Source of the DNA: Antedon mediterranea
Taxonomy: Eukaryota; Animalia; Echinodermata
Assembly (NCBI RefSeq): GCF_964355755.1
Contig: NC_092675.1
Location: forward strand, 27,376,912-27,440,911
Direction: 5' to 3'
DNA length: 64,000 nt
Below the pieces are notes generated by a model, which searched no databases, was not told the origin of the DNA, and worked only from the letters and a program-made list of their open reading frames with translations. Each line of letters opens with the position of its first letter. Position 1 is the stretch's first letter. This document shows positions 1 through 64,000 of the stretch, piece after piece. The position numbers were made by a program, and so were the translations under genes.

Positions 1-34
1 GAAACAAAATGGTAACAGATTCATTGACGACTTA

Positions 35-290
35 ATTATATGTATTTTTGTTTTACGATGACTCGACAATAGTTGGACTTATAACAATGATTATTCTCTG
101 TACCTTTCTGAGATTATTCGATTTACCGATTATGGCAACAATTTTCTTGAACTAAACATAAATAAAACGAAAGAAATAAGGATTGATTTTCGAAAACAAA
201 ATTGGTCGGACCGTATACATTAATTAAAGGAAAGGAAGTAGAGATTGTTAACACTAATTATAAGTATCTGGGAGTAGTGTTTGACTAAAG
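35..290 (+). pseudogene. Degraded LINE (L2/CR1-group) reverse transcriptase C-terminal fragment
   Basis: Frameshifted pieces read DDSTIVGLI, LELN.NKTKEI.IDFRK and YKYLGVVFD, typical of the RT thumb region. Confidence 0.6.
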
Positions 291-821
291 TTCAATATCC
301 ACCTTAGGGAATCCACCTAATATCCATATTAGGGAAGGATACCTACAAATTATATAGAAATAAAGAGCCATAATACGGGCCATAATATACTGTATTAACT
401 TGAAAACTGAAATTAATTCTACAGCGTGTAGGGCGTAGTTGTTTTCCCTTTGTTGCTGAAACATAATGCACTAAACAAAAGAACAAAAGCAGCAGTATTT
501 TAACACATTAGCACACTAAATTAATAAATGGGACACCCCTATTTTCCCATCTTTTTATAATGGTATAGTCCATACAAGTCGAGGTGGCCGAAAACGGCAC
601 CTGATCCCATCACGCTAAAATGCCTTGAAAACTAGGCAGAAGCAGGTTGCCGTTACGTTAGTACACTGTAGCTAGGCCTAGCCTACTCAGGCCTAGCCAA
701 CGAGGTGACGATATGTACACTGTTTGTGGTGAGGCATTTATGTTCGGTGTATAAGACGCACCCTTAATTTAGAGGTCAAATTTGCGTGTCAAAAGTGCGA
801 CTTATACACCGAAATATACGG

Positions 822-2520
822 TATGTTAATGATCTGGCTAATGTCAGTAACAAATTGCAAGTAATATCCTTCGCCGACGACACCACCTTATTTTACTCTA
901 ATTCCAATATTGATTTATTATTTACTACATGCAATGATGAATTAACAAAATTTTGTGACTGGTTTATTTCAAACAAATTACTTATTAATACTCTTAAAAC
1001 AAATTATTTAATTTTTCACAATTCTCAACGTAAGGCCAAATAAAAAAAAATACTTGTTAAGCGTCACACCCTCATAAATTTTCAGGGGCGGGGGGACGGT
1101 TTTTTTTTTTTTTTTTTAACTTTTTATGGAGGTATAATTTTGCGCGATGGACGTTTTGGCCCACTTTTTTTTTAGGACGAAACGTCAAACTTTTAAAATG
1201 CGAAACAGAACAAAATTGACTATGTATGAAATATTATTGCTTATGACAAAATTGAGTTTTGTATTGTTTATATCCAGACGTAATTAAAACATTAAATTTA
1301 ATTGCCACCGAGCGAAATTGTAGGCCCTAGACTAATCCGTCCAAGCTGCCACCCCGCCTCACTCATCGGCGGCCATGGTCCGCCGTCTCTCGCTCGACTC
1401 ATCTATCCAGGAAATTCCCTATCGCGAGAAGCATGATGTTGGTCTCAATAATACTAAATTATAGTGGGCTGATTTTGAAAACAGCTTACGGCATTTCTTA
1501 AGTGAATTTTTATTCAACGTATTCATTCTTCTTTGATGAATCCGTTGCCAATTGCTGTGTAAATCAGTATTTAAAGTTGTGATGCGAAAAGTGTGTGTAA
1601 TTATTCCACAGGTAAACCAGGCATAAGAAAACGCATCGCCGGGCCCATCGCCCAACAGGACCTCGTGGTGTGCCGATCTCGAGCGCGAGATCATCATAAA
1701 CAAAATTGGTAGAGTCCATTATGTATGGGGTGTTTCCTATTTACGAACCTATAAAAAACGCGTTTCGACCACTGTGTAGGCAAAATATTTATTTCAGTAA
1801 TCCCTAAATTGATAATCGTGTATTCTGTAATCACGTGACTGATGATGTAATCCTCAGCGACGTACTAAATGCACGTGATTTAATGTGTTGGGGAAAAAGC
1901 TTGCTGTTTACCACACATGATTCGCGGTGCTATTCGCGTTTCCTGACGTAAATCGGCGGCGTGTAAATGAAACAATTGTTTTCACCAAATTGCCGTTGTC
2001 GACATAGAGCGATCGGTGGCTAGCTAGCGTGGCTAAGCTAAGAAGTACGTATTTTTCAAAAATTACACCAGCCTAGCAAACATTTGCTAGTTTTGAAATT
2101 TTAACTAGCAATTATGAAGAATCTACTAGCAAAATGCTAGTTTGCTAGCGCGAATTTTGAGCCCTGCTCTAGAGCTGGGCCGGGCCGGGCCGCTAAACTT
2201 TCCATTGTATATGAGTAAAAAAAAAATAAAAATAAAAAGAGAGGCGGCTGGATAATCAGGAGCGGGCGGTGACGCTTAACAAGTATGTTTTTTTATTTGG
2301 CCTAAACTAAAAGTTGATGACCTAAATATACTTCTTGACGGAATTCAAATTGAACGCAAAACTGAAACACTTTTTTTAGGTGTATATATTCATGAAAACC
2401 TCAAATGGACCAGTCATCAAAATTACGTTTCGAAAAAAATATCAAGATCTATTAGTATTATTAACAGACTTAAGCACTTCTTCCCTCTAAATATTTTAAT
2501 TTCTCTTTATAACACAGTTT
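822..2520 (+). pseudogene. CR1/L2-type LINE RT fragment, split by a MITE
   Basis: YVNDL...FADDTTLF...DWFISNKLLINTLKTNYLIF (822-1033) continues in frame after removing 1034-2305 as KLKVDD...FLGVYIHENLKWTSH...LISLYN. Confidence 0.8.
1034..2302. mobile_element. Non-autonomous PIF/Harbinger-like TIR element
   Basis: TIRs ggccaaataaaaaaaa..tacttgttaagcgtca / tgacgcttaacaagta..tttatttggcc, flanked by 3-bp TSD TAA (1031-1033, 2303-2305); excision restores the RT frame. Confidence 0.8.
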
Positions 2521-2919
2521 GGTAAACAAAATGTGACATGTGTGTACCATTCTAGTGAATAATTAGTTAGGTTTTCCTCCTTCCAAGTCAAGGACATTAT
2601 GATTTAGTCATTTGTGATTGATCACTGATTGGCGTGCCCTACTTATACTTTAATTTTTTCATTTCTGTTGTTTTTTCTCATGCAATCAAAAATTTATCAC
2701 AATAGGCCATTAAATGATGCTATAAAACAAAAAGAGAATGCTATTCCAATTAAACCTGTATTTGACCCCTTGTAAACTATTTTTATGTTGTTTTACAGGA
2801 AGTGATGATATGAAAGGTAAGCTTGCCATTGTCCGTTATGATCTATTTCGTCTTTATAATGATGCAAAATTAAGCTTTTACGTAAACCCAGAGGCCTATT
2901 TGATACATTAGTTTCCTGG

Positions 2920-3410
2920 TATACTGCACTACCGTATATTTAGTATTCTTTCACATGTGACCCACAACTCATATAAATTTTCCTACAGATGGTTTTTGTT
3001 CATTTTTACTATACCACAAAGTCTTAGACCCTATTTCTGCTTTCAAGAATATACCGTAATCTGTAGGCCTAGGTGGTACATTTATATACAGTATGTTTTT
3101 GTGGCAGCAAAATGGGTATTGGGCCTGTTTCTGCTGCATATCCTCAAAATACGGTATAATATAAAAGATGGTATTTTTTTTTATTGGCAGCAGAAATGGG
3201 TACCCAAAATACGGTATATAGTTATAAATACCGTATTTTATCCACAAATTTGGTAGCGAAAATATGTTATATTTTTTGTGACCGCTGCTTCCGCTGCCAA
3301 AAATATACCGTATATATATATGGTAAATACGGTATATACTTGGCAGATGTATATACTTGGCAGATGTATATTTATCTTGATTGTAGATATTATACGGTAT
3401 ATATTCCATA
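2920..3410. repeat. Interspersed repeat built from atataccgtatat / gcagcagaaa motifs (related copy at ~62925-63090)
   Basis: Iterated (a)tacggtata / tataccgta motifs in both orientations; the same motifs recur at 62.9-63.1 kb. Confidence 0.55.
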
Positions 3411-5370
3411 TATATATATATATATTATAGTGTGTGCTATAAATCAGTGATGTCATACCATAGAGATTTTACTGTATATTACTGTACTCTATGGTCATTC
3501 CCATATGTTATTCTATTGAAATTGAAATCAATTTGAATTGAATGTGGTTTAGGAAGGTACTGTAGCTTTGCATTGGGTTGATCAAGAGTAGATTTGTATG
3601 TTTTAAAGGCTAAAAGTTAAATGAAATCATGTTTTTAAAAACATTTCTAACCAAAATATAGAATGTCAAATGATGTTAACATTCATCTTTAAAAACTAAA
3701 CAAGCACGAATGTGCGATACTCGGGGTACAGTAAAAGAAGCTGTAATGACGTTATAAGACGGGATGTGACGTCACATACACATTAATAACCTTGCTACCA
3801 ATAGTTTATACAGCTATGGTACCTTCTTCGAGACGTCATATGGCTGCATCCGGTTTGAAATTTACAAATCCGCTTTGAGGACATGTCCCTGTAGTATATT
3901 CATGCCAAATCCCAGCTCAATACTACAACGAATAAGGGAGGAGTAGTACTTTATAAATCGCACTTTTACTCAATAGTGTCTGATGAAGATGAGAGAGTCC
4001 TAGATTTTTTCATTTCATTTACTATGTTACATTGTTTGGTAATATTTCTATTAAACATGCTTAAAGATGGTGGCAGGGGTGGATCCAGTATATTGTGTAT
4101 AAGAGCATGAACAATGATAGATTAGGGGTTTGATTGTGTATTTTTAAGATTTGTGAAATGAATATGCCATCTTTTTGAAGAGTAAGAGATTATCTATTTA
4201 GGTACCATACTGGTCCTTCTTGGCCACTGTCCTCCATGGTAGGCGCTGCACTATGGCTGCTGTTGATCCGTAAAGGACCTAATCCAATGCATTTGGGATT
4301 TATAGCGGGCCGCTATAATTATTAGAATCGACTTATTTTTCACATTTTTAACCGTTTAAAGATGGAAAAAGTTATCGCAATAGGACCATATAGTATTATT
4401 TTTACATTAAATATAGTTTGTGATCTTAAATCTAAAAAAACTTAGGGAAGGGGTCTTTAAGTTCAAAGATTGATTCATGACAAGTAACTCGGTTCTTCTT
4501 TTGCGATGTTTTTGATGGTATACAACCTGCTCTTCGTCAGCGTGTTGTATATAGCATAAAATGTGAACAAAAACTATATAAAAAAAAGGAACTTTACTCA
4601 TAATCTATACAGTAGTTCTTCTCCATTGTTCAATAGCAAAATTTATATTCTTGCATAGTAATTGATTTTTTCACATGATTGGTACTATAAAACCTATACA
4701 CAACAATACTATTTCTTAGATGCTTTCTTTCTGCCGACAAGATAGGTTTTCCTTTGTTGTTCAAATTTATGGATTATTATTATCTTTGTTTGATAACAGT
4801 TTGGGTGTGTTTCTGTCAATAACTCAGAATATCAGTTTTATTTCAAGTTAAATTACATATTTAACAACGGACTGCATTTTTAAAAATGTATTCAATATGA
4901 GGTCTTGGAAGAAAAATGAGGACTGTCAATCAAAATAATCAATATTTTGCATTGCAGCTAAAAATTGTACGTTGATAACTGTACTGATAACACTCAATTA
5001 AGTGAGTGTTCTTAAGCAAATTTCACTTGACTGGAATTACATTTTGCACTCTGTTTCTGCTGCTGCCTAAAAAATTACTCCTACAGCCACTTGAATCAAA
5101 TTTAATCATTGTATCGTTGTTTTCTTCTAAGACAATAAGAAATGGTTATTCATAATAGTTCTGGGATGAAAACATTTCTTGTTTTCTTTAGACAAAAATG
5201 AATGATTATTTTATCTTATCGTCGTTCGTTATCGTCCTAGTATAAGGTTTTTTAAAGAAACGTGACCATTTATATGGATGACCAAGGTTTAAGATGACAA
5301 TTATTTTCCAGTGTATTAATACAATAATCAAACATATAATTGGATAAGACAGTATCAGTTGAATTATTAA

Positions 5371-5905
5371 AGATGTATTGTCCCTTGAAACACAACAAAT
5401 GAAAAAAAAAATATTCTAAATTTAAATTGGCCATATCAAAGTAATATTAAAGTTATTCACTTTAAGTCGAAAATTCGAGCCAAAAACAACAGTTTACGTA
5501 ATTAACAGGTAAATTAGTTAGATTACATTTCGTCTGAGAAATCGTCGCAAGCGAAAGTAAACAAAGATTTCAAACCATGAGTATGCATTATGCATGATGC
5601 TAATTAGGATTGTTTACAATCACAGTTGAGAAGGTGTTTTCACACAGATCGCGAGGAACTTTTATGATTATGCATACAGAGTAGCCAAACAAGCGCATTG
5701 CATTATGGGATATGTTTTGATTGAAAACTTTGACTGGAAGTCAAAGTTATTTTTTGAACAAAAAAACATCTGTATTTCGGTTAAATTATTTTTTTTTGGA
5801 CTAATTTTTGGTGAAAGTTAATAACTATTATCATACTTCAAAATGACCCACTTTTCTTCGAAATTAAAAAAAAATAATTTTTTTTGGAATTAGTCAAAAA
5901 CATCT
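5371..5905. mobile_element. Kolobok-like MITE (TTAA target)
   Basis: ttaa|agatgtattgtccc ... aaacatct|ttaa; a related copy at 52315-52628 has clearer TIRs. Confidence 0.55.
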
Positions 5906-5986
5906 TTAATATCTTAAATTTACGGAGATGCAAAAAACACATTTTACCATGATTAAATAATGTTTCTTAGCCTATCCCAAACACTC

Positions 5987-6930
5987 TATGTTGCATAAGT
6001 CCCTGGATAATTCCCAGGGTAGTTATTCTGTTCTTTACAGATTCAACATTAGTTTAATGGAATTGGTTTACCATTTTACAATTGGATTTTAGCATGTTTC
6101 CATTTTAATCATATTTGGTTGAAAAATATGGAAATTTAAATTTCTGACTTAATGATTACAGTACAGCCTGTGTTTGAGTGTGTGTTATCGTCAATTAGGG
6201 ATGATTTCTATATATGGGTATTTTCGCTTATAAAGATATTAAGAAGATGATTAAAAATGTAGGGAAGATGGTACACTGCATCATTGGATAGTTCAATTAC
6301 CATTGCATTATGCGCACTGGACTTTATAACTAACTGAGTGGCCAGCAAGTTTGACCAGAATATGTCCAATGTAAAACCTTTCATTTCACTTGGTCAACTA
6401 CCCAAGCTAACTCAGCTACACTTAGTACTGGAGTTAATAGAAAACTTTCGATTTGCAACGACCGAGGACCGATGACCAACCTAGGTCAGGTCAATAGATG
6501 TATCGTCGGTCGTCTGGACCTAGAAAACATATCAAAGTTGTGTCAAGGTGGAGATAGAGGAAACATTTCCCCAATATTTCCGCATGCGCACAAAATTAAC
6601 TAACATGACATATTTTCACAGATCGAAAGCTCCTGATTGTTGCACCAGGGCCATGATTCAATTATTAGTAGCGTACAAACGCGAGTCTATTGCTCACTAT
6701 GTCGGTCGGTTGGTCAGTCAGTTGGTCGGTAAACACTAACTCAAATTTGAGCACGCGACTGCAGCCATGTATATGGCCTTGTTAAGTATATTACTTACTT
6801 TCAATTATACAAACTACAATAACTAATTGAAGAATTATGAATTTATAGTAGTTTGAATTTCATTACCCTACATTTGGGTTGAAGATTTCATCATAAAAAT
6901 ATATAGGAGAATACGTCGGTAATAAATGCT
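5987..6930 (+). repeat. ~940-bp dispersed repeat, copy 1
   Basis: Near-identical direct copy at 48317-49276 (same 63-aa ORF in the track). Confidence 0.9.
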
Positions 6931-9636
6931 AACAAATTTGAAATACCCAGTTTAAGACATCTGATCTTCTTTCCTCTTTTCTCCTGGGCCTCTAGCACCC
7001 CCTCTTCACAGCCAACAGATAAATCGTTTTAATAAATTTCTTGGAAAATTTAATTCTATTTAGTTGATTTATTTGATAGATGTTTCTTACAGTTAATATA
7101 ATTTTCATATTAAATTACCGCGATATTTTTCACTATAAGCCTGATAAGCTGACTTTTATGAACATCAAAACTGTTAGTTATTACTGTTGTCAGCAGGTAG
7201 GGTTGTAGATTATTTGATATTCTATACTTAAAGTTATTTATTAATTTCATCACATTAAATACATGCTTAATAGCAAATAAATATGGCAATTACAGTGACC
7301 TATGATATGAGAAAATTCCTTGGTGTAACTAACATACAGTAGTTGAGTTTATGTATAGAGAATGTGAGAATTACAAAAAAGCACACACACACATCAAGTT
7401 TCTCAAATCTGGCGTGAGGCTCAAGCTTCTTGACTTCTTATGCCACACACCTAATATCTCATGCCATTTCACAATTATTGTCAATCTTTATATAATTAAA
7501 CCCAAAATTTTTTTTTTTCAAAGCGCTTTAAAACTTTAAAATATTTTGTTTATCATGCCTAGCAAAGCAACCTAAAAATCGAAGAAATCTTGTCCTAAAA
7601 CATTCCAGAATGTTTACGCACTTTGAGGGGTTGGGGATAGGAGTGGAGTCATAGAGTGGGGTCATATTGCCAAATGTGCCAAATATGTTTGCTTCTTGAA
7701 AATCAATAGGCATGGTCTGTCTTTCTATATTTCTAAAAATAAACAATTACTTGAAATATTGTGGAGAATTTATTATCCAATGAAACATACAAAGCAAGTA
7801 ATATAGGCTACTTGGCAAAATGCCATATAAGAAGACAATGTGAATGTTTATATGTACCTGGTATAAATCAATTTATAGCATCTTAGCGAGATGAAATGTC
7901 ATTACCTAATTAGTCATTTTTCTTTGGGAAAAATTTCAAATAATGTACTTTCAATTTCATCGAAGCGTAAAAATTAAATGTTTAATAAAAGAATGATGAC
8001 AAATATATATTAACTCTATACAGTACATCCTAATCCTAAATTGTGTGAATGTCAGTACATCATTAGTCATTTTTCTTTTGGAACAATTTCAATTAAAGTA
8101 CACTCTAAATTTAATTGAAGCATAAAAATTAAATGTTTACAGTATGATATGTAGAAACAATCATTTTGTTAACATTTCAAGCCATTTTCTTCTTTTGGCT
8201 AATTTTAAATTGATTGAAGGGTAACAATTATTTATAAAGATCTTAATTAAAAATAATATTAAATCTACATTTCACTGTAGTAAAACAGTATTTGTTACAA
8301 TTTCGAACTGTTTGACCTTCATCATTTAAATTGAAAATTTGAAAAATACAGCTGTCAAGCGAGAGTAAATTTTAATATTATTAAAATATATTTCCTTTGT
8401 TTGAATAATGAAAAAAAAGTTCAAAATGTCATGTTAATTAATATCATAAAAATAATGTAATGAAAAAAAAAGTGTCCACAATATACTCGAGGAGAATAGT
8501 TTTCTTTAATATTATAACTAAATTTTACATATTAATGTTGTTTTATAGTAAGTTGACCAATTCCAATTCGAACATTGTTAAATTAACCAACACCAATGGT
8601 TATTTCTAACACCGCCTGCTCGGTAGAACTTACCTTGGTCTCGGTAAAACTAACAATGCTGACGTGTGACTCAGTTTTTAAAAAAGACTTTCACCATGCA
8701 ATTCAATCGTAGCTTTTAACATCACGGTAAAACTAACTATGTGAAATCATGCAAGTGCAAACAGTAGTAAAATTTACTGGTTAAATTTATCATTTTCAAG
8801 TCCTGTGCGAACAGGCTTAAGTCTGCAGCTTGTTATAAGAAACACACTAAATACTTCTAATAAAGCTGCAAGAACTCAGGAATCTGGGATTGGTAGCAAC
8901 CATGAAGCTGCCTCATTTACTATAGCATTGTGCTACAGGGCCAAACAGAGGGCTTTGACAACCCCTGGACCACACAAGGGATTGTTCTCTTTTATTTTTT
9001 GTCGGCCACCACACCACTTTAATTCTTGTGACTATGCCATTGCTATATTTTATTTAAAATCCTTGTTTTAACATTTAAAGTTTTTTTTTCCAGAACCATC
9101 TTATATCACCCAACTTTGTTCCTTAATATGTTCGATCTCGTCGCCTTTGCTCCTCTAACAAATCATTGCTACCTGTACCAAGTTTCTGCAACTAAGACAT
9201 ATGTTACAAACTCCTTTTCCTTTGTTGAACGATTTCCCAATTTTTGTCAAACTTTCACCCTCTTTTGACTCAAATTATTTAAAAGCTCATTTATTAGCAA
9301 ATTTCATGATACAACGTTGCCTTTAATCATTTTGGTGTGGGGGTAAGGAATAATATTTTTATTTATATAATAATACTATTTTTAGTTTTTTGTAATACAA
9401 TCTTTCAATCTCATTTTGTTTTTATTTTAAGTGCTTTGGGACAATCTGGTGATTGTTAAAAGAAGCCCTGTAGTATTCCATTATACTTTTATGTTCAAAT
9501 TACAATATCAACAATTAAACGTTTTTAAGCATTAAAAAAAAATTTGCATTAATTACAGAAATTTGAAATCGACAAAACGTAGTGGAACCAAACAGATGAA
9601 ATAATCATTAATACAATATTAGTATGAACGTACTGT

Positions 9637-9782
9637 ACACTATCAAACTAGTTTGACAAAAAAAGTGTAATGTGTCCAAATTTGGTAGTGATATGCTTAA
9701 AATATGGTAGTGAGGTAGATGACATCATCATGTCCATATATGGGCACATCACATTTTTTTTGTTTGATAGTGGTCGACAGAA
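9637..9782. repeat. Small MITE family (ctgtctacactatcaaa...tttgatagtgtagacag); other copies near 10340-10475, 10897-11011, 57088-57271, 61530-61590
   Basis: Shared TIR and internal aaatatggtagtgatatg motif in five places. Confidence 0.65.
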
Positions 9783-12700
9783 CTTTATAGAAAATATGTC
9801 CTGATCAATGTTTAAACTAATTGTCTTATAAATTTGTAATATACAGCTCATTACATTTTAACATAAATATCACATTATTTAAATGAAAAGATACATGTCA
9901 ATTAGTCTATGCTTGATGTGATGTTTAGATTGCGGATATCAGTTTCCAGAAAAATGAATATTATTAGTAAGACTATTAACAGGCAGAGCTAATTTCAATG
10001 GCTAGTTGGAAGTGTAGGAGCAATTGCATATGTACTAGATTTCAGCCATTTTGCTAATGGTACTTTCTTTTAGGACTTTTGATAACATTCAGTAAGTAAT
10101 TACGTAACGATTCATTTCAACTTAACTGTTTAGGGAACTCCAAGCATTAAAGGTCTCATAACAATGTATCACATCCTGTTACATGAGGCTTAAAGGGCTT
10201 CATTTACGTAAGACATGGTTCGGTTGAAGCAATTATAAACATTATTTTCTCATTTGTTGAGTAGTGTTATTCTTGAAACTCTTCTCTATTGTGCTGCAAT
10301 ATCCTATAAACACACATCAACTAAAGCTATACTAGTATAAAACTAGTTTGATGTGCCCAAATATAGTAGTGATATGATGTCATCATGCCCAAATATGGTA
10401 GTGATATGATGTAATCGTGCCCAAAAATAGGCACATCAAATTTTTTTTCATATAAAGTTTGAGAGTGTAGACAGAGCTTTAGCCTAAAAAGGTAATTTTT
10501 ATTCATTGGTTGAGCATGGCCCTAAAGTTAAAGATAGTCCATCTGAGCATTTCAGTGAGCAACATTTACAAAACATCTTGTTGTTGATATATAATAACAG
10601 GTTAGGTAGAATTTGATTTGTAGGTCTTGTCTAAATTTATTAAAAACACATTTGGTTTTTGTTCAACTCCTTTTTTTTATTAACTAGTCTCCCAGATGTT
10701 TCAGTGTCATCACTGCTTTCCACTGTGACACCCTTGGAAAGACTGTTAAAGTACAAACAAATTTAACTAGACCTAAAATTTAAGGTACTTTTAAATCTTT
10801 AGGCATGAATTATTTCCAAATGGGTCCTTAATCAGTGACAAAGTATACTGTATGGTCTAATTTATAAATTGCCAGTTAACAGCAATAGAGTAATGCTCTG
10901 TCTACACTACCAAACTAATATGTAACAACAAAAAAATGCTGCATATGACTACCATATTTGGGCACATCAGTTTGTTTTTTTCAAACTTTAAATTTGATAG
11001 TGTAGACAGAGCCTAGGCCTATGCATACGGTTATTATCTACTACTAACAGTATCTATCCAAAGTTGTAAAATTCTGTTCAAGATCAACTTGAATGTATTC
11101 ATCATTAAAATTTCTATGGTATGATCATAAATATTTTTTTATCAAAAATGTGTTGTAATACCTGTCTACAATGTAATGTGTGATATGATTGATTACACTC
11201 TATTATTAATGAATTATCTTCTATTGTATTTATATTTTGATCCCATATAAATTTATCATGCACATCAATACACAGATAGTAAGAATACAATTTTAGAAAT
11301 ATACAGATAAACATTATATGAATAGTGGCACAGTTCAAAAGAAGATACTATAAAAATCCTATCCACGGTTCAAACCTATCACAGAATACATTATAAAAAC
11401 ATCTCTCTAGATGAATCTCAAAGTATGATATTAAATTCCACAAGATTGTTATCAGAAGTTTGAAAATATTTTTCTACGCATCATAAAAAATGGAATGAAG
11501 ATATCTGATCGGAGGTTGTTGTTTGAAGTCCCTCGATGCAAAGCGGAACACAAACACGCAATTTTCCCGTACTATGATTAATCACCTGTTTTTGCAACAT
11601 ACTTTTATACATTTCAAACTTCAAAGAAACAGTCCGATACAAAAACAACAATTTAAATAATAGGATACTTTATGCATCTGTTATATAAACTGTAAATCAT
11701 GGCTTGAATAAAATGTTATACAGTATTAAAAGGTTTATAGAGTGTAGCCCTCCTTTGGGACACCCCATTCAGAAGATGCTACTAATAAGGGGACATTTTG
11801 AAGGGTTCTGAAGTTTTCCCTTGGTTCCAATCTGTTTAATACTTGCAAAGACAGTAAAGAAAAAGTAGTGTTGTGTACATTTATTTATTTACAAAATACA
11901 CAGAGATTGACTTTCCATTCAAATGACATTAAATAACAAGATTAGTGGTCCATAAAACCACTGAAAATAGAATAATCAAAATATTATTGGCAATTGTTGC
12001 AGGAATAAAAGGTATTTTACTGTGTCCATTAAATAAAACCACTGAAAGAAAGGATGTTTCATCATCAAGAGTTTATAACCTTTGAATAAAATAGTTTCCG
12101 AAAACTGTATTACTGTAGTATAACAAAGACATGAATTGTAATAAAAAATATTGCAAAGTGTCAAATTATACTATTATACTCTATATGTTTACCTTTGTAC
12201 AGCAACCTATAGTTTGTTCACTGACTTAGTCTTCCTTTTATATATCTGGAAGCACAGAGTAAACTGCACACTCTCTCCGCTCCCAACCACCGGATTAGAA
12301 AAACATGGAACCTTGGATCATGGAGGAAAAATGTTTTGCTCCATGCTTGGATCCACCCCTAACTAATGTTACGTCGGATACGTGTTTTTGGACATAAATC
12401 AGTGTTTTATTGGGGTTATAAAGAGAGATTTTTCTAATCACACAAGCAGTTGTGATGGTTGTAAGTCACAATATAAATTGGATAAGCTTAAATCTTATGC
12501 AGACTTAGCAGTGTGTGTGTGTGAACACAGTTAATAACGGTACTTTAAAGTAACAATCATTGTGACGAACTGTAAAGTATAAATGCTATATAAGTAGGCC
12601 TACTGACAATCATCTTACCTTGCTCATTGCAATAGACGTGTGCAAGAGAATGCAACATGATAATGGCAGTAAATATAAATGATGCCATATTGAACGAATT

Positions 12701-13083
12701 CTTCATTCTGAAAAAGGAAGAGAAAAATTGGATTCTTAGTAGCCTATTACATAATGGTAATGGATATTTGACTTGCATGTTAGAGGAGGCATGGGTTCAT
12801 ATTGATTGCTTTTAGGCAAGACTCATTGCCTCATCTTTCGAATTGAATGTGAAGTTGTATCCTATGCAATGTGTCCTGTGGTTAAATAGTCTGGTGAATA
12901 TGGATCCTTTACAGAGAATCTAAACAGACCTGAAACAGTGGAATACATATTTCCAAACCCAGGTCTGTTAGGATTCTCTCTAAAGGCAGCGTGGAAAAGA
13001 GATGAGGGTACCCAGGCTTAGGCCTAAGAGGTTGAGAAAAAAATCGCGAGCGGGAATGACATACGCCACCAATAGTTTGACTT

Positions 13084-13265
13084 TTCAATTCAATTCAAAC
13101 ATTTCATTCAAAACATTTCATTCAAAACATTTCATTCAAAACATTTCATTCAAAACATTTCATTCAAAATATTTCATTCAAAACATTCAATTCAAAGCAT
13201 TCAATTCAAAACATTTCATTCATATATCGCGCCATTCAATTCATATCGATGCATTTCATTCACAT
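13084..13265 (+). repeat. 14-bp minisatellite (ttcattcaaaacat)n
   Basis: About 9 clear tandem units, then degenerate units. Confidence 0.9.
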
Positions 13266-15644
13266 ATCGCGTCATACAATTCTTATCATCGAAATGTTGC
13301 ATAAACGGCGTTCCATACAGTATAAAGAAAAAATAAAATAAAAAATAAAAATTTATATAAGCATTGTAATAGCCAAAAAAAAAAGAATATGTTTCATACA
13401 TACATACATTTTTTTCTAAAAATAATATTTAAAACAGGCATATGTTTCTGACTTTACCATAAATGGGATATAATACAGATCTCAAAATTGCATTTTAAGC
13501 TTTATATACAAAGTTCAAAGATATAAAGTAGTTTACCAAACAATGTTTATGAAGCTTCAGGAAATTAAAAACAAGCAAGAGATTTAAGACAAAATGATAT
13601 TTATGTCCAATTATCCCCATATGACCTTGAACCAAATACATACAATTCAATATACTTATTTTCTTAAGATATGTACACTATGTATGAGTAAGTACATGTT
13701 AATAAATCACAACATAGGGAATTAGTATTTTAATATCTGATATTGTTGGAGCCATCCATCTAATTTAATGTCATCTTTTATTTTGTATAAGTAACCCAAA
13801 AGTGAACTTGATTAGTTTTACATTAGGTATAAAACAAAAATGATGATAAATGTCAAAGAAAACAAATTAATTATCATATAGGAATCAATCAATCTGACTT
13901 GAGATTTAAAAAAGAAAGTTTTATTTTTAGAAAACTATATTGACAAGTGTCCTTCAAAGATTACCATATTCTTTTTTAAGAAATTCAGCCTTTTAAGAAT
14001 TCTCAAATTATTATTCAAGTTCAGCCAAATGTATCTTAATATTCATGACTTTTAAATCACATTTAAGTTAATATGACTGTTAAAGAGGCATTGTCGAACA
14101 AAACCTGGCAAATGAACTGGCCATTTTGTAGTTTTAAAAAACAATTTAATTCACTTTCACTTAATAATAATGATTTTAATCCATAAAAAAAGAGGAAAAA
14201 AATAGTTACATTTATAAACCAAAAACCTGACAATGGGTTTCTGGATGAATTTTGTTCTCCTTTAAATTAACATTTATCATTTTTGGCTATCATGTCTGAT
14301 TTAAAAAAAAATATTTTCTATATTAAAACAAAAATATTATATGCCATTAGAAATGTCTATAGTATACAGTTTTAACATATCAAAAAAGGCATGATTTTGA
14401 ATGATCTTATTATCGACCTGTGAAAGTGTTCTGTTTTATGCACCAGCAAAGCATAAATATTAATCATTACAGCTTACAAACTGCTTTTGCCACAGTGTTA
14501 CAGCAATTAAAGTAGAAACTATGACGGACATATGGAATGTAGGTCTCTTAACGTTATTTAAAGAAACATGGTTTGAGTTGAGCTTTTAAAGAATTATCTC
14601 TTTAAATTTATGGTCAAAACTGGACTTTCTTTATTTACAATACAGTACAGTACTTTAAAATAGAACATCTCTCTCTTTAAAATCTTGTGCCATTATACTT
14701 TCATCTATTTTTTCCCCCAGTTTGTTACATTTAGAGCAGGATGGTTTTGTAGATGATACAATCAAGGGTCACTGGTGTCAGTTAGGGGGCCAGGGTGATC
14801 AAGAGAAAACTTGGGCCCCCTGTCAGGGAAGAGTTGCCAATTTACCCATCCAACTTAATTTATATTGTGTATTGACAATGTTGGCTACTGTTGGCCAATC
14901 AGGCTATTCTATTAAAGCAGAACTAGTAGATACCCATGGAATACAGGAACTACCTAGTTAGTGAATTCTAACCATTTGTCAAAAAGAAATTTAAAAGTAT
15001 AATTTTTTCTGGAGGCCTAAAAGGCAGGAAAAGATAAAACGACACCCGTCACTAACAACTCGGAAGCCATACAATTCTCGAAAAAACATCTATATGAGGT
15101 CAGGTTGCATGCCCATTTAAACTAATAGTGATCAGAGTTGAATACCTCAGTTAGTTTTCAATTGATAGTATAAAATCTAAGAATTATTATAATAATAAGG
15201 AAATCTCATATTTCGCCAGTTTTCATCAAAAAGAAAAGCCACAACAATGCAATGAAAGAAAAAATATACAGTGTATAAGGTTCAAATTCTTTGTGCAGTT
15301 AGGCCCTTTCCTGTATTCTAAACATTAGAACAGACTTTACAAACAAACTATACATTGTTAACTGGCATACCTTGTGTCCCTGATTATACTGTCACTGCAA
15401 TATATTTTGACTATTTTATAACTTATTAACTTAATTTAAATTAATCATAATTTAAACTTTTAAAACAACATTATTTAGAGTCTTCCACTGTCAACTTTCT
15501 AAAACCACCAATTGGCAGGGCCTCCAGGCTGAAAGCTGAATTTAACAGTATGTACTGTAGGCAGTACTCAATCAACTTTCCACTACACAAAAATAGTGTG
15601 TCATAGGCCTTCTATAGGTTTTATTTGAATAAGCCCAGGTAAAA

Positions 15645-15895
15645 ATTCCAGTTGAAGACCAGTTGGGAAATTTCCCTGTTGTGAATTGAGACAATTACCA
15701 GTTGTGAATTTCCCAGTTGTGAATTTTCCAACTGGTCTGATAATCCCAGTTGTAAATTTTACCAGTTGTAAATTTCTCAACTGGTCTGATAATCCCAGTT
15801 GTGAATTTTCCAACTGGTCTGATCAATCCCAGTTGTAAATTTTCCCAGTTGTACATTTTTCCCAGTTGAGAATTTTCCCAACTGGTAAATTTCAG
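15645..15895. repeat. Left subterminal ccagttg/caactgg repeat array
   Basis: About 15 copies of ccagttg(t) in both orientations. Confidence 0.85.
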
Positions 15896-16359
15896 TACAA
15901 AAACAAATTACACAAACTACAGAACTTATTGTTTAACTGTTTATTTTATTAACTTTAATATTTACAATTACAGTAGTTACTTTCAATTCTGCAGTACTGT
16001 AGTTAATTACCCCACAAAGGTCTTAACGACCTGCATAACCCCTACATCTACACAAATGTCAGCATATCCCTGCCGTTTCCTTTTTACAGGTCCATGAAAA
16101 TGGAGATCTAGCATTTATTCAGTAATATATTTATGAAGTTATGGCCACCTTCTTTATTTAGTCATGTTGACAAAATTAGTCCTGAAAGAGAAAAACCAAA
16201 ACAAATTGATTAAATAAACAATATACTGGTAGTACAAGGAATAAATCAAATTCAAATCTCAAGTATCAATTTATATACTGTTTTACTGAAAAAGGAAGAT
16301 GGAATCATGTATTAATCAATTTATTAATTAATGATTATCCAAATTATGTTCTCTACAAG

Positions 16360-17218
16360 CAATAGAGAGAAATGGCGAACCGCGATGACGTCACTCAAAT
16401 TTCACCGAGTGGGTATAGATTGTAAACAAACCATTTCGCCACATGTTTTTGTATGGGAAATTCCGATGGGTTGAGTTAAAAAGGGAGGTAGAAAAGAACG
16501 TTTAAAACACACATAATAGCAGTATCTTTTTTTTTTTGCAACACCCTTATAAATTTTAATGTTATATGGGCAAATCTTAACATATTTTATTTTAATTTGG
16601 ATTGAATTAAGACGTGTTTTTGTTATATACTGTACCCAGCTCTAGGCCCTAGATAGTTGGCATGTATGCTGTAGTACCTTGAGCCTAGCACGGATTATCG
16701 GTTATTATAAAAATAATAATATTGGAAATTCGTTATTGCGTACTGTACTCACTACTACTACTTTAGCTAGGGTGCTGCTAGGCGTCTCCTAGCTAGGTAG
16801 TAAGACTAAATAGAGCCTCTCTAGTAGATGTAGGACTAGCATTAGTTTCAGCTTGACAACTGCCATTTTGTTATGTGGCTAGTGATGCTTCCTGCAGGGG
16901 GGCTACCGCCAGTAATGATGCTTGATAACACCATTCTACTATAATACTATAGGCCAAGTCTAATGTAGACCTACAGATATGAGATATTTTTAGGAATATG
17001 ATTGTGAATGATGGATGACTTTTATACATATTTCATTGATTTATTGTGTAAATACACAAATACAACAAGAATTATGAGCGTTACAGCAACAACATTGGTT
17101 AGACAACGCCATGATTCACGTGTATAAACATAGGAAATGTGTCGCCCTCAACGGTTTGTTATGATTTTATACCCACTCGGATTTTAGACGTGCGTCGGTT
17201 CGCCATTTCTCTCTATTG
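16360..17218. mobile_element. TIR MITE with 3-bp TSD AAG
   Basis: caatagagagaaatggcgaaccg ... cggttcgccatttctctctattg (23-bp perfect TIR), aag on both flanks. Confidence 0.75.
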
Positions 17219-18420
17219 AAGATGAGTATCATTTCACTTTAGTTTGTCCCTTTTATTCAGATATTAGAACTAAATATATTTTCATTTTATACAAATAACC
17301 CCTCTAAATTAAAATATATTTATCTTATGTCTACTACAAATATCTCATTACTAAGCTTGGAAAATATATATATTTTTTTCATTTTAACGTAGAACAGAAT
17401 TCTTAAACGCACTCTAATGTTATTGATTGAATTGTTACATTGTATATTATTTGGGCCAAAAGCCATATAAATAACTATTTTTTTGGATCATTCCAAGAAA
17501 GAAAGTATACATAAATATATTTACCCTTCAAATTGTACTGCTGTACTTTTTTGGTTGGTTTATAGCCTTGTTGGTTGTATTCAAGTAAACTGGAAATCAC
17601 CTGCAATTGTGTATGAAAAAAATTGAAGGAAAATTAAGAAATATAGGATATTTAGTTTAAGGAAACGGAGACAGACTAAAACAGCATGGATTAGTTTGCT
17701 TTATTATTAGATTAGTAGGCTAGCCTAGGCTTAGGATATGTTAAAATAGCAGCCATGCATGTCATCACGACACTAGCTAGAGTAGTGATAATACAACATG
17801 CAGAACAGTAGTACTACTGTAGCTAGTTTGGGCCTACAACTACTAGAAGCCTAGGGCTAGACTTTAGAGGCCTAGGGCTAGACTTTAGAGGCCTAGCCTA
17901 GTAGTAGGCCAAAATAACAAAAGTGATCATGAATGAATGGAAATAAATCTCGTTTGTGTGGTAATGACATGTAGGCTAATAATAGGTTAATAATATAGTA
18001 TTTTTGGGCTTTGTTTCTAGCCTACTATAGGCTAGTACTATGTAGAGGCCAATAAGACAATTTGCGGTCGTACACAGCCATGTAATCAATCAGCTAGCAA
18101 GGTGGGGAAAGCCAAGGCTGAAGCGCCTAGCTTACTAGCCAGCATGCAGCGAGCGGCGAGGCCTCCATTTTGTTGTCGATCTTTGATCATAGTTTGTAGG
18201 CCTATGCCTATAGTAATAAGAGATAATAATAGACATATATGTCAGGCCTACCTTTTATAAAACAGCAAGATTTGTGCCTCATCCTTAATTTGATGCGATT
18301 AGCCAATAATACCCATTCTAGACCTGGCATCTCTGTGCTGCGTGATCGCCGATTTTGCCGCCGAGCTACACTGGTGGCACAAACAAAGGGAGCCGTTTTT
18401 GAGCGCCGTGAAGTTGGTTA

Positions 18421-18592
18421 CTTCAACTTTCGGGAGCAGCATAACTACAGATGTTTCTCTGCGGCCCGACACGATCTTGACTAAGGTCAACGACGTCAAG
18501 TTTTTCTCAACTTTCGTAAGAGACGTAAGAAACGTATGAAACGCAAGAATCGTTGCAAAATTCGACTTCTTACGTCGACAGGAAACCAGCCT
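18421..18592 (-). mobile_element. Truncated inverted copy of the left end of the adjacent Harbinger-like MITE
   Basis: Reverse complement of 18776-18946, followed by TTA. Confidence 0.8.
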
Positions 18593-18775
18593 TTATTCCT
18601 TATTCGACATTCGTCAATGGAAGTTGGTTCCTTATTCGACGTTCGACATTCGCTAGGCTAGGCCAAAATTTCGAAAATGATAATTTCCCAGCGGTAAATA
18701 TGCCGTGCGCCACCAACCAATCTCCTGCTGTTACTTATTCCCTATTCGACATTCATTCGTGAAGTTGGTTCCTTA

Positions 18776-20248
18776 AGGCTGGTTTCCTGTCGACGTAAGA
18801 AGTCGAATTTTGCAACGATTCTTGCGTTTCATACGTTTCTTACGTCTCTTACGAAAGTTGAGAAAAACTTGACGTCGTTGACCTTAGTCAAGATCGTGTC
18901 GGGCCGCAGAGAAACATCTGTAGTTATGCTGCTCCCGAAAGTTGAAATTTTGGCTGTGAAACACACGTCGTATGCTTACGTCGATTTTAGTGTTGTTACG
19001 AAAGTTGAAATTTTTTTCTTACGTCGGTCGGATTTATGACGTATTTGAAACAACATCTCTGATTGGTGTTTCTTTTTAGAGCGGGTTTTATCATTTTTCG
19101 CGCGAAATGTTGAATGTTCTTATTGTACCTGTAGCTTCTCAGCACCAGTGTCAGTGCAGCACACCAACATGTTATTTTCAGTAGATAGGCTAGGCCCTAG
19201 TATTAGTAAAATACTTAATTAATACTGTACTAATAGGAATTGATTTGACCAAACAATCAAACTAGCCTAGGCCCCTAGCCTAGGCTAGTAGGCCTATGTA
19301 TTATTTGTATGAATCAAAATATGAATTAATTATCCTGGCCCTCTAGGCCTCCTATCCTTAAATAGTTTTCAAAATTAAAAAAAGGCAAATCATTTCGAGA
19401 TTCCTATTATTATTATTAGACCTACCTAGGCCCTAGACTAGGCATTGGCCTATGGGCCTATAAGCATATCTAATCGAGCATGAGATAGTACTACCGCAGT
19501 AAGATACCCATTATTTACAGGCCTATAATAAGAATAAATTTAACAAAACAATATAAATTATACAAAATCAAGCAAACAATTTTTTTTTAAAGTTACATAT
19601 AATATTATATTGCTTACAAAAGGGCTTTCTATATCTTATCTTGTTGCAAATGTTCATTTTCGCGACGTTTCTACCGATGCTGATTGTTTATTGCACGTCC
19701 ATAAATTAAATAAGAGTATTATATTTTGATATGAGTTGTAAACTCCCAGATTAGAAAATTATTAGGCCTATATTGAAACTACTGTGCATTTGTAAAGTAT
19801 GTACAACATCGTAAAGTGGGCTAAAATTATAGTAGTAAATACATACAAATGTTATTGTCCGGCTTTATTTCACTATAAAGACATACACATTACGTCATAA
19901 CTCTTGTCGTTCATTGGTTACTTGTTACGATTGCGCTTACGTCTCTTGCGAAAGTTGACTTCAAGTCAACTTTCGTAAGAGACGTAAGAAACGTGACGCA
20001 AGGGCGTTCATTCAAGCGTAAGATAAAAAATCCCGGTTTCCTGTAAAATCGGAAGAAAATGTCGTAACGCAACAATTGTTAGGTCATCGGTTTCCTGTAA
20101 AATCGTTTGTCGTTACCATTTTTCTTACGTTGCGTCGATTTTATAAATTTTCGATCGTAATCGGTTTCCTGTAAAATCCGCATTTCTTACGACAAATCGA
20201 CGTAGTCGCAACAAAAGTGATGTTCTTACGTCGACAGGAAACCAGCCT
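18776..20248. mobile_element. PIF/Harbinger-like MITE
   Basis: TIR aggctggtttcctgtcgacgtaagaa / ttcttacgtcgacaggaaaccagcct; TSD TTA; an empty-site paralogue gaagttggttccttattcgacgttcg is present at 18620. Confidence 0.85.
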
Positions 20249-20371
20249 TTATTCGACGTTCGCTAGGCCGCGGCCGACCGGCTGGCCCAAATTCGTACCA
20301 AAGTAGACCTAGTGTAGATGTACCTATTTTATCACAGATTTACATTTTTTAGTTCCGATATTACGACAATA

Positions 20372-21311
20372 CCAACGCCTCGGGCCGGGTTCACAATAGC
20401 ATAGATTGACGTAGTATGGTCCTGGAATTCCAGAAATGTGCCACTTGCCCCGACCCAGATCGGGCAAGTACGGATTTTAAAGCAATTTAAAATGCGTATT
20501 TTTAGCATTAATTTAGTAAACACCACTTTTATTAAAGTGGTCATATGACCACACACCGACGCCTCGCGTCGGGTACACAATAGTATAGATTGACGTAGTA
20601 TGGTCCTGGCATTCCAGAAATGTGCCACCTGCCCCGGCCCAGTGCGGGCAAGTACGTGTTTTAAAGCAATTTCAAATGCGTATTTTTAGCAATAATTTAC
20701 TAAGAATTAATAGCACCACTTTTAAAGTGGCCATATGACCACACCACGACGCCTCGGGCCGGGTACACAATAATATAGATTGACGTAGTATGGTCCTGGC
20801 ATTCCAGAAATGTGCCACTTGCCCCGGCCCAGTGCGGGCAAGTACGGGTTTTAAAGCAATTTAAAATGCGTATTTTTAGTGTTATTTTACTAAGTATTAA
20901 TAGCACCACTTTTAAAGTGGCAATATGACCACACCCCGACGTCTCGGGCCGGCCGCCGGGTACACAATAGTATAGATTGACGTAGTATGGTCCTGGCTTT
21001 CCAGAAATGTGCCACTTGCCCCGGCCCAGTGCGGGCAAGTACGGATTTTAAAGCAATTTAAAATGCGTATTTTTGGCATTAATTTAGTAAACACCACATT
21101 TAAAGTGGCCATATGACCACACCCCGACGCCTCGGGCCGGGAACACAATAGTATAGATTGACGTAGTATGGTCCTGGCATTCCAGAAATATGCCACTTGC
21201 CCCGGCCCAGTGCCGGCAAGTACCGTACGGATTTTAAAGCAATTTAAAATGCGTATTTTTAGCATTAATTTAGTAAACACCACTTTTAAAGTGGCCATAT
21301 GACCACACCCC
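20372..21311 (-). repeat. 181/190-bp satellite, block A1 (about 5 units)
   Basis: Tandem units ...ggccatatgaccacaccccgacgcctcgggccggg...; continues in phase at 35114. Confidence 0.95.
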
Positions 21312-21330
21312 AGTAGAGGTAGAGGGAATA

Positions 21331-21575
21331 CAGACCCGAATGGAAGGTCATACCCCCAGGGCAGAAGTATTCCAGGCCCAAATGGAATGTCATACCCCCA
21401 GGGCATATTTCATATTTCTATTGTTTAATTTCCAGGTATTGTAATAATAATTAGTGAAAGGTCATTCTTTGTACCAGACCGGAAAGGAATGTCATATCCC
21501 CAGGGTATATATTATATTTTCTATTGTTTAATTTCCTGTTATTGTAATATTAATTAGCGAAAGGTCATTCTTTGT
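21331..21575 (+). repeat. Subterminal repeats of the palindromic element (mirror at ~34850-35095)
   Basis: Three copies of gaa(t/g)gtcata(c/t)ccccaggg and a ~105-bp duplication ending aaaggtcattctttgt. Confidence 0.75.
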
Positions 21576-21909
21576 TAGAGAAGGGGGTTTGTTATTTTGG
21601 CGGGGTTTTCGTTTTGGCCTGGGTTATAATTGTAGTTGGTGATGAATTTGTATTTTAAATATATTAGTGAAGGTAGTTCTTTGTTTGAGGATTGCTATTG
21701 TTATTTTTAGGCGGTTTGACCATTGCATAGGTCGCCTTTGTTTAGTATATCCTAATTTCTTTTGTTCATTGTTCTTTTTGTTTGGTACAATAGTTTTGTA
21801 TTTGATATTTTAGAGCCGTTTCTTTTTAGACATTGTAAGAAGAGGGACTGCTTTTTGTGACCTTTCCAGTTGTTTCGTCTATTTTTACGTGGAGTTACAG
21901 TATTTCGCT

Positions 21910-22461
21910 ATGTCTGGAAGTATAGATTTTTCGTTAGGTAGCTGTGTAGATACAGTTATAATTATTAGCGATGATGAGGAGACTGTTGTTACAGGTAACG
22001 ATATCGGTGATCGGTACATGCGGACTAATGAGGGTGTACCCGCCGGTGTTGATGAAGGAGTTGAGAGGGGTAGCCGGGCTACAAGTTGTATATTTACGTA
22101 CGTAGATGAGGTGGAGAGAGAATTGTTATTGAAATTGGAATATTTAGCCAGAGAAGTGTTTGTTTCTCAAGTGTTAAACATGTGCTGGATGTTAAGTAAA
22201 GCGGCTTGTTATGGTTGCGAATTTGATAGGCCTGGTCAAAAATATCATGACTTCTGCTGTATGAAATCTCCAGAAGAACAGATTGATTATTTTTATCGGG
22301 AGGTTCTGGATAAAGAGTATGTTACAGACAATACCGTGTATAGTGAGTTGAATAAGTACGAGGAATATTCATTACCACGGTATAGACATTTTGTTTACTT
22401 TCTCGTAAATACCTTGACTAATTCAGAGAACCTGTATAAGTTATTGTGTGAGGATATCTAA
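21910..22461 (+). CDS. 183-aa acidic protein with a CYGCEFDRPGQKYHDFCC Cys/His cluster (putative metal-binding), function unknown
   Basis: Long intact ORF in AT-rich DNA, ATG at 21910, identical in both arms. Confidence 0.7.
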   Translation: MSGSIDFSLGSCVDTVIIISDDEETVVTGNDIGDRYMRTNEGVPAGVDEGVERGSRATSCIFTYVDEVERELLLKLEYLAREVFVSQVLNMCWMLSKAACYGCEFDRPGQKYHDFCCMKSPEEQIDYFYREVLDKEYVTDNTVYSELNKYEEYSLPRYRHFVYFLVNTLTNSENLYKLLCEDI

Positions 22462-22623
22462 AACGTGTTTCGCACGTGCCACGGAAAAACGATTGACCGG
22501 AAAACAAACAATTAACAATGCTTTTAATCCGCACGCGTTGTAGGGAGACAATTGACAGGAAAAACAATTAATATCGCTTTAGGCTAATTACTGTTAAAAG
22601 GCTACTTCCGTACTGAGCTGTTA

Positions 22624-22655
22624 CATATATATCGGACCTGATTCAAACGCAGTTT
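22624..22655 (+). promoter_or_regulatory. Putative TATA box plus CAGT initiator for the PC4-AlkB gene
   Basis: catatatatc, then cagt about 25 nt downstream and 19 nt before the ATG at 22669. Confidence 0.4.
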
Positions 22656-22668
22656 TAAAGTACCAACG

Positions 22669-24367
22669 ATGACTACCTCCTCGAAGTTATTGGATCCTAG
22701 AAAATTTTTCAACGGTCAAACAAACGATTTGAGTAAAGCAGCGAAGCCGTCAACAAGTAAAAAATCATTTCACTCTGCCTCAGGAATTAGCGCCATGGAT
22801 TATGCCGAAATGACCGGTGGTGAACCAAAGATTCCAATAACTTCAACGAATCGGATTTTTCTGTCTGAAAAACGCCATGTAGTGGCCCAGCGCTGGGGTG
22901 AAGTTGTTTATGTATGCCTTAGAGAATGTTATCAAACGGAAGAAAATGGTGCCTTCAAACCTGGACCTCTAGGTATTAATTTACCCGTTCTGCTGTGGCA
23001 AAAACTTTTTACCAATATTGATTTAATTCTTCAAGCCCTAGCCAACTTGCAAAGAGACATTAACTTGGTGGAGGCAGTAAGAATCCCACTTTCGGACATA
23101 CTACATGTGGTAGTTAGTAGCTGGAAAGAAGAGCAGTTTGTATGTATTCGCCATTGTTACCAGGCCGAAGAAGGAGGCGAGTTTAAACCCGGCAAAAAAG
23201 GTATTAACCTTCCAAAGAGACAGTGGTACAAGTTAATTGAACAACACGGTGAAATTCAAAAGATGATTGAAGAGGTTGATAATGATAATGCGGTTACCGT
23301 CGATGGTGGTGGTGACGAAAACGATAACGGAGGACGTTTATTCAATTCAGAGCAACAATTGCTATCCCCTGATTGGTTATCTGTGCAAAAAATAACAGGG
23401 GAAAATTTAGATTGTGATTACCTTCAACTTCTTGATAAAGGAACAGCCGATACATTGTTTAAAAAATGTGAGGAAGAGATTGACTATTTTACCGGTGATC
23501 TTGCAAAGGTGAAAGTGTACGGAAAGTGGTTTAATATTCCTAGAAAACAGGTTAGTTCCATTATTATTTTATCCGTGGTTTTGTATTAATGACTTGTTAA
23601 TTACTTGTAGGCCTATATCGTTTCCTTTGTTTTTCTTTATTTACCGCTGGGTAGATGTGTAATTTACTCTTTTACTGTAAATGATTTTATTAGGGCGTGT
23701 TCATTTACATCTCACCAAATAAGATTCTTAAATTACTATGTAATGTATGGTTTTCCCCTCTGTATGTTTCGTTTGGCGATTCGGGCCTAACTTACAAATA
23801 TTCAGGCAATACAGTACCAGCTTTACCGTGGCCACCATTCCTGAAAGATCTCCGCGATCTTTTAAAAACGGTTACAGGACATTACTTCAATTTTGTCTTG
23901 GTCAATCGGTAAATATTCTTGTTTATTATTTTGTTTGTTTTAATTCTATTGTGCAAGTGTTATTTTACTTACATACATCCCCCCTCCCCCAATGGTTAAT
24001 TGGGTGTTTTTTTTTTAATCTCATGTTAAAATACTTTATTTTCTATTGTATTTTGTCGTTACTCTATAGATATGCTACTGGCAGTGATTACATTGGCGAA
24101 CACAAAGATGATGAAAAAGACATGAATCACTTTAGTCCAATCGCCTCTGTATCATTAGGGCAAACACGTATGTTTAGATTTCGACATGGTGATGCGCGAG
24201 GTAAGAGCCCCAAAAGAATAATTGAGCCAGTAACTGTTGATCTTAAACACGGTACATTATTAATGATGAATTATCCCACTAATGAGTACTGGTACCATTC
24301 ACTGCCTAAAAATCAATCCATCAAGCTACCACGAATAAATCTTACGTTTAGAGATATTAAAAGATGA
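22669..24367 (+). CDS. Spliced 2x PC4-like ssDNA-binding domain / ALKBH2-like AlkB dioxygenase fusion, about 440 aa (exons 22669-23550, 23766[or 23724]-23908, 24070-24367)
   Basis: Two PC4-like repeats (VxxWxxxxYVCLRECY..GAFKPGPLGINLP..W; VSSWKEEQFVCIRHCY..GEFKPGKKGINLPKRQW); AlkB motifs KVYGKWFNIPRKQ, FGDSGLTYKYSG, NFVLVNRY, HKDDE, WYHSLP, RINLTFR; GT donors at 23551 and 23909, AG at 24068-24069. Confidence 0.85.
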
Positions 24368-24504
24368 GAGAAATTTTACGCAAACATTAGGCCTAACAGT
24401 CTTCAATAGTGATTGCAGATCTCAAGAACATCAACTGTTCATGATCTGTTTTCATATAGTGTAGTAGTACAAGTTAGATTACTTTTGTGATGATATTTCT
24501 ACAA

Positions 24505-24705
24505 ATGGTTGTATTATTGTATTGAAGTTAATTCACTTAGATATAGGGCTAATTCCATTGATCGTTAATAATAATGTGATTGTTTGTCATAGTGTGGATA
24601 ATGATTAACTTTACGAAACAAATAGTTGTATTATTGTATTGAAATTCACTTAGATTCCATTGATCGTTAATATTCATGTGATTGTGTCCCATTGTGTGGA
24701 TAAAA
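24505..24705 (+). repeat. Tandem ~120-bp duplication in the 3' region of the AlkB gene
   Basis: gttgtattattgtattgaa...ttccattgatcgttaata...gtgtggataa occurs twice. Confidence 0.7.
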
Positions 24706-26036
24706 ATTAAATAATCTCTTAAAAGTAAATTGTATTGTATTTCTAATTGTTATAAATACATGTAACAGTTTCTTATGTTTGCACGTTTTTCTTTAAAGCG
24801 TTTTAACCGTTTAGTTAGTCATTTCTACTAATTTTAACAGAAAAACAAAAAAACTAGACATTCAACCGGACCCCAAACATTGAAATTTGTTTACAAGCAG
24901 GTTATTTCCATTAGCTATTCTAAGGCCTACTTTTTTTTTCTACATGTTTATTTTTCGACTATTTTTAAAAACTTTTTTTATGAATCTTCTGCTGTTTCGT
25001 TAGCAATTTTACAGGCCTGTGTCTTCGCTCTGTAGGCTTAACCTTATAACGGTTCTTTGTAAATGTTCTCTTATTGATGGTTACCTATAGCTCTCTCACA
25101 TCCCTTAATCTAGCACCATTTTATGAAAGATTCCTCAGTAAGGGGTTTATTACTGACGCTAGGTATCATCGACAGGGAATATTAGACAAAACATGACGTC
25201 ACTATTTTTAAAAGGTTTTCTCATTCAAGAACAGCTGACGTCAATGAAGAATACGTTACAACACGATAACTACCGGACAGCAGCAAAAAACATCAACCAA
25301 TCACAAATCTGAGCTACTAGTTAAATAATAAATAAACGAAACAAAGACAAAAGAAAAGGAAATACACTAAACAAATCATTTTCGTCTCGAAGTTATATTA
25401 ACGTAAATTTTTCCTTCACAAAATCACAGGAGACGCGTTTAACGTTTCCAATCACATTATTCAACTCATCAGGTGTAATATCTTTACACAAATCCTTTAT
25501 ATCTTTACTTGTTTTCTTACCAGCTCATATCAAACATGAATATTACTCTAAAGGATTGATGTACGATAAACCCCCCCCCCCCTTTTTTTTCTTTTTTTTT
25601 AAAGTCTGCATAGCGGCACGAGAAAACAATTGATAATGGAGATAAAAAGTTTGTCTTACATTGTTATACAGTAACCTGTGTTTTTCTTTGTTTACACCAT
25701 CTCATTGTTTATAATTATGTATGTTAATGTCGATAGTGTTTCTCTAGTACAGTTTATTACTTGTTTATACTCGTAAAGTTGGCAGGCCTCCATGTTGTTG
25801 GTATATTTTGTAAAAATTGTATTTATGTTTACTTTTTAAAAATCGTTTTATTTGCATTTTATCTCCTCCTGGTTAAAATGAGTGTGATGTTGCTTAAAAA
25901 GTTAACAAGTATAACCACTAAAACGGTTCAATACCTGTAGGAAATCATCAACATTGTAACATGCTGTAAACAATACAAATTAGTTTCACAAATTATTTAA
26001 ACAATAACACTAACAAATTATTAGAATTTAAGAAAA

Positions 26037-26300
26037 TAAAGGTGTACAGATTTTATTTCGATAAAAAAAGTGTACAAAAATAACTTTACAAAAAATGTAC
26101 AGATTAAATTAACAACAACAAAAAATCACACATTAAACTAATTCTTATAAAGGTGTACAGTGTACATTGGCCACAGACATTCTTAAAACGAGGTGTACAG
26201 CTTTTATTTTAAAAAAAAGTATACAAAAATAATTTTACAAAAAGTGTATAGAATAAATTTACAAAAAAAAGTTCACACATTAAACTAATGCTTATAAAAG
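26037..26300 (+). repeat. Tandem ~150-bp duplication rich in tgtaca
   Basis: ggtgtacag.ttttattt...cacacattaaactaat occurs twice. Confidence 0.7.
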
Positions 26301-27217
26301 TCTACATGTCGATGTGTACATGTAACGTGGCATTACCATTAAGAAACAAATACAAACCAAACACTTAACAGCTAAAACAGCATAGCGATCGTTTTCGTAC
26401 GTAAAACAATACCTCCAGCAGGTATATCAACTTTAGTATTTTAAGTATAGGGCCTACACGCGACAAACACACAAACACCCTCTTGAATTGTAGGTACAGG
26501 CCTTTTGCCGTTCGTAATTCAAACTGTTCGGAAAATTGAAGTTAATATTCTGAGATTAGGCCTATAGTCTATGATTGCATTCTGCCTTCCCTCTCAGGAG
26601 CTTAGACTTGTCAACGGTCTAAAAGAGCTGTAATGCAGGATGCGAAACATAACAGTTTATTAATAAACAGTATATTATAACGATAAAGAAACGAATGTAC
26701 GATACACCAATATAACAGTACAATAACTGATTAACTGAAGACTTGAAGTCTACTGTATTCCTACAATCATTCAAGTAGACATTGTTTGTTGAGTGTATGA
26801 TACTTTCTCCAAAGAGAATTCGAACGATGTGTTTTTCGGACGTGTTTCTACGGTTATCAGAACGGGTCGATAATAATTTTAAAAAATAAAAACAAAAACA
26901 AAACAAAAAACGAACAACCTACTAACTTCCAAAAAATCAATACCCAAATAAGCTGAACCTAACCCACTAATTAATAATCTGTTCCATACATCAAAATCGG
27001 CCGAAAATGATCTGAACATTGAAAAGTGGACACGGTCGTCTGTTCTTCTTTTCTGTTTCCACGGCTTGTGACAGCCTCGTTGGTGATAAAGTCATGCGGT
27101 TTACACACTTATGATGACCATATCGCATAACATGTTCAGGGAACTTATTTTTCAACTCTCTGATACAATGTTTAAATACAAGTGGACTGGAAACCATTTA
27201 GGAATAGGGTTTTCTAA

Positions 27218-27882
27218 TAATAAAAGTTGTGTAAAACTTTAGTTATGGTCAAGGAGAATTGGTAAAGACTTGGAGTAAATGGTCAAAGCCGGTGGCAAAT
27301 GGTCAAGACCGAGAGAAAAATTAATGTACACCATTTTATAAGTTTATAGTCAATTATTGTGTTAACATTCATTTATGAATAAATCTGTATACGTATTCAA
27401 TAATAAAAAGAAGAATAACTTTCTTATGCTTAATATCATGAATAACATATCTTTAGTGGTTAAGGTAATATATTATTTCTCTGTATACTGCCGTCACACA
27501 TATAGATAAAGAGAGACTGTCCATTAATAAAAGTTGTGTAAAACTTTAGTTTTGGTCAAGGGGATTGGTCAAGACTTGAAGTAAATGGTCGAGACTTGGA
27601 GTAAATGGTCGAGACCGGGGGAAAATGGTCAAGACAGGGAGAAAATGATCAAGACAGGGAGAAAATGATCAAGACAGGGAGAAAAATTAATGTATACAAT
27701 TTTATAAGTTTATAGCCACTTATTGTGTTAAATTTCATTTATGATTAAACCTGTATACGTATTCAATAATAAAAAATTAATTTTCCTTCACTTAATATCA
27801 TGAATAACATATCTTTAGTGGTTAAGGTATTATATTATTTCTCTGTATACTGACCTCACAAATATAGATAAAGAGAGACTGT
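27218..27882 (+). repeat. Two ~300-355-bp tandem units containing iterated aaatggtcaagac 20-mers (mirror at 28540-29204)
   Basis: taataaaagttgtgtaaaactttagtt...gataaagagagactgt occurs twice; about 12 (t)ggtcaa/ggtcga/gatcaa motifs at ~20-nt spacing. Confidence 0.85.
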
Positions 27883-28179
27883 AACTAAAGGTTTATTGAT
27901 TATTAGGGTTACAGTGAGAGTTCTATGCAAACATTAAAAGGCCAATTAACGAGCCACCCAACTTAATTAAGTACCGGTACCTAACAAATGCGCTCAAACT
28001 CTATGCAGGTTACAACTCTACAAAAGAGGACATTGTATTTTTAAACTAGGGTTAAACATGAAAAAGGTCAATTACTTGAACTCTGAACATTGGAAAAAGG
28101 GTTGTGTCAATTGACACTTGAACTTTACCTCTAGACAAGGAGGAATGGACAGTTACAATTTACCATTAAACTCTGGTCA

Positions 28180-28242
28180 ACCGTTTTATTGGGGGGCTCT
28201 CAAATTTCGACGAAGTCGAAAATTGAAACTCCCATGCTTTTG
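28180..28242. other. Central imperfect hairpin (palindrome axis) with c(GAA)g triloop
   Basis: tcaaatttcgac-GAA-gtcgaaaattga (28200-28226, one A/A mismatch), partial ggggggc/actccc pairing, unpaired flanks. Confidence 0.9.
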
Positions 28243-31200
28243 TGACCAGAGTTTAATGGTAAATTGTAACTGTCCATTCCTCCTTGTCTAGAGGTAAAGT
28301 TCAAGTGTCAATTGACACAACCCTTTTTCCAATGTTCAGAGTTCAAGTAATTGACCTTTTTCATGTTTAACCCTAGTTTAAAAATACAATGTCCTCTTTT
28401 GTAGAGTTGTAACCTGCATAGAGTTTGAGCGCATTTGTTAGGTACCGGTACTTAATTAAGTTGGGTGGCTCGTTAATTGGCCTTTTAATGTTTGCATAGA
28501 ACTCTCACTGTAACCCTAATAATCAATAAACCTTTAGTTACAGTCTCTCTTTATCTATATTTGTGAGGTCAGTATACAGAGAAATAATATAATACCTTAA
28601 CCACTAAAGATATGTTATTCATGATATTAAGTGAAGGAAAATTAATTTTTTATTATTGAATACGTATACAGGTTTAATCATAAATGAAATTTAACACAAT
28701 AAGTGGCTATAAACTTATAAAATTGTATACATTAATTTTTCTCCCTGTCTTGATCATTTTCTCCCTGTCTTGATCATTTTCTCCCTGTCTTGACCATTTT
28801 CCCCCGGTCTCGACCATTTACTCCAAGTCTCGACCATTTACTTCAAGTCTTGACCAATCCCCTTGACCAAAACTAAAGTTTTACACAACTTTTATTAATG
28901 GACAGTCTCTCTTTATCTATATGTGTGACGGCAGTATACAGAGAAATAATATATTACCTTAACCACTAAAGATATGTTATTCATGATATTAAGCATAAGA
29001 AAGTTATTCTTCTTTTTATTATTGAATACGTATACAGATTTATTCATAAATGAATGTTAACACAATAATTGACTATAAACTTATAAAATGGTGTACATTA
29101 ATTTTTCTCTCGGTCTTGACCATTTGCCACCGGCTTTGACCATTTACTCCAAGTCTTTACCAATTCTCCTTGACCATAACTAAAGTTTTACACAACTTTT
29201 ATTATTAGAAAACCCTATTCCTAAATGGTTTCCAGTCCACTTGTATTTAAACATTGTATCAGAGAGTTGAAAAATAAGTTCCCTGAACATGTTATGCGAT
29301 ATGGTCATCATAAGTGTGTAAACCGCATGACTTTATCACCAACGAGGCTGTCACAAGCCGTGGAAACAGAAAAGAAGAACAGACGACCGTGTCCACTTTT
29401 CAATGTTCAGATCATTTTCGGCCGATTTTGATGTATGGAACAGATTATTAATTAGTGGGTTAGGTTCAGCTTATTTGGGTATTGATTTTTTGGAAGTTAG
29501 TAGGTTGTTCGTTTTTTGTTTTGTTTTTGTTTTTATTTTTTAAAATTATTATCGACCCGTTCTGATAACCGTAGAAACACGTCCGAAAAACACATCGTTC
29601 GAATTCTCTTTGGAGAAAGTATCATACACTCAACAAACAATGTCTACTTGAATGATTGTAGGAATACAGTAGACTTCAAGTCTTCAGTTAATCAGTTATT
29701 GTACTGTTATATTGGTGTATCGTACATTCGTTTCTTTATCGTTATAATATACTGTTTATTAATAAACTGTTATGTTTCGCATCCTGCATTACAGCTCTTT
29801 TAGACCGTTGACAAGTCTAAGCTCCTGAGAGGGAAGGCAGAATGCAATCATAGACTATAGGCCTAATCTCAGAATATTAACTTCAATTTTCCGAACAGTT
29901 TGAATTACGAACGGCAAAAGGCCTGTACCTACAATTCAAGAGGGTGTTTGTGTGTTTGTCGCGTGTAGGCCCTATACTTAAAATACTAAAGTTGATATAC
30001 CTGCTGGAGGTATTGTTTTACGTACGAAAACGATCGCTATGCTGTTTTAGCTGTTAAGTGTTTGGTTTGTATTTGTTTCTTAATGGTAATGCCACGTTAC
30101 ATGTACACATCGACATGTAGACTTTTATAAGCATTAGTTTAATGTGTGAACTTTTTTTTGTAAATTTATTCTATACACTTTTTGTAAAATTATTTTTGTA
30201 TACTTTTTTTTAAAATAAAAGCTGTACACCTCGTTTTAAGAATGTCTGTGGCCAATGTACACTGTACACCTTTATAAGAATTAGTTTAATGTGTGATTTT
30301 TTGTTGTTGTTAATTTATTCTGTACATTTTTTGTAAAGTTATTTTTGTACACTTTTTTTATCGAAATAAAATCTGTACACCTTTATTTTCTTAAATTCTA
30401 ATAATTTGTTAGTGTTATTGTTTAAATAATTTGTGAAACTAATTTGTATTGTTTACAGCATGTTACAATGTTGATGATTTCCTACAGGTATTGAACCGTT
30501 TTAGTGGTTATACTTGTTAACTTTTTAAGCAACATCACACTCATTTTAACCAGGAGGAGATAAAATGCAAATAAAACGATTTTTAAAAAGTAAACATAAA
30601 TACAATTTTTACAAAATATACCAACAACATGGAGGCCTGCCAACTTTACGAGTATAAACAAGTAATAAACTGTACTAGAGAAACACTATCGACATTAACA
30701 TACATAATTATAAACAATGAGATGGTGTAAACAAAGAAAAACACAGGTTACTGTATAACAATGTAAGACAAACTTTTTATCTCCATTATCAATTGTTTTC
30801 TTGTGCCGCTATGCAGACTTTAAAAAAAAAGAAAAAAAGGGGGGGGGGGGTTTATCGTACATCAATCCTTTAGAGTAATATTCATGTTTGATATGAGCTG
30901 GTAAGAAAACAAGTAAAGATATAAAGGATTTGTGTAAAGATATTACACCTGATGAGTTGAATAATGTGATTGGAAACGTTAAACGCGTCTCCTGTGATTT
31001 TGTGAAGGAAAAATTTACGTTAATATAACTTCGAGACGAAAATGATTTGTTTAGTGTATTTCCTTTTCTTTTGTCTTTGTTTCGTTTATTTATTATTTAA
31101 CTAGTAGCTCAGATTTGTGATTGGTTGATGTTTTTTGCTGCTGTCCGGTAGTTATCGTGTTGTAACGTATTTTTCATTGACGTCAGCTGTTCTTGAATGA

Positions 31201-32058
31201 GAAAACCTTTTAAAAATAGTGACGTCATGTTTTGTCTAATATTCCCTGTCGATGATACCTAGCGTCAGTAATAAACCCCTTACTGAGGAATCTTTCATAA
31301 AATGGTGCTAGATTAAGGGATGTGAGAGAGCTATAGGTAACCATCAATAAGAGAACATTTACAAAGAACCGTTATAAGGTTAAGCCTACAGAGCGAAGAC
31401 ACAGGCCTGTAAAATTGCTAACGAAACAGCAGAAGATTCATAAAAAAAGTTTTTAAAAATAGTCGAAAAATAAACATGTAGAAAAAAAAAGTAGGCCTTA
31501 GAATAGCTAATGGAAATAACCTGCTTGTAAACAAATTTCAATGTTTGGGGTCCGGTTGAATGTCTAGTTTTTTTGTTTTTCTGTTAAAATTAGTAGAAAT
31601 GACTAACTAAACGGTTAAAACGCTTTAAAGAAAAACGTGCAAACATAAGAAACTGTTACATGTATTTATAACAATTAGAAATACAATACAATTTACTTTT
31701 AAGAGATTATTTAATTTTTATCCACACAATGGGACACAATCACATGAATATTAACGATCAATGGAATCTAAGTGAATTTCAATACAATAATACAACTATT
31801 TGTTTCGTAAAGTTAATCATTATCCACACTATGACAAACAATCACATTATTATTAACGATCAATGGAATTAGCCCTATATCTAAGTGAATTAACTTCAAT
31901 ACAATAATACAACCATTTGTAGAAATATCATCACAAAAGTAATCTAACTTGTACTACTACACTATATGAAAACAGATCATGAACAGTTGATGTTCTTGAG
32001 ATCTGCAATCACTATTGAATTGAAGACTGTTAGGCCTAATGTTTGCGTAAAATTTCTC

Positions 32059-33757
32059 TCATCTTTTAATATCTCTAAACGTAAGATTTATTCTTGGTAG
32101 CTTGATGGATTGATTTTTAGGCAGTGAATGGTACCAGTACTCATTAGTGGGATAATTCATCATTAATAATGTACCGTGTTTAAGATCAACAGTTACTGGC
32201 TCAATTATTCTTTTGGGGCTCTTACCTCGCGCATCACCATGTCGAAATCTAAACATACGTGTTTGCCCTAATGATACAGAGGCGATTGGACTAAAGTGAT
32301 TCATGTCTTTTTCATCATCTTTGTGTTCGCCAATGTAATCACTGCCAGTAGCATATCTATAGAGTAACGACAAAATACAATAGAAAATAAAGTATTTTAA
32401 CATGAGATTAAAAAAAAAACACCCAATTAACCATTGGGGGAGGGGGGATGTATGTAAGTAAAATAACACTTGCACAATAGAATTAAAACAAACAAAATAA
32501 TAAACAAGAATATTTACCGATTGACCAAGACAAAATTGAAGTAATTCCCTGTAACCGTTTTTAAAAGATCGCGGAGATCTTTCAGGAATGGTGGCCACGG
32601 TAAAGCTGGTACTGTATTGCCTGAATATTTGTAAGTTAGGCCCGAATCGCCAAACGAAACATACAGAGGGGAAAACCATACATTACATAGTAATTTAAGA
32701 ATCTTATTTGGTGAGATGTAAATGAACACGCCCTAATAAAATCATTTACAGTAAAAGAGTAAATTACACATCTACCCAGCGGTAAATAAAGAAAAACAAA
32801 GGAAACGATATAGGCCTACAAGTAATTAACAAGTCATTAATACAAAACCACGGATAAAATAATAATGGAACTAACCTGTTTTCTAGGAATATTAAACCAC
32901 TTTCCGTACACTTTCACCTTTGCAAGATCACCGGTAAAATAGTCAATCTCTTCCTCACATTTTTTAAACAATGTATCGGCTGTTCCTTTATCAAGAAGTT
33001 GAAGGTAATCACAATCTAAATTTTCCCCTGTTATTTTTTGCACAGATAACCAATCAGGGGATAGCAATTGTTGCTCTGAATTGAATAAACGTCCTCCGTT
33101 ATCGTTTTCGTCACCACCACCATCGACGGTAACCGCATTATCATTATCAACCTCTTCAATCATCTTTTGAATTTCACCGTGTTGTTCAATTAACTTGTAC
33201 CACTGTCTCTTTGGAAGGTTTATACCTTTTTTGCCGGGTTTAAACTCGCCTCCTTCTTCGGCCTGGTAACAATGGCGAATACATACAAACTGCTCTTCTT
33301 TCCAGCTACTAACTACCACATGTAGTATGTCCGAAAGTGGGATTCTTACTGCCTCCACCAAGTTAATGTCTCTTTGCAAGTTGGCTAGGGCTTGAAGAAT
33401 TAAATCAATATTGGTAAAAAGTTTTTGCCACAGCAGAACGGGTAAATTAATACCTAGAGGTCCAGGTTTGAAGGCACCATTTTCTTCCGTTTGATAACAT
33501 TCTCTAAGGCATACATAAACAACTTCACCCCAGCGCTGGGCCACTACATGGCGTTTTTCAGACAGAAAAATCCGATTCGTTGAAGTTATTGGAATCTTTG
33601 GTTCACCACCGGTCATTTCGGCATAATCCATGGCGCTAATTCCTGAGGCAGAGTGAAATGATTTTTTACTTGTTGACGGCTTCGCTGCTTTACTCAAATC
33701 GTTTGTTTGACCGTTGAAAAATTTTCTAGGATCCAATAACTTCGAGGAGGTAGTCAT
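32059..33757 (-). CDS. Mirror copy of the PC4-PC4-AlkB fusion (exons 33757-32876, 32660-32518, 32356-32059)
   Basis: Inverted copy; differs by one H>N change in exon 2 and two synonymous changes. Confidence 0.85.
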
Positions 33758-33963
33758 CGTTGGTACTTTAAAACTGCGTTTGAATCAGGTCCGATATATA
33801 TGTAACAGCTCAGTACGGAAGTAGCCTTTTAACAGTAATTAGCCTAAAGCGATATTAATTGTTTTTCCTGTCAATTGTCTCCCTACAACGCGTGCGGATT
33901 AAAGCATTGTTAATTGTTTGTTTTCCGGTCAATCGTTTTTCCGTGGCACGTGCGAAACACGTT

Positions 33964-34515
33964 TTAGATATCCTCACACAATAACTTATACAGGTTCTCT
34001 GAATTAGTCAAGGTATTTACGAGAAAGTAAACAAAATGTCTATACCGTGGTAATGAATATTCCTCGTACTTATTCAACTCACTATACACGGTATTGTCTG
34101 TAACATACTCTTTATCCAGAACCTCCCGATAAAAATAATCAATCTGTTCTTCTGGAGATTTCATACAGCAGAAGTCATGATATTTTTGACCAGGCCTATC
34201 AAATTCGCAACCATAACAAGCCGCTTTACTTAACATCCAGCACATGTTTAACACTTGAGAAACAAACACTTCTCTGGCTAAATATTCCAATTTCAATAAC
34301 AATTCTCTCTCCACCTCATCTACGTACGTAAATATACAACTTGTAGCCCGGCTACCCCTCTCAACTCCTTCATCAACACCGGCGGGTACACCCTCATTAG
34401 TCCGCATGTACCGATCACCGATATCGTTACCTGTAACAACAGTCTCCTCATCATCGCTAATAATTATAACTGTATCTACACAGCTACCTAACGAAAAATC
34501 TATACTTCCAGACAT
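33964..34515 (-). CDS. Mirror copy of the 183-aa Cys/His-motif ORF
   Basis: Identical translation in the ORF track. Confidence 0.7.
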   Translation of the reverse strand: MSGSIDFSLGSCVDTVIIISDDEETVVTGNDIGDRYMRTNEGVPAGVDEGVERGSRATSCIFTYVDEVERELLLKLEYLAREVFVSQVLNMCWMLSKAACYGCEFDRPGQKYHDFCCMKSPEEQIDYFYREVLDKEYVTDNTVYSELNKYEEYSLPRYRHFVYFLVNTLTNSENLYKLLCEDI

Positions 34516-35113
34516 AGCGAAATACTGTAACTCCACGTAAAAATAGACGAAACAACTGGAAAGGTCACAAAAAGCAGTCCCTCTTCTTACAATGTCTAAA
34601 AAGAAACGGCTCTAAAATATCAAATACAAAACTATTGTACCAAACAAAAAGAACAATGAACAAAAGAAATTAGGATATACTAAACAAAGGCGACCTATGC
34701 AATGGTCAAACCGCCTAAAAATAACAATAGCAATCCTCAAACAAAGAACTACCTTCACTAATATATTTAAAATACAAATTCATCACCAACTACAATTATA
34801 ACCCAGGCCAAAACGAAAACCCCGCCAAAATAACAAACCCCCTTCTCTAACAAAGAATGACCTTTCGCTAATTAATATTACAATAACAGGAAATTAAACA
34901 ATAGAAAATATAATATATACCCTGGGGATATGACATTCCTTTCCGGTCTGGTACAAAGAATGACCTTTCACTAATTATTATTACAATACCTGGAAATTAA
35001 ACAATAGAAATATGAAATATGCCCTGGGGGTATGACATTCCATTTGGGCCTGGAATACTTCTGCCCTGGGGGTATGACCTTCCATTCGGGTCTGTATTCC
35101 CTCTACCTCTACT

Positions 35114-38100
35114 CACCCCGACGCCTCGGGCCGGGTACACAATAGTATAGATTGACGTAGTATGGTCCTGACTTTCCAGAAATGTGCCACTTGCCCCGGC
35201 CCAGTGCGGGAAAGTACGTGTTTAAAAGCAATTTCAAATGCGTATTTTTAGCATTAATTTACTAAGAATTAATAGCACCACTTTTAAAGTGGCCATATGA
35301 CCACACCCCAACGCCTCGGGCCGGGAACACAATAGTATAGATTGACGTAGAATGGTCCTGGCATTCCAGAAATGTGCCACTTGCCCCGGCCCAGTGCGGG
35401 CAAGTACTGATTTTAAAGCAATTTCAAATGCGTATTTTTAGAATTAATTTACTAAGAATTAATAGCACCACATTTAAAGTGGCCATATGACCACACCCCG
35501 ACGCCTCGGGCCGGGAACACAATAGTATAGATTGACGTAGTATGGTCCTGGCATTCCAGAAATATACCACTTGCCCCGGCCCAGTGCCGGCAAGTACGGA
35601 TTTTAAAGCAATTTAAATGCGTATTTTTAGCATTAATTTAGTAAACACCACTTTTAAAGTGGCCATATGACCACACCCCGACGCCTCGGGCCGGGTACAC
35701 AATAGTATAGATTGACGTAGTATGGTCCTGACTTTCCAGAAATGTGCCACTTGCCCCGGCCCAGTGCGGGAATTACGTGTTTAAAAGCAATTTCAAATGC
35801 GTATTTTTAGCATTAATTTACTAAGAATTAATAGCACCACTTTTAAAGTGGCCATATGACCACACCCCAACGCCTCGGGCCGGGAACACAATAGTATAGA
35901 TTGACGTAGAATGGTCCTGGCATTCCAGAAATGTGCCACTTGCCCCGGCCCAGTGCGGGCAAGTACGGATTTTAAAGCAATTTAAAATGCGTATTTTTAG
36001 CATTAATTTAGTAAACACCACTTTTAAAGTGGCCATATGACCACACCCCGACGCGTCGGGCCGGGTACACAATAGTATAGATTGACTTAGTATGGTCCTG
36101 GCTTTCCAGAAATGTGCCACTTGCCCCGGCCCAGTGCGGGCAACTACGTGTTTAAAAGCAATTTCAAATGCGTTTTTTAGCATTAATTTACTAAGAATTA
36201 ATAGCACCACATTTAAAGTGGCCATATGACCACACCCCGACGCCTCGGGCCGGGAACACAATAGTATAGATTGACGTAGTATGGTCCTGGCATTCCAGAA
36301 ATATACCACTTGCCCCGGCCCAGTGCCGGCAAGTACGGATTTTAAAGCAATTTAAAATGCGTATTTTTAGCATTAATTTAGTAAACACCACTTTTAAAGT
36401 GGCCATATGACCACACCCCGACGCCTCGGGCCGGGTACACAATAGTATAGATTGACGTAGTATGGTCCTGACTTTCCAGAAATGTGCCACTTGCCCCGGC
36501 CCAGTGCGGGAATTACGTGTTTAAAAGCAATTTCAAATGCGTATTTTTAGCATTGATTTACTAAGAATTAATAGCACCACTTTTAAAGTGGCCACATGAC
36601 CACACCCCAACGCCTCGGGCCGGGAACACAATAGTATAGATTGACGTAGAATGGTCCGGACATTCCAGAAATGTGCCACTTGCCCCGGCCCAGTGCGGGC
36701 AAGTACGTGTTTTAAAGCAATTTAAAATGCGTGTTTTTAGTGTTATTTTACTAAGTATTAATAGCACCACTTTTAAAGTGGCAATATGACCACACCCCGA
36801 CGCCTCGGGCCGGATTCACAATAGTATAGATTGACGTAGTATGGTCCTGACTTTCCAGAAATGTGCCACTTGCCCCGGCCCAGTGCGGGCAAGTACGTGT
36901 TTAAAAGCAATTTCAAATGCGTATTTTTAGTGTTATTTTACTAAGTATTAATAGCACCACTTTTAAAGTGGCCATATGACCACACCCCGACGCCTCGGGC
37001 CGGGTACACAATAATATAGGTTGACGTAGTATGGTCCTGACTTTCCAGAAATGTGCCACTTGCCCCGGCCCAGTGCGGGAATTACGTGTTTAAAAGCAAT
37101 TTCAAATGCGTATTTTTAGCATTAATTTACTAAGAATTAATAGCACCACTTTTAAAGTGGCCATATGACCACACCCCAACGCCTCGGGCCGGATTCACAA
37201 TAGTATAGATTGACGTAGTATGGTCCTGACTTTCCAGAAATGTGCCACTTGCCCCGGCCCAGTGCGGGAATTACGTGTTTAAAAGCAATTTCAAATGCGT
37301 ATTTTTAGCATTAATTTACTAAGAATTAATAGCACCACTTTTAAAGTGGCCATATGACCACACCCCAACGCCTCGGGCCGGGAACACAATAGTATAGATT
37401 GACGTAGAATGGTCCTGGCATTCCAGAAATGTGCCACTTGCCCCGGCCCAGTGCGGGCAAGTACGGATTTTAAAGCAATTTAAAATGCGTATTTTTAGCA
37501 TTAATTTAGTAAACACCACTTTTAAAGTGGCCATATGACCACACCCCGACGCGTCGGGCCGGGTACACAATAGTATAGATTGACTTAGTATGGTCCTGGC
37601 TTTCCAGAAATGTGCCACTTGCCCCGGCCCAGTGCGGGCAACTACGTGTTTAAAAGCAATTTCAAATGCGTTTTTTAGCATTAATTTACTAAGAATTAAT
37701 AGCACCACATTTAAAGTGGCCATATGACCACACCCCGACGCCTCGGGCCGGGAACACAATAGTATAGATTGACGTAGTATGGTCCTGGCATTCCAGAAAT
37801 ATACCACTTGCCCCGGCCCAGTGCCGGCAAGTACGGATTTTAAAGCAATTTAAAATGCGTATTTTTAGCATTAATTTAGTAAACACCACTTTTAAAGTGG
37901 CCATATGACCACACCCCGACGCCTCGGGCCGGGTACACAATAGTATAGATTGACGTAGTATGGTCCTGACTTTCCAGAAATGTGCCACTTGCCCCGGCCC
38001 AGTGCGGGAATTACGTGTTTAAAAGCAATTTCAAATGCGTATTTTTAGCATTAATTTACTAAGAATTAATAGCACCACTTTTAAAGTGGCCATATGACCA

Positions 38101-39860
38101 CACCCCAACGCCTCGGGCCGGGAACACAATAGTATAGATTGACGTAGAATGGTCGGACATTCCAGAAATGTGCCACTTGCCCCGGCCCAGTGCGGGCAAG
38201 TACGTGTTTTAAAGCAATTTAAAATGCGTGTTTTTAGTGTTATTTTACTAAGTATTAATAGCACCACTTTTAAAGTGGCAATATGACCACACCCCGACGC
38301 CTCGGGCCGGGTACATAATAGTATGGATTGACGTAGAAAGGTCCAGACTTTCTAGAAATGTGCCACTTGCCCCGGCCCAGTGCGGGCCAGTACGTGTTTT
38401 AAAGCAATTTAAAATGCGTATTTTTAGTGTTATTTTACTAAGTATTAATAGCACCACTTTTAAAGTGGCCATATGACCACACCCCGACGCCTCGGGCCGG
38501 GTACACAATAGTATAGATTGACGCAGTATGGTCCTGGCTTTCCAGAAATGTGCCACTTGCCCCGGCCCAGTGCGGGCAAGTACGGATTTTAAAGCAATTT
38601 AAAATGCGTATTTTTAGCATTAATTTAGTAAACACCACTTTTAAAGTGGCCATATGACCACACCCCGACGCCTCGGGTTGGGTTCACAATAGTATAGATT
38701 GATGTAGAATGGTCCTGGCATTCCATAAACGTGCCACTTGCCCCGGCCCAGTGCGGGCAAGTACATGTTTGAAAGCAATTTCAACTGCGTATTTTTAGCA
38801 TTAATTTACTAAGAATTAATAGCACCACATTTAAAGTGGCCATATGACCACACCCCGACGCCTCGGGCCGGGAACACAATAGTATAGATTAACGTAGTAT
38901 GGTCCTGGCATTCCAGAAATATGCCACTTGCCCCGGCCCAGTGCGGGCAAGTACGGATTTTAAAGCAATTTAAAATGCGTATTTTTAGTGTTATTTTACT
39001 AAGTATTAATAGCACCACTTTTAAAGTGGCAATATGACCACACCCCCGACGCCTCGGGCCGGGTTCACAATAGTATGGATTGACGTAGAAAGGTCCAGAC
39101 TTTCTAGAAATGTGCCACTTGCTCCGGCCCAGTGCGGGCCAGTACGTGTTTTAAAGCAATTTAAAATGCGTATTTTTAGTGTTATTTTACTAAGTATTAA
39201 TAGCACCACTTTTAAAGTGGCCATATGACCACACCCCGACGCCTCGGGCCGGGTACACAATAGTATAGATTGACGCAGTATGGTCCTGGCTTTCCAGAAA
39301 TGTGCCACTTGCCCCGGCCCAGTGCGGGCAAGTACGGATTTTAAAGCAATTTAAAATGCGTATTTTTAGCATTAATTTAGTAAACACCACTTTTAAAGTG
39401 GCCATATGACCACACCCCGACGCCTTGGGTCGGGTTCACAATAGTATAGATTGTTGATGTAGAATGGTCCTGGCATTCCATAAACGTGCCACTTGCCCCG
39501 GCCCAGTGCGGGCAAGTACGTGTTTAAAAGCAATTTAAAATGCGTATATTTAGTGTTTTTTTTACTAAGTATTAACAGCACTACTTTTAAAGTGGCAATA
39601 TGACCACACCCCGACGCCTCGCGCCGGGTTCACAATAGTATGGATTGACGTACGTAGAATGGTCCTGAAATTCCAGAAATGTGCCACTTGCCCCGGACCA
39701 GTGCGGGCAAGTACGTGTTTTAAAGCTATTTAAAATGCGTATTTTTAGCATTAATTTAGTAAACGCCACTTTTAAAGTGGCCATATGACCACACCCCGAC
39801 GCCTCGGGCCGGGTACACAATAGTATAGATTGACGTAGTATGGTCCTGACTTTCCAGAAA
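35114..39860 (-). repeat. 181/190-bp satellite, block A2 (about 25 units, with higher-order repeats)
   Basis: Unit spacing 190 and 180/181 nt; identical ORF pairs 1498 nt apart (35821/37319) and 752 nt apart (38438/39190). Confidence 0.95.
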
Positions 39861-39869
39861 CACTTTAAA

Positions 39870-41377
39870 GTGCTTTAAAACACGTACTTGCCCGCACTGG
39901 GCCGGGGCAAGTGGCACATTTATGGAATGCCAGGACCATACTACGTCAATCTATACTATTGTGAACCCGGCCCGAGGCGTCGGGGTGTGGTCATATTGCC
40001 ACTTTAAAAGTGGTGCTATTAATACTTAGTAAAAAACACTAAAAATACGCATTTTAAATTGCTTTAAAACACGTACTCGCCCGCACCAGGCCGGGGCAAG
40101 TGGTACATTTCTGGAATGCCAGGACCATACTACGTCAATCTATACTATCGTGAACCCGACCCGAGGCGTCGGTGTGTGGTCATAATGGCCAGTTTAAAAG
40201 TGGTGTTTACTAAATTAATGCTAAAAATACGCATTTTAAATTGCTATAAAATCCGTACTTGCCCGCACTGGGCCGGGGCAAGTGGAACATTTCTGGAATG
40301 CCAGGATCATACTACGTCAATCTATATTATTGTGTACCCGGCCCGAGGCGTCGGGGTGTGGTCATATGGCCACTTTAAATGTGGTGCTATTAATTCTTAG
40401 TAAATTAATGCTAAAAATACGCATTTTAAATTGCTTTAAAACACGTACTTGCCAACACTGGGCCGGGGCAAGTGGCACATTTATGGAATGCCAGGACCAT
40501 TCTACATCAATCTATACTATTGTGAACCCGACCCGGGGCGTCGGGGTGTGGTCATATGGCCACTTTAAAAGTGGTGTTTACTAAATTAATGCTAAAAATA
40601 CGCATTTTAAATTGCTTTAAAATCCGTACTTGCCCGCACTGGGCCGGGGCAAGTGGCACATTTCTGGAAAGCCAGGACACTACTACGTCAATCTATACTA
40701 TTGTGTACCCGACCTGAGGCGTTGGGGTGTGGTCATACGGCCACTTTAAAAGTGGTGCTATTATAATACTTAGTAAAATAACACTAAAAAGACGCATTTT
40801 AAATTGCTTTAAAACCCCTACTTGCCCACACTGGGCCGGGGCAAGTGGCACATTTCTGGAATGCCAGGACCATACTACGTCAATCTATACTATTGTGTAC
40901 CCGGTCCGAGGCGTCGGGGTGTGGTCATATGGCCACTTTAAAAGTTGTGTTTACTAAAAATGCTAAAAATACGCATTTTATATTGCTTTAAAATCCGTAC
41001 TTGCCCGCACTGGGCCGGGGCAAGTGGCATATTTCTGGAATGCCAGGACAGTACTACGTCAATCTATACTATTGTGTACCAGGCCCGAGGGGCCGGGGTG
41101 TGGTCATATTATGGCCACTTTAAATGTGGTGCTATTAATTCTTAGTAAATTAATGCTAAAAATACGCATTTGAAATTGCTTTTAAATACGTACTTGCCCG
41201 CACTGGGCCGGGGCAAGTGGCACATTTCTGGAAAGCCAGGACCATACTACGTCAATCTATACTATTGTGTACCCGGCCCGAGGCGTCGGGGTGTGGTCAT
41301 ATTGCCACTTTAAAAGTGGTGCTTTTAATACTTAGTAAAATAACACTAAAAATACGCATTTTAAATTGCTTTAAAAC
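39870..41377 (+). repeat. 181/190-bp satellite, block B1 (about 8 units, opposite orientation)
   Basis: Reverse-complement units begin after cactttaaagtg. Confidence 0.95.
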
Positions 41378-41634
41378 CCTTCACTTTATAATTGAAACCT
41401 TTCCTGAATAAAATCGACACGCCTGCACTAGTCGAGTTATTAATACTATGTACACAATCACCTTTCCAAATCGATTTGAATTTTTTAAATAAATCTTGTG
41501 TAAGATGTGTTTCCTGTAACAGTACCACATCCGTTTTTTGATCTTTACACCATTTTTTCAATTTGTAATTGCTTGGTATTATCACGCAAACCTCGTATAT
41601 TTAACGAGATACAATGAAAATTTGAATTAAACAT
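41378..41634 (-). pseudogene. LINE ORF2 apurinic-type endonuclease N-terminus, frameshifted and truncated
   Basis: MFNSNFHCISLNIRGLRD, then after a frameshift KKWCKDQKTDVVLLQETHL...SAGVSILFRK. Confidence 0.85.
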
Positions 41635-41742
41635 TGATCGGTTTATTTAAAGAACCATTGGTAATTATACATACACACATTAATACCAGTATTAAAGGAA
41701 AATAGCGAAAGTAGCATGCACAACTATTATAGTATAACACTC

Positions 41743-42747
41743 TCACTTTTCTATAGTTACTTGTTTTTTACTTTTACCGGATTTTCTTCTTCTCTTTGAG
41801 CCTGGCAAGGTAGGAGAGATGTTTTCCTCGTCATCCTTTTGTTCGTTGGTGTTAATCACTTTTCCCTTTACCTTCTTCTCGCTGGTTGAGGCTTGTTTAA
41901 GGAAGTCCGTGATCTTGCCTTGCTTCTCTTGAAGTTCATGCCTTTCACTTTCTTCCTTGTCTTCCTCTTCACTGCCTGTACTTTCCTCCGAGCTTGAAAC
42001 TTCTTCATTAATAATTTCTTTGTTTTCATGTGTGTTAGCATCTTTCGTATTGTTCTTAACGATGACACGTTCCCACATATCTTGAATTAGTTGTTCTCCA
42101 GAGTCGTTAAGTAATAACTTTTCCGCACTGCACTCATCTTTTCTATGCCCTTCTAATCCACATGCCATGCATACGATGTTATTTGAACATTTGGATGCAT
42201 TATGACCGATCTTTAAACACCTTGAGCATTTGATCCTTTCATCTGTTTGCCCATTGTGGAAGAGCCTAACTTTAAAGTCATTTATGCTCAGGAATCTTGG
42301 TAATGGTGCTTGTAATTTGTCAACGTAAAACATCCGATCGCCATTCAGACAACTAGTGAGTTGCCCATCAACCCTTATCTTCATACGTTGAATGTCGCCT
42401 TTTATTTTAACGTTAAAACGTATCAAGGATTTCCGTATTTCGTCATCCGCTACCGAGAGCGGCAAATCTTTCACTGTGACTCTGATAGAGTCTATATCGT
42501 ATTGTAGGTATGGATTTTTATCATATATTTGTATGTTCCTACCTTTAATATTCAGTCCCGTTGTTATCAGCTTTACTCTATCTTCTTGGCAATTTATGTA
42601 TAATCTCCACAAATTCTTGATCCTTTGTATTCCAGTAATATTTCGACTTTCAACACACTTCATCAGTACCTTATAAATATCTTGTGGTTCAACATATTTA
42701 TCACTGACAGTATTTACTTCGTCTACTTTCATGAATACCGGTTTCAC
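41743..42747 (-). CDS. LINE ORF1 gag-like protein with two CCHC zinc knuckles (N-terminus, probable ATG 44821, separated by an insertion)
   Basis: CSRCLKIGHNASKC and CMACGLEGHRKDEC; RVTVKDLPLSV and NGDRMFY motifs; charged tail. Confidence 0.85.
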   Translation of the reverse strand: MKPVFMKVDEVNTVSDKYVEPQDIYKVLMKCVESRNITGIQRIKNLWRLYINCQEDRVKLITTGLNIKGRNIQIYDKNPYLQYDIDSIRVTVKDLPLSVADDEIRKSLIRFNVKIKGDIQRMKIRVDGQLTSCLNGDRMFYVDKLQAPLPRFLSINDFKVRLFHNGQTDERIKCSRCLKIGHNASKCSNNIVCMACGLEGHRKDECSAEKLLLNDSGEQLIQDMWERVIVKNNTKDANTHENKEIINEEVSSSEESTGSEEEDKEESERHELQEKQGKITDFLKQASTSEKKVKGKVINTNEQKDDEENISPTLPGSKRRRKSGKSKKQVTIEK

Positions 42748-42758
42748 TGGATCGCCGG

Positions 42759-44749
42759 GAGCGAAATTTTCCCTACTCGTCAGATAAGGCAGAAATCATG
42801 AATAATTCATTACCTTAATTATTTTCTATTATAAAGAATTGCAAGATAGCTGATCTACTTCCTAAATGTACTAAACCTAACCCTCTAAATAATCTCTCTC
42901 AACTATTTAAAAAAAACATGTTCCTGAAAGACCTCGAACCGAGGGCTCCAGCGTAATAGGTTAAAGCAGTGGTGGCGCCAGCGGGGGGGCTACGGGGGCT
43001 CTAGCCCCCTCGTCGGGGAGCCTAGCCCCCCCGTCGGGGAACACGGGTACTTTTTGTCGGGGAATATAATATACAGTAAAAAACGTTCGCGTTCACTTCA
43101 TATAGCTTCAGCGCCTAGAAAACCACGACGTTCCATTGACCGTGAGAGTACGTCAGAGGGCTATTATGCAATTTTATGCATTCATTTATTGCCAGCGATC
43201 TAACTTACTACTAAACATTAGCTAGGTACGCAGTTGTCTGGCGGTATCCCTTTGTACGAATCGTTCAACGTTGGGTCGAGACGCGTGATATCAAGTTCCA
43301 TCCAGGGACCAAAATGTGTAATGTAGTTATTTTCCAGGCGAAGTTTACCGACGGTTACCGAAGGAAACACGGGTACTTTTTGTCGGGGAATATAATATAC
43401 AGTAAAAAGCGTTCGCGTTCACTTCGTAGCTAGCTTCAGCGCCTAGAAAACCGCGACGTTTCATTGACCGTGAGAGAGTACGTCAGAGTGATATTATGCA
43501 CTTTATAAGCACTCATTATTGCCAGCGATCTAACTTACTACTAAACAATAGCTAGGTTCGCTCTCGTCTGGCGGTATCCCTTTGTACGAATCGTTCAACG
43601 TTGGGTCGAGACGCGTGATATCATGTTCCATCCAGGGACCAAAATGTGTACTGTAGTTATTTTCCAGGCGAAGTTTACTGACGGTTACGTCGTGTACTGC
43701 GTCGACGTACGCTACACTACAGCAAAAACGAATTATGTTAATTGTTCGTATGTTCACCAATTTTTTTAATTTACAAGTAACATTCTGTACCGTGGGGCAC
43801 CTAAAATAAATTTTTCATCCATTACTAAACAAAAAAACATGCCATTTTCGCTTAGCCAACATCTTATTATAGCTAAGTTATTACATTTTCAATGTCCTGT
43901 ATGTCATGAATTTCTCACCACTCGGAAGTCCAGATGGTACGCACGCATACACTTGGGAGGAATAAACTTATTTCCCCGACTGAAAAAGGTCTACGCTTGC
44001 GTTTTTTAAGCCTCTATGCCTGATGTTTCCGAAGTATCAAATGCAATTTTTTGAAGACCTGCAGCTCTAGTTTTAAACAGTTTCTTAGCTCAGCCCCAAC
44101 AATAAAGCTGGTCATATTTCGAACCTAACGGGACCTAACATCTCTATTTTTCAAACATTTCTTAGCTCAGTCACAACCTTGATAGGGACTTATATATTTT
44201 ATTTCATGTTTTGAAGTATAATAAGTCCAATTTCCGGGACCTCCAACTCTATTTTTCTAAATTTTCTTTGAACTTTTATTTTTTAAATTGAAAAATATGG
44301 ATTGAAACAGTCATCGCGCATCGTTTTTTTGCACGCAGTATTTTATTTATGCATTATAAAAAATGGAAAAAATGGCTACCCTAAATCTGATTAAAATGAC
44401 CTCAAATGACGCTAGAACGCGTTGCTTCCGGGGGCTTCGCCCCCTGGACCCCCACCGGGAGCCCTTGGCGGCCCCCTGGCCCCCAGCCTAGTGATGCTCG
44501 CTTCGCTCGCATAGCCCCCTCGTCGGGGAATGTAGCCCCCGCGTCGGGAAGATCCTGGCGCCACCCCTGGGTTAAAGCCTTTACCACTAGACCAAACATT
44601 TCGGTTGGCAAACGCTGTGTACACAAATTATTTAATATCTCTGTATGCTTATATAGCGCCCTCTCTAATGTGGCATATTATGTAATAATTATTCTAATGA
44701 ATTATTCATGAAATCTGCCTTATCTGACGAGTAAAGAAAATTTCGCGTC
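42759..44749. mobile_element. Non-autonomous TIR element (Sola2- or MULE-like) inserted in LINE ORF1
   Basis: ~55-bp TIR gcgaaatttt...tactcgtcagataaggcaga..tcatgaataattcatta; ccgg(g) duplicated on both flanks, exact TSD length ambiguous. Confidence 0.7.
42967..44569. mobile_element. hAT-like non-autonomous element with an internal ~320-bp tandem duplication
   Basis: cagtggtggcgccag ... ctggcgccacccctg; perfect 8-bp TSD ggttaaag; subterminal tagcccccc.cgtcgggga repeats. Confidence 0.9.
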
Positions 44750-45021
44750 CCGGGATGCCGCGTCTTTGATCACATGATCTGAAGGCGCGTTTTTCGAGTG
44801 ACTAGGCCGATTCGTCGTCATTTTTTTTTTCAAAGCTCAGAATTCTGGTTAATTCCCAAACAAATAAAAAATACGCCTTACCTGGTTGTACACTTATACT
44901 GTGAAATACTTTAGATTCAATATATCACAACATTCAAGCAAAAAAAACCGATATTTTTAGTAAGGTTTTGCCGAGCTGATACACGTATACGTCTCCATAG
45001 AGAAAAGTATATCGCCCTCTC

Positions 45022-47151
45022 CAATCTATACTATAATGTACCCGGTCCGAGGCGTCGGGGTGTGGTCATATGGCCACTTTAAAAGTGGTGCTATTAATAC
45101 TTAGTAAAATAACAATAAAAATACGCATTTTAAATTGCTTTAAAACACGTACTTGCCCGCACCAGGCCGGGGCGCGAGGGGCAAGTGGTACATTTCTGGA
45201 TCAATGCCAGGACCATACTACGTCAATCTATACTATCGTGAACCTGACCCGAGGCGTCGGTGTGTGGTCATAATGGCCACTTTAAAAGTGGTGTTTACTA
45301 AATTAATGCTAAAAATACGCATTTTAAATTGCTTTAAAATCCGTACTTGCCCGCACTGGGCCGGGGCAAGTGGCACATTTCTGGAATGCCAGGACCATTC
45401 TACGTCAATCTATACTATTTTGTTCCCGGCCCGAGGCGTTGGGGTGTGGTCATATGGCCACTTTAAAAGTGGTGCTATTAATTCTTAGTAAATTAATGCT
45501 AAAAATACGCATTTGAAATTGCTTTTAAACACGTACTTGCCCGCACTGGGCCGGGGCAAGAGGCACATTTCTGGAAAGTCAGGACCATACTACGTCAATC
45601 TATACTATTGTGTACCCGGCCCGAGGCGTCGGGGTGTGGTCATATGGCCACTTTAAAAGTGGTGCTATTAATACTTAGTAAAATAACACTAAAAATACGC
45701 ATTTTAAATTGCTTTAAAACACGTACTTGCCCGCACTGGGCCGGGGCAAGTGGCACATTTCTGGAATGCCAGGACCATACTACGTCAACCTATATTATTG
45801 TGTACCCGGCCCGAGGCGTCGGGGTGTGGTCATATGGCCACTTTAAAAGTGGTGCTATTAATACTTAGTAAAATAACACTAAAAATACGCATTTTAAATT
45901 GCTTTAAAATCCGTACTTGCCCGCACTGGGCCGGGGCAAGTGGCATATTTCTAGAATGCCAGGACCATACTACGTTAATCTATACTATTGTGTTCCCGGC
46001 CCGAGGCGTCGGGGTGTGGTCATATGGCCACTTTAAATGTGGTGCTATTAATTCTTAGTAAATTAATGCTAAAAATACGCATTTGAAATTGCTTTTAAAC
46101 ACGTACTTGCCCGCACTGGGCCGGGGCAAGTGGCACATTTCTGGAAAGCCAGGACCATACTAAGTCAATCTATACTATTGTGTACCCGGCCCGAGGCGTC
46201 GGGGTGTGGTCATATGGCCACTTTAAAAGTGGTGTTTACTAAATTAATGCTAAAAATACGCATTTTAAATTGCTTTAAAATCCGTACTTGTCCGCACTGG
46301 GCCGGGGCAAGTGGCACATTTCTGGAATGCCAGGACCATTCTACGTCAATCTATACTATTGTGTTCCCGGCCCGAGGCGTTGGGGTGTGGTCATATGGCC
46401 ACTTTAAAAGTGGTGCTATTAATTCTTAGTAAATTAATGCTAAAAATACGCATTTGAAATTGCTTTTAAACACATACTTGCCCGCACTGGGCCGGGGCAA
46501 GTGGCACATTTCTGGAAAGTCAGGACCATACTACGTCAATCTATACTATTGTGTACCCGGCCCGAGGCGTCGGGGTGTGGTCATATGGCCACTTTAAAAG
46601 TGGTGTTTACTAAATTAATGCTAAAAATACGCATTTTAAATTGCTTTAAAATCCGTACTTGCCCGCACTGGGCCTGGGCAAGTGGCATATTTCTGGAATG
46701 CCAGGACCATACTACGTCAATCTATACTATTGTGTTCCCGGCCCGAGGCGTCGGGGTGTGGTCATATGGCCACTTTAAATGTGGTGCTATTAATTCTTAG
46801 TAAATTAATGCTAAAAATACGCATTTGAAATTGCTTTTAAACACTTACTTGCCCGCACTGGGCCGGGGCAAGTGGCACATTTATGGAATGCCAGGACCAT
46901 TCTACATCAATCTATACTATTGTGAACCCGACTTGAGGCGTCGAGGTGTGGTCATATGGCCACTTTAAAAGTGGTGCTATTAATTCTTAGTAAATTTTTG
47001 CTAAAAATACGCATTTGAAATTGCTTTAAAACACGTACTTGCCCGCACTGGGCCGGGGCAAGTGGCACATTTCTGGAATGCCAGGACCATACTACGTCAA
47101 TCTATACTATTGTGTACTCGACGCGAGGCGTCGGTGTGTGGTCATATGGCC
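45022..47151 (+). repeat. 181/190-bp satellite, block B2 (about 11-12 units)
   Basis: Same unit in + orientation. Confidence 0.95.
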
Positions 47152-47372
47152 AGTTGACCAGTTGAAAAACCAGTTGACCAGTTTGAAAAACCAGTTGACC
47201 AGTTGAAAAACCAGTTGACCAGTTGAAAAACCAGTTGACCAGTTGGAAAAACCAGTTGACCAGTTGGAAAAACCAGTTAGACCAGTTGAAAAACCAGTTG
47301 ACCAGTTGTTAAAACCAGTTGAACCAGTTGGAAACCAGTTAGACCAGTTGAAGACCAGTTGGACCAGTTGAA
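47150..47372 (+). repeat. Right subterminal (ccagttgaccagttgaaaaa)n array
   Basis: More than 20 ccagtt motifs running into the right TIR. Confidence 0.9.
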
Positions 47373-48316
47373 ATTTCCAACTGTTCTCAACTGGAATTTT
47401 TACCTGGGAGAATTCACTTTTAATTCACAAACCTTAAGGCTAATCCTCGAAACCAATAGGTTTAGACATGGCTTATCAAGTGGAAAGTTGGTTTGGGCTG
47501 CCTTGGGCTGCTAGGCAGCCTCTGTTACTAAATCTACCCCTAAATAATGGAAATAATGATAAAGTAAGATTAGTTCTTGTAGTTCTATTTAGTGTAAACT
47601 TACATTTATTCTGTTCTGGTTTCCACTTTCCGATCCCCTGTTGTGTTGGAATATCCTACTCAACAAGGAATCTGTTCTTTATAACCACCTAACAAATTTA
47701 GGTCAAGGACATAAAAAGATAGATGACAATCTATTATAATTATGATATTGGAAAATACGCCTACAAAGATATTTTGGCATTTTTGGAATGACCACACCTA
47801 ATTTAATCTAAACAATTTAAGGAAAATTATAGACATAGCAATGAAAATGTTACATATAGGTTTCAATTTCAATTTTTTTATTTAAAATCCTTTTATTTTT
47901 TTCAATCAAATAAAAATGTTTAAGTGTTTCAAGTGGCAGATTTCTTTCTGTAGTTATTTTTTTGTTTTAAAAATACAATAAATAAATAAATAATAATAAA
48001 TAAATAAATTTTTTTTTAAAATAAGAAAATACCCAAAAGGCAGAAGTAAAGTTAAGTTAGTTTCATTAAAACTAAATTAGTTTATTTTAAGTATGTCACT
48101 GAGTATAACTAAAGTAATTTCAAAATAATAGCTGTGATAATGATGATTTTGATATAGATTTTCTGAGTAAAACCATGGAGTAATTACTCCATGGTAAAAC
48201 TATCTACCCTCTTGCTTAGTGAGTAAGGGAACATATTCAATATCTTATCCCAGCTTATCATATTTTCGTTAAAGTTGAGACTTTTATTGCAATTTATGTA
48301 TTGTTGAGGTGGTACT

Positions 48317-49276
48317 TATGTTGCATAAGTCCCTGGATAATTCCCAGGGTAGTTATTCTGTTCTTTATAGATTCAACATTAGTTTAATGGAATTGGTTTA
48401 CCATTTTACAATTGGATTTTAGCATGTTTCCATTTTAATCATATTTGGTTGAAAAATATGGAAAATTAAATTTCTGACTTAATGATTACAGTACAGCCTG
48501 GGTTTGAGTGTGTGTTACTGTTATCGTCAATTAGGGATGATTTCTATATATGGGTATTTTTGCTTATAAAGATATTAAGAAGATGATTAAAAATGTAGGG
48601 AAGATGGTACACTGCATCATTGGATAGTTCAATTACCATTGCATTATGCGCACTGGATTTTATAACTAACTGAGTGGCCAGCAAGTTTGACCAGAATATG
48701 TCCAATGTAAAACCTTTCATTTAACTTGGTCAACTACCCAAGCTAACTCAGCTACACTTAGTACTGGAGTTAATAGAAAACTTTCGATTTGCAACGACCG
48801 AGGACCGATGACCAACCTAGGTCAGGTCAATTGATGTATCGTCGGTCGTCTGGACCTAGAAAACATATCAAAGTTGTGTCAAGGTGGAGATAGAGGAAAC
48901 ATTTCCCCAATATTTCCGCATGCGCACAAAATTAACTAACATGACATATTTTTACAGATCGAAAGCTCCTGATTGTTCCACCAGGGCCATGATTCAATTA
49001 TTAGTAGCGTACAAACGCGAGTCTATTGCTCACTATGTCGGTCGGTTGGTCAGTCAGTTGGTCGGTAAACACTAACTCAAATTTGAGCACGCGACTGCAG
49101 CCATGTATATGGCCTTGTTAAGTATGTTACTTACTTTCAATTATACGAACTACAATAACTAATTGAAGAATTATGAATTTATAGTAGTTAGAATTTCATT
49201 ACCCTACATTTGGGTTGAAGATTTCATCATAAAAATATATAGGAAAATACGTCGGTAATAGTCAGTAATAAATGCT
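48317..49276 (+). repeat. ~940-bp dispersed repeat, copy 2
   Basis: Direct copy of 5987-6930 with scattered substitutions and two small insertions. Confidence 0.9.
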
Positions 49277-52200
49277 GATAGACGGGTTAGTTGATCAAAG
49301 TTGTAATAGTTGTTGTTTAGTTGTAATAAAATGGTCGAAAGAGAAATCAAAATCTACCGGACCAGATGGATAAATCAAATGATATAATACGGACTAAAAA
49401 TAGATACCGTACAAGTTGAATCTTGGATTATAAAGACTTGTTTTGAGACTCCACTAATTAGTAATAATATGTCTGAGGTAAACATTACCCATGGACACTT
49501 TTTCCAAATTATATGACTGACTTTACTTAATTATCCAAATATTCAGGAAAGAGAAAAAGGCAAGAGTTAACTGCTTGGCTATAAATTAAAAGGACGTAAC
49601 ATTCCATGTTTAAGTACCAGTCTTAATTAACTTTCGCAACGGCGAACTTTCTCTCATGAAAATTATGATTTATGTAAAGTCGAATATTTCTCGAATAATA
49701 TCATGTTATTAGGTCGAAAAATATCTTATGTCTAAGTATGTTAATTATTCAAAAAAACATAAATATTAACGCAATCGCTCACTGATTGTTAAGCAAGTGT
49801 TATGGTAACAGTTGTGTCATCATTCTTTTTATTGTACTTTTTTTTTCCTTATTAAGCAACCAACATGGAATAGTCAATTCAAAACATAAATGTTGTTTAC
49901 CATTGTGTAATTATCATCAAAAAATCATTAAAATATTAATAGTTTTTATTTAAAAAATTGGTTGGTTGTACTGTATCACAAAAACAAAAGGCCTCTGTAA
50001 ATTAATATAACTGTATAAATTATAAACAAAAATACATTTTTTTTTAATGACAAGAATTGAGAATGTTTAAGTAGTAATGAAATTAGTGTTTAGTATACTA
50101 AATTCATTTATTATAAATGGTTAGGGAGATATGGCTATAAAAAATAACTAAATAAATAAAGATGATTTACATTTATAGCAAAAAATGTTCATCTAATTAT
50201 ATTGCTTTACTACAGGTATCACTCTGTTAATATTCATAGAATTACATTTACTTGTATTGTTTCTTTTTAAAACATAAAATGTGTTTAACATACAAAATAA
50301 AATTGAAATGCTGAACAGACCTTGACGGAACTCATCCTTTTATTTCATATATCAGTCATTTGCATAAGAAACATCTTATTAAATTTGCAACTTTTCATAT
50401 CAATCTATATTTTGCATAGATGTGATGCGACGAACTAGAGAAATAACTAGGCAACAAAGATACGAACAGGACAGGGAATCTTTGAAATGTCTGCTATATC
50501 TGTTAATGCAGATATCAAAACAGCTTCAAAAAGGCATAGCTGATTGAGAATACAGGCCTATTTGATAGTAACTATGTCCAAGTTGTCTCTCTAGTTTTAT
50601 AAATAATACCTCTATGATATTTTGTAATATTTTTCTGTTTTATTCACCACACAAAATAACTCTCCCAATACTCAACACCTTTGAATTTTGACCTGTTTCG
50701 TAATGTTTTAGAATTTGTGTGTGATAAACTTGAATCATTCTATTTTTCAAATTAAGTTTGAAAGTATAATATTGAAAATTGTGAAATGACATCCAAAAGA
50801 AAAGTATCTTTTGATTAAATTATCCATCGTCTAAATTTGGAATATTCATTTACAGAAATGTCATGGTCATGTGAATTACTTATATTTTTGTTTGTTTATC
50901 TGTTTACGAGGGACATAAAAGAAAAGTAGTCATTGTGCTAAATAGTTGAAATAATAAATACTAAATTAGCTTTCAAACTATTTTTCTATAAGTGTTTTTT
51001 ATTTTGCTCTGGCCTTTTTAACTTTGACCATTCATTTCATGCAAGCAATGATGCCAAATAATAATGAAAAATGACCAAACCTTCAACAATGTTTTGAGGT
51101 AACTTGTATCATGATAACTAAATATGTAAAAAAAGGGCACTTTTTTTCAAAAAAATGTCAAACATTATTTTTATTGTGTGATAATACTGTATTCGCATAG
51201 CACATAGACTGCGTTTTTACCGTCTTACAGAGCCATAGTAAATGATTATGTCAAAAAATAAAAGGGTTGAATATTTGTCAATTTTTGGGAAAATTTCCCT
51301 GTCCTATAGTACAGGTAGCGCGTTATTGTTCTCATACAGAGCCATAATAAACAATTATGCCAAAAAATAAAAGGGTTGGACTTTGGTTATTTTTTGTCTG
51401 TGTAGTATATTATTACAGCTGGGATTGGCAAAATAGCAAAAAAAGGTAACAATTTCCTTGAACTATAATAATATTGCACCATATCATCTTTATAGACGTA
51501 GTGAAACTAATAGAATATAGTAACCATAACATTTTAATAAATCATGTAAAAATTGCCAAAATAATAAACTTTCAAAATTCTTATTCTATATTTTTGTAAA
51601 GAAATGGCAAGAGGACAGAGTAGTCCTAGAGGGTGTGGTTGTCCAGGTTTTTTTTTTCATTTTTCATATCGAATATGACAATCAAATAGTTTTTGATTAG
51701 GAAATAAAATATGATGAACGTTCTTTAATTAAAACATTATTATATTATTCACAGAAGAAAGTGTATTCAAAGATTACAGAAAACAGTAAAGTAGACTATA
51801 TTAGGTGTGGTTCTTGCTTTTTATTACAGCATTACGTCAAGCTAACAGATATTAATATATATTATATATAATCGATAATTGATATAACTATTATTAATTA
51901 TATATATGTATTGATATAGTATTTTTTTGATATGCATATGTTGACTTTAATACAAATTCACCACATTATGTGTACATCTTCGTATTTAGGAAATAGCATG
52001 AAATTAAATGGACCATTTATTAAAAGCAAATTATACATTTACTGTACACACATTTTACAGTATTAAAAATAGAATTTGTAATGGAATGTCTGTAAAAGAA
52101 CACTTAACATAAATAGCACATTTCAAAGCTATCAATATTATATAACAATCAATCAACAGCGCCATGCAAACTGGGATCTTTCATCTTAAGGATTGCAAGA

Positions 52201-52314
52201 CCCCAAACTTGTAATTGAAATTTGGACCAGCCTAAAAGGGCCCTGTCCGGTTTCCAGCCCTAAATCTGTGCCACTGTACATTGGGATAACATAATATTAA
52301 TCATATATACATTA

Positions 52315-52628
52315 AGATGTATTGTCCCCCTGAAAAAATAATTCTTAAAACAATGTTTGTTGAAAATTCTATTTTTAATGTAACATAATAGTTATCCACT
52401 TTGACCAAAAATTGGATCGAAAAAATATGTATTTACCTGAAAAAATGTAATTTAAAGCAAAAAATGTTCAAATTGGCTGCCAGCCAATGGATTTTTGGTT
52501 ATTTATTTCGTCATTTTATAAGTGAAAACAAGATTTTTTTTCGTTTTTTTTTCTATTGAAGTGATTAACTTTATGAAAACTACAAAATAACATATTCATT
52601 TTTCATGTTTTTGAGGGACAATACATCT
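52315..52628. mobile_element. Kolobok-like MITE
   Basis: agatgtattgtccc ... gggacaatacatct|ttaa. Confidence 0.65.
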
Positions 52629-52799
52629 TTAAGAATTGAATAAATTGTTTTAAAATTACTTTACATTCGTGGAGTCAGCTGACCATGTGGATCTGAAACT
52701 GCAATGCATAACGCCTGTTCATACATAGTGTGGGCCGCCAGTCTATGTACTATTCAGAAAAGGGTAGGTCTTATATTATACAGATATTGACTGCTTAGA

Positions 52800-52944
52800 G
52801 GTTAAATATAAGATTTGACATCCCCGAGGGAATGATATTAAGTTCGAGGGAATATATATTTCCCGAAGCGCCAGCTGAGGGAAATATATATTCCCCGAGA
52901 ACTTAATATCATTCCCGAGGGGATGTCAAATCTTATATTTAACC
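52800..52944. repeat. ~145-bp inverted repeat inside an interspersed element (~52775-53703)
   Basis: ggttaaatataagatttgacatcccc...gaatatatatttcc mirrored as ggaaatatatattc...ggggatgtcaaatcttatatttaacc. Confidence 0.8.
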
Positions 52945-54484
52945 GATATAAAAGGCAATATCTGTTATATTATATAGCCAAGAACAAGTCTGCTGGGTTG
53001 GGTGAAGCTAGGCTAGTTAGGCCTCCTATATAGTATTTGTATTGTATTTAAACAAGCCTGCCTAGACACCTTACCTTGCGAAGAATAATATACAGATAAT
53101 TACTAATTAATGATTCCTTGGCAATAAAATATTCACTTAGGCCTAGGTCGTTTAAATTAACAGAAGAATTTCCATCAATAAGCCTATTAAAAATAATAAT
53201 ATTATAATCAGGTAGGCCTAGGCCGAATAAACAATTCGTCTTCTTCTCGATCTTCGAGGAGCCGAATCACCGGATGTTCAGCGCGTACTAGTTACTAGGT
53301 TACTACCGTGAGTATTGACCAATCACAAACGGTGTTTCATCACATTTAGGGTGGACTTATAACAAATGAGGGCGCTATGTATGCATAGTTTAAATAGTTT
53401 AGAAGATTAATTTCTTCAAGCGGTTGAAGCGTTGTCTTACGATGGAGTGACAATTCCACCCGAGTTCAAGATCGAGTTGATGACTTTTGTTTATTTATCG
53501 GCAACGCGAGTGTTGGCACACGAAAATTACACAGTCAATATCATCGTACTCGAGAATCTATATGTTTAATGACAGGGGACGCGAAAATTACACAGTCAAT
53601 ATCATCGTTCTCGAGGATATATACGATTTACGATCCTCGCAGCGGTAGTCATGTGATGCAGTTTCAACCAATCACGTTAGCGTATTTACATAGGCTATGT
53701 AATATACTGTATTAATATATACAATAATATGCTAAAAAAAATATTTTACTTTGGCTATATACACAAATATGAATCATCCAGTTATAATTACAGTAATTAG
53801 CCCTGACTGCCTTCATGACAATCTGCCACTGATACACAGTAGGCCTTGTCATGTTTAAAAAAAACTCTGCATACTGTATACAATCTTCTGCCCCAGTAGG
53901 ACCTACATTGAGCACCTTTTCATGAAATCACCTCAGAGTAAAATATTTACAATTTATAATTACAGGCATAGAGAAATGCTGATACACTGGAAAATAATAT
54001 TATAAAATGAAGATGAGGACATTTGCTACAAAGATAAAAAGCTGCCTCAACACAGATTCAAACCCATTGATATGCAGGCATTATTACCATGGTATCAAAT
54101 CTGATTGGATAATGACTTCTTGGCACCTGAATTTCAATATTTTAATTACACATTTGGTCTTTGTTGTTTGTCAACTATATTTTAATGAACATTAAAATAA
54201 TTTATATCTCTATTAATAAATGTATCAATAGAGTGAAACTTGAAATGTATGCTTCATATCAGGGTCAACTTCCTATAGCATTTACAAGTATTTGTGCCAT
54301 AATTTATGTGCATTTCAAAATTAAAAACTTTGAATCTTTAAGTTTAAATCTATTTTTAGCCAATTTGAAAATTATGAAAGACAGTAAAGTTTATTATAAT
54401 TGTAACTAATGGCAAGAATTTAGCCCAGCTGACTTGTGGCACTCACTGTTTGGTGCGATAGAAAGACTAAATAGGTTAACAAAT

Positions 54485-57400
54485 CTACGAGCTAGATAAA
54501 TGTGTATCTGCCGTCTGACAACTAGTCCCGCTTCCAGATACGTAGTTCCCAGAAGAAAGTGTGCTTCTGTTGATTAAATAACTCTCGGAGTCACACTCTG
54601 AGTATGGAACAGAACTGTCTGCAAATGGGTCAACTGAGGTCAATGGTTCTTCAGAAATCATAGCATCGTTTTGTACTTCAGTCAGTAAATTTCCATTACA
54701 GAGTTGAAGGTAACGAACATCTGCATCTTCCTTGGATGAGCTGTTCTCATCATCGTTTACGTCATCGGTGAAAACATTATTATTCTGTTGTTCCTGTTTC
54801 CGACCCAAGATTAGGTATGTTTTGTTTGTTACTTCCACCGAAGTCTTTCGCTGATTACCTCCGGTTTCAAAAGTTTCACAACTTTTCTCTGGCAACATAC
54901 ACGTAGACTCTGACAGATCTTCCTTCTCTTTTGGAGGATTTCTATTCGTCTTGACTTCATCGAAGATCTCTACATCAGGTTGTTTTGCTTCACTGCATTG
55001 CGATGCATCCCACTAAAAAATGTTTACAAAAAAAAAATGATTGTTCAAATTAAATCAATTTTATTCATGATAATGTCGGAGGCTGGATTTATTTGTTTGT
55101 CCAGACCTACTTTGCTGAGGGAGGGATATTATATTTTAACGTAACGCCTAGTATGTTTTACAGTTTCTTCTGCGGATGTTTATTTGACTAGTGAGATAGT
55201 AATTAGGCTAGCGCGTTCCTCTCACTGAGCGGGAGATTGAGACCCTGCCTTGAGAGAGACAAGACGTGTCTGGCTGAGACAGATGAGAACCTTGATTATT
55301 TACTATTTTATGAGCGTGTAACTTGATGTAATTCGAGCATTGATAAGAACAAAGACGACTGTGTACCAGAGTGGAGTTGACTCTTGATTGTTTGGCTACT
55401 TGTATGAAGGCATTGCAGGGGTGTTTGTACTTTTATCTTTTCGTTCTGCTACATCTGTATCAGTTTGAAGTTGTGTTCCAATAAACGTCTAAACAACGTA
55501 TCCAGTCTTTGGTCTATTCCTTTGACGTGTTTGTTCGACTCACGACAATAAATATAGCTGGTAGGATTTTATTAATCATATTTATTACTATATCATAATT
55601 AATCATTGCTTATGTGAGGTAATCTTTTTTTGAATAACCATAAATGAAACTAGGTACTGGGGTTTGAATTACTAACTAGCTTTCATGTTCCCATCTATTC
55701 ATATGGGTACTAATGAAGTCCTATCTGGTGATTATATAATGGACCCAGACTTCAGTTTACATAAGATTTGAATATTTAATAATAGTATTATTAATTGATT
55801 TGTTTTTGGCGGTGCTGTTCTATTGTTAGTCAACTGAAACTATTGTTATTTGAATGGTTGGATAACCATTACACCAAATTTGCATACAGATAGTTGTAGT
55901 GAAATTAGCCTAATCACACACAGCATTACACAAAAATAAAAAAATATATTTTTTTTTATGTAGGAGAATTTAACAGTAGGTGGAAGTATGCATTCTTGGA
56001 GTGCTGTTGTAGTTTCTTCTGTGATTTCTCCTACAATGAATTATATCGTAGGATTTTATTTTTACCTCCATGGTTTTACAGTATTTCATACTGGAAATCA
56101 AAAACACCAGTAATATTATCAAATTGAACACTGTGAGTATCATTCATGTGTCTTTCAATATTAACTAATCTTGATACTAATTTTACTAGAGAGGGTGCTA
56201 TACCCAAATAACTAACATTCATAATTGGCTTGTACCTTGTAGAACTTTGGCTCTGGTAATGGCTTCATAAAATCTGCCTTCTTCATTCGGCGTATTATAA
56301 AAATTATGAGTAACGTAACAAATACTATTGACACTATTATAATAACTGCTATATACTCCTTGCCTGAAAATAAAACAACCAGAAAATGTATATAAATGCC
56401 ATACATTCTAAACATACATTTTAATAATTATCAATCAATACATTTTCTCTGTATTTTTTTTGTTGGTGGGGGGAGTGATTTTTCTACTGTATTGAAGAAC
56501 TTTCTTATAAGTAGTGGGGGGTGTTTCACTGTACCCACCTACTTTTTTAACATTTCTGGAGGTCCCACAACATGAGATTGAACTATCTAACTATTAAACA
56601 AAAAAATTAGGCTTTTTTAGAAGAAAAGCAAAATGTTCTATTTTATCATAATAAGATAAATCCTTCTGGAAATAACACATTTTAAATTTATGTACACATA
56701 ACCAACAGTTTGAGGCTCAGTTTATTTTTTATGTACAAGTGTCTTTTAATTAATACCTGATACCTGCTTACTAAATTTGTACTATTTGTTTTTGAAGTGT
56801 GAATAATTAAATAAAAAAAATAATCTTCTAGATTCATACAGACCCAAATGAATACTGTTCTGAAATTCTAAAAACAGTCTTACCTATGCCACTTGCAGTT
56901 AATTGACCAGCAACAAAACTGGAGCTAATCGTGGTATAACCAACTGAATTGTGTGCTGTGATGTTTACAATGTAGTCCTTATCTGATGGCAGATCTACAA
57001 TATGAATCAAATTGTTTTATGGTATACATAATCAATTAGTTTGTATCACATAAATCATCTCCGAAAAAAAACCCCACAAAAATAAGATCTGTCTACACTA
57101 TCAAACTAGTTTGACAAGAAAACAAGGGGTGATGTTCCCAAATATGGTAGTGATATGCTTAAATATGGTAGTGATGTTATGTCCATATATGGCCACATCA
57201 CATTTGTTTGTCACATAATGCAGGGAGTTGTAAAATAACTCCCTGCATAATGTTTGATAGTGTAGACAGAGCCTAAGAATCTGTCTCTATAAGATTTCTG
57301 CTCAACCGACCTGTTCACTCCACATTCGGTGTAAATGTAAGTACCTTTCGTATTTTTTTCTAATTTTATACGGTCATCATAATTGTATAATTGTAATGGA

Positions 57401-60400
57401 GGGGCGGATCTAGGATTTTTATAAAGAGGGGGCCGATATGGGAAACTAATCATCTAGGGGGGTCCGAGACATGCTCCCCCTGAAATGTTTTTTTTCTAGA
57501 CGCCCGGAGACAGCATCTGAGGCGTTTTGGCCAGTCGATTTTTGTCATATAATTATCTGAATATAGTGTGTTTTATAGACCATATTTAATATACGGAACT
57601 GTTTATTTTTTATTTTTTTCGTCAATAGCCTAAAGCCTGTTTTCCTGTCGACGAAACGTTACGACTAGTTGCATTATAATTTTAAAATAAAATTTGAAAA
57701 TAAATAACAATAACGATGATCGAACCGGACTGCGAATATTTTCACATTTTTACGCAATCGTTAATGGTGGTTGCTGAGACACATGGACGTGAAGTTTTGC
57801 AAAGCCAAGGCCGGTCATGCGCAGCCGTGCCCGCTGAAAAATTGAAAAAGTTACTTAATCTAGGCTTTACACTAAAGACAAACATTAAATTAAATTGTTT
57901 TTATATTATAACTTAGTTTTACTTAAGTAATTGTGTATTGTAACTGTTAAGCTTATTTTAACTTGAAATGGAAGGCAATGTCGTTTAATTTACTTCTCAA
58001 CAATTTTCCATTACTCAACACAATAGTGCCATTTTTCAAGTAGCTTTAGGAGTAAAAGGTATCGGTTCATACAGTATTTACCTGTAAATTCAACTTGAAG
58101 TGATGTGTTGTATTTTGTAGTAGCTATATCCACTTCTCTATCATCGGAAAAAACTGTTATTTTGTATTTAAGAAGATGACCATTTTGTTTTTCTGGAGGT
58201 AGTTCCTAAGAAACAAATTAGTTTTCTTTTTAACTATACTGTAACAACAGGAATGATTCTTTTTTTAAAGAAAATGAAGATTTATTTCTAAAGACATTTG
58301 CATTTGTCAAAATCTTAATGAAATGTTAAATTATGTCACCATTGCATGTTATAAATATTTGAAACCATGCTATAAAAGTGTGGTATGAGGAGTATTGGAG
58401 GATCCCAATAATTTGTTCTGGTTAGGTAGCTTTTAGTGGGTTTCATCATGGAGAATTTTCCATGGCTTTATGAATCAGTTTCCTAAAGCTTTAAAAAAAA
58501 ATACAATCTTATTATACTGATTGATCGATCGATGTTTGGTGTATTATTTCATTTATCTGCTAAGTTAATAGCCTTTAGATAACCATCATAAGTTTGGATA
58601 CTACAAACATGATGAAATAATTATGTATTTTTGTAACTTATACAGGGTTTGTTGCAATTCAAAAGAATTTTATTACAATAATTTTTCATTTTGGTCATTC
58701 ATTATCTGCCAAGTAAGAACTATAGGCCTAGATAGCATTATTCATTTTTTTATAAAAAAGAAAATCATATCAGCAGTTTTGAGGTAAAAAGTAAATACGT
58801 AAATTCACTTTCATATACTCATGTTTGGTGTGCGCAGAAGTGTACTCTATGATCCTCGATGTCTGCGAACATACCCGTTTATTACTCCCAATTCCTAACC
58901 CACTCTACTTTTTTCCTCACTTTTTCCGTCTGATGATATCTTTACAAATATATTTTGTGGTATTCATTTTCGTACCTTCCAATTGCACGTAAGTACATCA
59001 TATCCATCTTTCCAATTGCAGTTACCATCCACTGTACCTTCCGGTGGTTCTGTTGAAAAATGTTTAGTTCAAACTCAATTAAAGGAACTTAAAATTGTTG
59101 ATGATTTCATGGAAATAGTAAAAACCTTAATCAACTAGGGACCAGTTGCTTTTTGTACTTTTCTGTGGTTTTATCCTTGATTATCCACTTGATCAACAGA
59201 ATGAATAAGTAAATAAAAAAGAAACTTAATATATCTTGACTTAGCTTTTTGTCAAAACATGAAAAAGTATTGCATCCCTGGTTTTAATATACAAACAAAT
59301 ACTAGAGGCCTACGGCAAAAATAAACTGTAGCTCAATTGAAGATAGAAGCAATGGTTTGCGATTATATGGTCAAACTTTAATATAAAATCAACAACATTC
59401 CAACCAAGACTATTTCATTTTTGATGCAAAAATGTATTCAACTTTACTTGTTTCTTCTTTCATGACAACAACAATGTCCGACCATTTATTAATGTTGTCT
59501 TCTCTTGAATATCTGACGGCAACTTGTACCTCATACTCCTTGTAGCCTGTAGGTATGTCAAGAATTTTCTCAGACAAATCGTCATGTGATCTATCACAAG
59601 GGATCTGAAAAACAATACAAAAATATCAAAGTTTAGTGTGAGCAGAAAAAAGGAAACAATAGTGTCTATGAAAGTGGGAACTATCGCCCAACAAATAATT
59701 TATTTAAATTTTAATTAATTTTAATTTATTTAATACACTTCGCTTCCAGTCCATCGCCTCTCGTACAAATAGATTTCGTAATAGTTTTTACCCATCTGCC
59801 ATTAGAATACTGAATCTTACAGAATGATGTGTCATGGCATTTTGTTCTGTATTATATTGTGCTGTAGTTTCAGAGATACACACTTTTCTATGTATTTTAG
59901 GCGAATGATGTAATTGAATTGAATTAAATGTACATAACGTACATTTTTTTAGGTTATTGGATTTTTAAAAACATACCTCGTTCTTCTCTGGAGGTTTCAT
60001 GTTTGGATACACCTCCTTATAACTAACAACGTAAACATGCTCTATTTTATATTTTGTTGGATCCCAATTTACTTTAAGTAACGTGTCATTTTCAATCCAT
60101 CCCACAACATTCTTTGGAGGATACATCTTGACTAATAAAAGAAAAACAAGAAATTAGTGGCAGTGGTTTCAACATAATATATTACAATAAGAAAATGGCA
60201 ATTCATTCATTTATCTAGTATGATTTTTCTGCTATATTGATTTTATATAATTGCCCATTCACTGCACAGTGTTATTTCCAATTTTGTGCAGAAATAGTGA
60301 TTTTGAAATTAATTGTTTTACTTACTAAAACAGTTTTTCAAAATTGTGTTTATATTGTACTGTAGGTGGGGGTTGGTCTAGGGGGAAACAAACAAAATTA

Positions 60401-62789
60401 TGAAAGACTTTTTTTTCCCCATGAAATTCTTATAAAACTAGAAGGCCACTATACAATTAGTATAATTCCCCTACATGATTTCCCCAACATTTTTTAAAAA
60501 GTTTTATGTCTAGTGCTCAGTGTGATTAGATTAAAGTGTACTACAACTTTTGAATGTGAGTTTGGTGTAATGGTTATATATCCAGACTTACACTGTTGCG
60601 TTCCCTGGTTTATTTCCTGCTGTGAAGATCTTTTTTGTTTATCATCCTTATTATTTCTTTTAATATTTTATTATTATTTTTAATAATTATAATATTTTAT
60701 ATTTTAATAACCTAAGGTTACGTTAAGACTGATCACTACCAGATCACCGGCTTCTCTATCAAGGCCTATTATAAGCTCTCCTAACCTGGTAACAACAATC
60801 TTGAGCAGCTGTACTGTGCAAGCTGCACAATTTCAGATGTACAGGTATCGTACCTCTATAGATTATTGGACTAGCATTGTGTTGTCTGGTTGCTGAATTG
60901 TTTTTCTTTTTTGGCAGAATCCATTAATTAAAAACGAGAAAGACCCAATTTTATACAATTGTATGTTTTTCTTCATGATCAACTCTATATATCGTTGTGA
61001 TGATATAAGTGTGATGCATGCAATTTCAATTATTAGAGTCGGCTTATTTTCCACATTATTGCAATTATAGGCCCATGTTGGATTTCTATTTACAAAAAAA
61101 ATTTAGGCAAGTTTGCGACCTTTAAAAGACTGAGGAAAAAAATTAATATTAACTTATACTAACTTATAAATTGTGTGTATATAGAACTTACTGCTATAGA
61201 AAGCAACATCAGCAATGTCGTGGTATCCTAAAGCATTGAAGACATACAACTCTACTTTCATTTTGCCATGGTCATAAGCTAAATCTATATATTTATTATG
61301 TGTCTTTTTATACTTTCTACAAAAAAAAAAGAGAAAAACATCATAATACATTTAGTCAATATTTATGAACAGTATATATGTGTACAGTATATATATACAG
61401 TATATATAAATACCACAGGAACTGCAGAATATTAATTCTAAACTGCCTGGTAATAAATAAATTAATTAATTTGAAATGATAAATAAATCTGTGAGAATGA
61501 GATGAAGATGCCCTAACCATTGAACTTTCAAACTATCAAATGTGGCACATCTTCATTTTTTTGTCACATCAAATTTGATAGTGTAGACAAAGCTTTACAT
61601 TCTGTCTTTGACAAGGCAAATCCATGATTACATGCTGTAAGCAAACTCTCCATAAACTTACAATAAAGCTAGTACTGAGGCCCTTCCATAGAAAATTTGG
61701 TACTCATTTGGAAGGTTTGTATCCAAGTCTCCAGGTAGCCATGTGCATCTGAAATGTGTAATACTCGTCTCAAAGCATGTAAGATTTTTGACCGCTACCG
61801 GTTTACCTGTTGAAGGATATTAAATTTATTGTAATTGATAACTTTACTGTACCATGTAGTAGTAATTGAGAAATCAATTAAGTACACAAAAAAGCTGACA
61901 CAAGAATAAGTGGTGGCGCTAGACCACACCGAGATACAATGGTGAGGTATGATAAACAATCAAGACGTCACTCATGTGAATAAGGCCACCGATGCTAGTA
62001 GCTGTAAACATGTACGATTATTGACCGCTCCCTGTTTACCTGTTGAAGGATATTAAATTTACTATAATTGATAAACAAATTTAATACACACAAAGAAACA
62101 TTTTGTTAGAAAATGATATTACAACATTATATATATATATATTTTTTTAACCATATTTAATGAGGGTGATCCATCCAGCTATTGCTGCAGTCATTAGGGA
62201 CCCTCAGAGGTTCACAAGACAAACATATACACAAGCTGCTCTACATAACAAAGTCTTATTACAAGTCTTTGGAAGTGGAGAATTTGGTCCTTAGAAAAAA
62301 TCCTGTGACATGTGACGGGACTTGAACTCAGAACCCTTGGAGTGGTAGCCAAGGATCATAACCACCAAGCCACAACTCCACCCAAAAAAAAATTTGATAG
62401 GATATTCTGGGACCTGTTCACTAGATCGTTGACTGATGCTGCAGTCCTAGAATAAAGCCCATTCTGTTTTCTTAGAAAAGTTCATATTTATTTTGACTAA
62501 TTGTAACATTTTATTTCTAGTTTTAAGGTTTAACTAAATTGAGTAATCGGAATATACCTACGTCCAAAAGTGATGAAGACCTCTTGGCTGTCATTAGAAA
62601 CTCGACAAGAATATTTACCACTTTGATCAAAAGATGACATATTAATTCCCAAAATCGATTCATTAGATTTTAAAATGGTCTCATTAAAATACCATGTTAT
62701 TGTATCTGCTGTCATATCCAAGTTGCAGCGTAACTCTAATACATCACCCTCAATAAGTTCAACAGGTTTTGGTTGGCTAGGCAATGTCA
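54485..62789 (-). CDS. Class I cytokine receptor-like (gp130/domeless-like) single-pass receptor, 5'-incomplete; exons 62789-62562, 61806-61662, 61316-61192, 60131-59977, 59604-59448, 59049-58976, 58205-58082, 56994-56884, 56363-56236, 55012-54485
   Basis: All junctions are GT-AG and phase compatible. Ig domain (LELRC..ITWY..DQSGKYSC); KPVAVKNLTC..FRCTWLPG; FN3 with YEVQVAVR..NKWSD; FN3 LPPEKQNGHLLKYKI..YIVNITAHNSVG; TM IAVIIIVSIVFVTLLIIFII; box1-like KPLPEP; tyrosine-bearing tail. Confidence 0.85.
55140..55547 (+). repeat. Possible solo LTR in a receptor intron
   Basis: gtaacg...cacgaca ends, higher GC, internal caataaa; no TSD seen. Confidence 0.3.
57632..57850 (+). repeat. Fragment related to the Harbinger-like MITE end
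   Basis: aagcctgttttcctgtcgacg resembles the TIR at 18776. Confidence 0.35.
62160..62378 (-). mobile_element. tRNA-derived SINE
   Basis: Minus strand reads ggagttgtggcttggtgg (A box) ... gagttcaagtccc (B box) followed by a body; no full tRNA cloverleaf. Confidence 0.6.
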
Positions 62790-64000
62790 CTGTAAAAGAA
62801 AAAAATTGTTCAAAATTCTATTTTGAAAAAATTCATTCATTCTGTTATAGGTGTACTGGATTCAAAAGTGAAGGTGAAAGAAATTTCATAATCTACATTA
62901 AATGAAATGCTATTCATTAAGCATTATACGGTATATTTTGGAATATACTGTATAATAGCCACAGACGATGGGAATATTTATATATACGGTATATTCTTTA
63001 TGAGACCCATTTCTGCTGCCAAAAAATATACGGTATATAAAATATACCGTATATATACGGTATATTTTTGGCAGCAGAAACGGGCCATGTATGGATCTCT
63101 AAAAAAAGAACTTATTCCTTAATTTTCAAATCAAATTATAGCAAATAAAGTATATTCTAATCATTCATTTTAGGAACAATTACATTTTTATAATAATATG
63201 TCCATCCATTTTTTCAACTTCCTTTTATAACCACAGGCTTTGTATATAATTGTTTTGTATAATTTATATAAATTTATATATATATAATTTATATAGATTT
63301 TTATTAATTCATTTTTAAAATGTTATCTAAGCATACAACATATATATACTACGTTCTCAAAATAATGTGTGAAACAGTGACTACTGTACATCTTATCCTT
63401 CTTTTTTTAATTTAAAAAATAAATAATCAAATAAAATCAAATGATCATTGCTAATAATTGATCAGAAAACTACAAGTATGTGTGAGAATTTCACTGTATG
63501 CACGTACTGTACGAAAGTACAATTTACAACATTTCTATTGTTTTTTTAAAATTTAGCATCGAAAATCTTACAATTGATTTAAGTGCATGTGATATTAACA
63601 ACATGATGCAACACCTTGTGCAATGTACTCAAAATGAAATTCTATGCATTGATTGGATGCTGAAAAATATAAATTTGGAAATCATTGTGAAACAACAAAA
63701 GAACAAGGGTGTGCTAACCAATGCTTACCGGTATTGTATCAGGAAACATTTAAAAAAAAAATACAAAAACAAAGGAAGAAAATACAGATTTAAAAACAAA
63801 GTAAAAAAACAAGGTAGCCTGAAAACATGCAAGTCTGTGTCTGCAGTAATTAGGTCTGTCAGCCTGAATTCTGTGCCAGGCTGCAGCCTATTGTGATTTG
63901 TAGCTACAAGCTTGAAATTATGTGCAAGTATGCATCCAGAAGACTATTCAAACCTGCAGCCATGTAGAATTCTATGCAAGGCTGCAGCAACATTATTTTG

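Follow-up and report, generated by a model that had tools for sequence, protein, structure and literature searches.

Polintons, or Mavericks, are described in PMC5499653 as elements that "by definition" encode a protein-primed polymerase and an integrase, and an echinoderm representative, Polinton-1_SP of the sea urchin, is named in PMC3014272. The intact vertebrate Mavericks of PMC8097293 have AG..CT ends, 6-bp target duplications and lengths of 12.7–24.6 kb. According to the same source their end motifs are (AGT)2//(ACT)2 or (AG)3//(CT)3, their terminal inverted repeats span 46–1,447 bp, accessory genes adjoin the ends and the intact vertebrate elements are free of introns (PMC8097293).

The locus analysed here lies in a 64,000-nt stretch of the feather star Antedon mediterranea (the window), where positions 21312–35113 form a 13.8-kb palindrome inside satellite DNA. 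It has AG..CT ends, a 6-bp duplication and terminal inverted repeats in common with Polintons, its length falls within the range given for vertebrate Mavericks, and its two genes, like the accessory genes in that description, are located near the ends (PMC8097293). The Polinton end signature originally proposed stands with respect to AG..CT and the 6-bp duplication. The terminal hexamer AGTAGA agrees with (AGT)2, the common motif of vertebrate Mavericks (PMC8097293), at five of six places rather than all six; echinoderm Polintons may have other motifs. There are also differences. No recognisable core genes for polymerase, integrase, ATPase, protease or capsid were found with Pfam, the inverted repeats extend over 6.87 kb rather than 46–1,447 bp, and one of the two genes contains introns, unlike the genes of the intact vertebrate elements in PMC8097293. 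The signature that links the element to Polintons is short, comprising two to five terminal bases and the length of the duplication. No published description of such an element was found.

Mirror-symmetric genomes are known from other settings. The SYREC, or "symmetric recombinant", of adenovirus 12 has a symmetric structure, and hairpin plasmids derived from Kluyveromyces pGKL1 were reportedly described by Kikuchi et al. in 1985. SYRECs require a functional helper adenovirus, as stated in PMC2396429. Both systems resemble the element in having a mirror-duplicated genome end, and their helper dependence and copying from identical ends are what is proposed for the element, but both are extrachromosomal laboratory isolates whereas the element is an integrated germ-line family. 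The fold-back (FB) elements of Drosophila have arms of short tandem repeats and 9-bp duplications. They share with the element very long inverted arms, a short middle, a high copy number and, often, the absence of a transposase gene. The arms described here hold genes and unique sequence, tandem repeats occupy only small parts of them and the duplication is 6 bp, and assignment to FB was rejected on the last two features. Assignment to Ginger, an integrase-type cut-and-paste group, was likewise rejected, as the element has AGTAG ends and a 6-bp duplication whereas the Ginger ends given in PMC2836005 are TGTNR with duplications of 4–5 bp.

Structure of the palindrome and its insertion site

The features of the locus are as follows (window coordinates, with strand where one applies).

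20375–21311: host 190-nt satellite, left flank, continued in phase by the right flank at 35114–39860
21306–21311: left target-site duplication CACCCC (empty site 120/120 against a satellite unit)
21312–28179, plus strand: left arm, 6,868 nt (inverted-repeat blocks, gapped alignment)
21312–21326, plus strand: terminus AGTAGA with GTAGAG twice (read from the sequence)
21330–21575, plus strand: subterminal direct repeats, a 46-nt unit three times and a 58-nt unit twice at 103-nt spacing (repeat families D4 and D5)
21910–22461, plus strand: ORF1, an open reading frame of 183 aa, with its mirror copy ORF1' at 33964–34515, minus strand
22669–24367, plus strand: three-exon gene whose 440-aa product joins two PC4 domains to an ALKBH2-type dioxygenase (exons 22669–23550, 23766–23908 and 24070–24367)
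24368–28179: AT-rich inner arm, longest frame 102 aa, matching no families
27213–27882: inner-arm duplicated blocks of ~307–366 nt, with an array of six 20-nt units at 27566–27685
28180–28242: centre, 63 nt, with a small hairpin, TTTCGAC-GAA-GTCGAAA, at 28205–28221
28243–35113, minus strand: right arm, 6,871 nt, mirroring the left and carrying ORF1' and PC4-ALKBH2'
32059–33757, minus strand: PC4-ALKBH2', the mirror gene in the right arm
35114–35119: right target-site duplication CACCCC

Four inverted-repeat blocks pair the two arms and leave the 63 nt between them, such that inverted repeats make up 99.5% of the element. When the left arm is aligned, with gaps allowed, to the reverse-complemented right arm, 6,859 of 6,866 aligned bases are identical. 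The 7 substitutions fall at left-arm positions 23205, 23879, 23880, 24332, 25249, 25620 and 26104, and the 3 indels comprise 1 nt at 22522, the 5-nt TTCAA at 32020–32024 and 1 nt of a homopolymer at 25583. The original prediction of 6.87-kb inverted arms about a 63-nt centre is therefore correct as to the palindrome but not as to its perfection, the arms being near-identical. The centre is not self-complementary overall; its weak self-complementarity score was reached by 27 of 500 shuffles. No Rfam families were found in the window.

The element begins with AGTAGAGGTAGAG and ends with CTCTACCTCTACT, with the terminal hexamers AGTAGA..TCTACT, and GTAGAG occurs twice in tandem directly after the first A of the terminus. 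The 25-nt terminus is present in the window at the two element ends only, where shuffled sequences lead one to expect 0 occurrences. The subterminal repeats may constitute a protein-binding site. Three copies of a 46-nt subterminal repeat, together with internal-deletion derivatives, are also typical of cut-and-paste families.

Both flanks consist of one 190-nt satellite in the same orientation and in phase. An empty site rebuilt from 60 nt of each flank, minus one CACCCC, is identical at 120 of 120 positions to the satellite unit at 35620–35740, and the uninterrupted junction word occurs in the window 17 times on the plus strand and 12 times on the minus strand, whereas the doubled CACCCC does not occur. 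Since they share one orientation, the flanks are not mirrored as a fold-back read artefact would have them. The copy in the window is thus a genuine insertion with a target-site duplication, as had been predicted from its AG..CT ends and the 6-bp CACCCC repeat within an in-phase satellite.

A many-copy family in two organisms

Contigs of the public runs X1, X5 and X6, which represent two organisms, were aligned to the arm and the centre, with the arm divided into 30 bins. Matching contigs numbered 2,481 in X1, 206 in X5 and 215 in X6, and all 30 bins were covered in each run. By identity, the X1 contigs fall into classes of ≥99% (944 contigs), 95–99% (992) and 90–95% (545). The whole arm is multi-copy in all three runs, with many diverged variants in the two organisms, and the element belongs to a many-copy family rather than being a one-off. 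Internal-deletion joints occur among the contigs, some of them common to several runs, and a diverged terminus in X5 (a loose end before 21342) likewise starts with AGTAGA.

In depth of coverage the centre resembles the adjoining arm in X1, X5 and X6. Record 24 of X6, from the second organism, covers 28136–28286 and thereby runs from one arm through the centre into its mirror, taking in 44 nt to either side. In X6 a diverged subfamily retains this centre within a different pair of mirror arms: the 25 nt that precede 28171 and the 25 nt that follow 28251 are exactly reverse-complementary to one another and differ from the arms in the window, both arms having changed together. The right-hand variant of this subfamily is present also in X1 and X5. 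Concerted change of this kind is also obtainable by arm-to-arm gene conversion without hairpin replication.

Among the 12 loose ends listed, those flanking the centre never run into unrelated sequence, with the exception of the left one in X5. The contig concerned, record 16, is the sole listed X5 contig over the centre, and in the 30 letters shown its left overhang is not the mirror of the right, so at least one copy or transcript must be asymmetric. The centre in X1 is tiled by records 6, 7 and 8, and none of the contigs listed spans both sides. The left-arm base at 23205 is absent from every X1, X5 and X6 contig, so some of the differences between the arms could be consensus errors.

Because the same 63-nt centre lies between mirror arms in another organism, and because a diverged subfamily has exact-mirror flanks, the palindromic form most likely predates the insertion. 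The original prediction had placed the palindrome before integration and had considered that this might be the only palindromic copy; the former agrees with these data, and the latter does not, given the multi-copy arm in three runs and the mirror arms in the second organism.

Two cargo genes in each arm

Pfam searches of 25 arm frames (7 of at least 70 aa and 18 of at least 45 aa) gave matches above the cut-offs to PC4 and 2OG-FeII_Oxy_2 only. No match to a protein-primed polymerase, to a retrovirus-like (rve) integrase or to capsid, packaging ATPase or maturation protease genes was obtained among these 25 frames of at least 45 aa, the longest unassigned frame being 102 aa, in line with the predicted lack of visible Polinton core genes. 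The element terminus was not found in IMG/VR, nor the centre in JGI metagenomes.

At the level of sequence, each arm carries two intact cargo genes, ORF1 and PC4-ALKBH2, which gives content to the earlier expectation that the element carries its own cargo. In ORF1 an N-terminal hydrophobic-plus-acidic run precedes a C-terminal helical domain with the motif C-x-G-C...P-S-Q-x2-H-D-x-C. Relatives with E ≤ 1e-3 number 27, and C100, G102, Q110, H113 and C116 are invariant. No Pfam family was matched. The AlphaFold2 model, calculated with the alignment, has a pLDDT of 75, with residues 70–180 above 85, and fold searches returned no matching fold. ORF1 is a member of a conserved, unnamed Cys/His-motif family. 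One relative, P0018, has the ORF1 domain fused to a PC4 domain, and ORF1 and the PC4-ALKBH2 gene therefore look like one module.

The PC4-ALKBH2 gene has a TATA word at 22626 and AATAAA at 24334, and the acceptor of its intron 1 is AT instead of AG. The exon joins match those of the annotated A. mediterranea paralogues P0005 and P0004, and the spliced frame is open in both arms, the right-arm protein differing from the left by one residue, H333N. Pfam PC4 (PF02229) matches two stretches at 2e-22 (78.9 bits, cut-off 25) and 2OG-FeII_Oxy_2 (PF13532) matches at 1.5e-19 (71.5 bits, cut-off 31.2). PC4 structures in the PDB match the N-terminal domains at 1e-5, and ALKBH2 (PDB chain 3rzg_A) matches the AlkB part at 1e-33 with EHKDDE, WYHSLP and RINLTFR aligned. 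The iron ligands HxD...H and the 2-oxoglutarate ligands RxxxxxR of the jelly-roll domain are kept, and the predicted function of the product is repair of alkylated single-stranded DNA.

The search for related proteins yielded eight, of which six come from A. mediterranea and lie on contigs of 22–41 Mb, and the PC4-ALKBH2 fusion was seen among A. mediterranea proteins only; the fusion protein matched none of the large Atlas clusters. The host-type proteins P0009 (Antedon) and P0010 (Anneissia) have no PC4 domain, whereas the element protein has two. Outside the element family, the nearest AlkB domain is that of Antedon's own ALKBH2-like protein (85%), as expected for captured cargo. The introns fit capture of a host gene and give no sign of viral origin.

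Origin and propagation of the element

The explanation that we consider probable is the insertion of a palindromic multi-copy element with Polinton/Maverick-type ends, likely a non-autonomous satellite on which a Polinton-type integrase acts in trans; copying is predicted to pass through a snap-back hairpin. The element would have arisen when a helper's protein-primed polymerase, in the course of copying one end of a linear element, changed strands or folded back and so left a self-complementary strand. Such a strand would snap back into a duplex arm with an ordinary origin at one end and the 63-nt centre closing the other. Copying round the loop would then yield the full palindrome, whose two identical ends could be inserted by the helper integrase with a 6-bp duplication. 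In each further round a displaced strand would refold on itself and the arms would be re-templated, or mismatch-corrected, against each other, and we propose that the arms therefore stay alike while subfamilies diverge. The PC4-ALKBH2 fusion, with its two PC4 domains, would deliver an alkylation-repair dioxygenase to the single-stranded stage of the element.

A more far-reaching and tentative reading is that feather stars host a family of Polinton-virus parasites that replicate as hairpins. A copy would then be one folded-back virus end with arms re-templated every round. As its own repair enzyme for the single-stranded stage it would carry a host-derived ALKBH2 that two PC4 domains retarget to single-stranded DNA, accompanied by a partner protein from an undescribed Cys/His family. 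To our knowledge, Polinton replication has never been directly observed; were this reading true, the integrated copies would be a natural record of it.

The element might instead be a giant fold-back, non-autonomous cut-and-paste element of a known or undescribed superfamily with a 6-bp-duplicating transposase, its arms being no more than very long terminal inverted repeats that intra-copy gene conversion keeps alike, and its Polinton-like ends coincidental. We regard this as rather unlikely. The subterminal repeats within 270 nt of the end, the internal-deletion derivatives and the many copies are as expected of such an element, neither a Polinton gene nor a helper was seen, and the end signature is short. 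However, Ginger, with the TGTNR ends and 4–5-bp duplications of PMC2836005, and FB, with its 9-bp duplications and tandem-repeat rather than gene-bearing arms, do not fit, the terminal hexamer is kept in a diverged subfamily, and the combination of AG..CT, 6 bp and 13.8 kb is that of the Mavericks in PMC8097293.

It is improbable that the locus represents a new kind of autonomous element, in which ORF1 and PC4-ALKBH2, perhaps aided by replication and repair enzymes of the host, would be enough for the palindrome to be copied and inserted. Neither gene is disrupted in either arm, the family of ORF1 is conserved and unnamed, and in its member P0018 the ORF1 domain is fused to PC4, but no search found a nuclease, recombinase or polymerase fold in either protein, the AlkB domain has the proximity to the host protein expected of captured cargo, and a 6-bp staggered cut requires an integrase or transposase. 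It is very improbable that the palindrome was created by faulty assembly or by one rearrangement in situ of an ordinary element: fold-back reads are known to yield perfect palindromes, the junctions of the window copy are read here from the assembled sequence and consensus errors such as may underlie position 23205 are conceivable, but the unmirrored flanks continue one satellite unit with a 120/120 empty site, the centre has the depth of the adjoining arm in three runs, and it lies between mirror arms in a short-read contig from another organism.

Palindrome, ends and insertion site

The element comprises two arms of an inverted repeat around a short centre, with the following features:

21312-28179, left arm, 6,868 nt
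21910-22461, ORF1, 183 aa
22669-23550, 23766-23908 and 24070-24367, three exons of the cargo gene, a PC4x2-ALKBH2 fusion
28180-28242, centre, 63 nt
28243-35113, right arm, 6,871 nt

Four inverted-repeat blocks tile both arms. When the right arm is reverse-complemented and aligned to the left with gaps allowed, 7 substitutions and three indels of 1, 5 and 1 nt separate the two, and 6,859 of 6,866 aligned bases are identical. At 23205 the left arm has a T that occurs in no contig of X1, X5 and X6, three public sequencing runs whose contigs were compared with the arm; all show the right arm's A. The T reflects either a change unique to this copy or an error in the consensus.

The ends of the element are AGTAGAGGTAGAG... 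and its complement, and CACCCC lies directly outside each end. The flanks consist of a 190-nt satellite that runs in the same orientation on either side. The empty site was rebuilt by joining 60 nt of the left flank to 60 nt of the right flank minus one CACCCC, and the resulting 120-mer matches the satellite unit at 35620-35740 at 120/120 positions. Judged from these flanks, the element truly inserted here and duplicated 6 bp of its target. The giant palindrome and the CACCCC duplication inside the satellite, noticed in the original prediction, are both confirmed. A fold-back artefact is rejected because it would mirror the flanks too, yet these keep one orientation.

The outer 270 nt of the arm begins AGTAGA, with GTAGAG occurring twice directly behind the first A, and continues with repeats, a 46-nt unit present three times and a 58-nt unit present twice. 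The inner arm (3.8 kb per arm) is AT-rich, with no frame longer than 102 aa and no family match. A small hairpin lies mid-centre at 28205-28221, and the self-complementarity of the 63-nt centre is weak, its score being reached by 27 of 500 shuffles. The rest of the window holds no further arm copies (blastn, E<=1e-5), and no Rfam family was found within the window.

Genes carried by the arms

A Pfam search of the arm frames found no polymerase, integrase, ATPase, protease or capsid genes, in agreement with the earlier impression that core Polinton genes are not visible. A faint hAT-dimerisation match of a minus-strand frame at 21885-22166 (E 0.059) was below the cut-off and was dropped. The cargo that had been proposed for the element is present, as ORF1 and a PC4x2-ALKBH2 gene that is open in both arms.

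If spliced as predicted, the cargo gene has an intact 440-aa frame in either arm, and the two products differ at one residue. The protein combines two PC4 domains (Pfam 2e-22) with an ALKBH2-type dioxygenase (Pfam 1.5e-19). The dioxygenase retains its ligands for iron and 2-oxoglutarate, and its match to ALKBH2 in the PDB is at 1e-33. The predicted exon joins fit annotated proteins of Antedon mediterranea. The acceptor of intron 1 (23551-23765) is AT, not AG, in both arms of this copy. One X5 contig lacks exactly intron 1 (joint 23550>23766, with 22 letters on the shorter side); the joint proves neither splicing nor a processed copy, because the RNA origin of X5 is a guess.

Six proteins of Antedon mediterranea, encoded on contigs of 22-41 Mb, are the nearest relatives of the cargo protein, with 52-96% identity over the N-terminal 294 aa. 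None of them is the window's own product, and the window therefore derives from this feather star or a close relative. Identities by domain are given in the table.

Table. Identity of the cargo protein to related proteins.
Region; relative; identity
AlkB domain; element-family full-domain paralogues P0005, P0007 and P0008; 95-98.5%
AlkB domain; Antedon ALKBH2-like protein without PC4, P0009; 85%
AlkB domain; Anneissia ALKBH2, P0010; 75%
N-terminus; paralogue P0005; 48%
First PC4 domain; paralogue P0005; 85%
Second PC4 domain; paralogue P0005; 80%
AlkB domain; paralogue P0005; 98%

The most economical reading of the protein sequences is that a host ALKBH2 was captured within the Antedon lineage. 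The higher identity of AlkB between subfamilies (98% versus 48-85%) fits a stronger constraint on this domain, and may also come from recombination between subfamilies. Among the best-supported 40 of 336 contig differences, the cargo gene has 6 synonymous and 8 nonsynonymous ones, and ORF1 has 4 synonymous positions and 5 nonsynonymous ones, in 4 codons; both sets are too few to judge selection. Since AlkB is intact in both arms and is the best conserved part of the protein, the fusion suggests a mobile DNA element that may protect its single-stranded intermediate from alkylation by means of ALKBH2. Some RNA viruses are thought to use AlkB against alkylation. A scan of metagenome_contigs (JGI) with the cargo protein returned one unrelated contig, L001, with a 34% AlkB match.

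A word-based protein search with ORF1 gave no match. In an exhaustive HMMER search, 27 proteins (P0012-P0038) passed E<=1e-3, with a top hit at 4.7e-11. One of the 27, the WD40 protein P0016, aligns to the low-complexity N-terminal part only; the other relatives have a common domain with invariant C100, G102, Q110, H113 and C116 and the motif C-x-G-C-x3-[HR]-P-S-Q-x2-H-D-x-C. This domain is covered by no Pfam family, and, judged from these alignments, ORF1 defines a conserved, unnamed eukaryotic protein family. Its members include P0013, which is uncharacterised and comes from the feather star Anneissia japonica (39% identity over 72 aa), and P0018, a relative in which the ORF1 domain lies behind a PC4 domain in one protein. 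N-terminal hydrophobic-plus-acidic runs (e.g. VIIISDDEE) occur in ORF1 and several relatives, and may resemble SUMO-interaction motifs. A repeat of the word-based search, now run with the family profile, reached 3 proteins only, all named just 'hypothetical protein', and a scan of viral_contigs (IMG/VR) for the family gave 70 pattern-matched stretches, 0 of them confirmed.

AlphaFold2 with the alignment produced a confident helical model of ORF1 residues 65-183 (overall pLDDT 75); the single-sequence fold was uninformative (pLDDT 37.6). Foldseek searches of the PDB and BFVD with the model gave nothing at E<=0.001, and the best VIA-align Z score of 6.8 is within the range common for helical models and identifies no convincing structural neighbour. 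The ORF1 profile matched PDB sequences at a best E of 0.87, and the best Atlas score, 0.84, is a lead only. A DFF40 match was dropped as chance (16.5 bits versus a cut-off of 25).

Related copies, known elements and a proposed route of formation

Parts of the arm are present in 11 public runs from five studies, and none of these runs is listed as RNA. Arm contigs were aligned on 21100-28400 in 30 bins, with depths taken as sums over contigs.

Table. Arm contigs in three sequencing runs.
Run; organism; contigs; at >=99% / 95-99% / 90-95% identity; bins covered
X1; coded organism A; 2,481; 944 / 992 / 545; 30/30
X5; coded organism A, another study; 206; 62 / 88 / 56; 30/30
X6; coded organism B; 215; 70 / 73 / 72; 30/30

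Run X10 covers 13 of the 30 arm bins at a depth below 5. Internal-deletion joints occur in arm contigs at 21580>22290 (X1 and X6), 26170>26419 (X1 and X5), 21701>23887, 24354>25279 and 27245>27553, and some deletion forms are common to runs of different organisms. X5 also holds a diverged terminus that again starts AGTAGA.

Centre contigs were aligned on 27800-28330. In X1, X5 and X6 they cover the 63-nt centre about as deeply as the adjoining arm, and one X6 contig of 151 nt (record 24) spans 28136-28286, reaching 44 nt into the arm on either side of the centre. X6 also shows a pair of 25-letter stretches, one before 28171 and one behind 28251, that are exact reverse complements of each other; these mirrored variant letters lie symmetrically at 9 nt from the centre and are unlike the window's arms. 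The variants around the same centre therefore belong to a diverged subfamily in which the centre is kept and the arms are different yet mirrored; the arms change together. The right-hand variant of this subfamily also occurs in X1 (2 contigs) and X5. Counting against a mirrored family, the centre in X1 is tiled only by overlapping contigs (records 6-8). In the one X5 contig listed for the centre (record 16), the left overhang does not mirror the right one over the 30 letters shown; this contig may come from an asymmetric copy or from a transcript. X11 has no contig on the centre. With the mirrored centre in X6 contigs and arm variants in X1, X5 and X6, the window does not hold the only palindromic copy.

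In the passages of PMC8097293 that describe vertebrate Mavericks, intact elements have 6-bp duplications, the end motifs are (AGT)2//(ACT)2 or (AG)3//(CT)3, the inverted repeats measure 46-1,447 bp, the sizes range over 12.7-24.6 kb, and accessory genes lie beside the ends. The element resembles Mavericks in its 6-bp duplication, AG..CT ends and size, and its end hexamer matches the commonest vertebrate one at 5 of 6 places, whereas its repeats exceed the vertebrate length about five-fold. FB elements, which have 9-bp duplications and arms of tandem repeats, are rejected against the 6-bp duplication found here. Ginger elements, with TGTNR ends and 4-5-bp duplications in the relevant excerpt of PMC2836005, are likewise rejected against AG..CT ends and a 6-bp duplication. 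Because all core genes are missing, the element is not a Polinton under the definition in the pertinent section of PMC5499653; it is at most a non-autonomous Polinton derivative. Echinoderm Polintons exist, Polinton-1_SP being cited in a passage of PMC3014272. Full-text literature searches found no description of palindromic Polinton/Maverick derivatives, the terminus is absent from viral_contigs (IMG/VR), and the 63-nt centre is absent from metagenome_contigs (JGI). New here are the feather-star family, its cargo and, in contigs of two coded organisms, a conserved centre whose flanking arms change in concert.

Replication of Polintons/Mavericks is thought, on the evidence of their genes, to be protein-primed. 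Outside genomes, protein-primed replicons are known to form mirror-image derivatives, and hairpin plasmids derived from pGKL1 are reportedly of this kind. Another, the 'symmetric recombinant' of adenovirus 12, depends on a helper, according to the part of PMC2396429 that deals with it. For the element, we infer that protein-primed copying of one end, if it switched strands or folded back, would yield a self-complementary strand. On snapping back, this strand would become a duplex arm that has a normal origin at one end and is closed at the other. Copying round the loop, for which the small hairpin (28205-28221) could be the turning point, would then give a palindrome with two identical ends, to be inserted by the integrase of a helper, presumably an autonomous Polinton. 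Every displaced strand would refold and so keep the arms alike, and the single-stranded stage would be where the PC4x2-ALKBH2 fusion acts. The concerted change would be explained equally well by gene conversion from arm to arm, and a cut-and-paste helper would explain the mobility. The original prediction of a palindromic Polinton satellite mobilised in trans is supported in part, for the insertion, the family with mirror arms, the cargo and the core genes not found; a snap-back replication route and a helper are proposed. If strand switching is the true origin, a many-copy family of one Polinton-type end in mirror image is the kind of product that it makes in a protein-primed replicon, and arms changing together would record such replication in the germ line. 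Such a family would also show that palindromes on the kilobase scale, usually fragile, are tolerated by the hundreds in animal genomes.

Satellite arrays around the element

The sequence neighbouring the element has the following features:

35114-39860 and 39864-41377, arrays of the 190-nt satellite, which flips orientation head to head within ~3 nt at 39861-39863
45022-47152, satellite in reverse complement, as it is beyond 39863
41378-45021, second insertion in the satellite, ~3.6 kb
41743-42795, minus strand, 350-aa frame in the second insertion
43040-43688, 330-nt tandem duplication in the second insertion
47150-47373, array of a 20-nt unit at the satellite edge
15698-15892, CCAGTTG-based array

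The ends of the second insertion are unlike those of the palindrome. Its 350-aa frame has no Pfam match at E<=0.01, and contains two CX2CX4HX4C knuckles, recognized by eye, and an acidic, lysine-rich tail. The array at the satellite edge holds ~11 copies of CCAGTTGACCAGTTGAAAAA, and the CCAGTTG-based array, 31 kb away, is related to it and has periods of 16, 33 and 49 nt.

Follow-up and report, generated by a model that had tools for sequence, protein, structure and literature searches.

A gene that joins two PC4 repeats to an ALKBH2-type demethylase, proposed in a first-pass annotation, was confirmed in a 64,000-nucleotide stretch of Antedon mediterranea DNA (hereafter the window), where it is present twice, in mirror image, within a 13,802-bp palindromic element. 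Judged from its sequence relationships, the enzyme part is ALKBH2 by descent, and its AlkB domain is of crinoid origin.

Structure and origin of the fusion gene

The open reading frame at 22669-23550 (294 aa) constitutes exon 1 and contains both PC4 stretches, the acidic linker and the N-terminal part of AlkB as far as PRKQ (its first ~70 residues), so that the join between PC4 and AlkB is independent of splicing. The gene is laid out as follows:

22669..23550, plus strand: exon 1 (N-terminal tail, two PC4 repeats, acidic linker, start of ALKBH2 to PRKQ)
22846..23064, plus strand: PC4 repeat 1, with PGPLG in place of the usually invariant lysine pair
23077..23280, plus strand: PC4 repeat 2, with PGKKG retained
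23278..23331, plus strand: acidic linker, ending in DENDNG
23335..23550, plus strand: start of the ALKBH2-derived part, aligned to non-fused Antedon proteins from RLFNSEQQ on
23551..23765, plus strand: intron 1, 215 nt, with a GT donor and, in each arm, a 3' end that is non-canonical
23766..23908, plus strand: exon 2, ALKBH2 lid and start of the core
23909..24069, plus strand: intron 2, canonical GT-AG
24070..24367, plus strand: exon 3, with HxD, the distal His and RxxxxxR
32059..33757, minus strand: arm 2 copy of the fusion gene, in mirror image

The domains of the first-pass annotation were all recovered. The two PC4-like repeats matched PF02229 over two stretches in a profile search (E 1.6e-22); the acidic linker lies at 23278-23331, with DNDNAVT at 23278 and DENDNG at 23314-23331; and the AlkB domain, said to have intact HxD...H and RxxxxxR motifs, matched PF13532 on exon 3 (E 1.7e-19), with all ligands located (HxD at 24101-24109, the distal His in YHSL at 24293-24304, and RxxxxxR as RINLTFR at 24332-24352). 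The coding part of the arm 2 copy differs from that of arm 1 by three silent and one residue-changing difference. Because the window copy carries four private substitutions relative to the RefSeq model P0009, the ALKBH2 and PC4 structure searches described below, which used P0009, refer to a protein that differs from it at 4 residues.

Intron 1 lacks a canonical 3' dinucleotide in both arms, and the window copy is therefore probably mis-spliced and decaying, with function presumably left to intact family members. Two upstream AG sites stay in frame (23693, adding 24 residues, and 23723, adding 14), with the additions falling inside the lid, and the remaining six listed AG sites run into a stop. 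A single contig from run X5 joins 23550 to 23766, exactly removing intron 1, which weakly indicates a spliced exon 1-exon 2 join, given that its short side is 22 letters, that the same run also covers introns and that none of the listed runs is recorded as RNA.

The suggestion that the repeats form a single-chain PC4 pseudo-dimer agrees with their predicted fold. An AlphaFold2 model of the two repeats (50-sequence alignment; pLDDT 96.7, pTM 0.89) contains two four-strand-plus-helix units in one chain, matching the bbbba-linker-bbbba arrangement by which a type I PC4-like domain, as described in PMC7549692, forms one domain from one chain. Each half of the model superposes on PC4 (rmsd 1.1-2.0), the whole superposes on Pur-alpha I-II, itself single-chain (Z 12.6, 127 residues, rmsd 4.0), and PC4/MoSub1 were nearest in the search of solved structures. 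The model thus points to one Pur-alpha-like single-chain pseudo-dimer, a predicted binder of single-stranded DNA (ssDNA). It resembles Pur-alpha repeats I-II (PDB 3k44; PMC7549692) in this pseudo-dimeric bbbba-linker-bbbba chain, but differs in that its repeats have PC4/Sub1 rather than PUR family sequence and are joined to an enzyme. The basic PGKKG loop is present in repeat 2 and replaced by PGPLG in repeat 1, which has lost a lysine kept by at least 90% of the alignment; one binding channel may be weakened by this loss.

Among viral models, only MOSUB of a Branchiostoma lancelet adintovirus (UniProt A0A5H3CIS2) matched with E <0.001 (E 1.6e-6, TM 0.81 over both repeats). MOSUB shares the tandem PC4 fold over both repeats and a gene position near the element end, and the supplement map of PMC8502044 places it beside an ITR. 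Unlike the fusion, it is 203 aa long and has no AlkB, and it belongs to a Polinton with ordinary ITRs in which genes for PolB, integrase and capsid are present (PMC8502044).

A protein search of 1.84 billion representatives returned 159 matches, 150 of them listed. PC4 was found in 147 of the 148 listed matches other than Antedon fusion models, and about 126 of the 148 (counted by hand) have two to four repeats, so that tandem PC4 is common and not itself new; an AlkB domain was found in none of these 148. The closest listed relatives of the PC4 part are stand-alone crinoid proteins, Anneissia P0023 (two repeats), P0056, P0061 and P0067. The DENDNG tail is common to several stand-alone crinoid PC4 proteins, and the fusion junction falls directly after it, at the point where similarity to non-fused Antedon ALKBH2 starts. 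No match to the Anneissia tandem PC4 was found among the metagenome and viral contigs scanned. Other architectures were seen in passing, including PC4 joined to an integrase core in Mytilus (P0159) and Z-alpha (Z-DNA-binding) domains with tandem PC4, some also with DEK_C, in unnamed proteins (P0106, P0115, P0129, P0149).

For the enzyme part, the nearest solved structure to P0009 was human ALKBH2 (E 6.5e-72), followed by ALKBH3 (4e-23). Residues were numbered through horse ALKBH2 anchored on H171, and their roles were taken from the same source (PMC10060643). On this numbering the fusion keeps H171, D173, H236, R248, N250, R254, Y122, D174, E175, R198, G204 and K205, among them the HxD...H iron triad, the R-x-N...R 2-oxoglutarate residues and the DNA-binding R198, G204 and K205. 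All Fe/2OG ligands and pocket residues are thus shared with human ALKBH2 (PDB 3rzg, 3s57, 3btx; PF13532), from which the fusion differs in its N-terminus of two PC4 repeats, in having Tyr for F102 and F124, in being multi-copy and mobile, and in reading NQS at the dsDNA-contacting RKK motif (241-243), a site occupied by three basic residues in 94 of 118 homologues. RKK is also missing from non-fused crinoid ALKBH2 (SQS and KPS in Antedon), so its loss is a trait of the lineage rather than something the element evolved. The MD[KR]F.. start of many homologues, which we take to be the N-terminal PCNA-binding motif of ALKBH2, is missing in the fusion and likewise in the annotated starts of the crinoid host proteins. 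P0006/P0021 have a PIP-box-like QQMISPYF that has eroded in the fusion; as only 2 of 119 homologues show it, it is a weak hint.

In the AlkB tree, the element sequences form a clade (100/97) within crinoid ALKBH2 (100/99 and 100/100), and this nesting, together with the structure match, bears out the ALKBH2 identity assigned at first reading. Alternatives for the exact host donor or sister were not separated (AU p 0.42 and 0.46). Antedon has two non-fused ALKBH2 types, P0006/P0021 and P0178/P0294, the former being a near-identical adjacent pair. Mytilus P0177 was set aside, as its high score came only from repeated AlkB exons. A run X7 contig at 23383-23557 has a loose 5' end that reads as non-fused P0006-type (QMISPYFKFP) and appears to be covered about five times as deeply as the fused types (1,500 versus 280, depth not being copy number), and a contig that departs from the window 7 nt into intron 1 hints at the same intron in a non-fused gene. 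The P0006-type ALKBH2 may be a mobile gene in its own right and represent a stage that preceded the fusion.

The palindromic element, its centre and its ends

The element and its insertion site comprise the following features:

20279..21305, plus strand: 190-bp satellite, left flank, the host target
21306..21311, plus strand: left target-site duplication (TSD), CACCCC, 6 bp, inside the 190-bp satellite
21312..35113, strandless: whole element, 13,802-bp palindrome, 5'-AGTAGA...TCTACT-3'
21913..22461, plus strand: upstream ORF of 182 aa, acidic at the N-terminus and containing a CxxC...H..C motif, a putative accessory gene; its mirror copy, on the minus strand, ends at 34512
28171..28251, strandless: conserved centre, with a 63-nt imperfect spacer at 28180-28242
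35114..35119, plus strand: right TSD, CACCCC, 6 bp
35120..39860, plus strand: 190-bp satellite, right flank, in the same orientation as the left flank

Each arm is 6.9 kb long, and each fusion gene starts about 1.4 kb from the element end. With one duplicate taken out, the empty site is present exactly 14 times within the satellite of the window. Together with the 6-bp TSD, the termini and the 17 RefSeq models of the fusion on 7 chromosomes, these empty sites support carriage of the fusion by a mobile element, as had been proposed. The arms are 99.6% identical, as would be expected if fold-back long reads had produced the palindrome as an assembly artefact; this is very improbable, since 7 substitutions and 4 indels distinguish the arms beyond the 63-nt spacer, an exact TSD surrounds the whole, and independent runs contain the centre with mirrored arms of different sequence, which contradicts an artefact.

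In four of four runs, every one of the 30 bins of 21330-27250 has contig coverage. The centre is covered by contigs in three of four runs, and X11 yielded no contig there, which does not show that it lacks the centre. In X1 and X6, which come from two organisms, the 81-nt centre has at most 6 differences, and its flanks are exact reverse complements of each other and diverge from the arm in the window at about 5 of 23 positions (by eye); in X5 the right end is as in X1 and X6 and the left arm is shortened (by eye). The presence of the centre with different yet mirrored flanks indicates that palindromy is an inherited trait of the family, re-made in each lineage. For the spacer, folding gives a hairpin with mismatches, a 7-bp stem and a GAA loop, a signal that is modest by itself (z -2.4 and -2.1; 5 and 9 of 200 shuffles equally good). 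The centre motif matched none of the metagenome and viral contigs scanned, and Rfam gave 0 matches in 20000-36000. Adjoining the centre, at 27257-27882 and its mirror 28540-29165, are 20-bp tandem repeats and a 366-bp duplication, which resemble repeats beside the hairpin ends of linear DNA replicons.

A 6-bp TSD and (AGT)2 or (AG)3 ends mark Polintons/Mavericks (PMC8097293, PMC3014272), and the element has a 6-bp TSD and terminal inverted repeats (its 6.9-kb arms), with an end hexamer, AGTAGA//TCTACT, one base off the commonest published (AGT)2//(ACT)2, the published motifs being vertebrate. Its AG...CT ends and its size (within 12.7-24.6 kb) are likewise those of Polintons (PMC8097293, PMC3014272, PMC6431247), from which it differs in its lack of core genes, its hairpin-like conserved centre, its intron-bearing cargo and an inverted repeat that makes up the whole element, compared with 46-1,447 bp in vertebrate Mavericks (PMC8097293). 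Polintons that carry cargo are known, and gene-bearing TIRs of ~2 kb are described in butterflies (bioRxiv 10.1101/2025.02.07.637071).

An ORF survey and Pfam searches found no polymerase, integrase, ATPase or capsid gene in the element or the window, and no protease gene in the element. For one arm, 78 of 101 frames of at least 32 aa were scanned against profiles, with a single spurious match below the cut-off; the other 23 overlap the fusion gene or the upstream ORF, which were scanned separately. The element is accordingly non-autonomous and is not classed as an autonomous Polinton, its Polinton link consisting of the ends, the TSD and one accessory gene (tandem PC4). Based on these features, it likely works like a non-autonomous Polinton derivative. 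From the Polinton-type ends and PC4 gene we infer protein-primed replication, with a pPolB that would come from outside the element. The missing Polinton core gene and the short tandem repeats inside the element near the centre would also fit a foldback-type DNA transposon with another integrase or transposase and no protein priming, whose PC4-AlkB protein would protect an extruded hairpin or cruciform. This origin is very unlikely, because the 6-bp TSD, the AG...CT ends and a tandem-PC4 gene with a Polinton gene as its best viral fold match all oppose it, and Ginger elements are described with 4-5-bp TSDs and TGT ends (PMC2836005).

The upstream ORF had no homologue among 35 candidates, no Pfam match above the cut-off and no PHROG match; its resemblance to the sea-cucumber WW-PC4-PC4 protein P0137 was non-significant (E 0.19), and its predicted fold was unusable (pLDDT 38.5). 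The label 'Oncoid' was not applied, as no LxCxE was seen. It contains VIIISDDEE, which we take to be SUMO-interaction-like, and a CYGC...H..C motif; a similar CxGC...SQ..H motif occurs in P0137. Most of its listed variants are silent or conservative when double changes are read together. On the minus strand, short protein-like frames at 25396-25701 and 26622-26918 gave no Pfam or PHROG match and may be decayed accessory genes.

Elsewhere in the window, the GC-rich 190-bp satellite occupies 20279-21311, 35114-41400 and 45022-47373, with a 181/190 alternation and a 370-bp higher order; its orientation flips at about 39860, and a further inverted satellite array ends in 20-bp CCAGTTG repeats similar to those at 15698-15892. 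These arrays may belong to a further foldback-like element or be a favoured target. Between them, on the minus strand at 41746-42795, is a 350-aa ORF with zinc knuckles and weak Pfam matches, like a non-LTR retrotransposon ORF1. The window also contains reverse-transcriptase fragments of a decayed LINE (768-1040, RVT_1 E 0.0017, and 2280-2522), MITE-like elements (18422-18946, with perfect 172-bp inverted repeats, 52772-52974 and 63006-63084), a 944-bp dispersed repeat with TA-like ends (5987-6924 and 48317-49260, 98% identical) and an immunoglobulin-domain exon of a host gene (62533-62817, minus strand; Ig_3 E 6e-9).

Copies, probable capture and signs of selection in Antedon

The exon 1 search found 8 proteins among 843 candidates, and their clusters comprise 17 distinct models on 7 chromosome-scale Antedon mediterranea contigs, 96-99% identical at best. 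Three same-chromosome pairs, with 0-1 differences in each, account for six of the 17, and two more sequences have two accessions each, as mirrored copies might; 11 of the 17 are without a same-chromosome twin. Both repeats and the whole AlkB are kept in 7 of the 17 models, and about half are truncated or deleted. With the full-length query, 471 proteins passed 1e-30, and both domains occurred in 3 of the 120 listed, all from Antedon (lengths 242-770). The architecture, which the first-pass annotation could not place in any cellular gene, was indeed absent outside Antedon among the matches listed.

A comparison of two subfamilies bears on whether the copies evolve neutrally, and in it AlkB is better conserved than PC4. 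Between the subfamilies, AlkB is identical at 197-200 of 203 residues, compared with 65-68 of 76 and 55-57 of 69 for the PC4 repeats and 25 of 49 for the N-terminal tail. Contigs of the second subfamily have the middle of intron 2 replaced, yet the flanking exons remain 97-98% identical in protein. Among the 40 variant rows listed (a further 377 exist), 14 are coding, and all four in the AlkB core are silent, whereas 8 of the 10 upstream change a residue. The subfamily conservation, the silent variants and the replaced intron 2 middle together favor purifying selection on the enzyme; the upstream residue changes and the lost lysine pair of repeat 1 limit this case to the AlkB part. Every catalytic residue is kept at 16% divergence from the nearest non-fused gene, and the introns kept in the AlkB part suggest that capture took place as DNA.

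These data also bear on the possibility that ALKBH2 was captured by chance and hitch-hikes as cargo, its conservation reflecting a recent sweep or gene conversion between subfamilies. The broken half of the RefSeq models, the non-canonical acceptor and private substitutions of the window copy, and the confinement of the fusion to one genus would fit such an account, but we consider it unlikely, given the exons conserved around a replaced intron middle, the silence of four of four listed AlkB-exon variants and the catalytic residues that are all kept after such divergence. Somewhat less probable still is amplification for the benefit of the host, in which the fusion would act on host DNA, at transcription bubbles or on 3-methylcytosine (3-meC) made by methyltransferases, and the element would multiply it. 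3-meC can arise as a by-product of DNA methyltransferases. ALKBH2 repairs both double- and single-stranded DNA (PMC10060643), and PC4 proteins are described as acting in transcription and repair. Yet the copies look like those of a transposon, being polymorphic, mirrored and frequently broken, and non-fused ALKBH2 genes persist in Antedon. Moreover, the CpG ratio of the arm is 0.88, compared with ~0.6 in flanking DNA, and with the arm not CpG-depleted, heavy methylation of the element is not evident.

Proposed mechanism, known relatives and meaning

On balance, we lean toward an explanation in which a helper-copied palindromic element carries the fusion twice and the PC4 pseudo-dimer holds the demethylase on single-stranded or bubbled replication intermediates. 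A tandem-PC4 gene would have been borne by the element near its terminus, as in the lancelet adintovirus, and would have gained a genomic, intron-bearing crinoid ALKBH2 just after its DENDNG tail, in place of the host N-terminus. A helper Polinton would supply polymerase and integrase. After displacement from one end, a strand would fold at the centre to give a 6.9-kb hairpin with an origin once more at its open end; replication through this hairpin would produce the mirrored duplex that integrates. Such fold-back copying would keep the two arms of each lineage identical while lineages differ. With the pseudo-dimer in place of the host's targeting region, ALKBH2 would be kept at strands of the element or helper that are displaced or bubbled, and would reverse 1-methyladenine (1-meA) and 3-meC there. 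Both lesions form readily on such strands and block polymerases, and purifying selection may keep AlkB because blocking lesions on exposed strands would cost element or helper copies. Against this explanation, a palindromic strand would snap back fast and leave little long-lived ssDNA; in addition, neither the element nor the window has core genes, no helper was seen, and about half of the models are broken.

A parallel to such copying is found in hairpin deletion derivatives of protein-primed linear plasmids and in snap-back defective viral genomes, in which an origin end is mirrored around a fold-back and copied by a helper; the Antedon element differs in that it sits in an animal genome as a TSD-flanked insertion and brings its own repair gene. 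Virus-borne AlkB (giant viruses, PF13532; PMC10598087) offers another, a selfish replicon with a captured AlkB-family demethylase; the available text of that paper mentions no PC4 fusion, and the Antedon capture is recent, from an animal host and with introns kept. Our literature search found no paper joining PC4, AlkB and Polinton; one match for Maverick, Polinton and PC4 was discarded because PC4 there meant principal component. Nor did it find a wholly palindromic Polinton; the search covered literature other than RepBase and the early Polinton papers, where an earlier description is possible. The parts are thus known (AlkB capture, polinton cargo, tandem PC4), and their PC4-AlkB combination in a palindromic element is new in the searches made.

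More tentatively, and with less confidence than in the mechanism itself, we suggest that feather stars have a family of Polinton satellites with a hairpin at the centre. These would be linear replicons, protein-primed at one end and with a conserved fold-back at the other, which would integrate as perfect mirror dimers and would have a self-built, ssDNA-targeted repair enzyme made from a viral PC4 single-strand-binding gene and a freshly captured host ALKBH2. A virus-like element would here be caught, at a recent and datable stage, adapting a host repair gene to its own use through a swap of the targeting module, with the donor gene types (stand-alone crinoid PC4 and non-fused ALKBH2) still visible. 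The fusion protein is also a natural test of whether tethering makes ALKBH2, which prefers double-stranded DNA, an ssDNA enzyme. To our knowledge, Polinton replication has never been directly observed; the family-wide palindrome with its conserved hairpin centre may be a footprint of it, on which a fold-back strand-displacement model could be tested in natural DNA.
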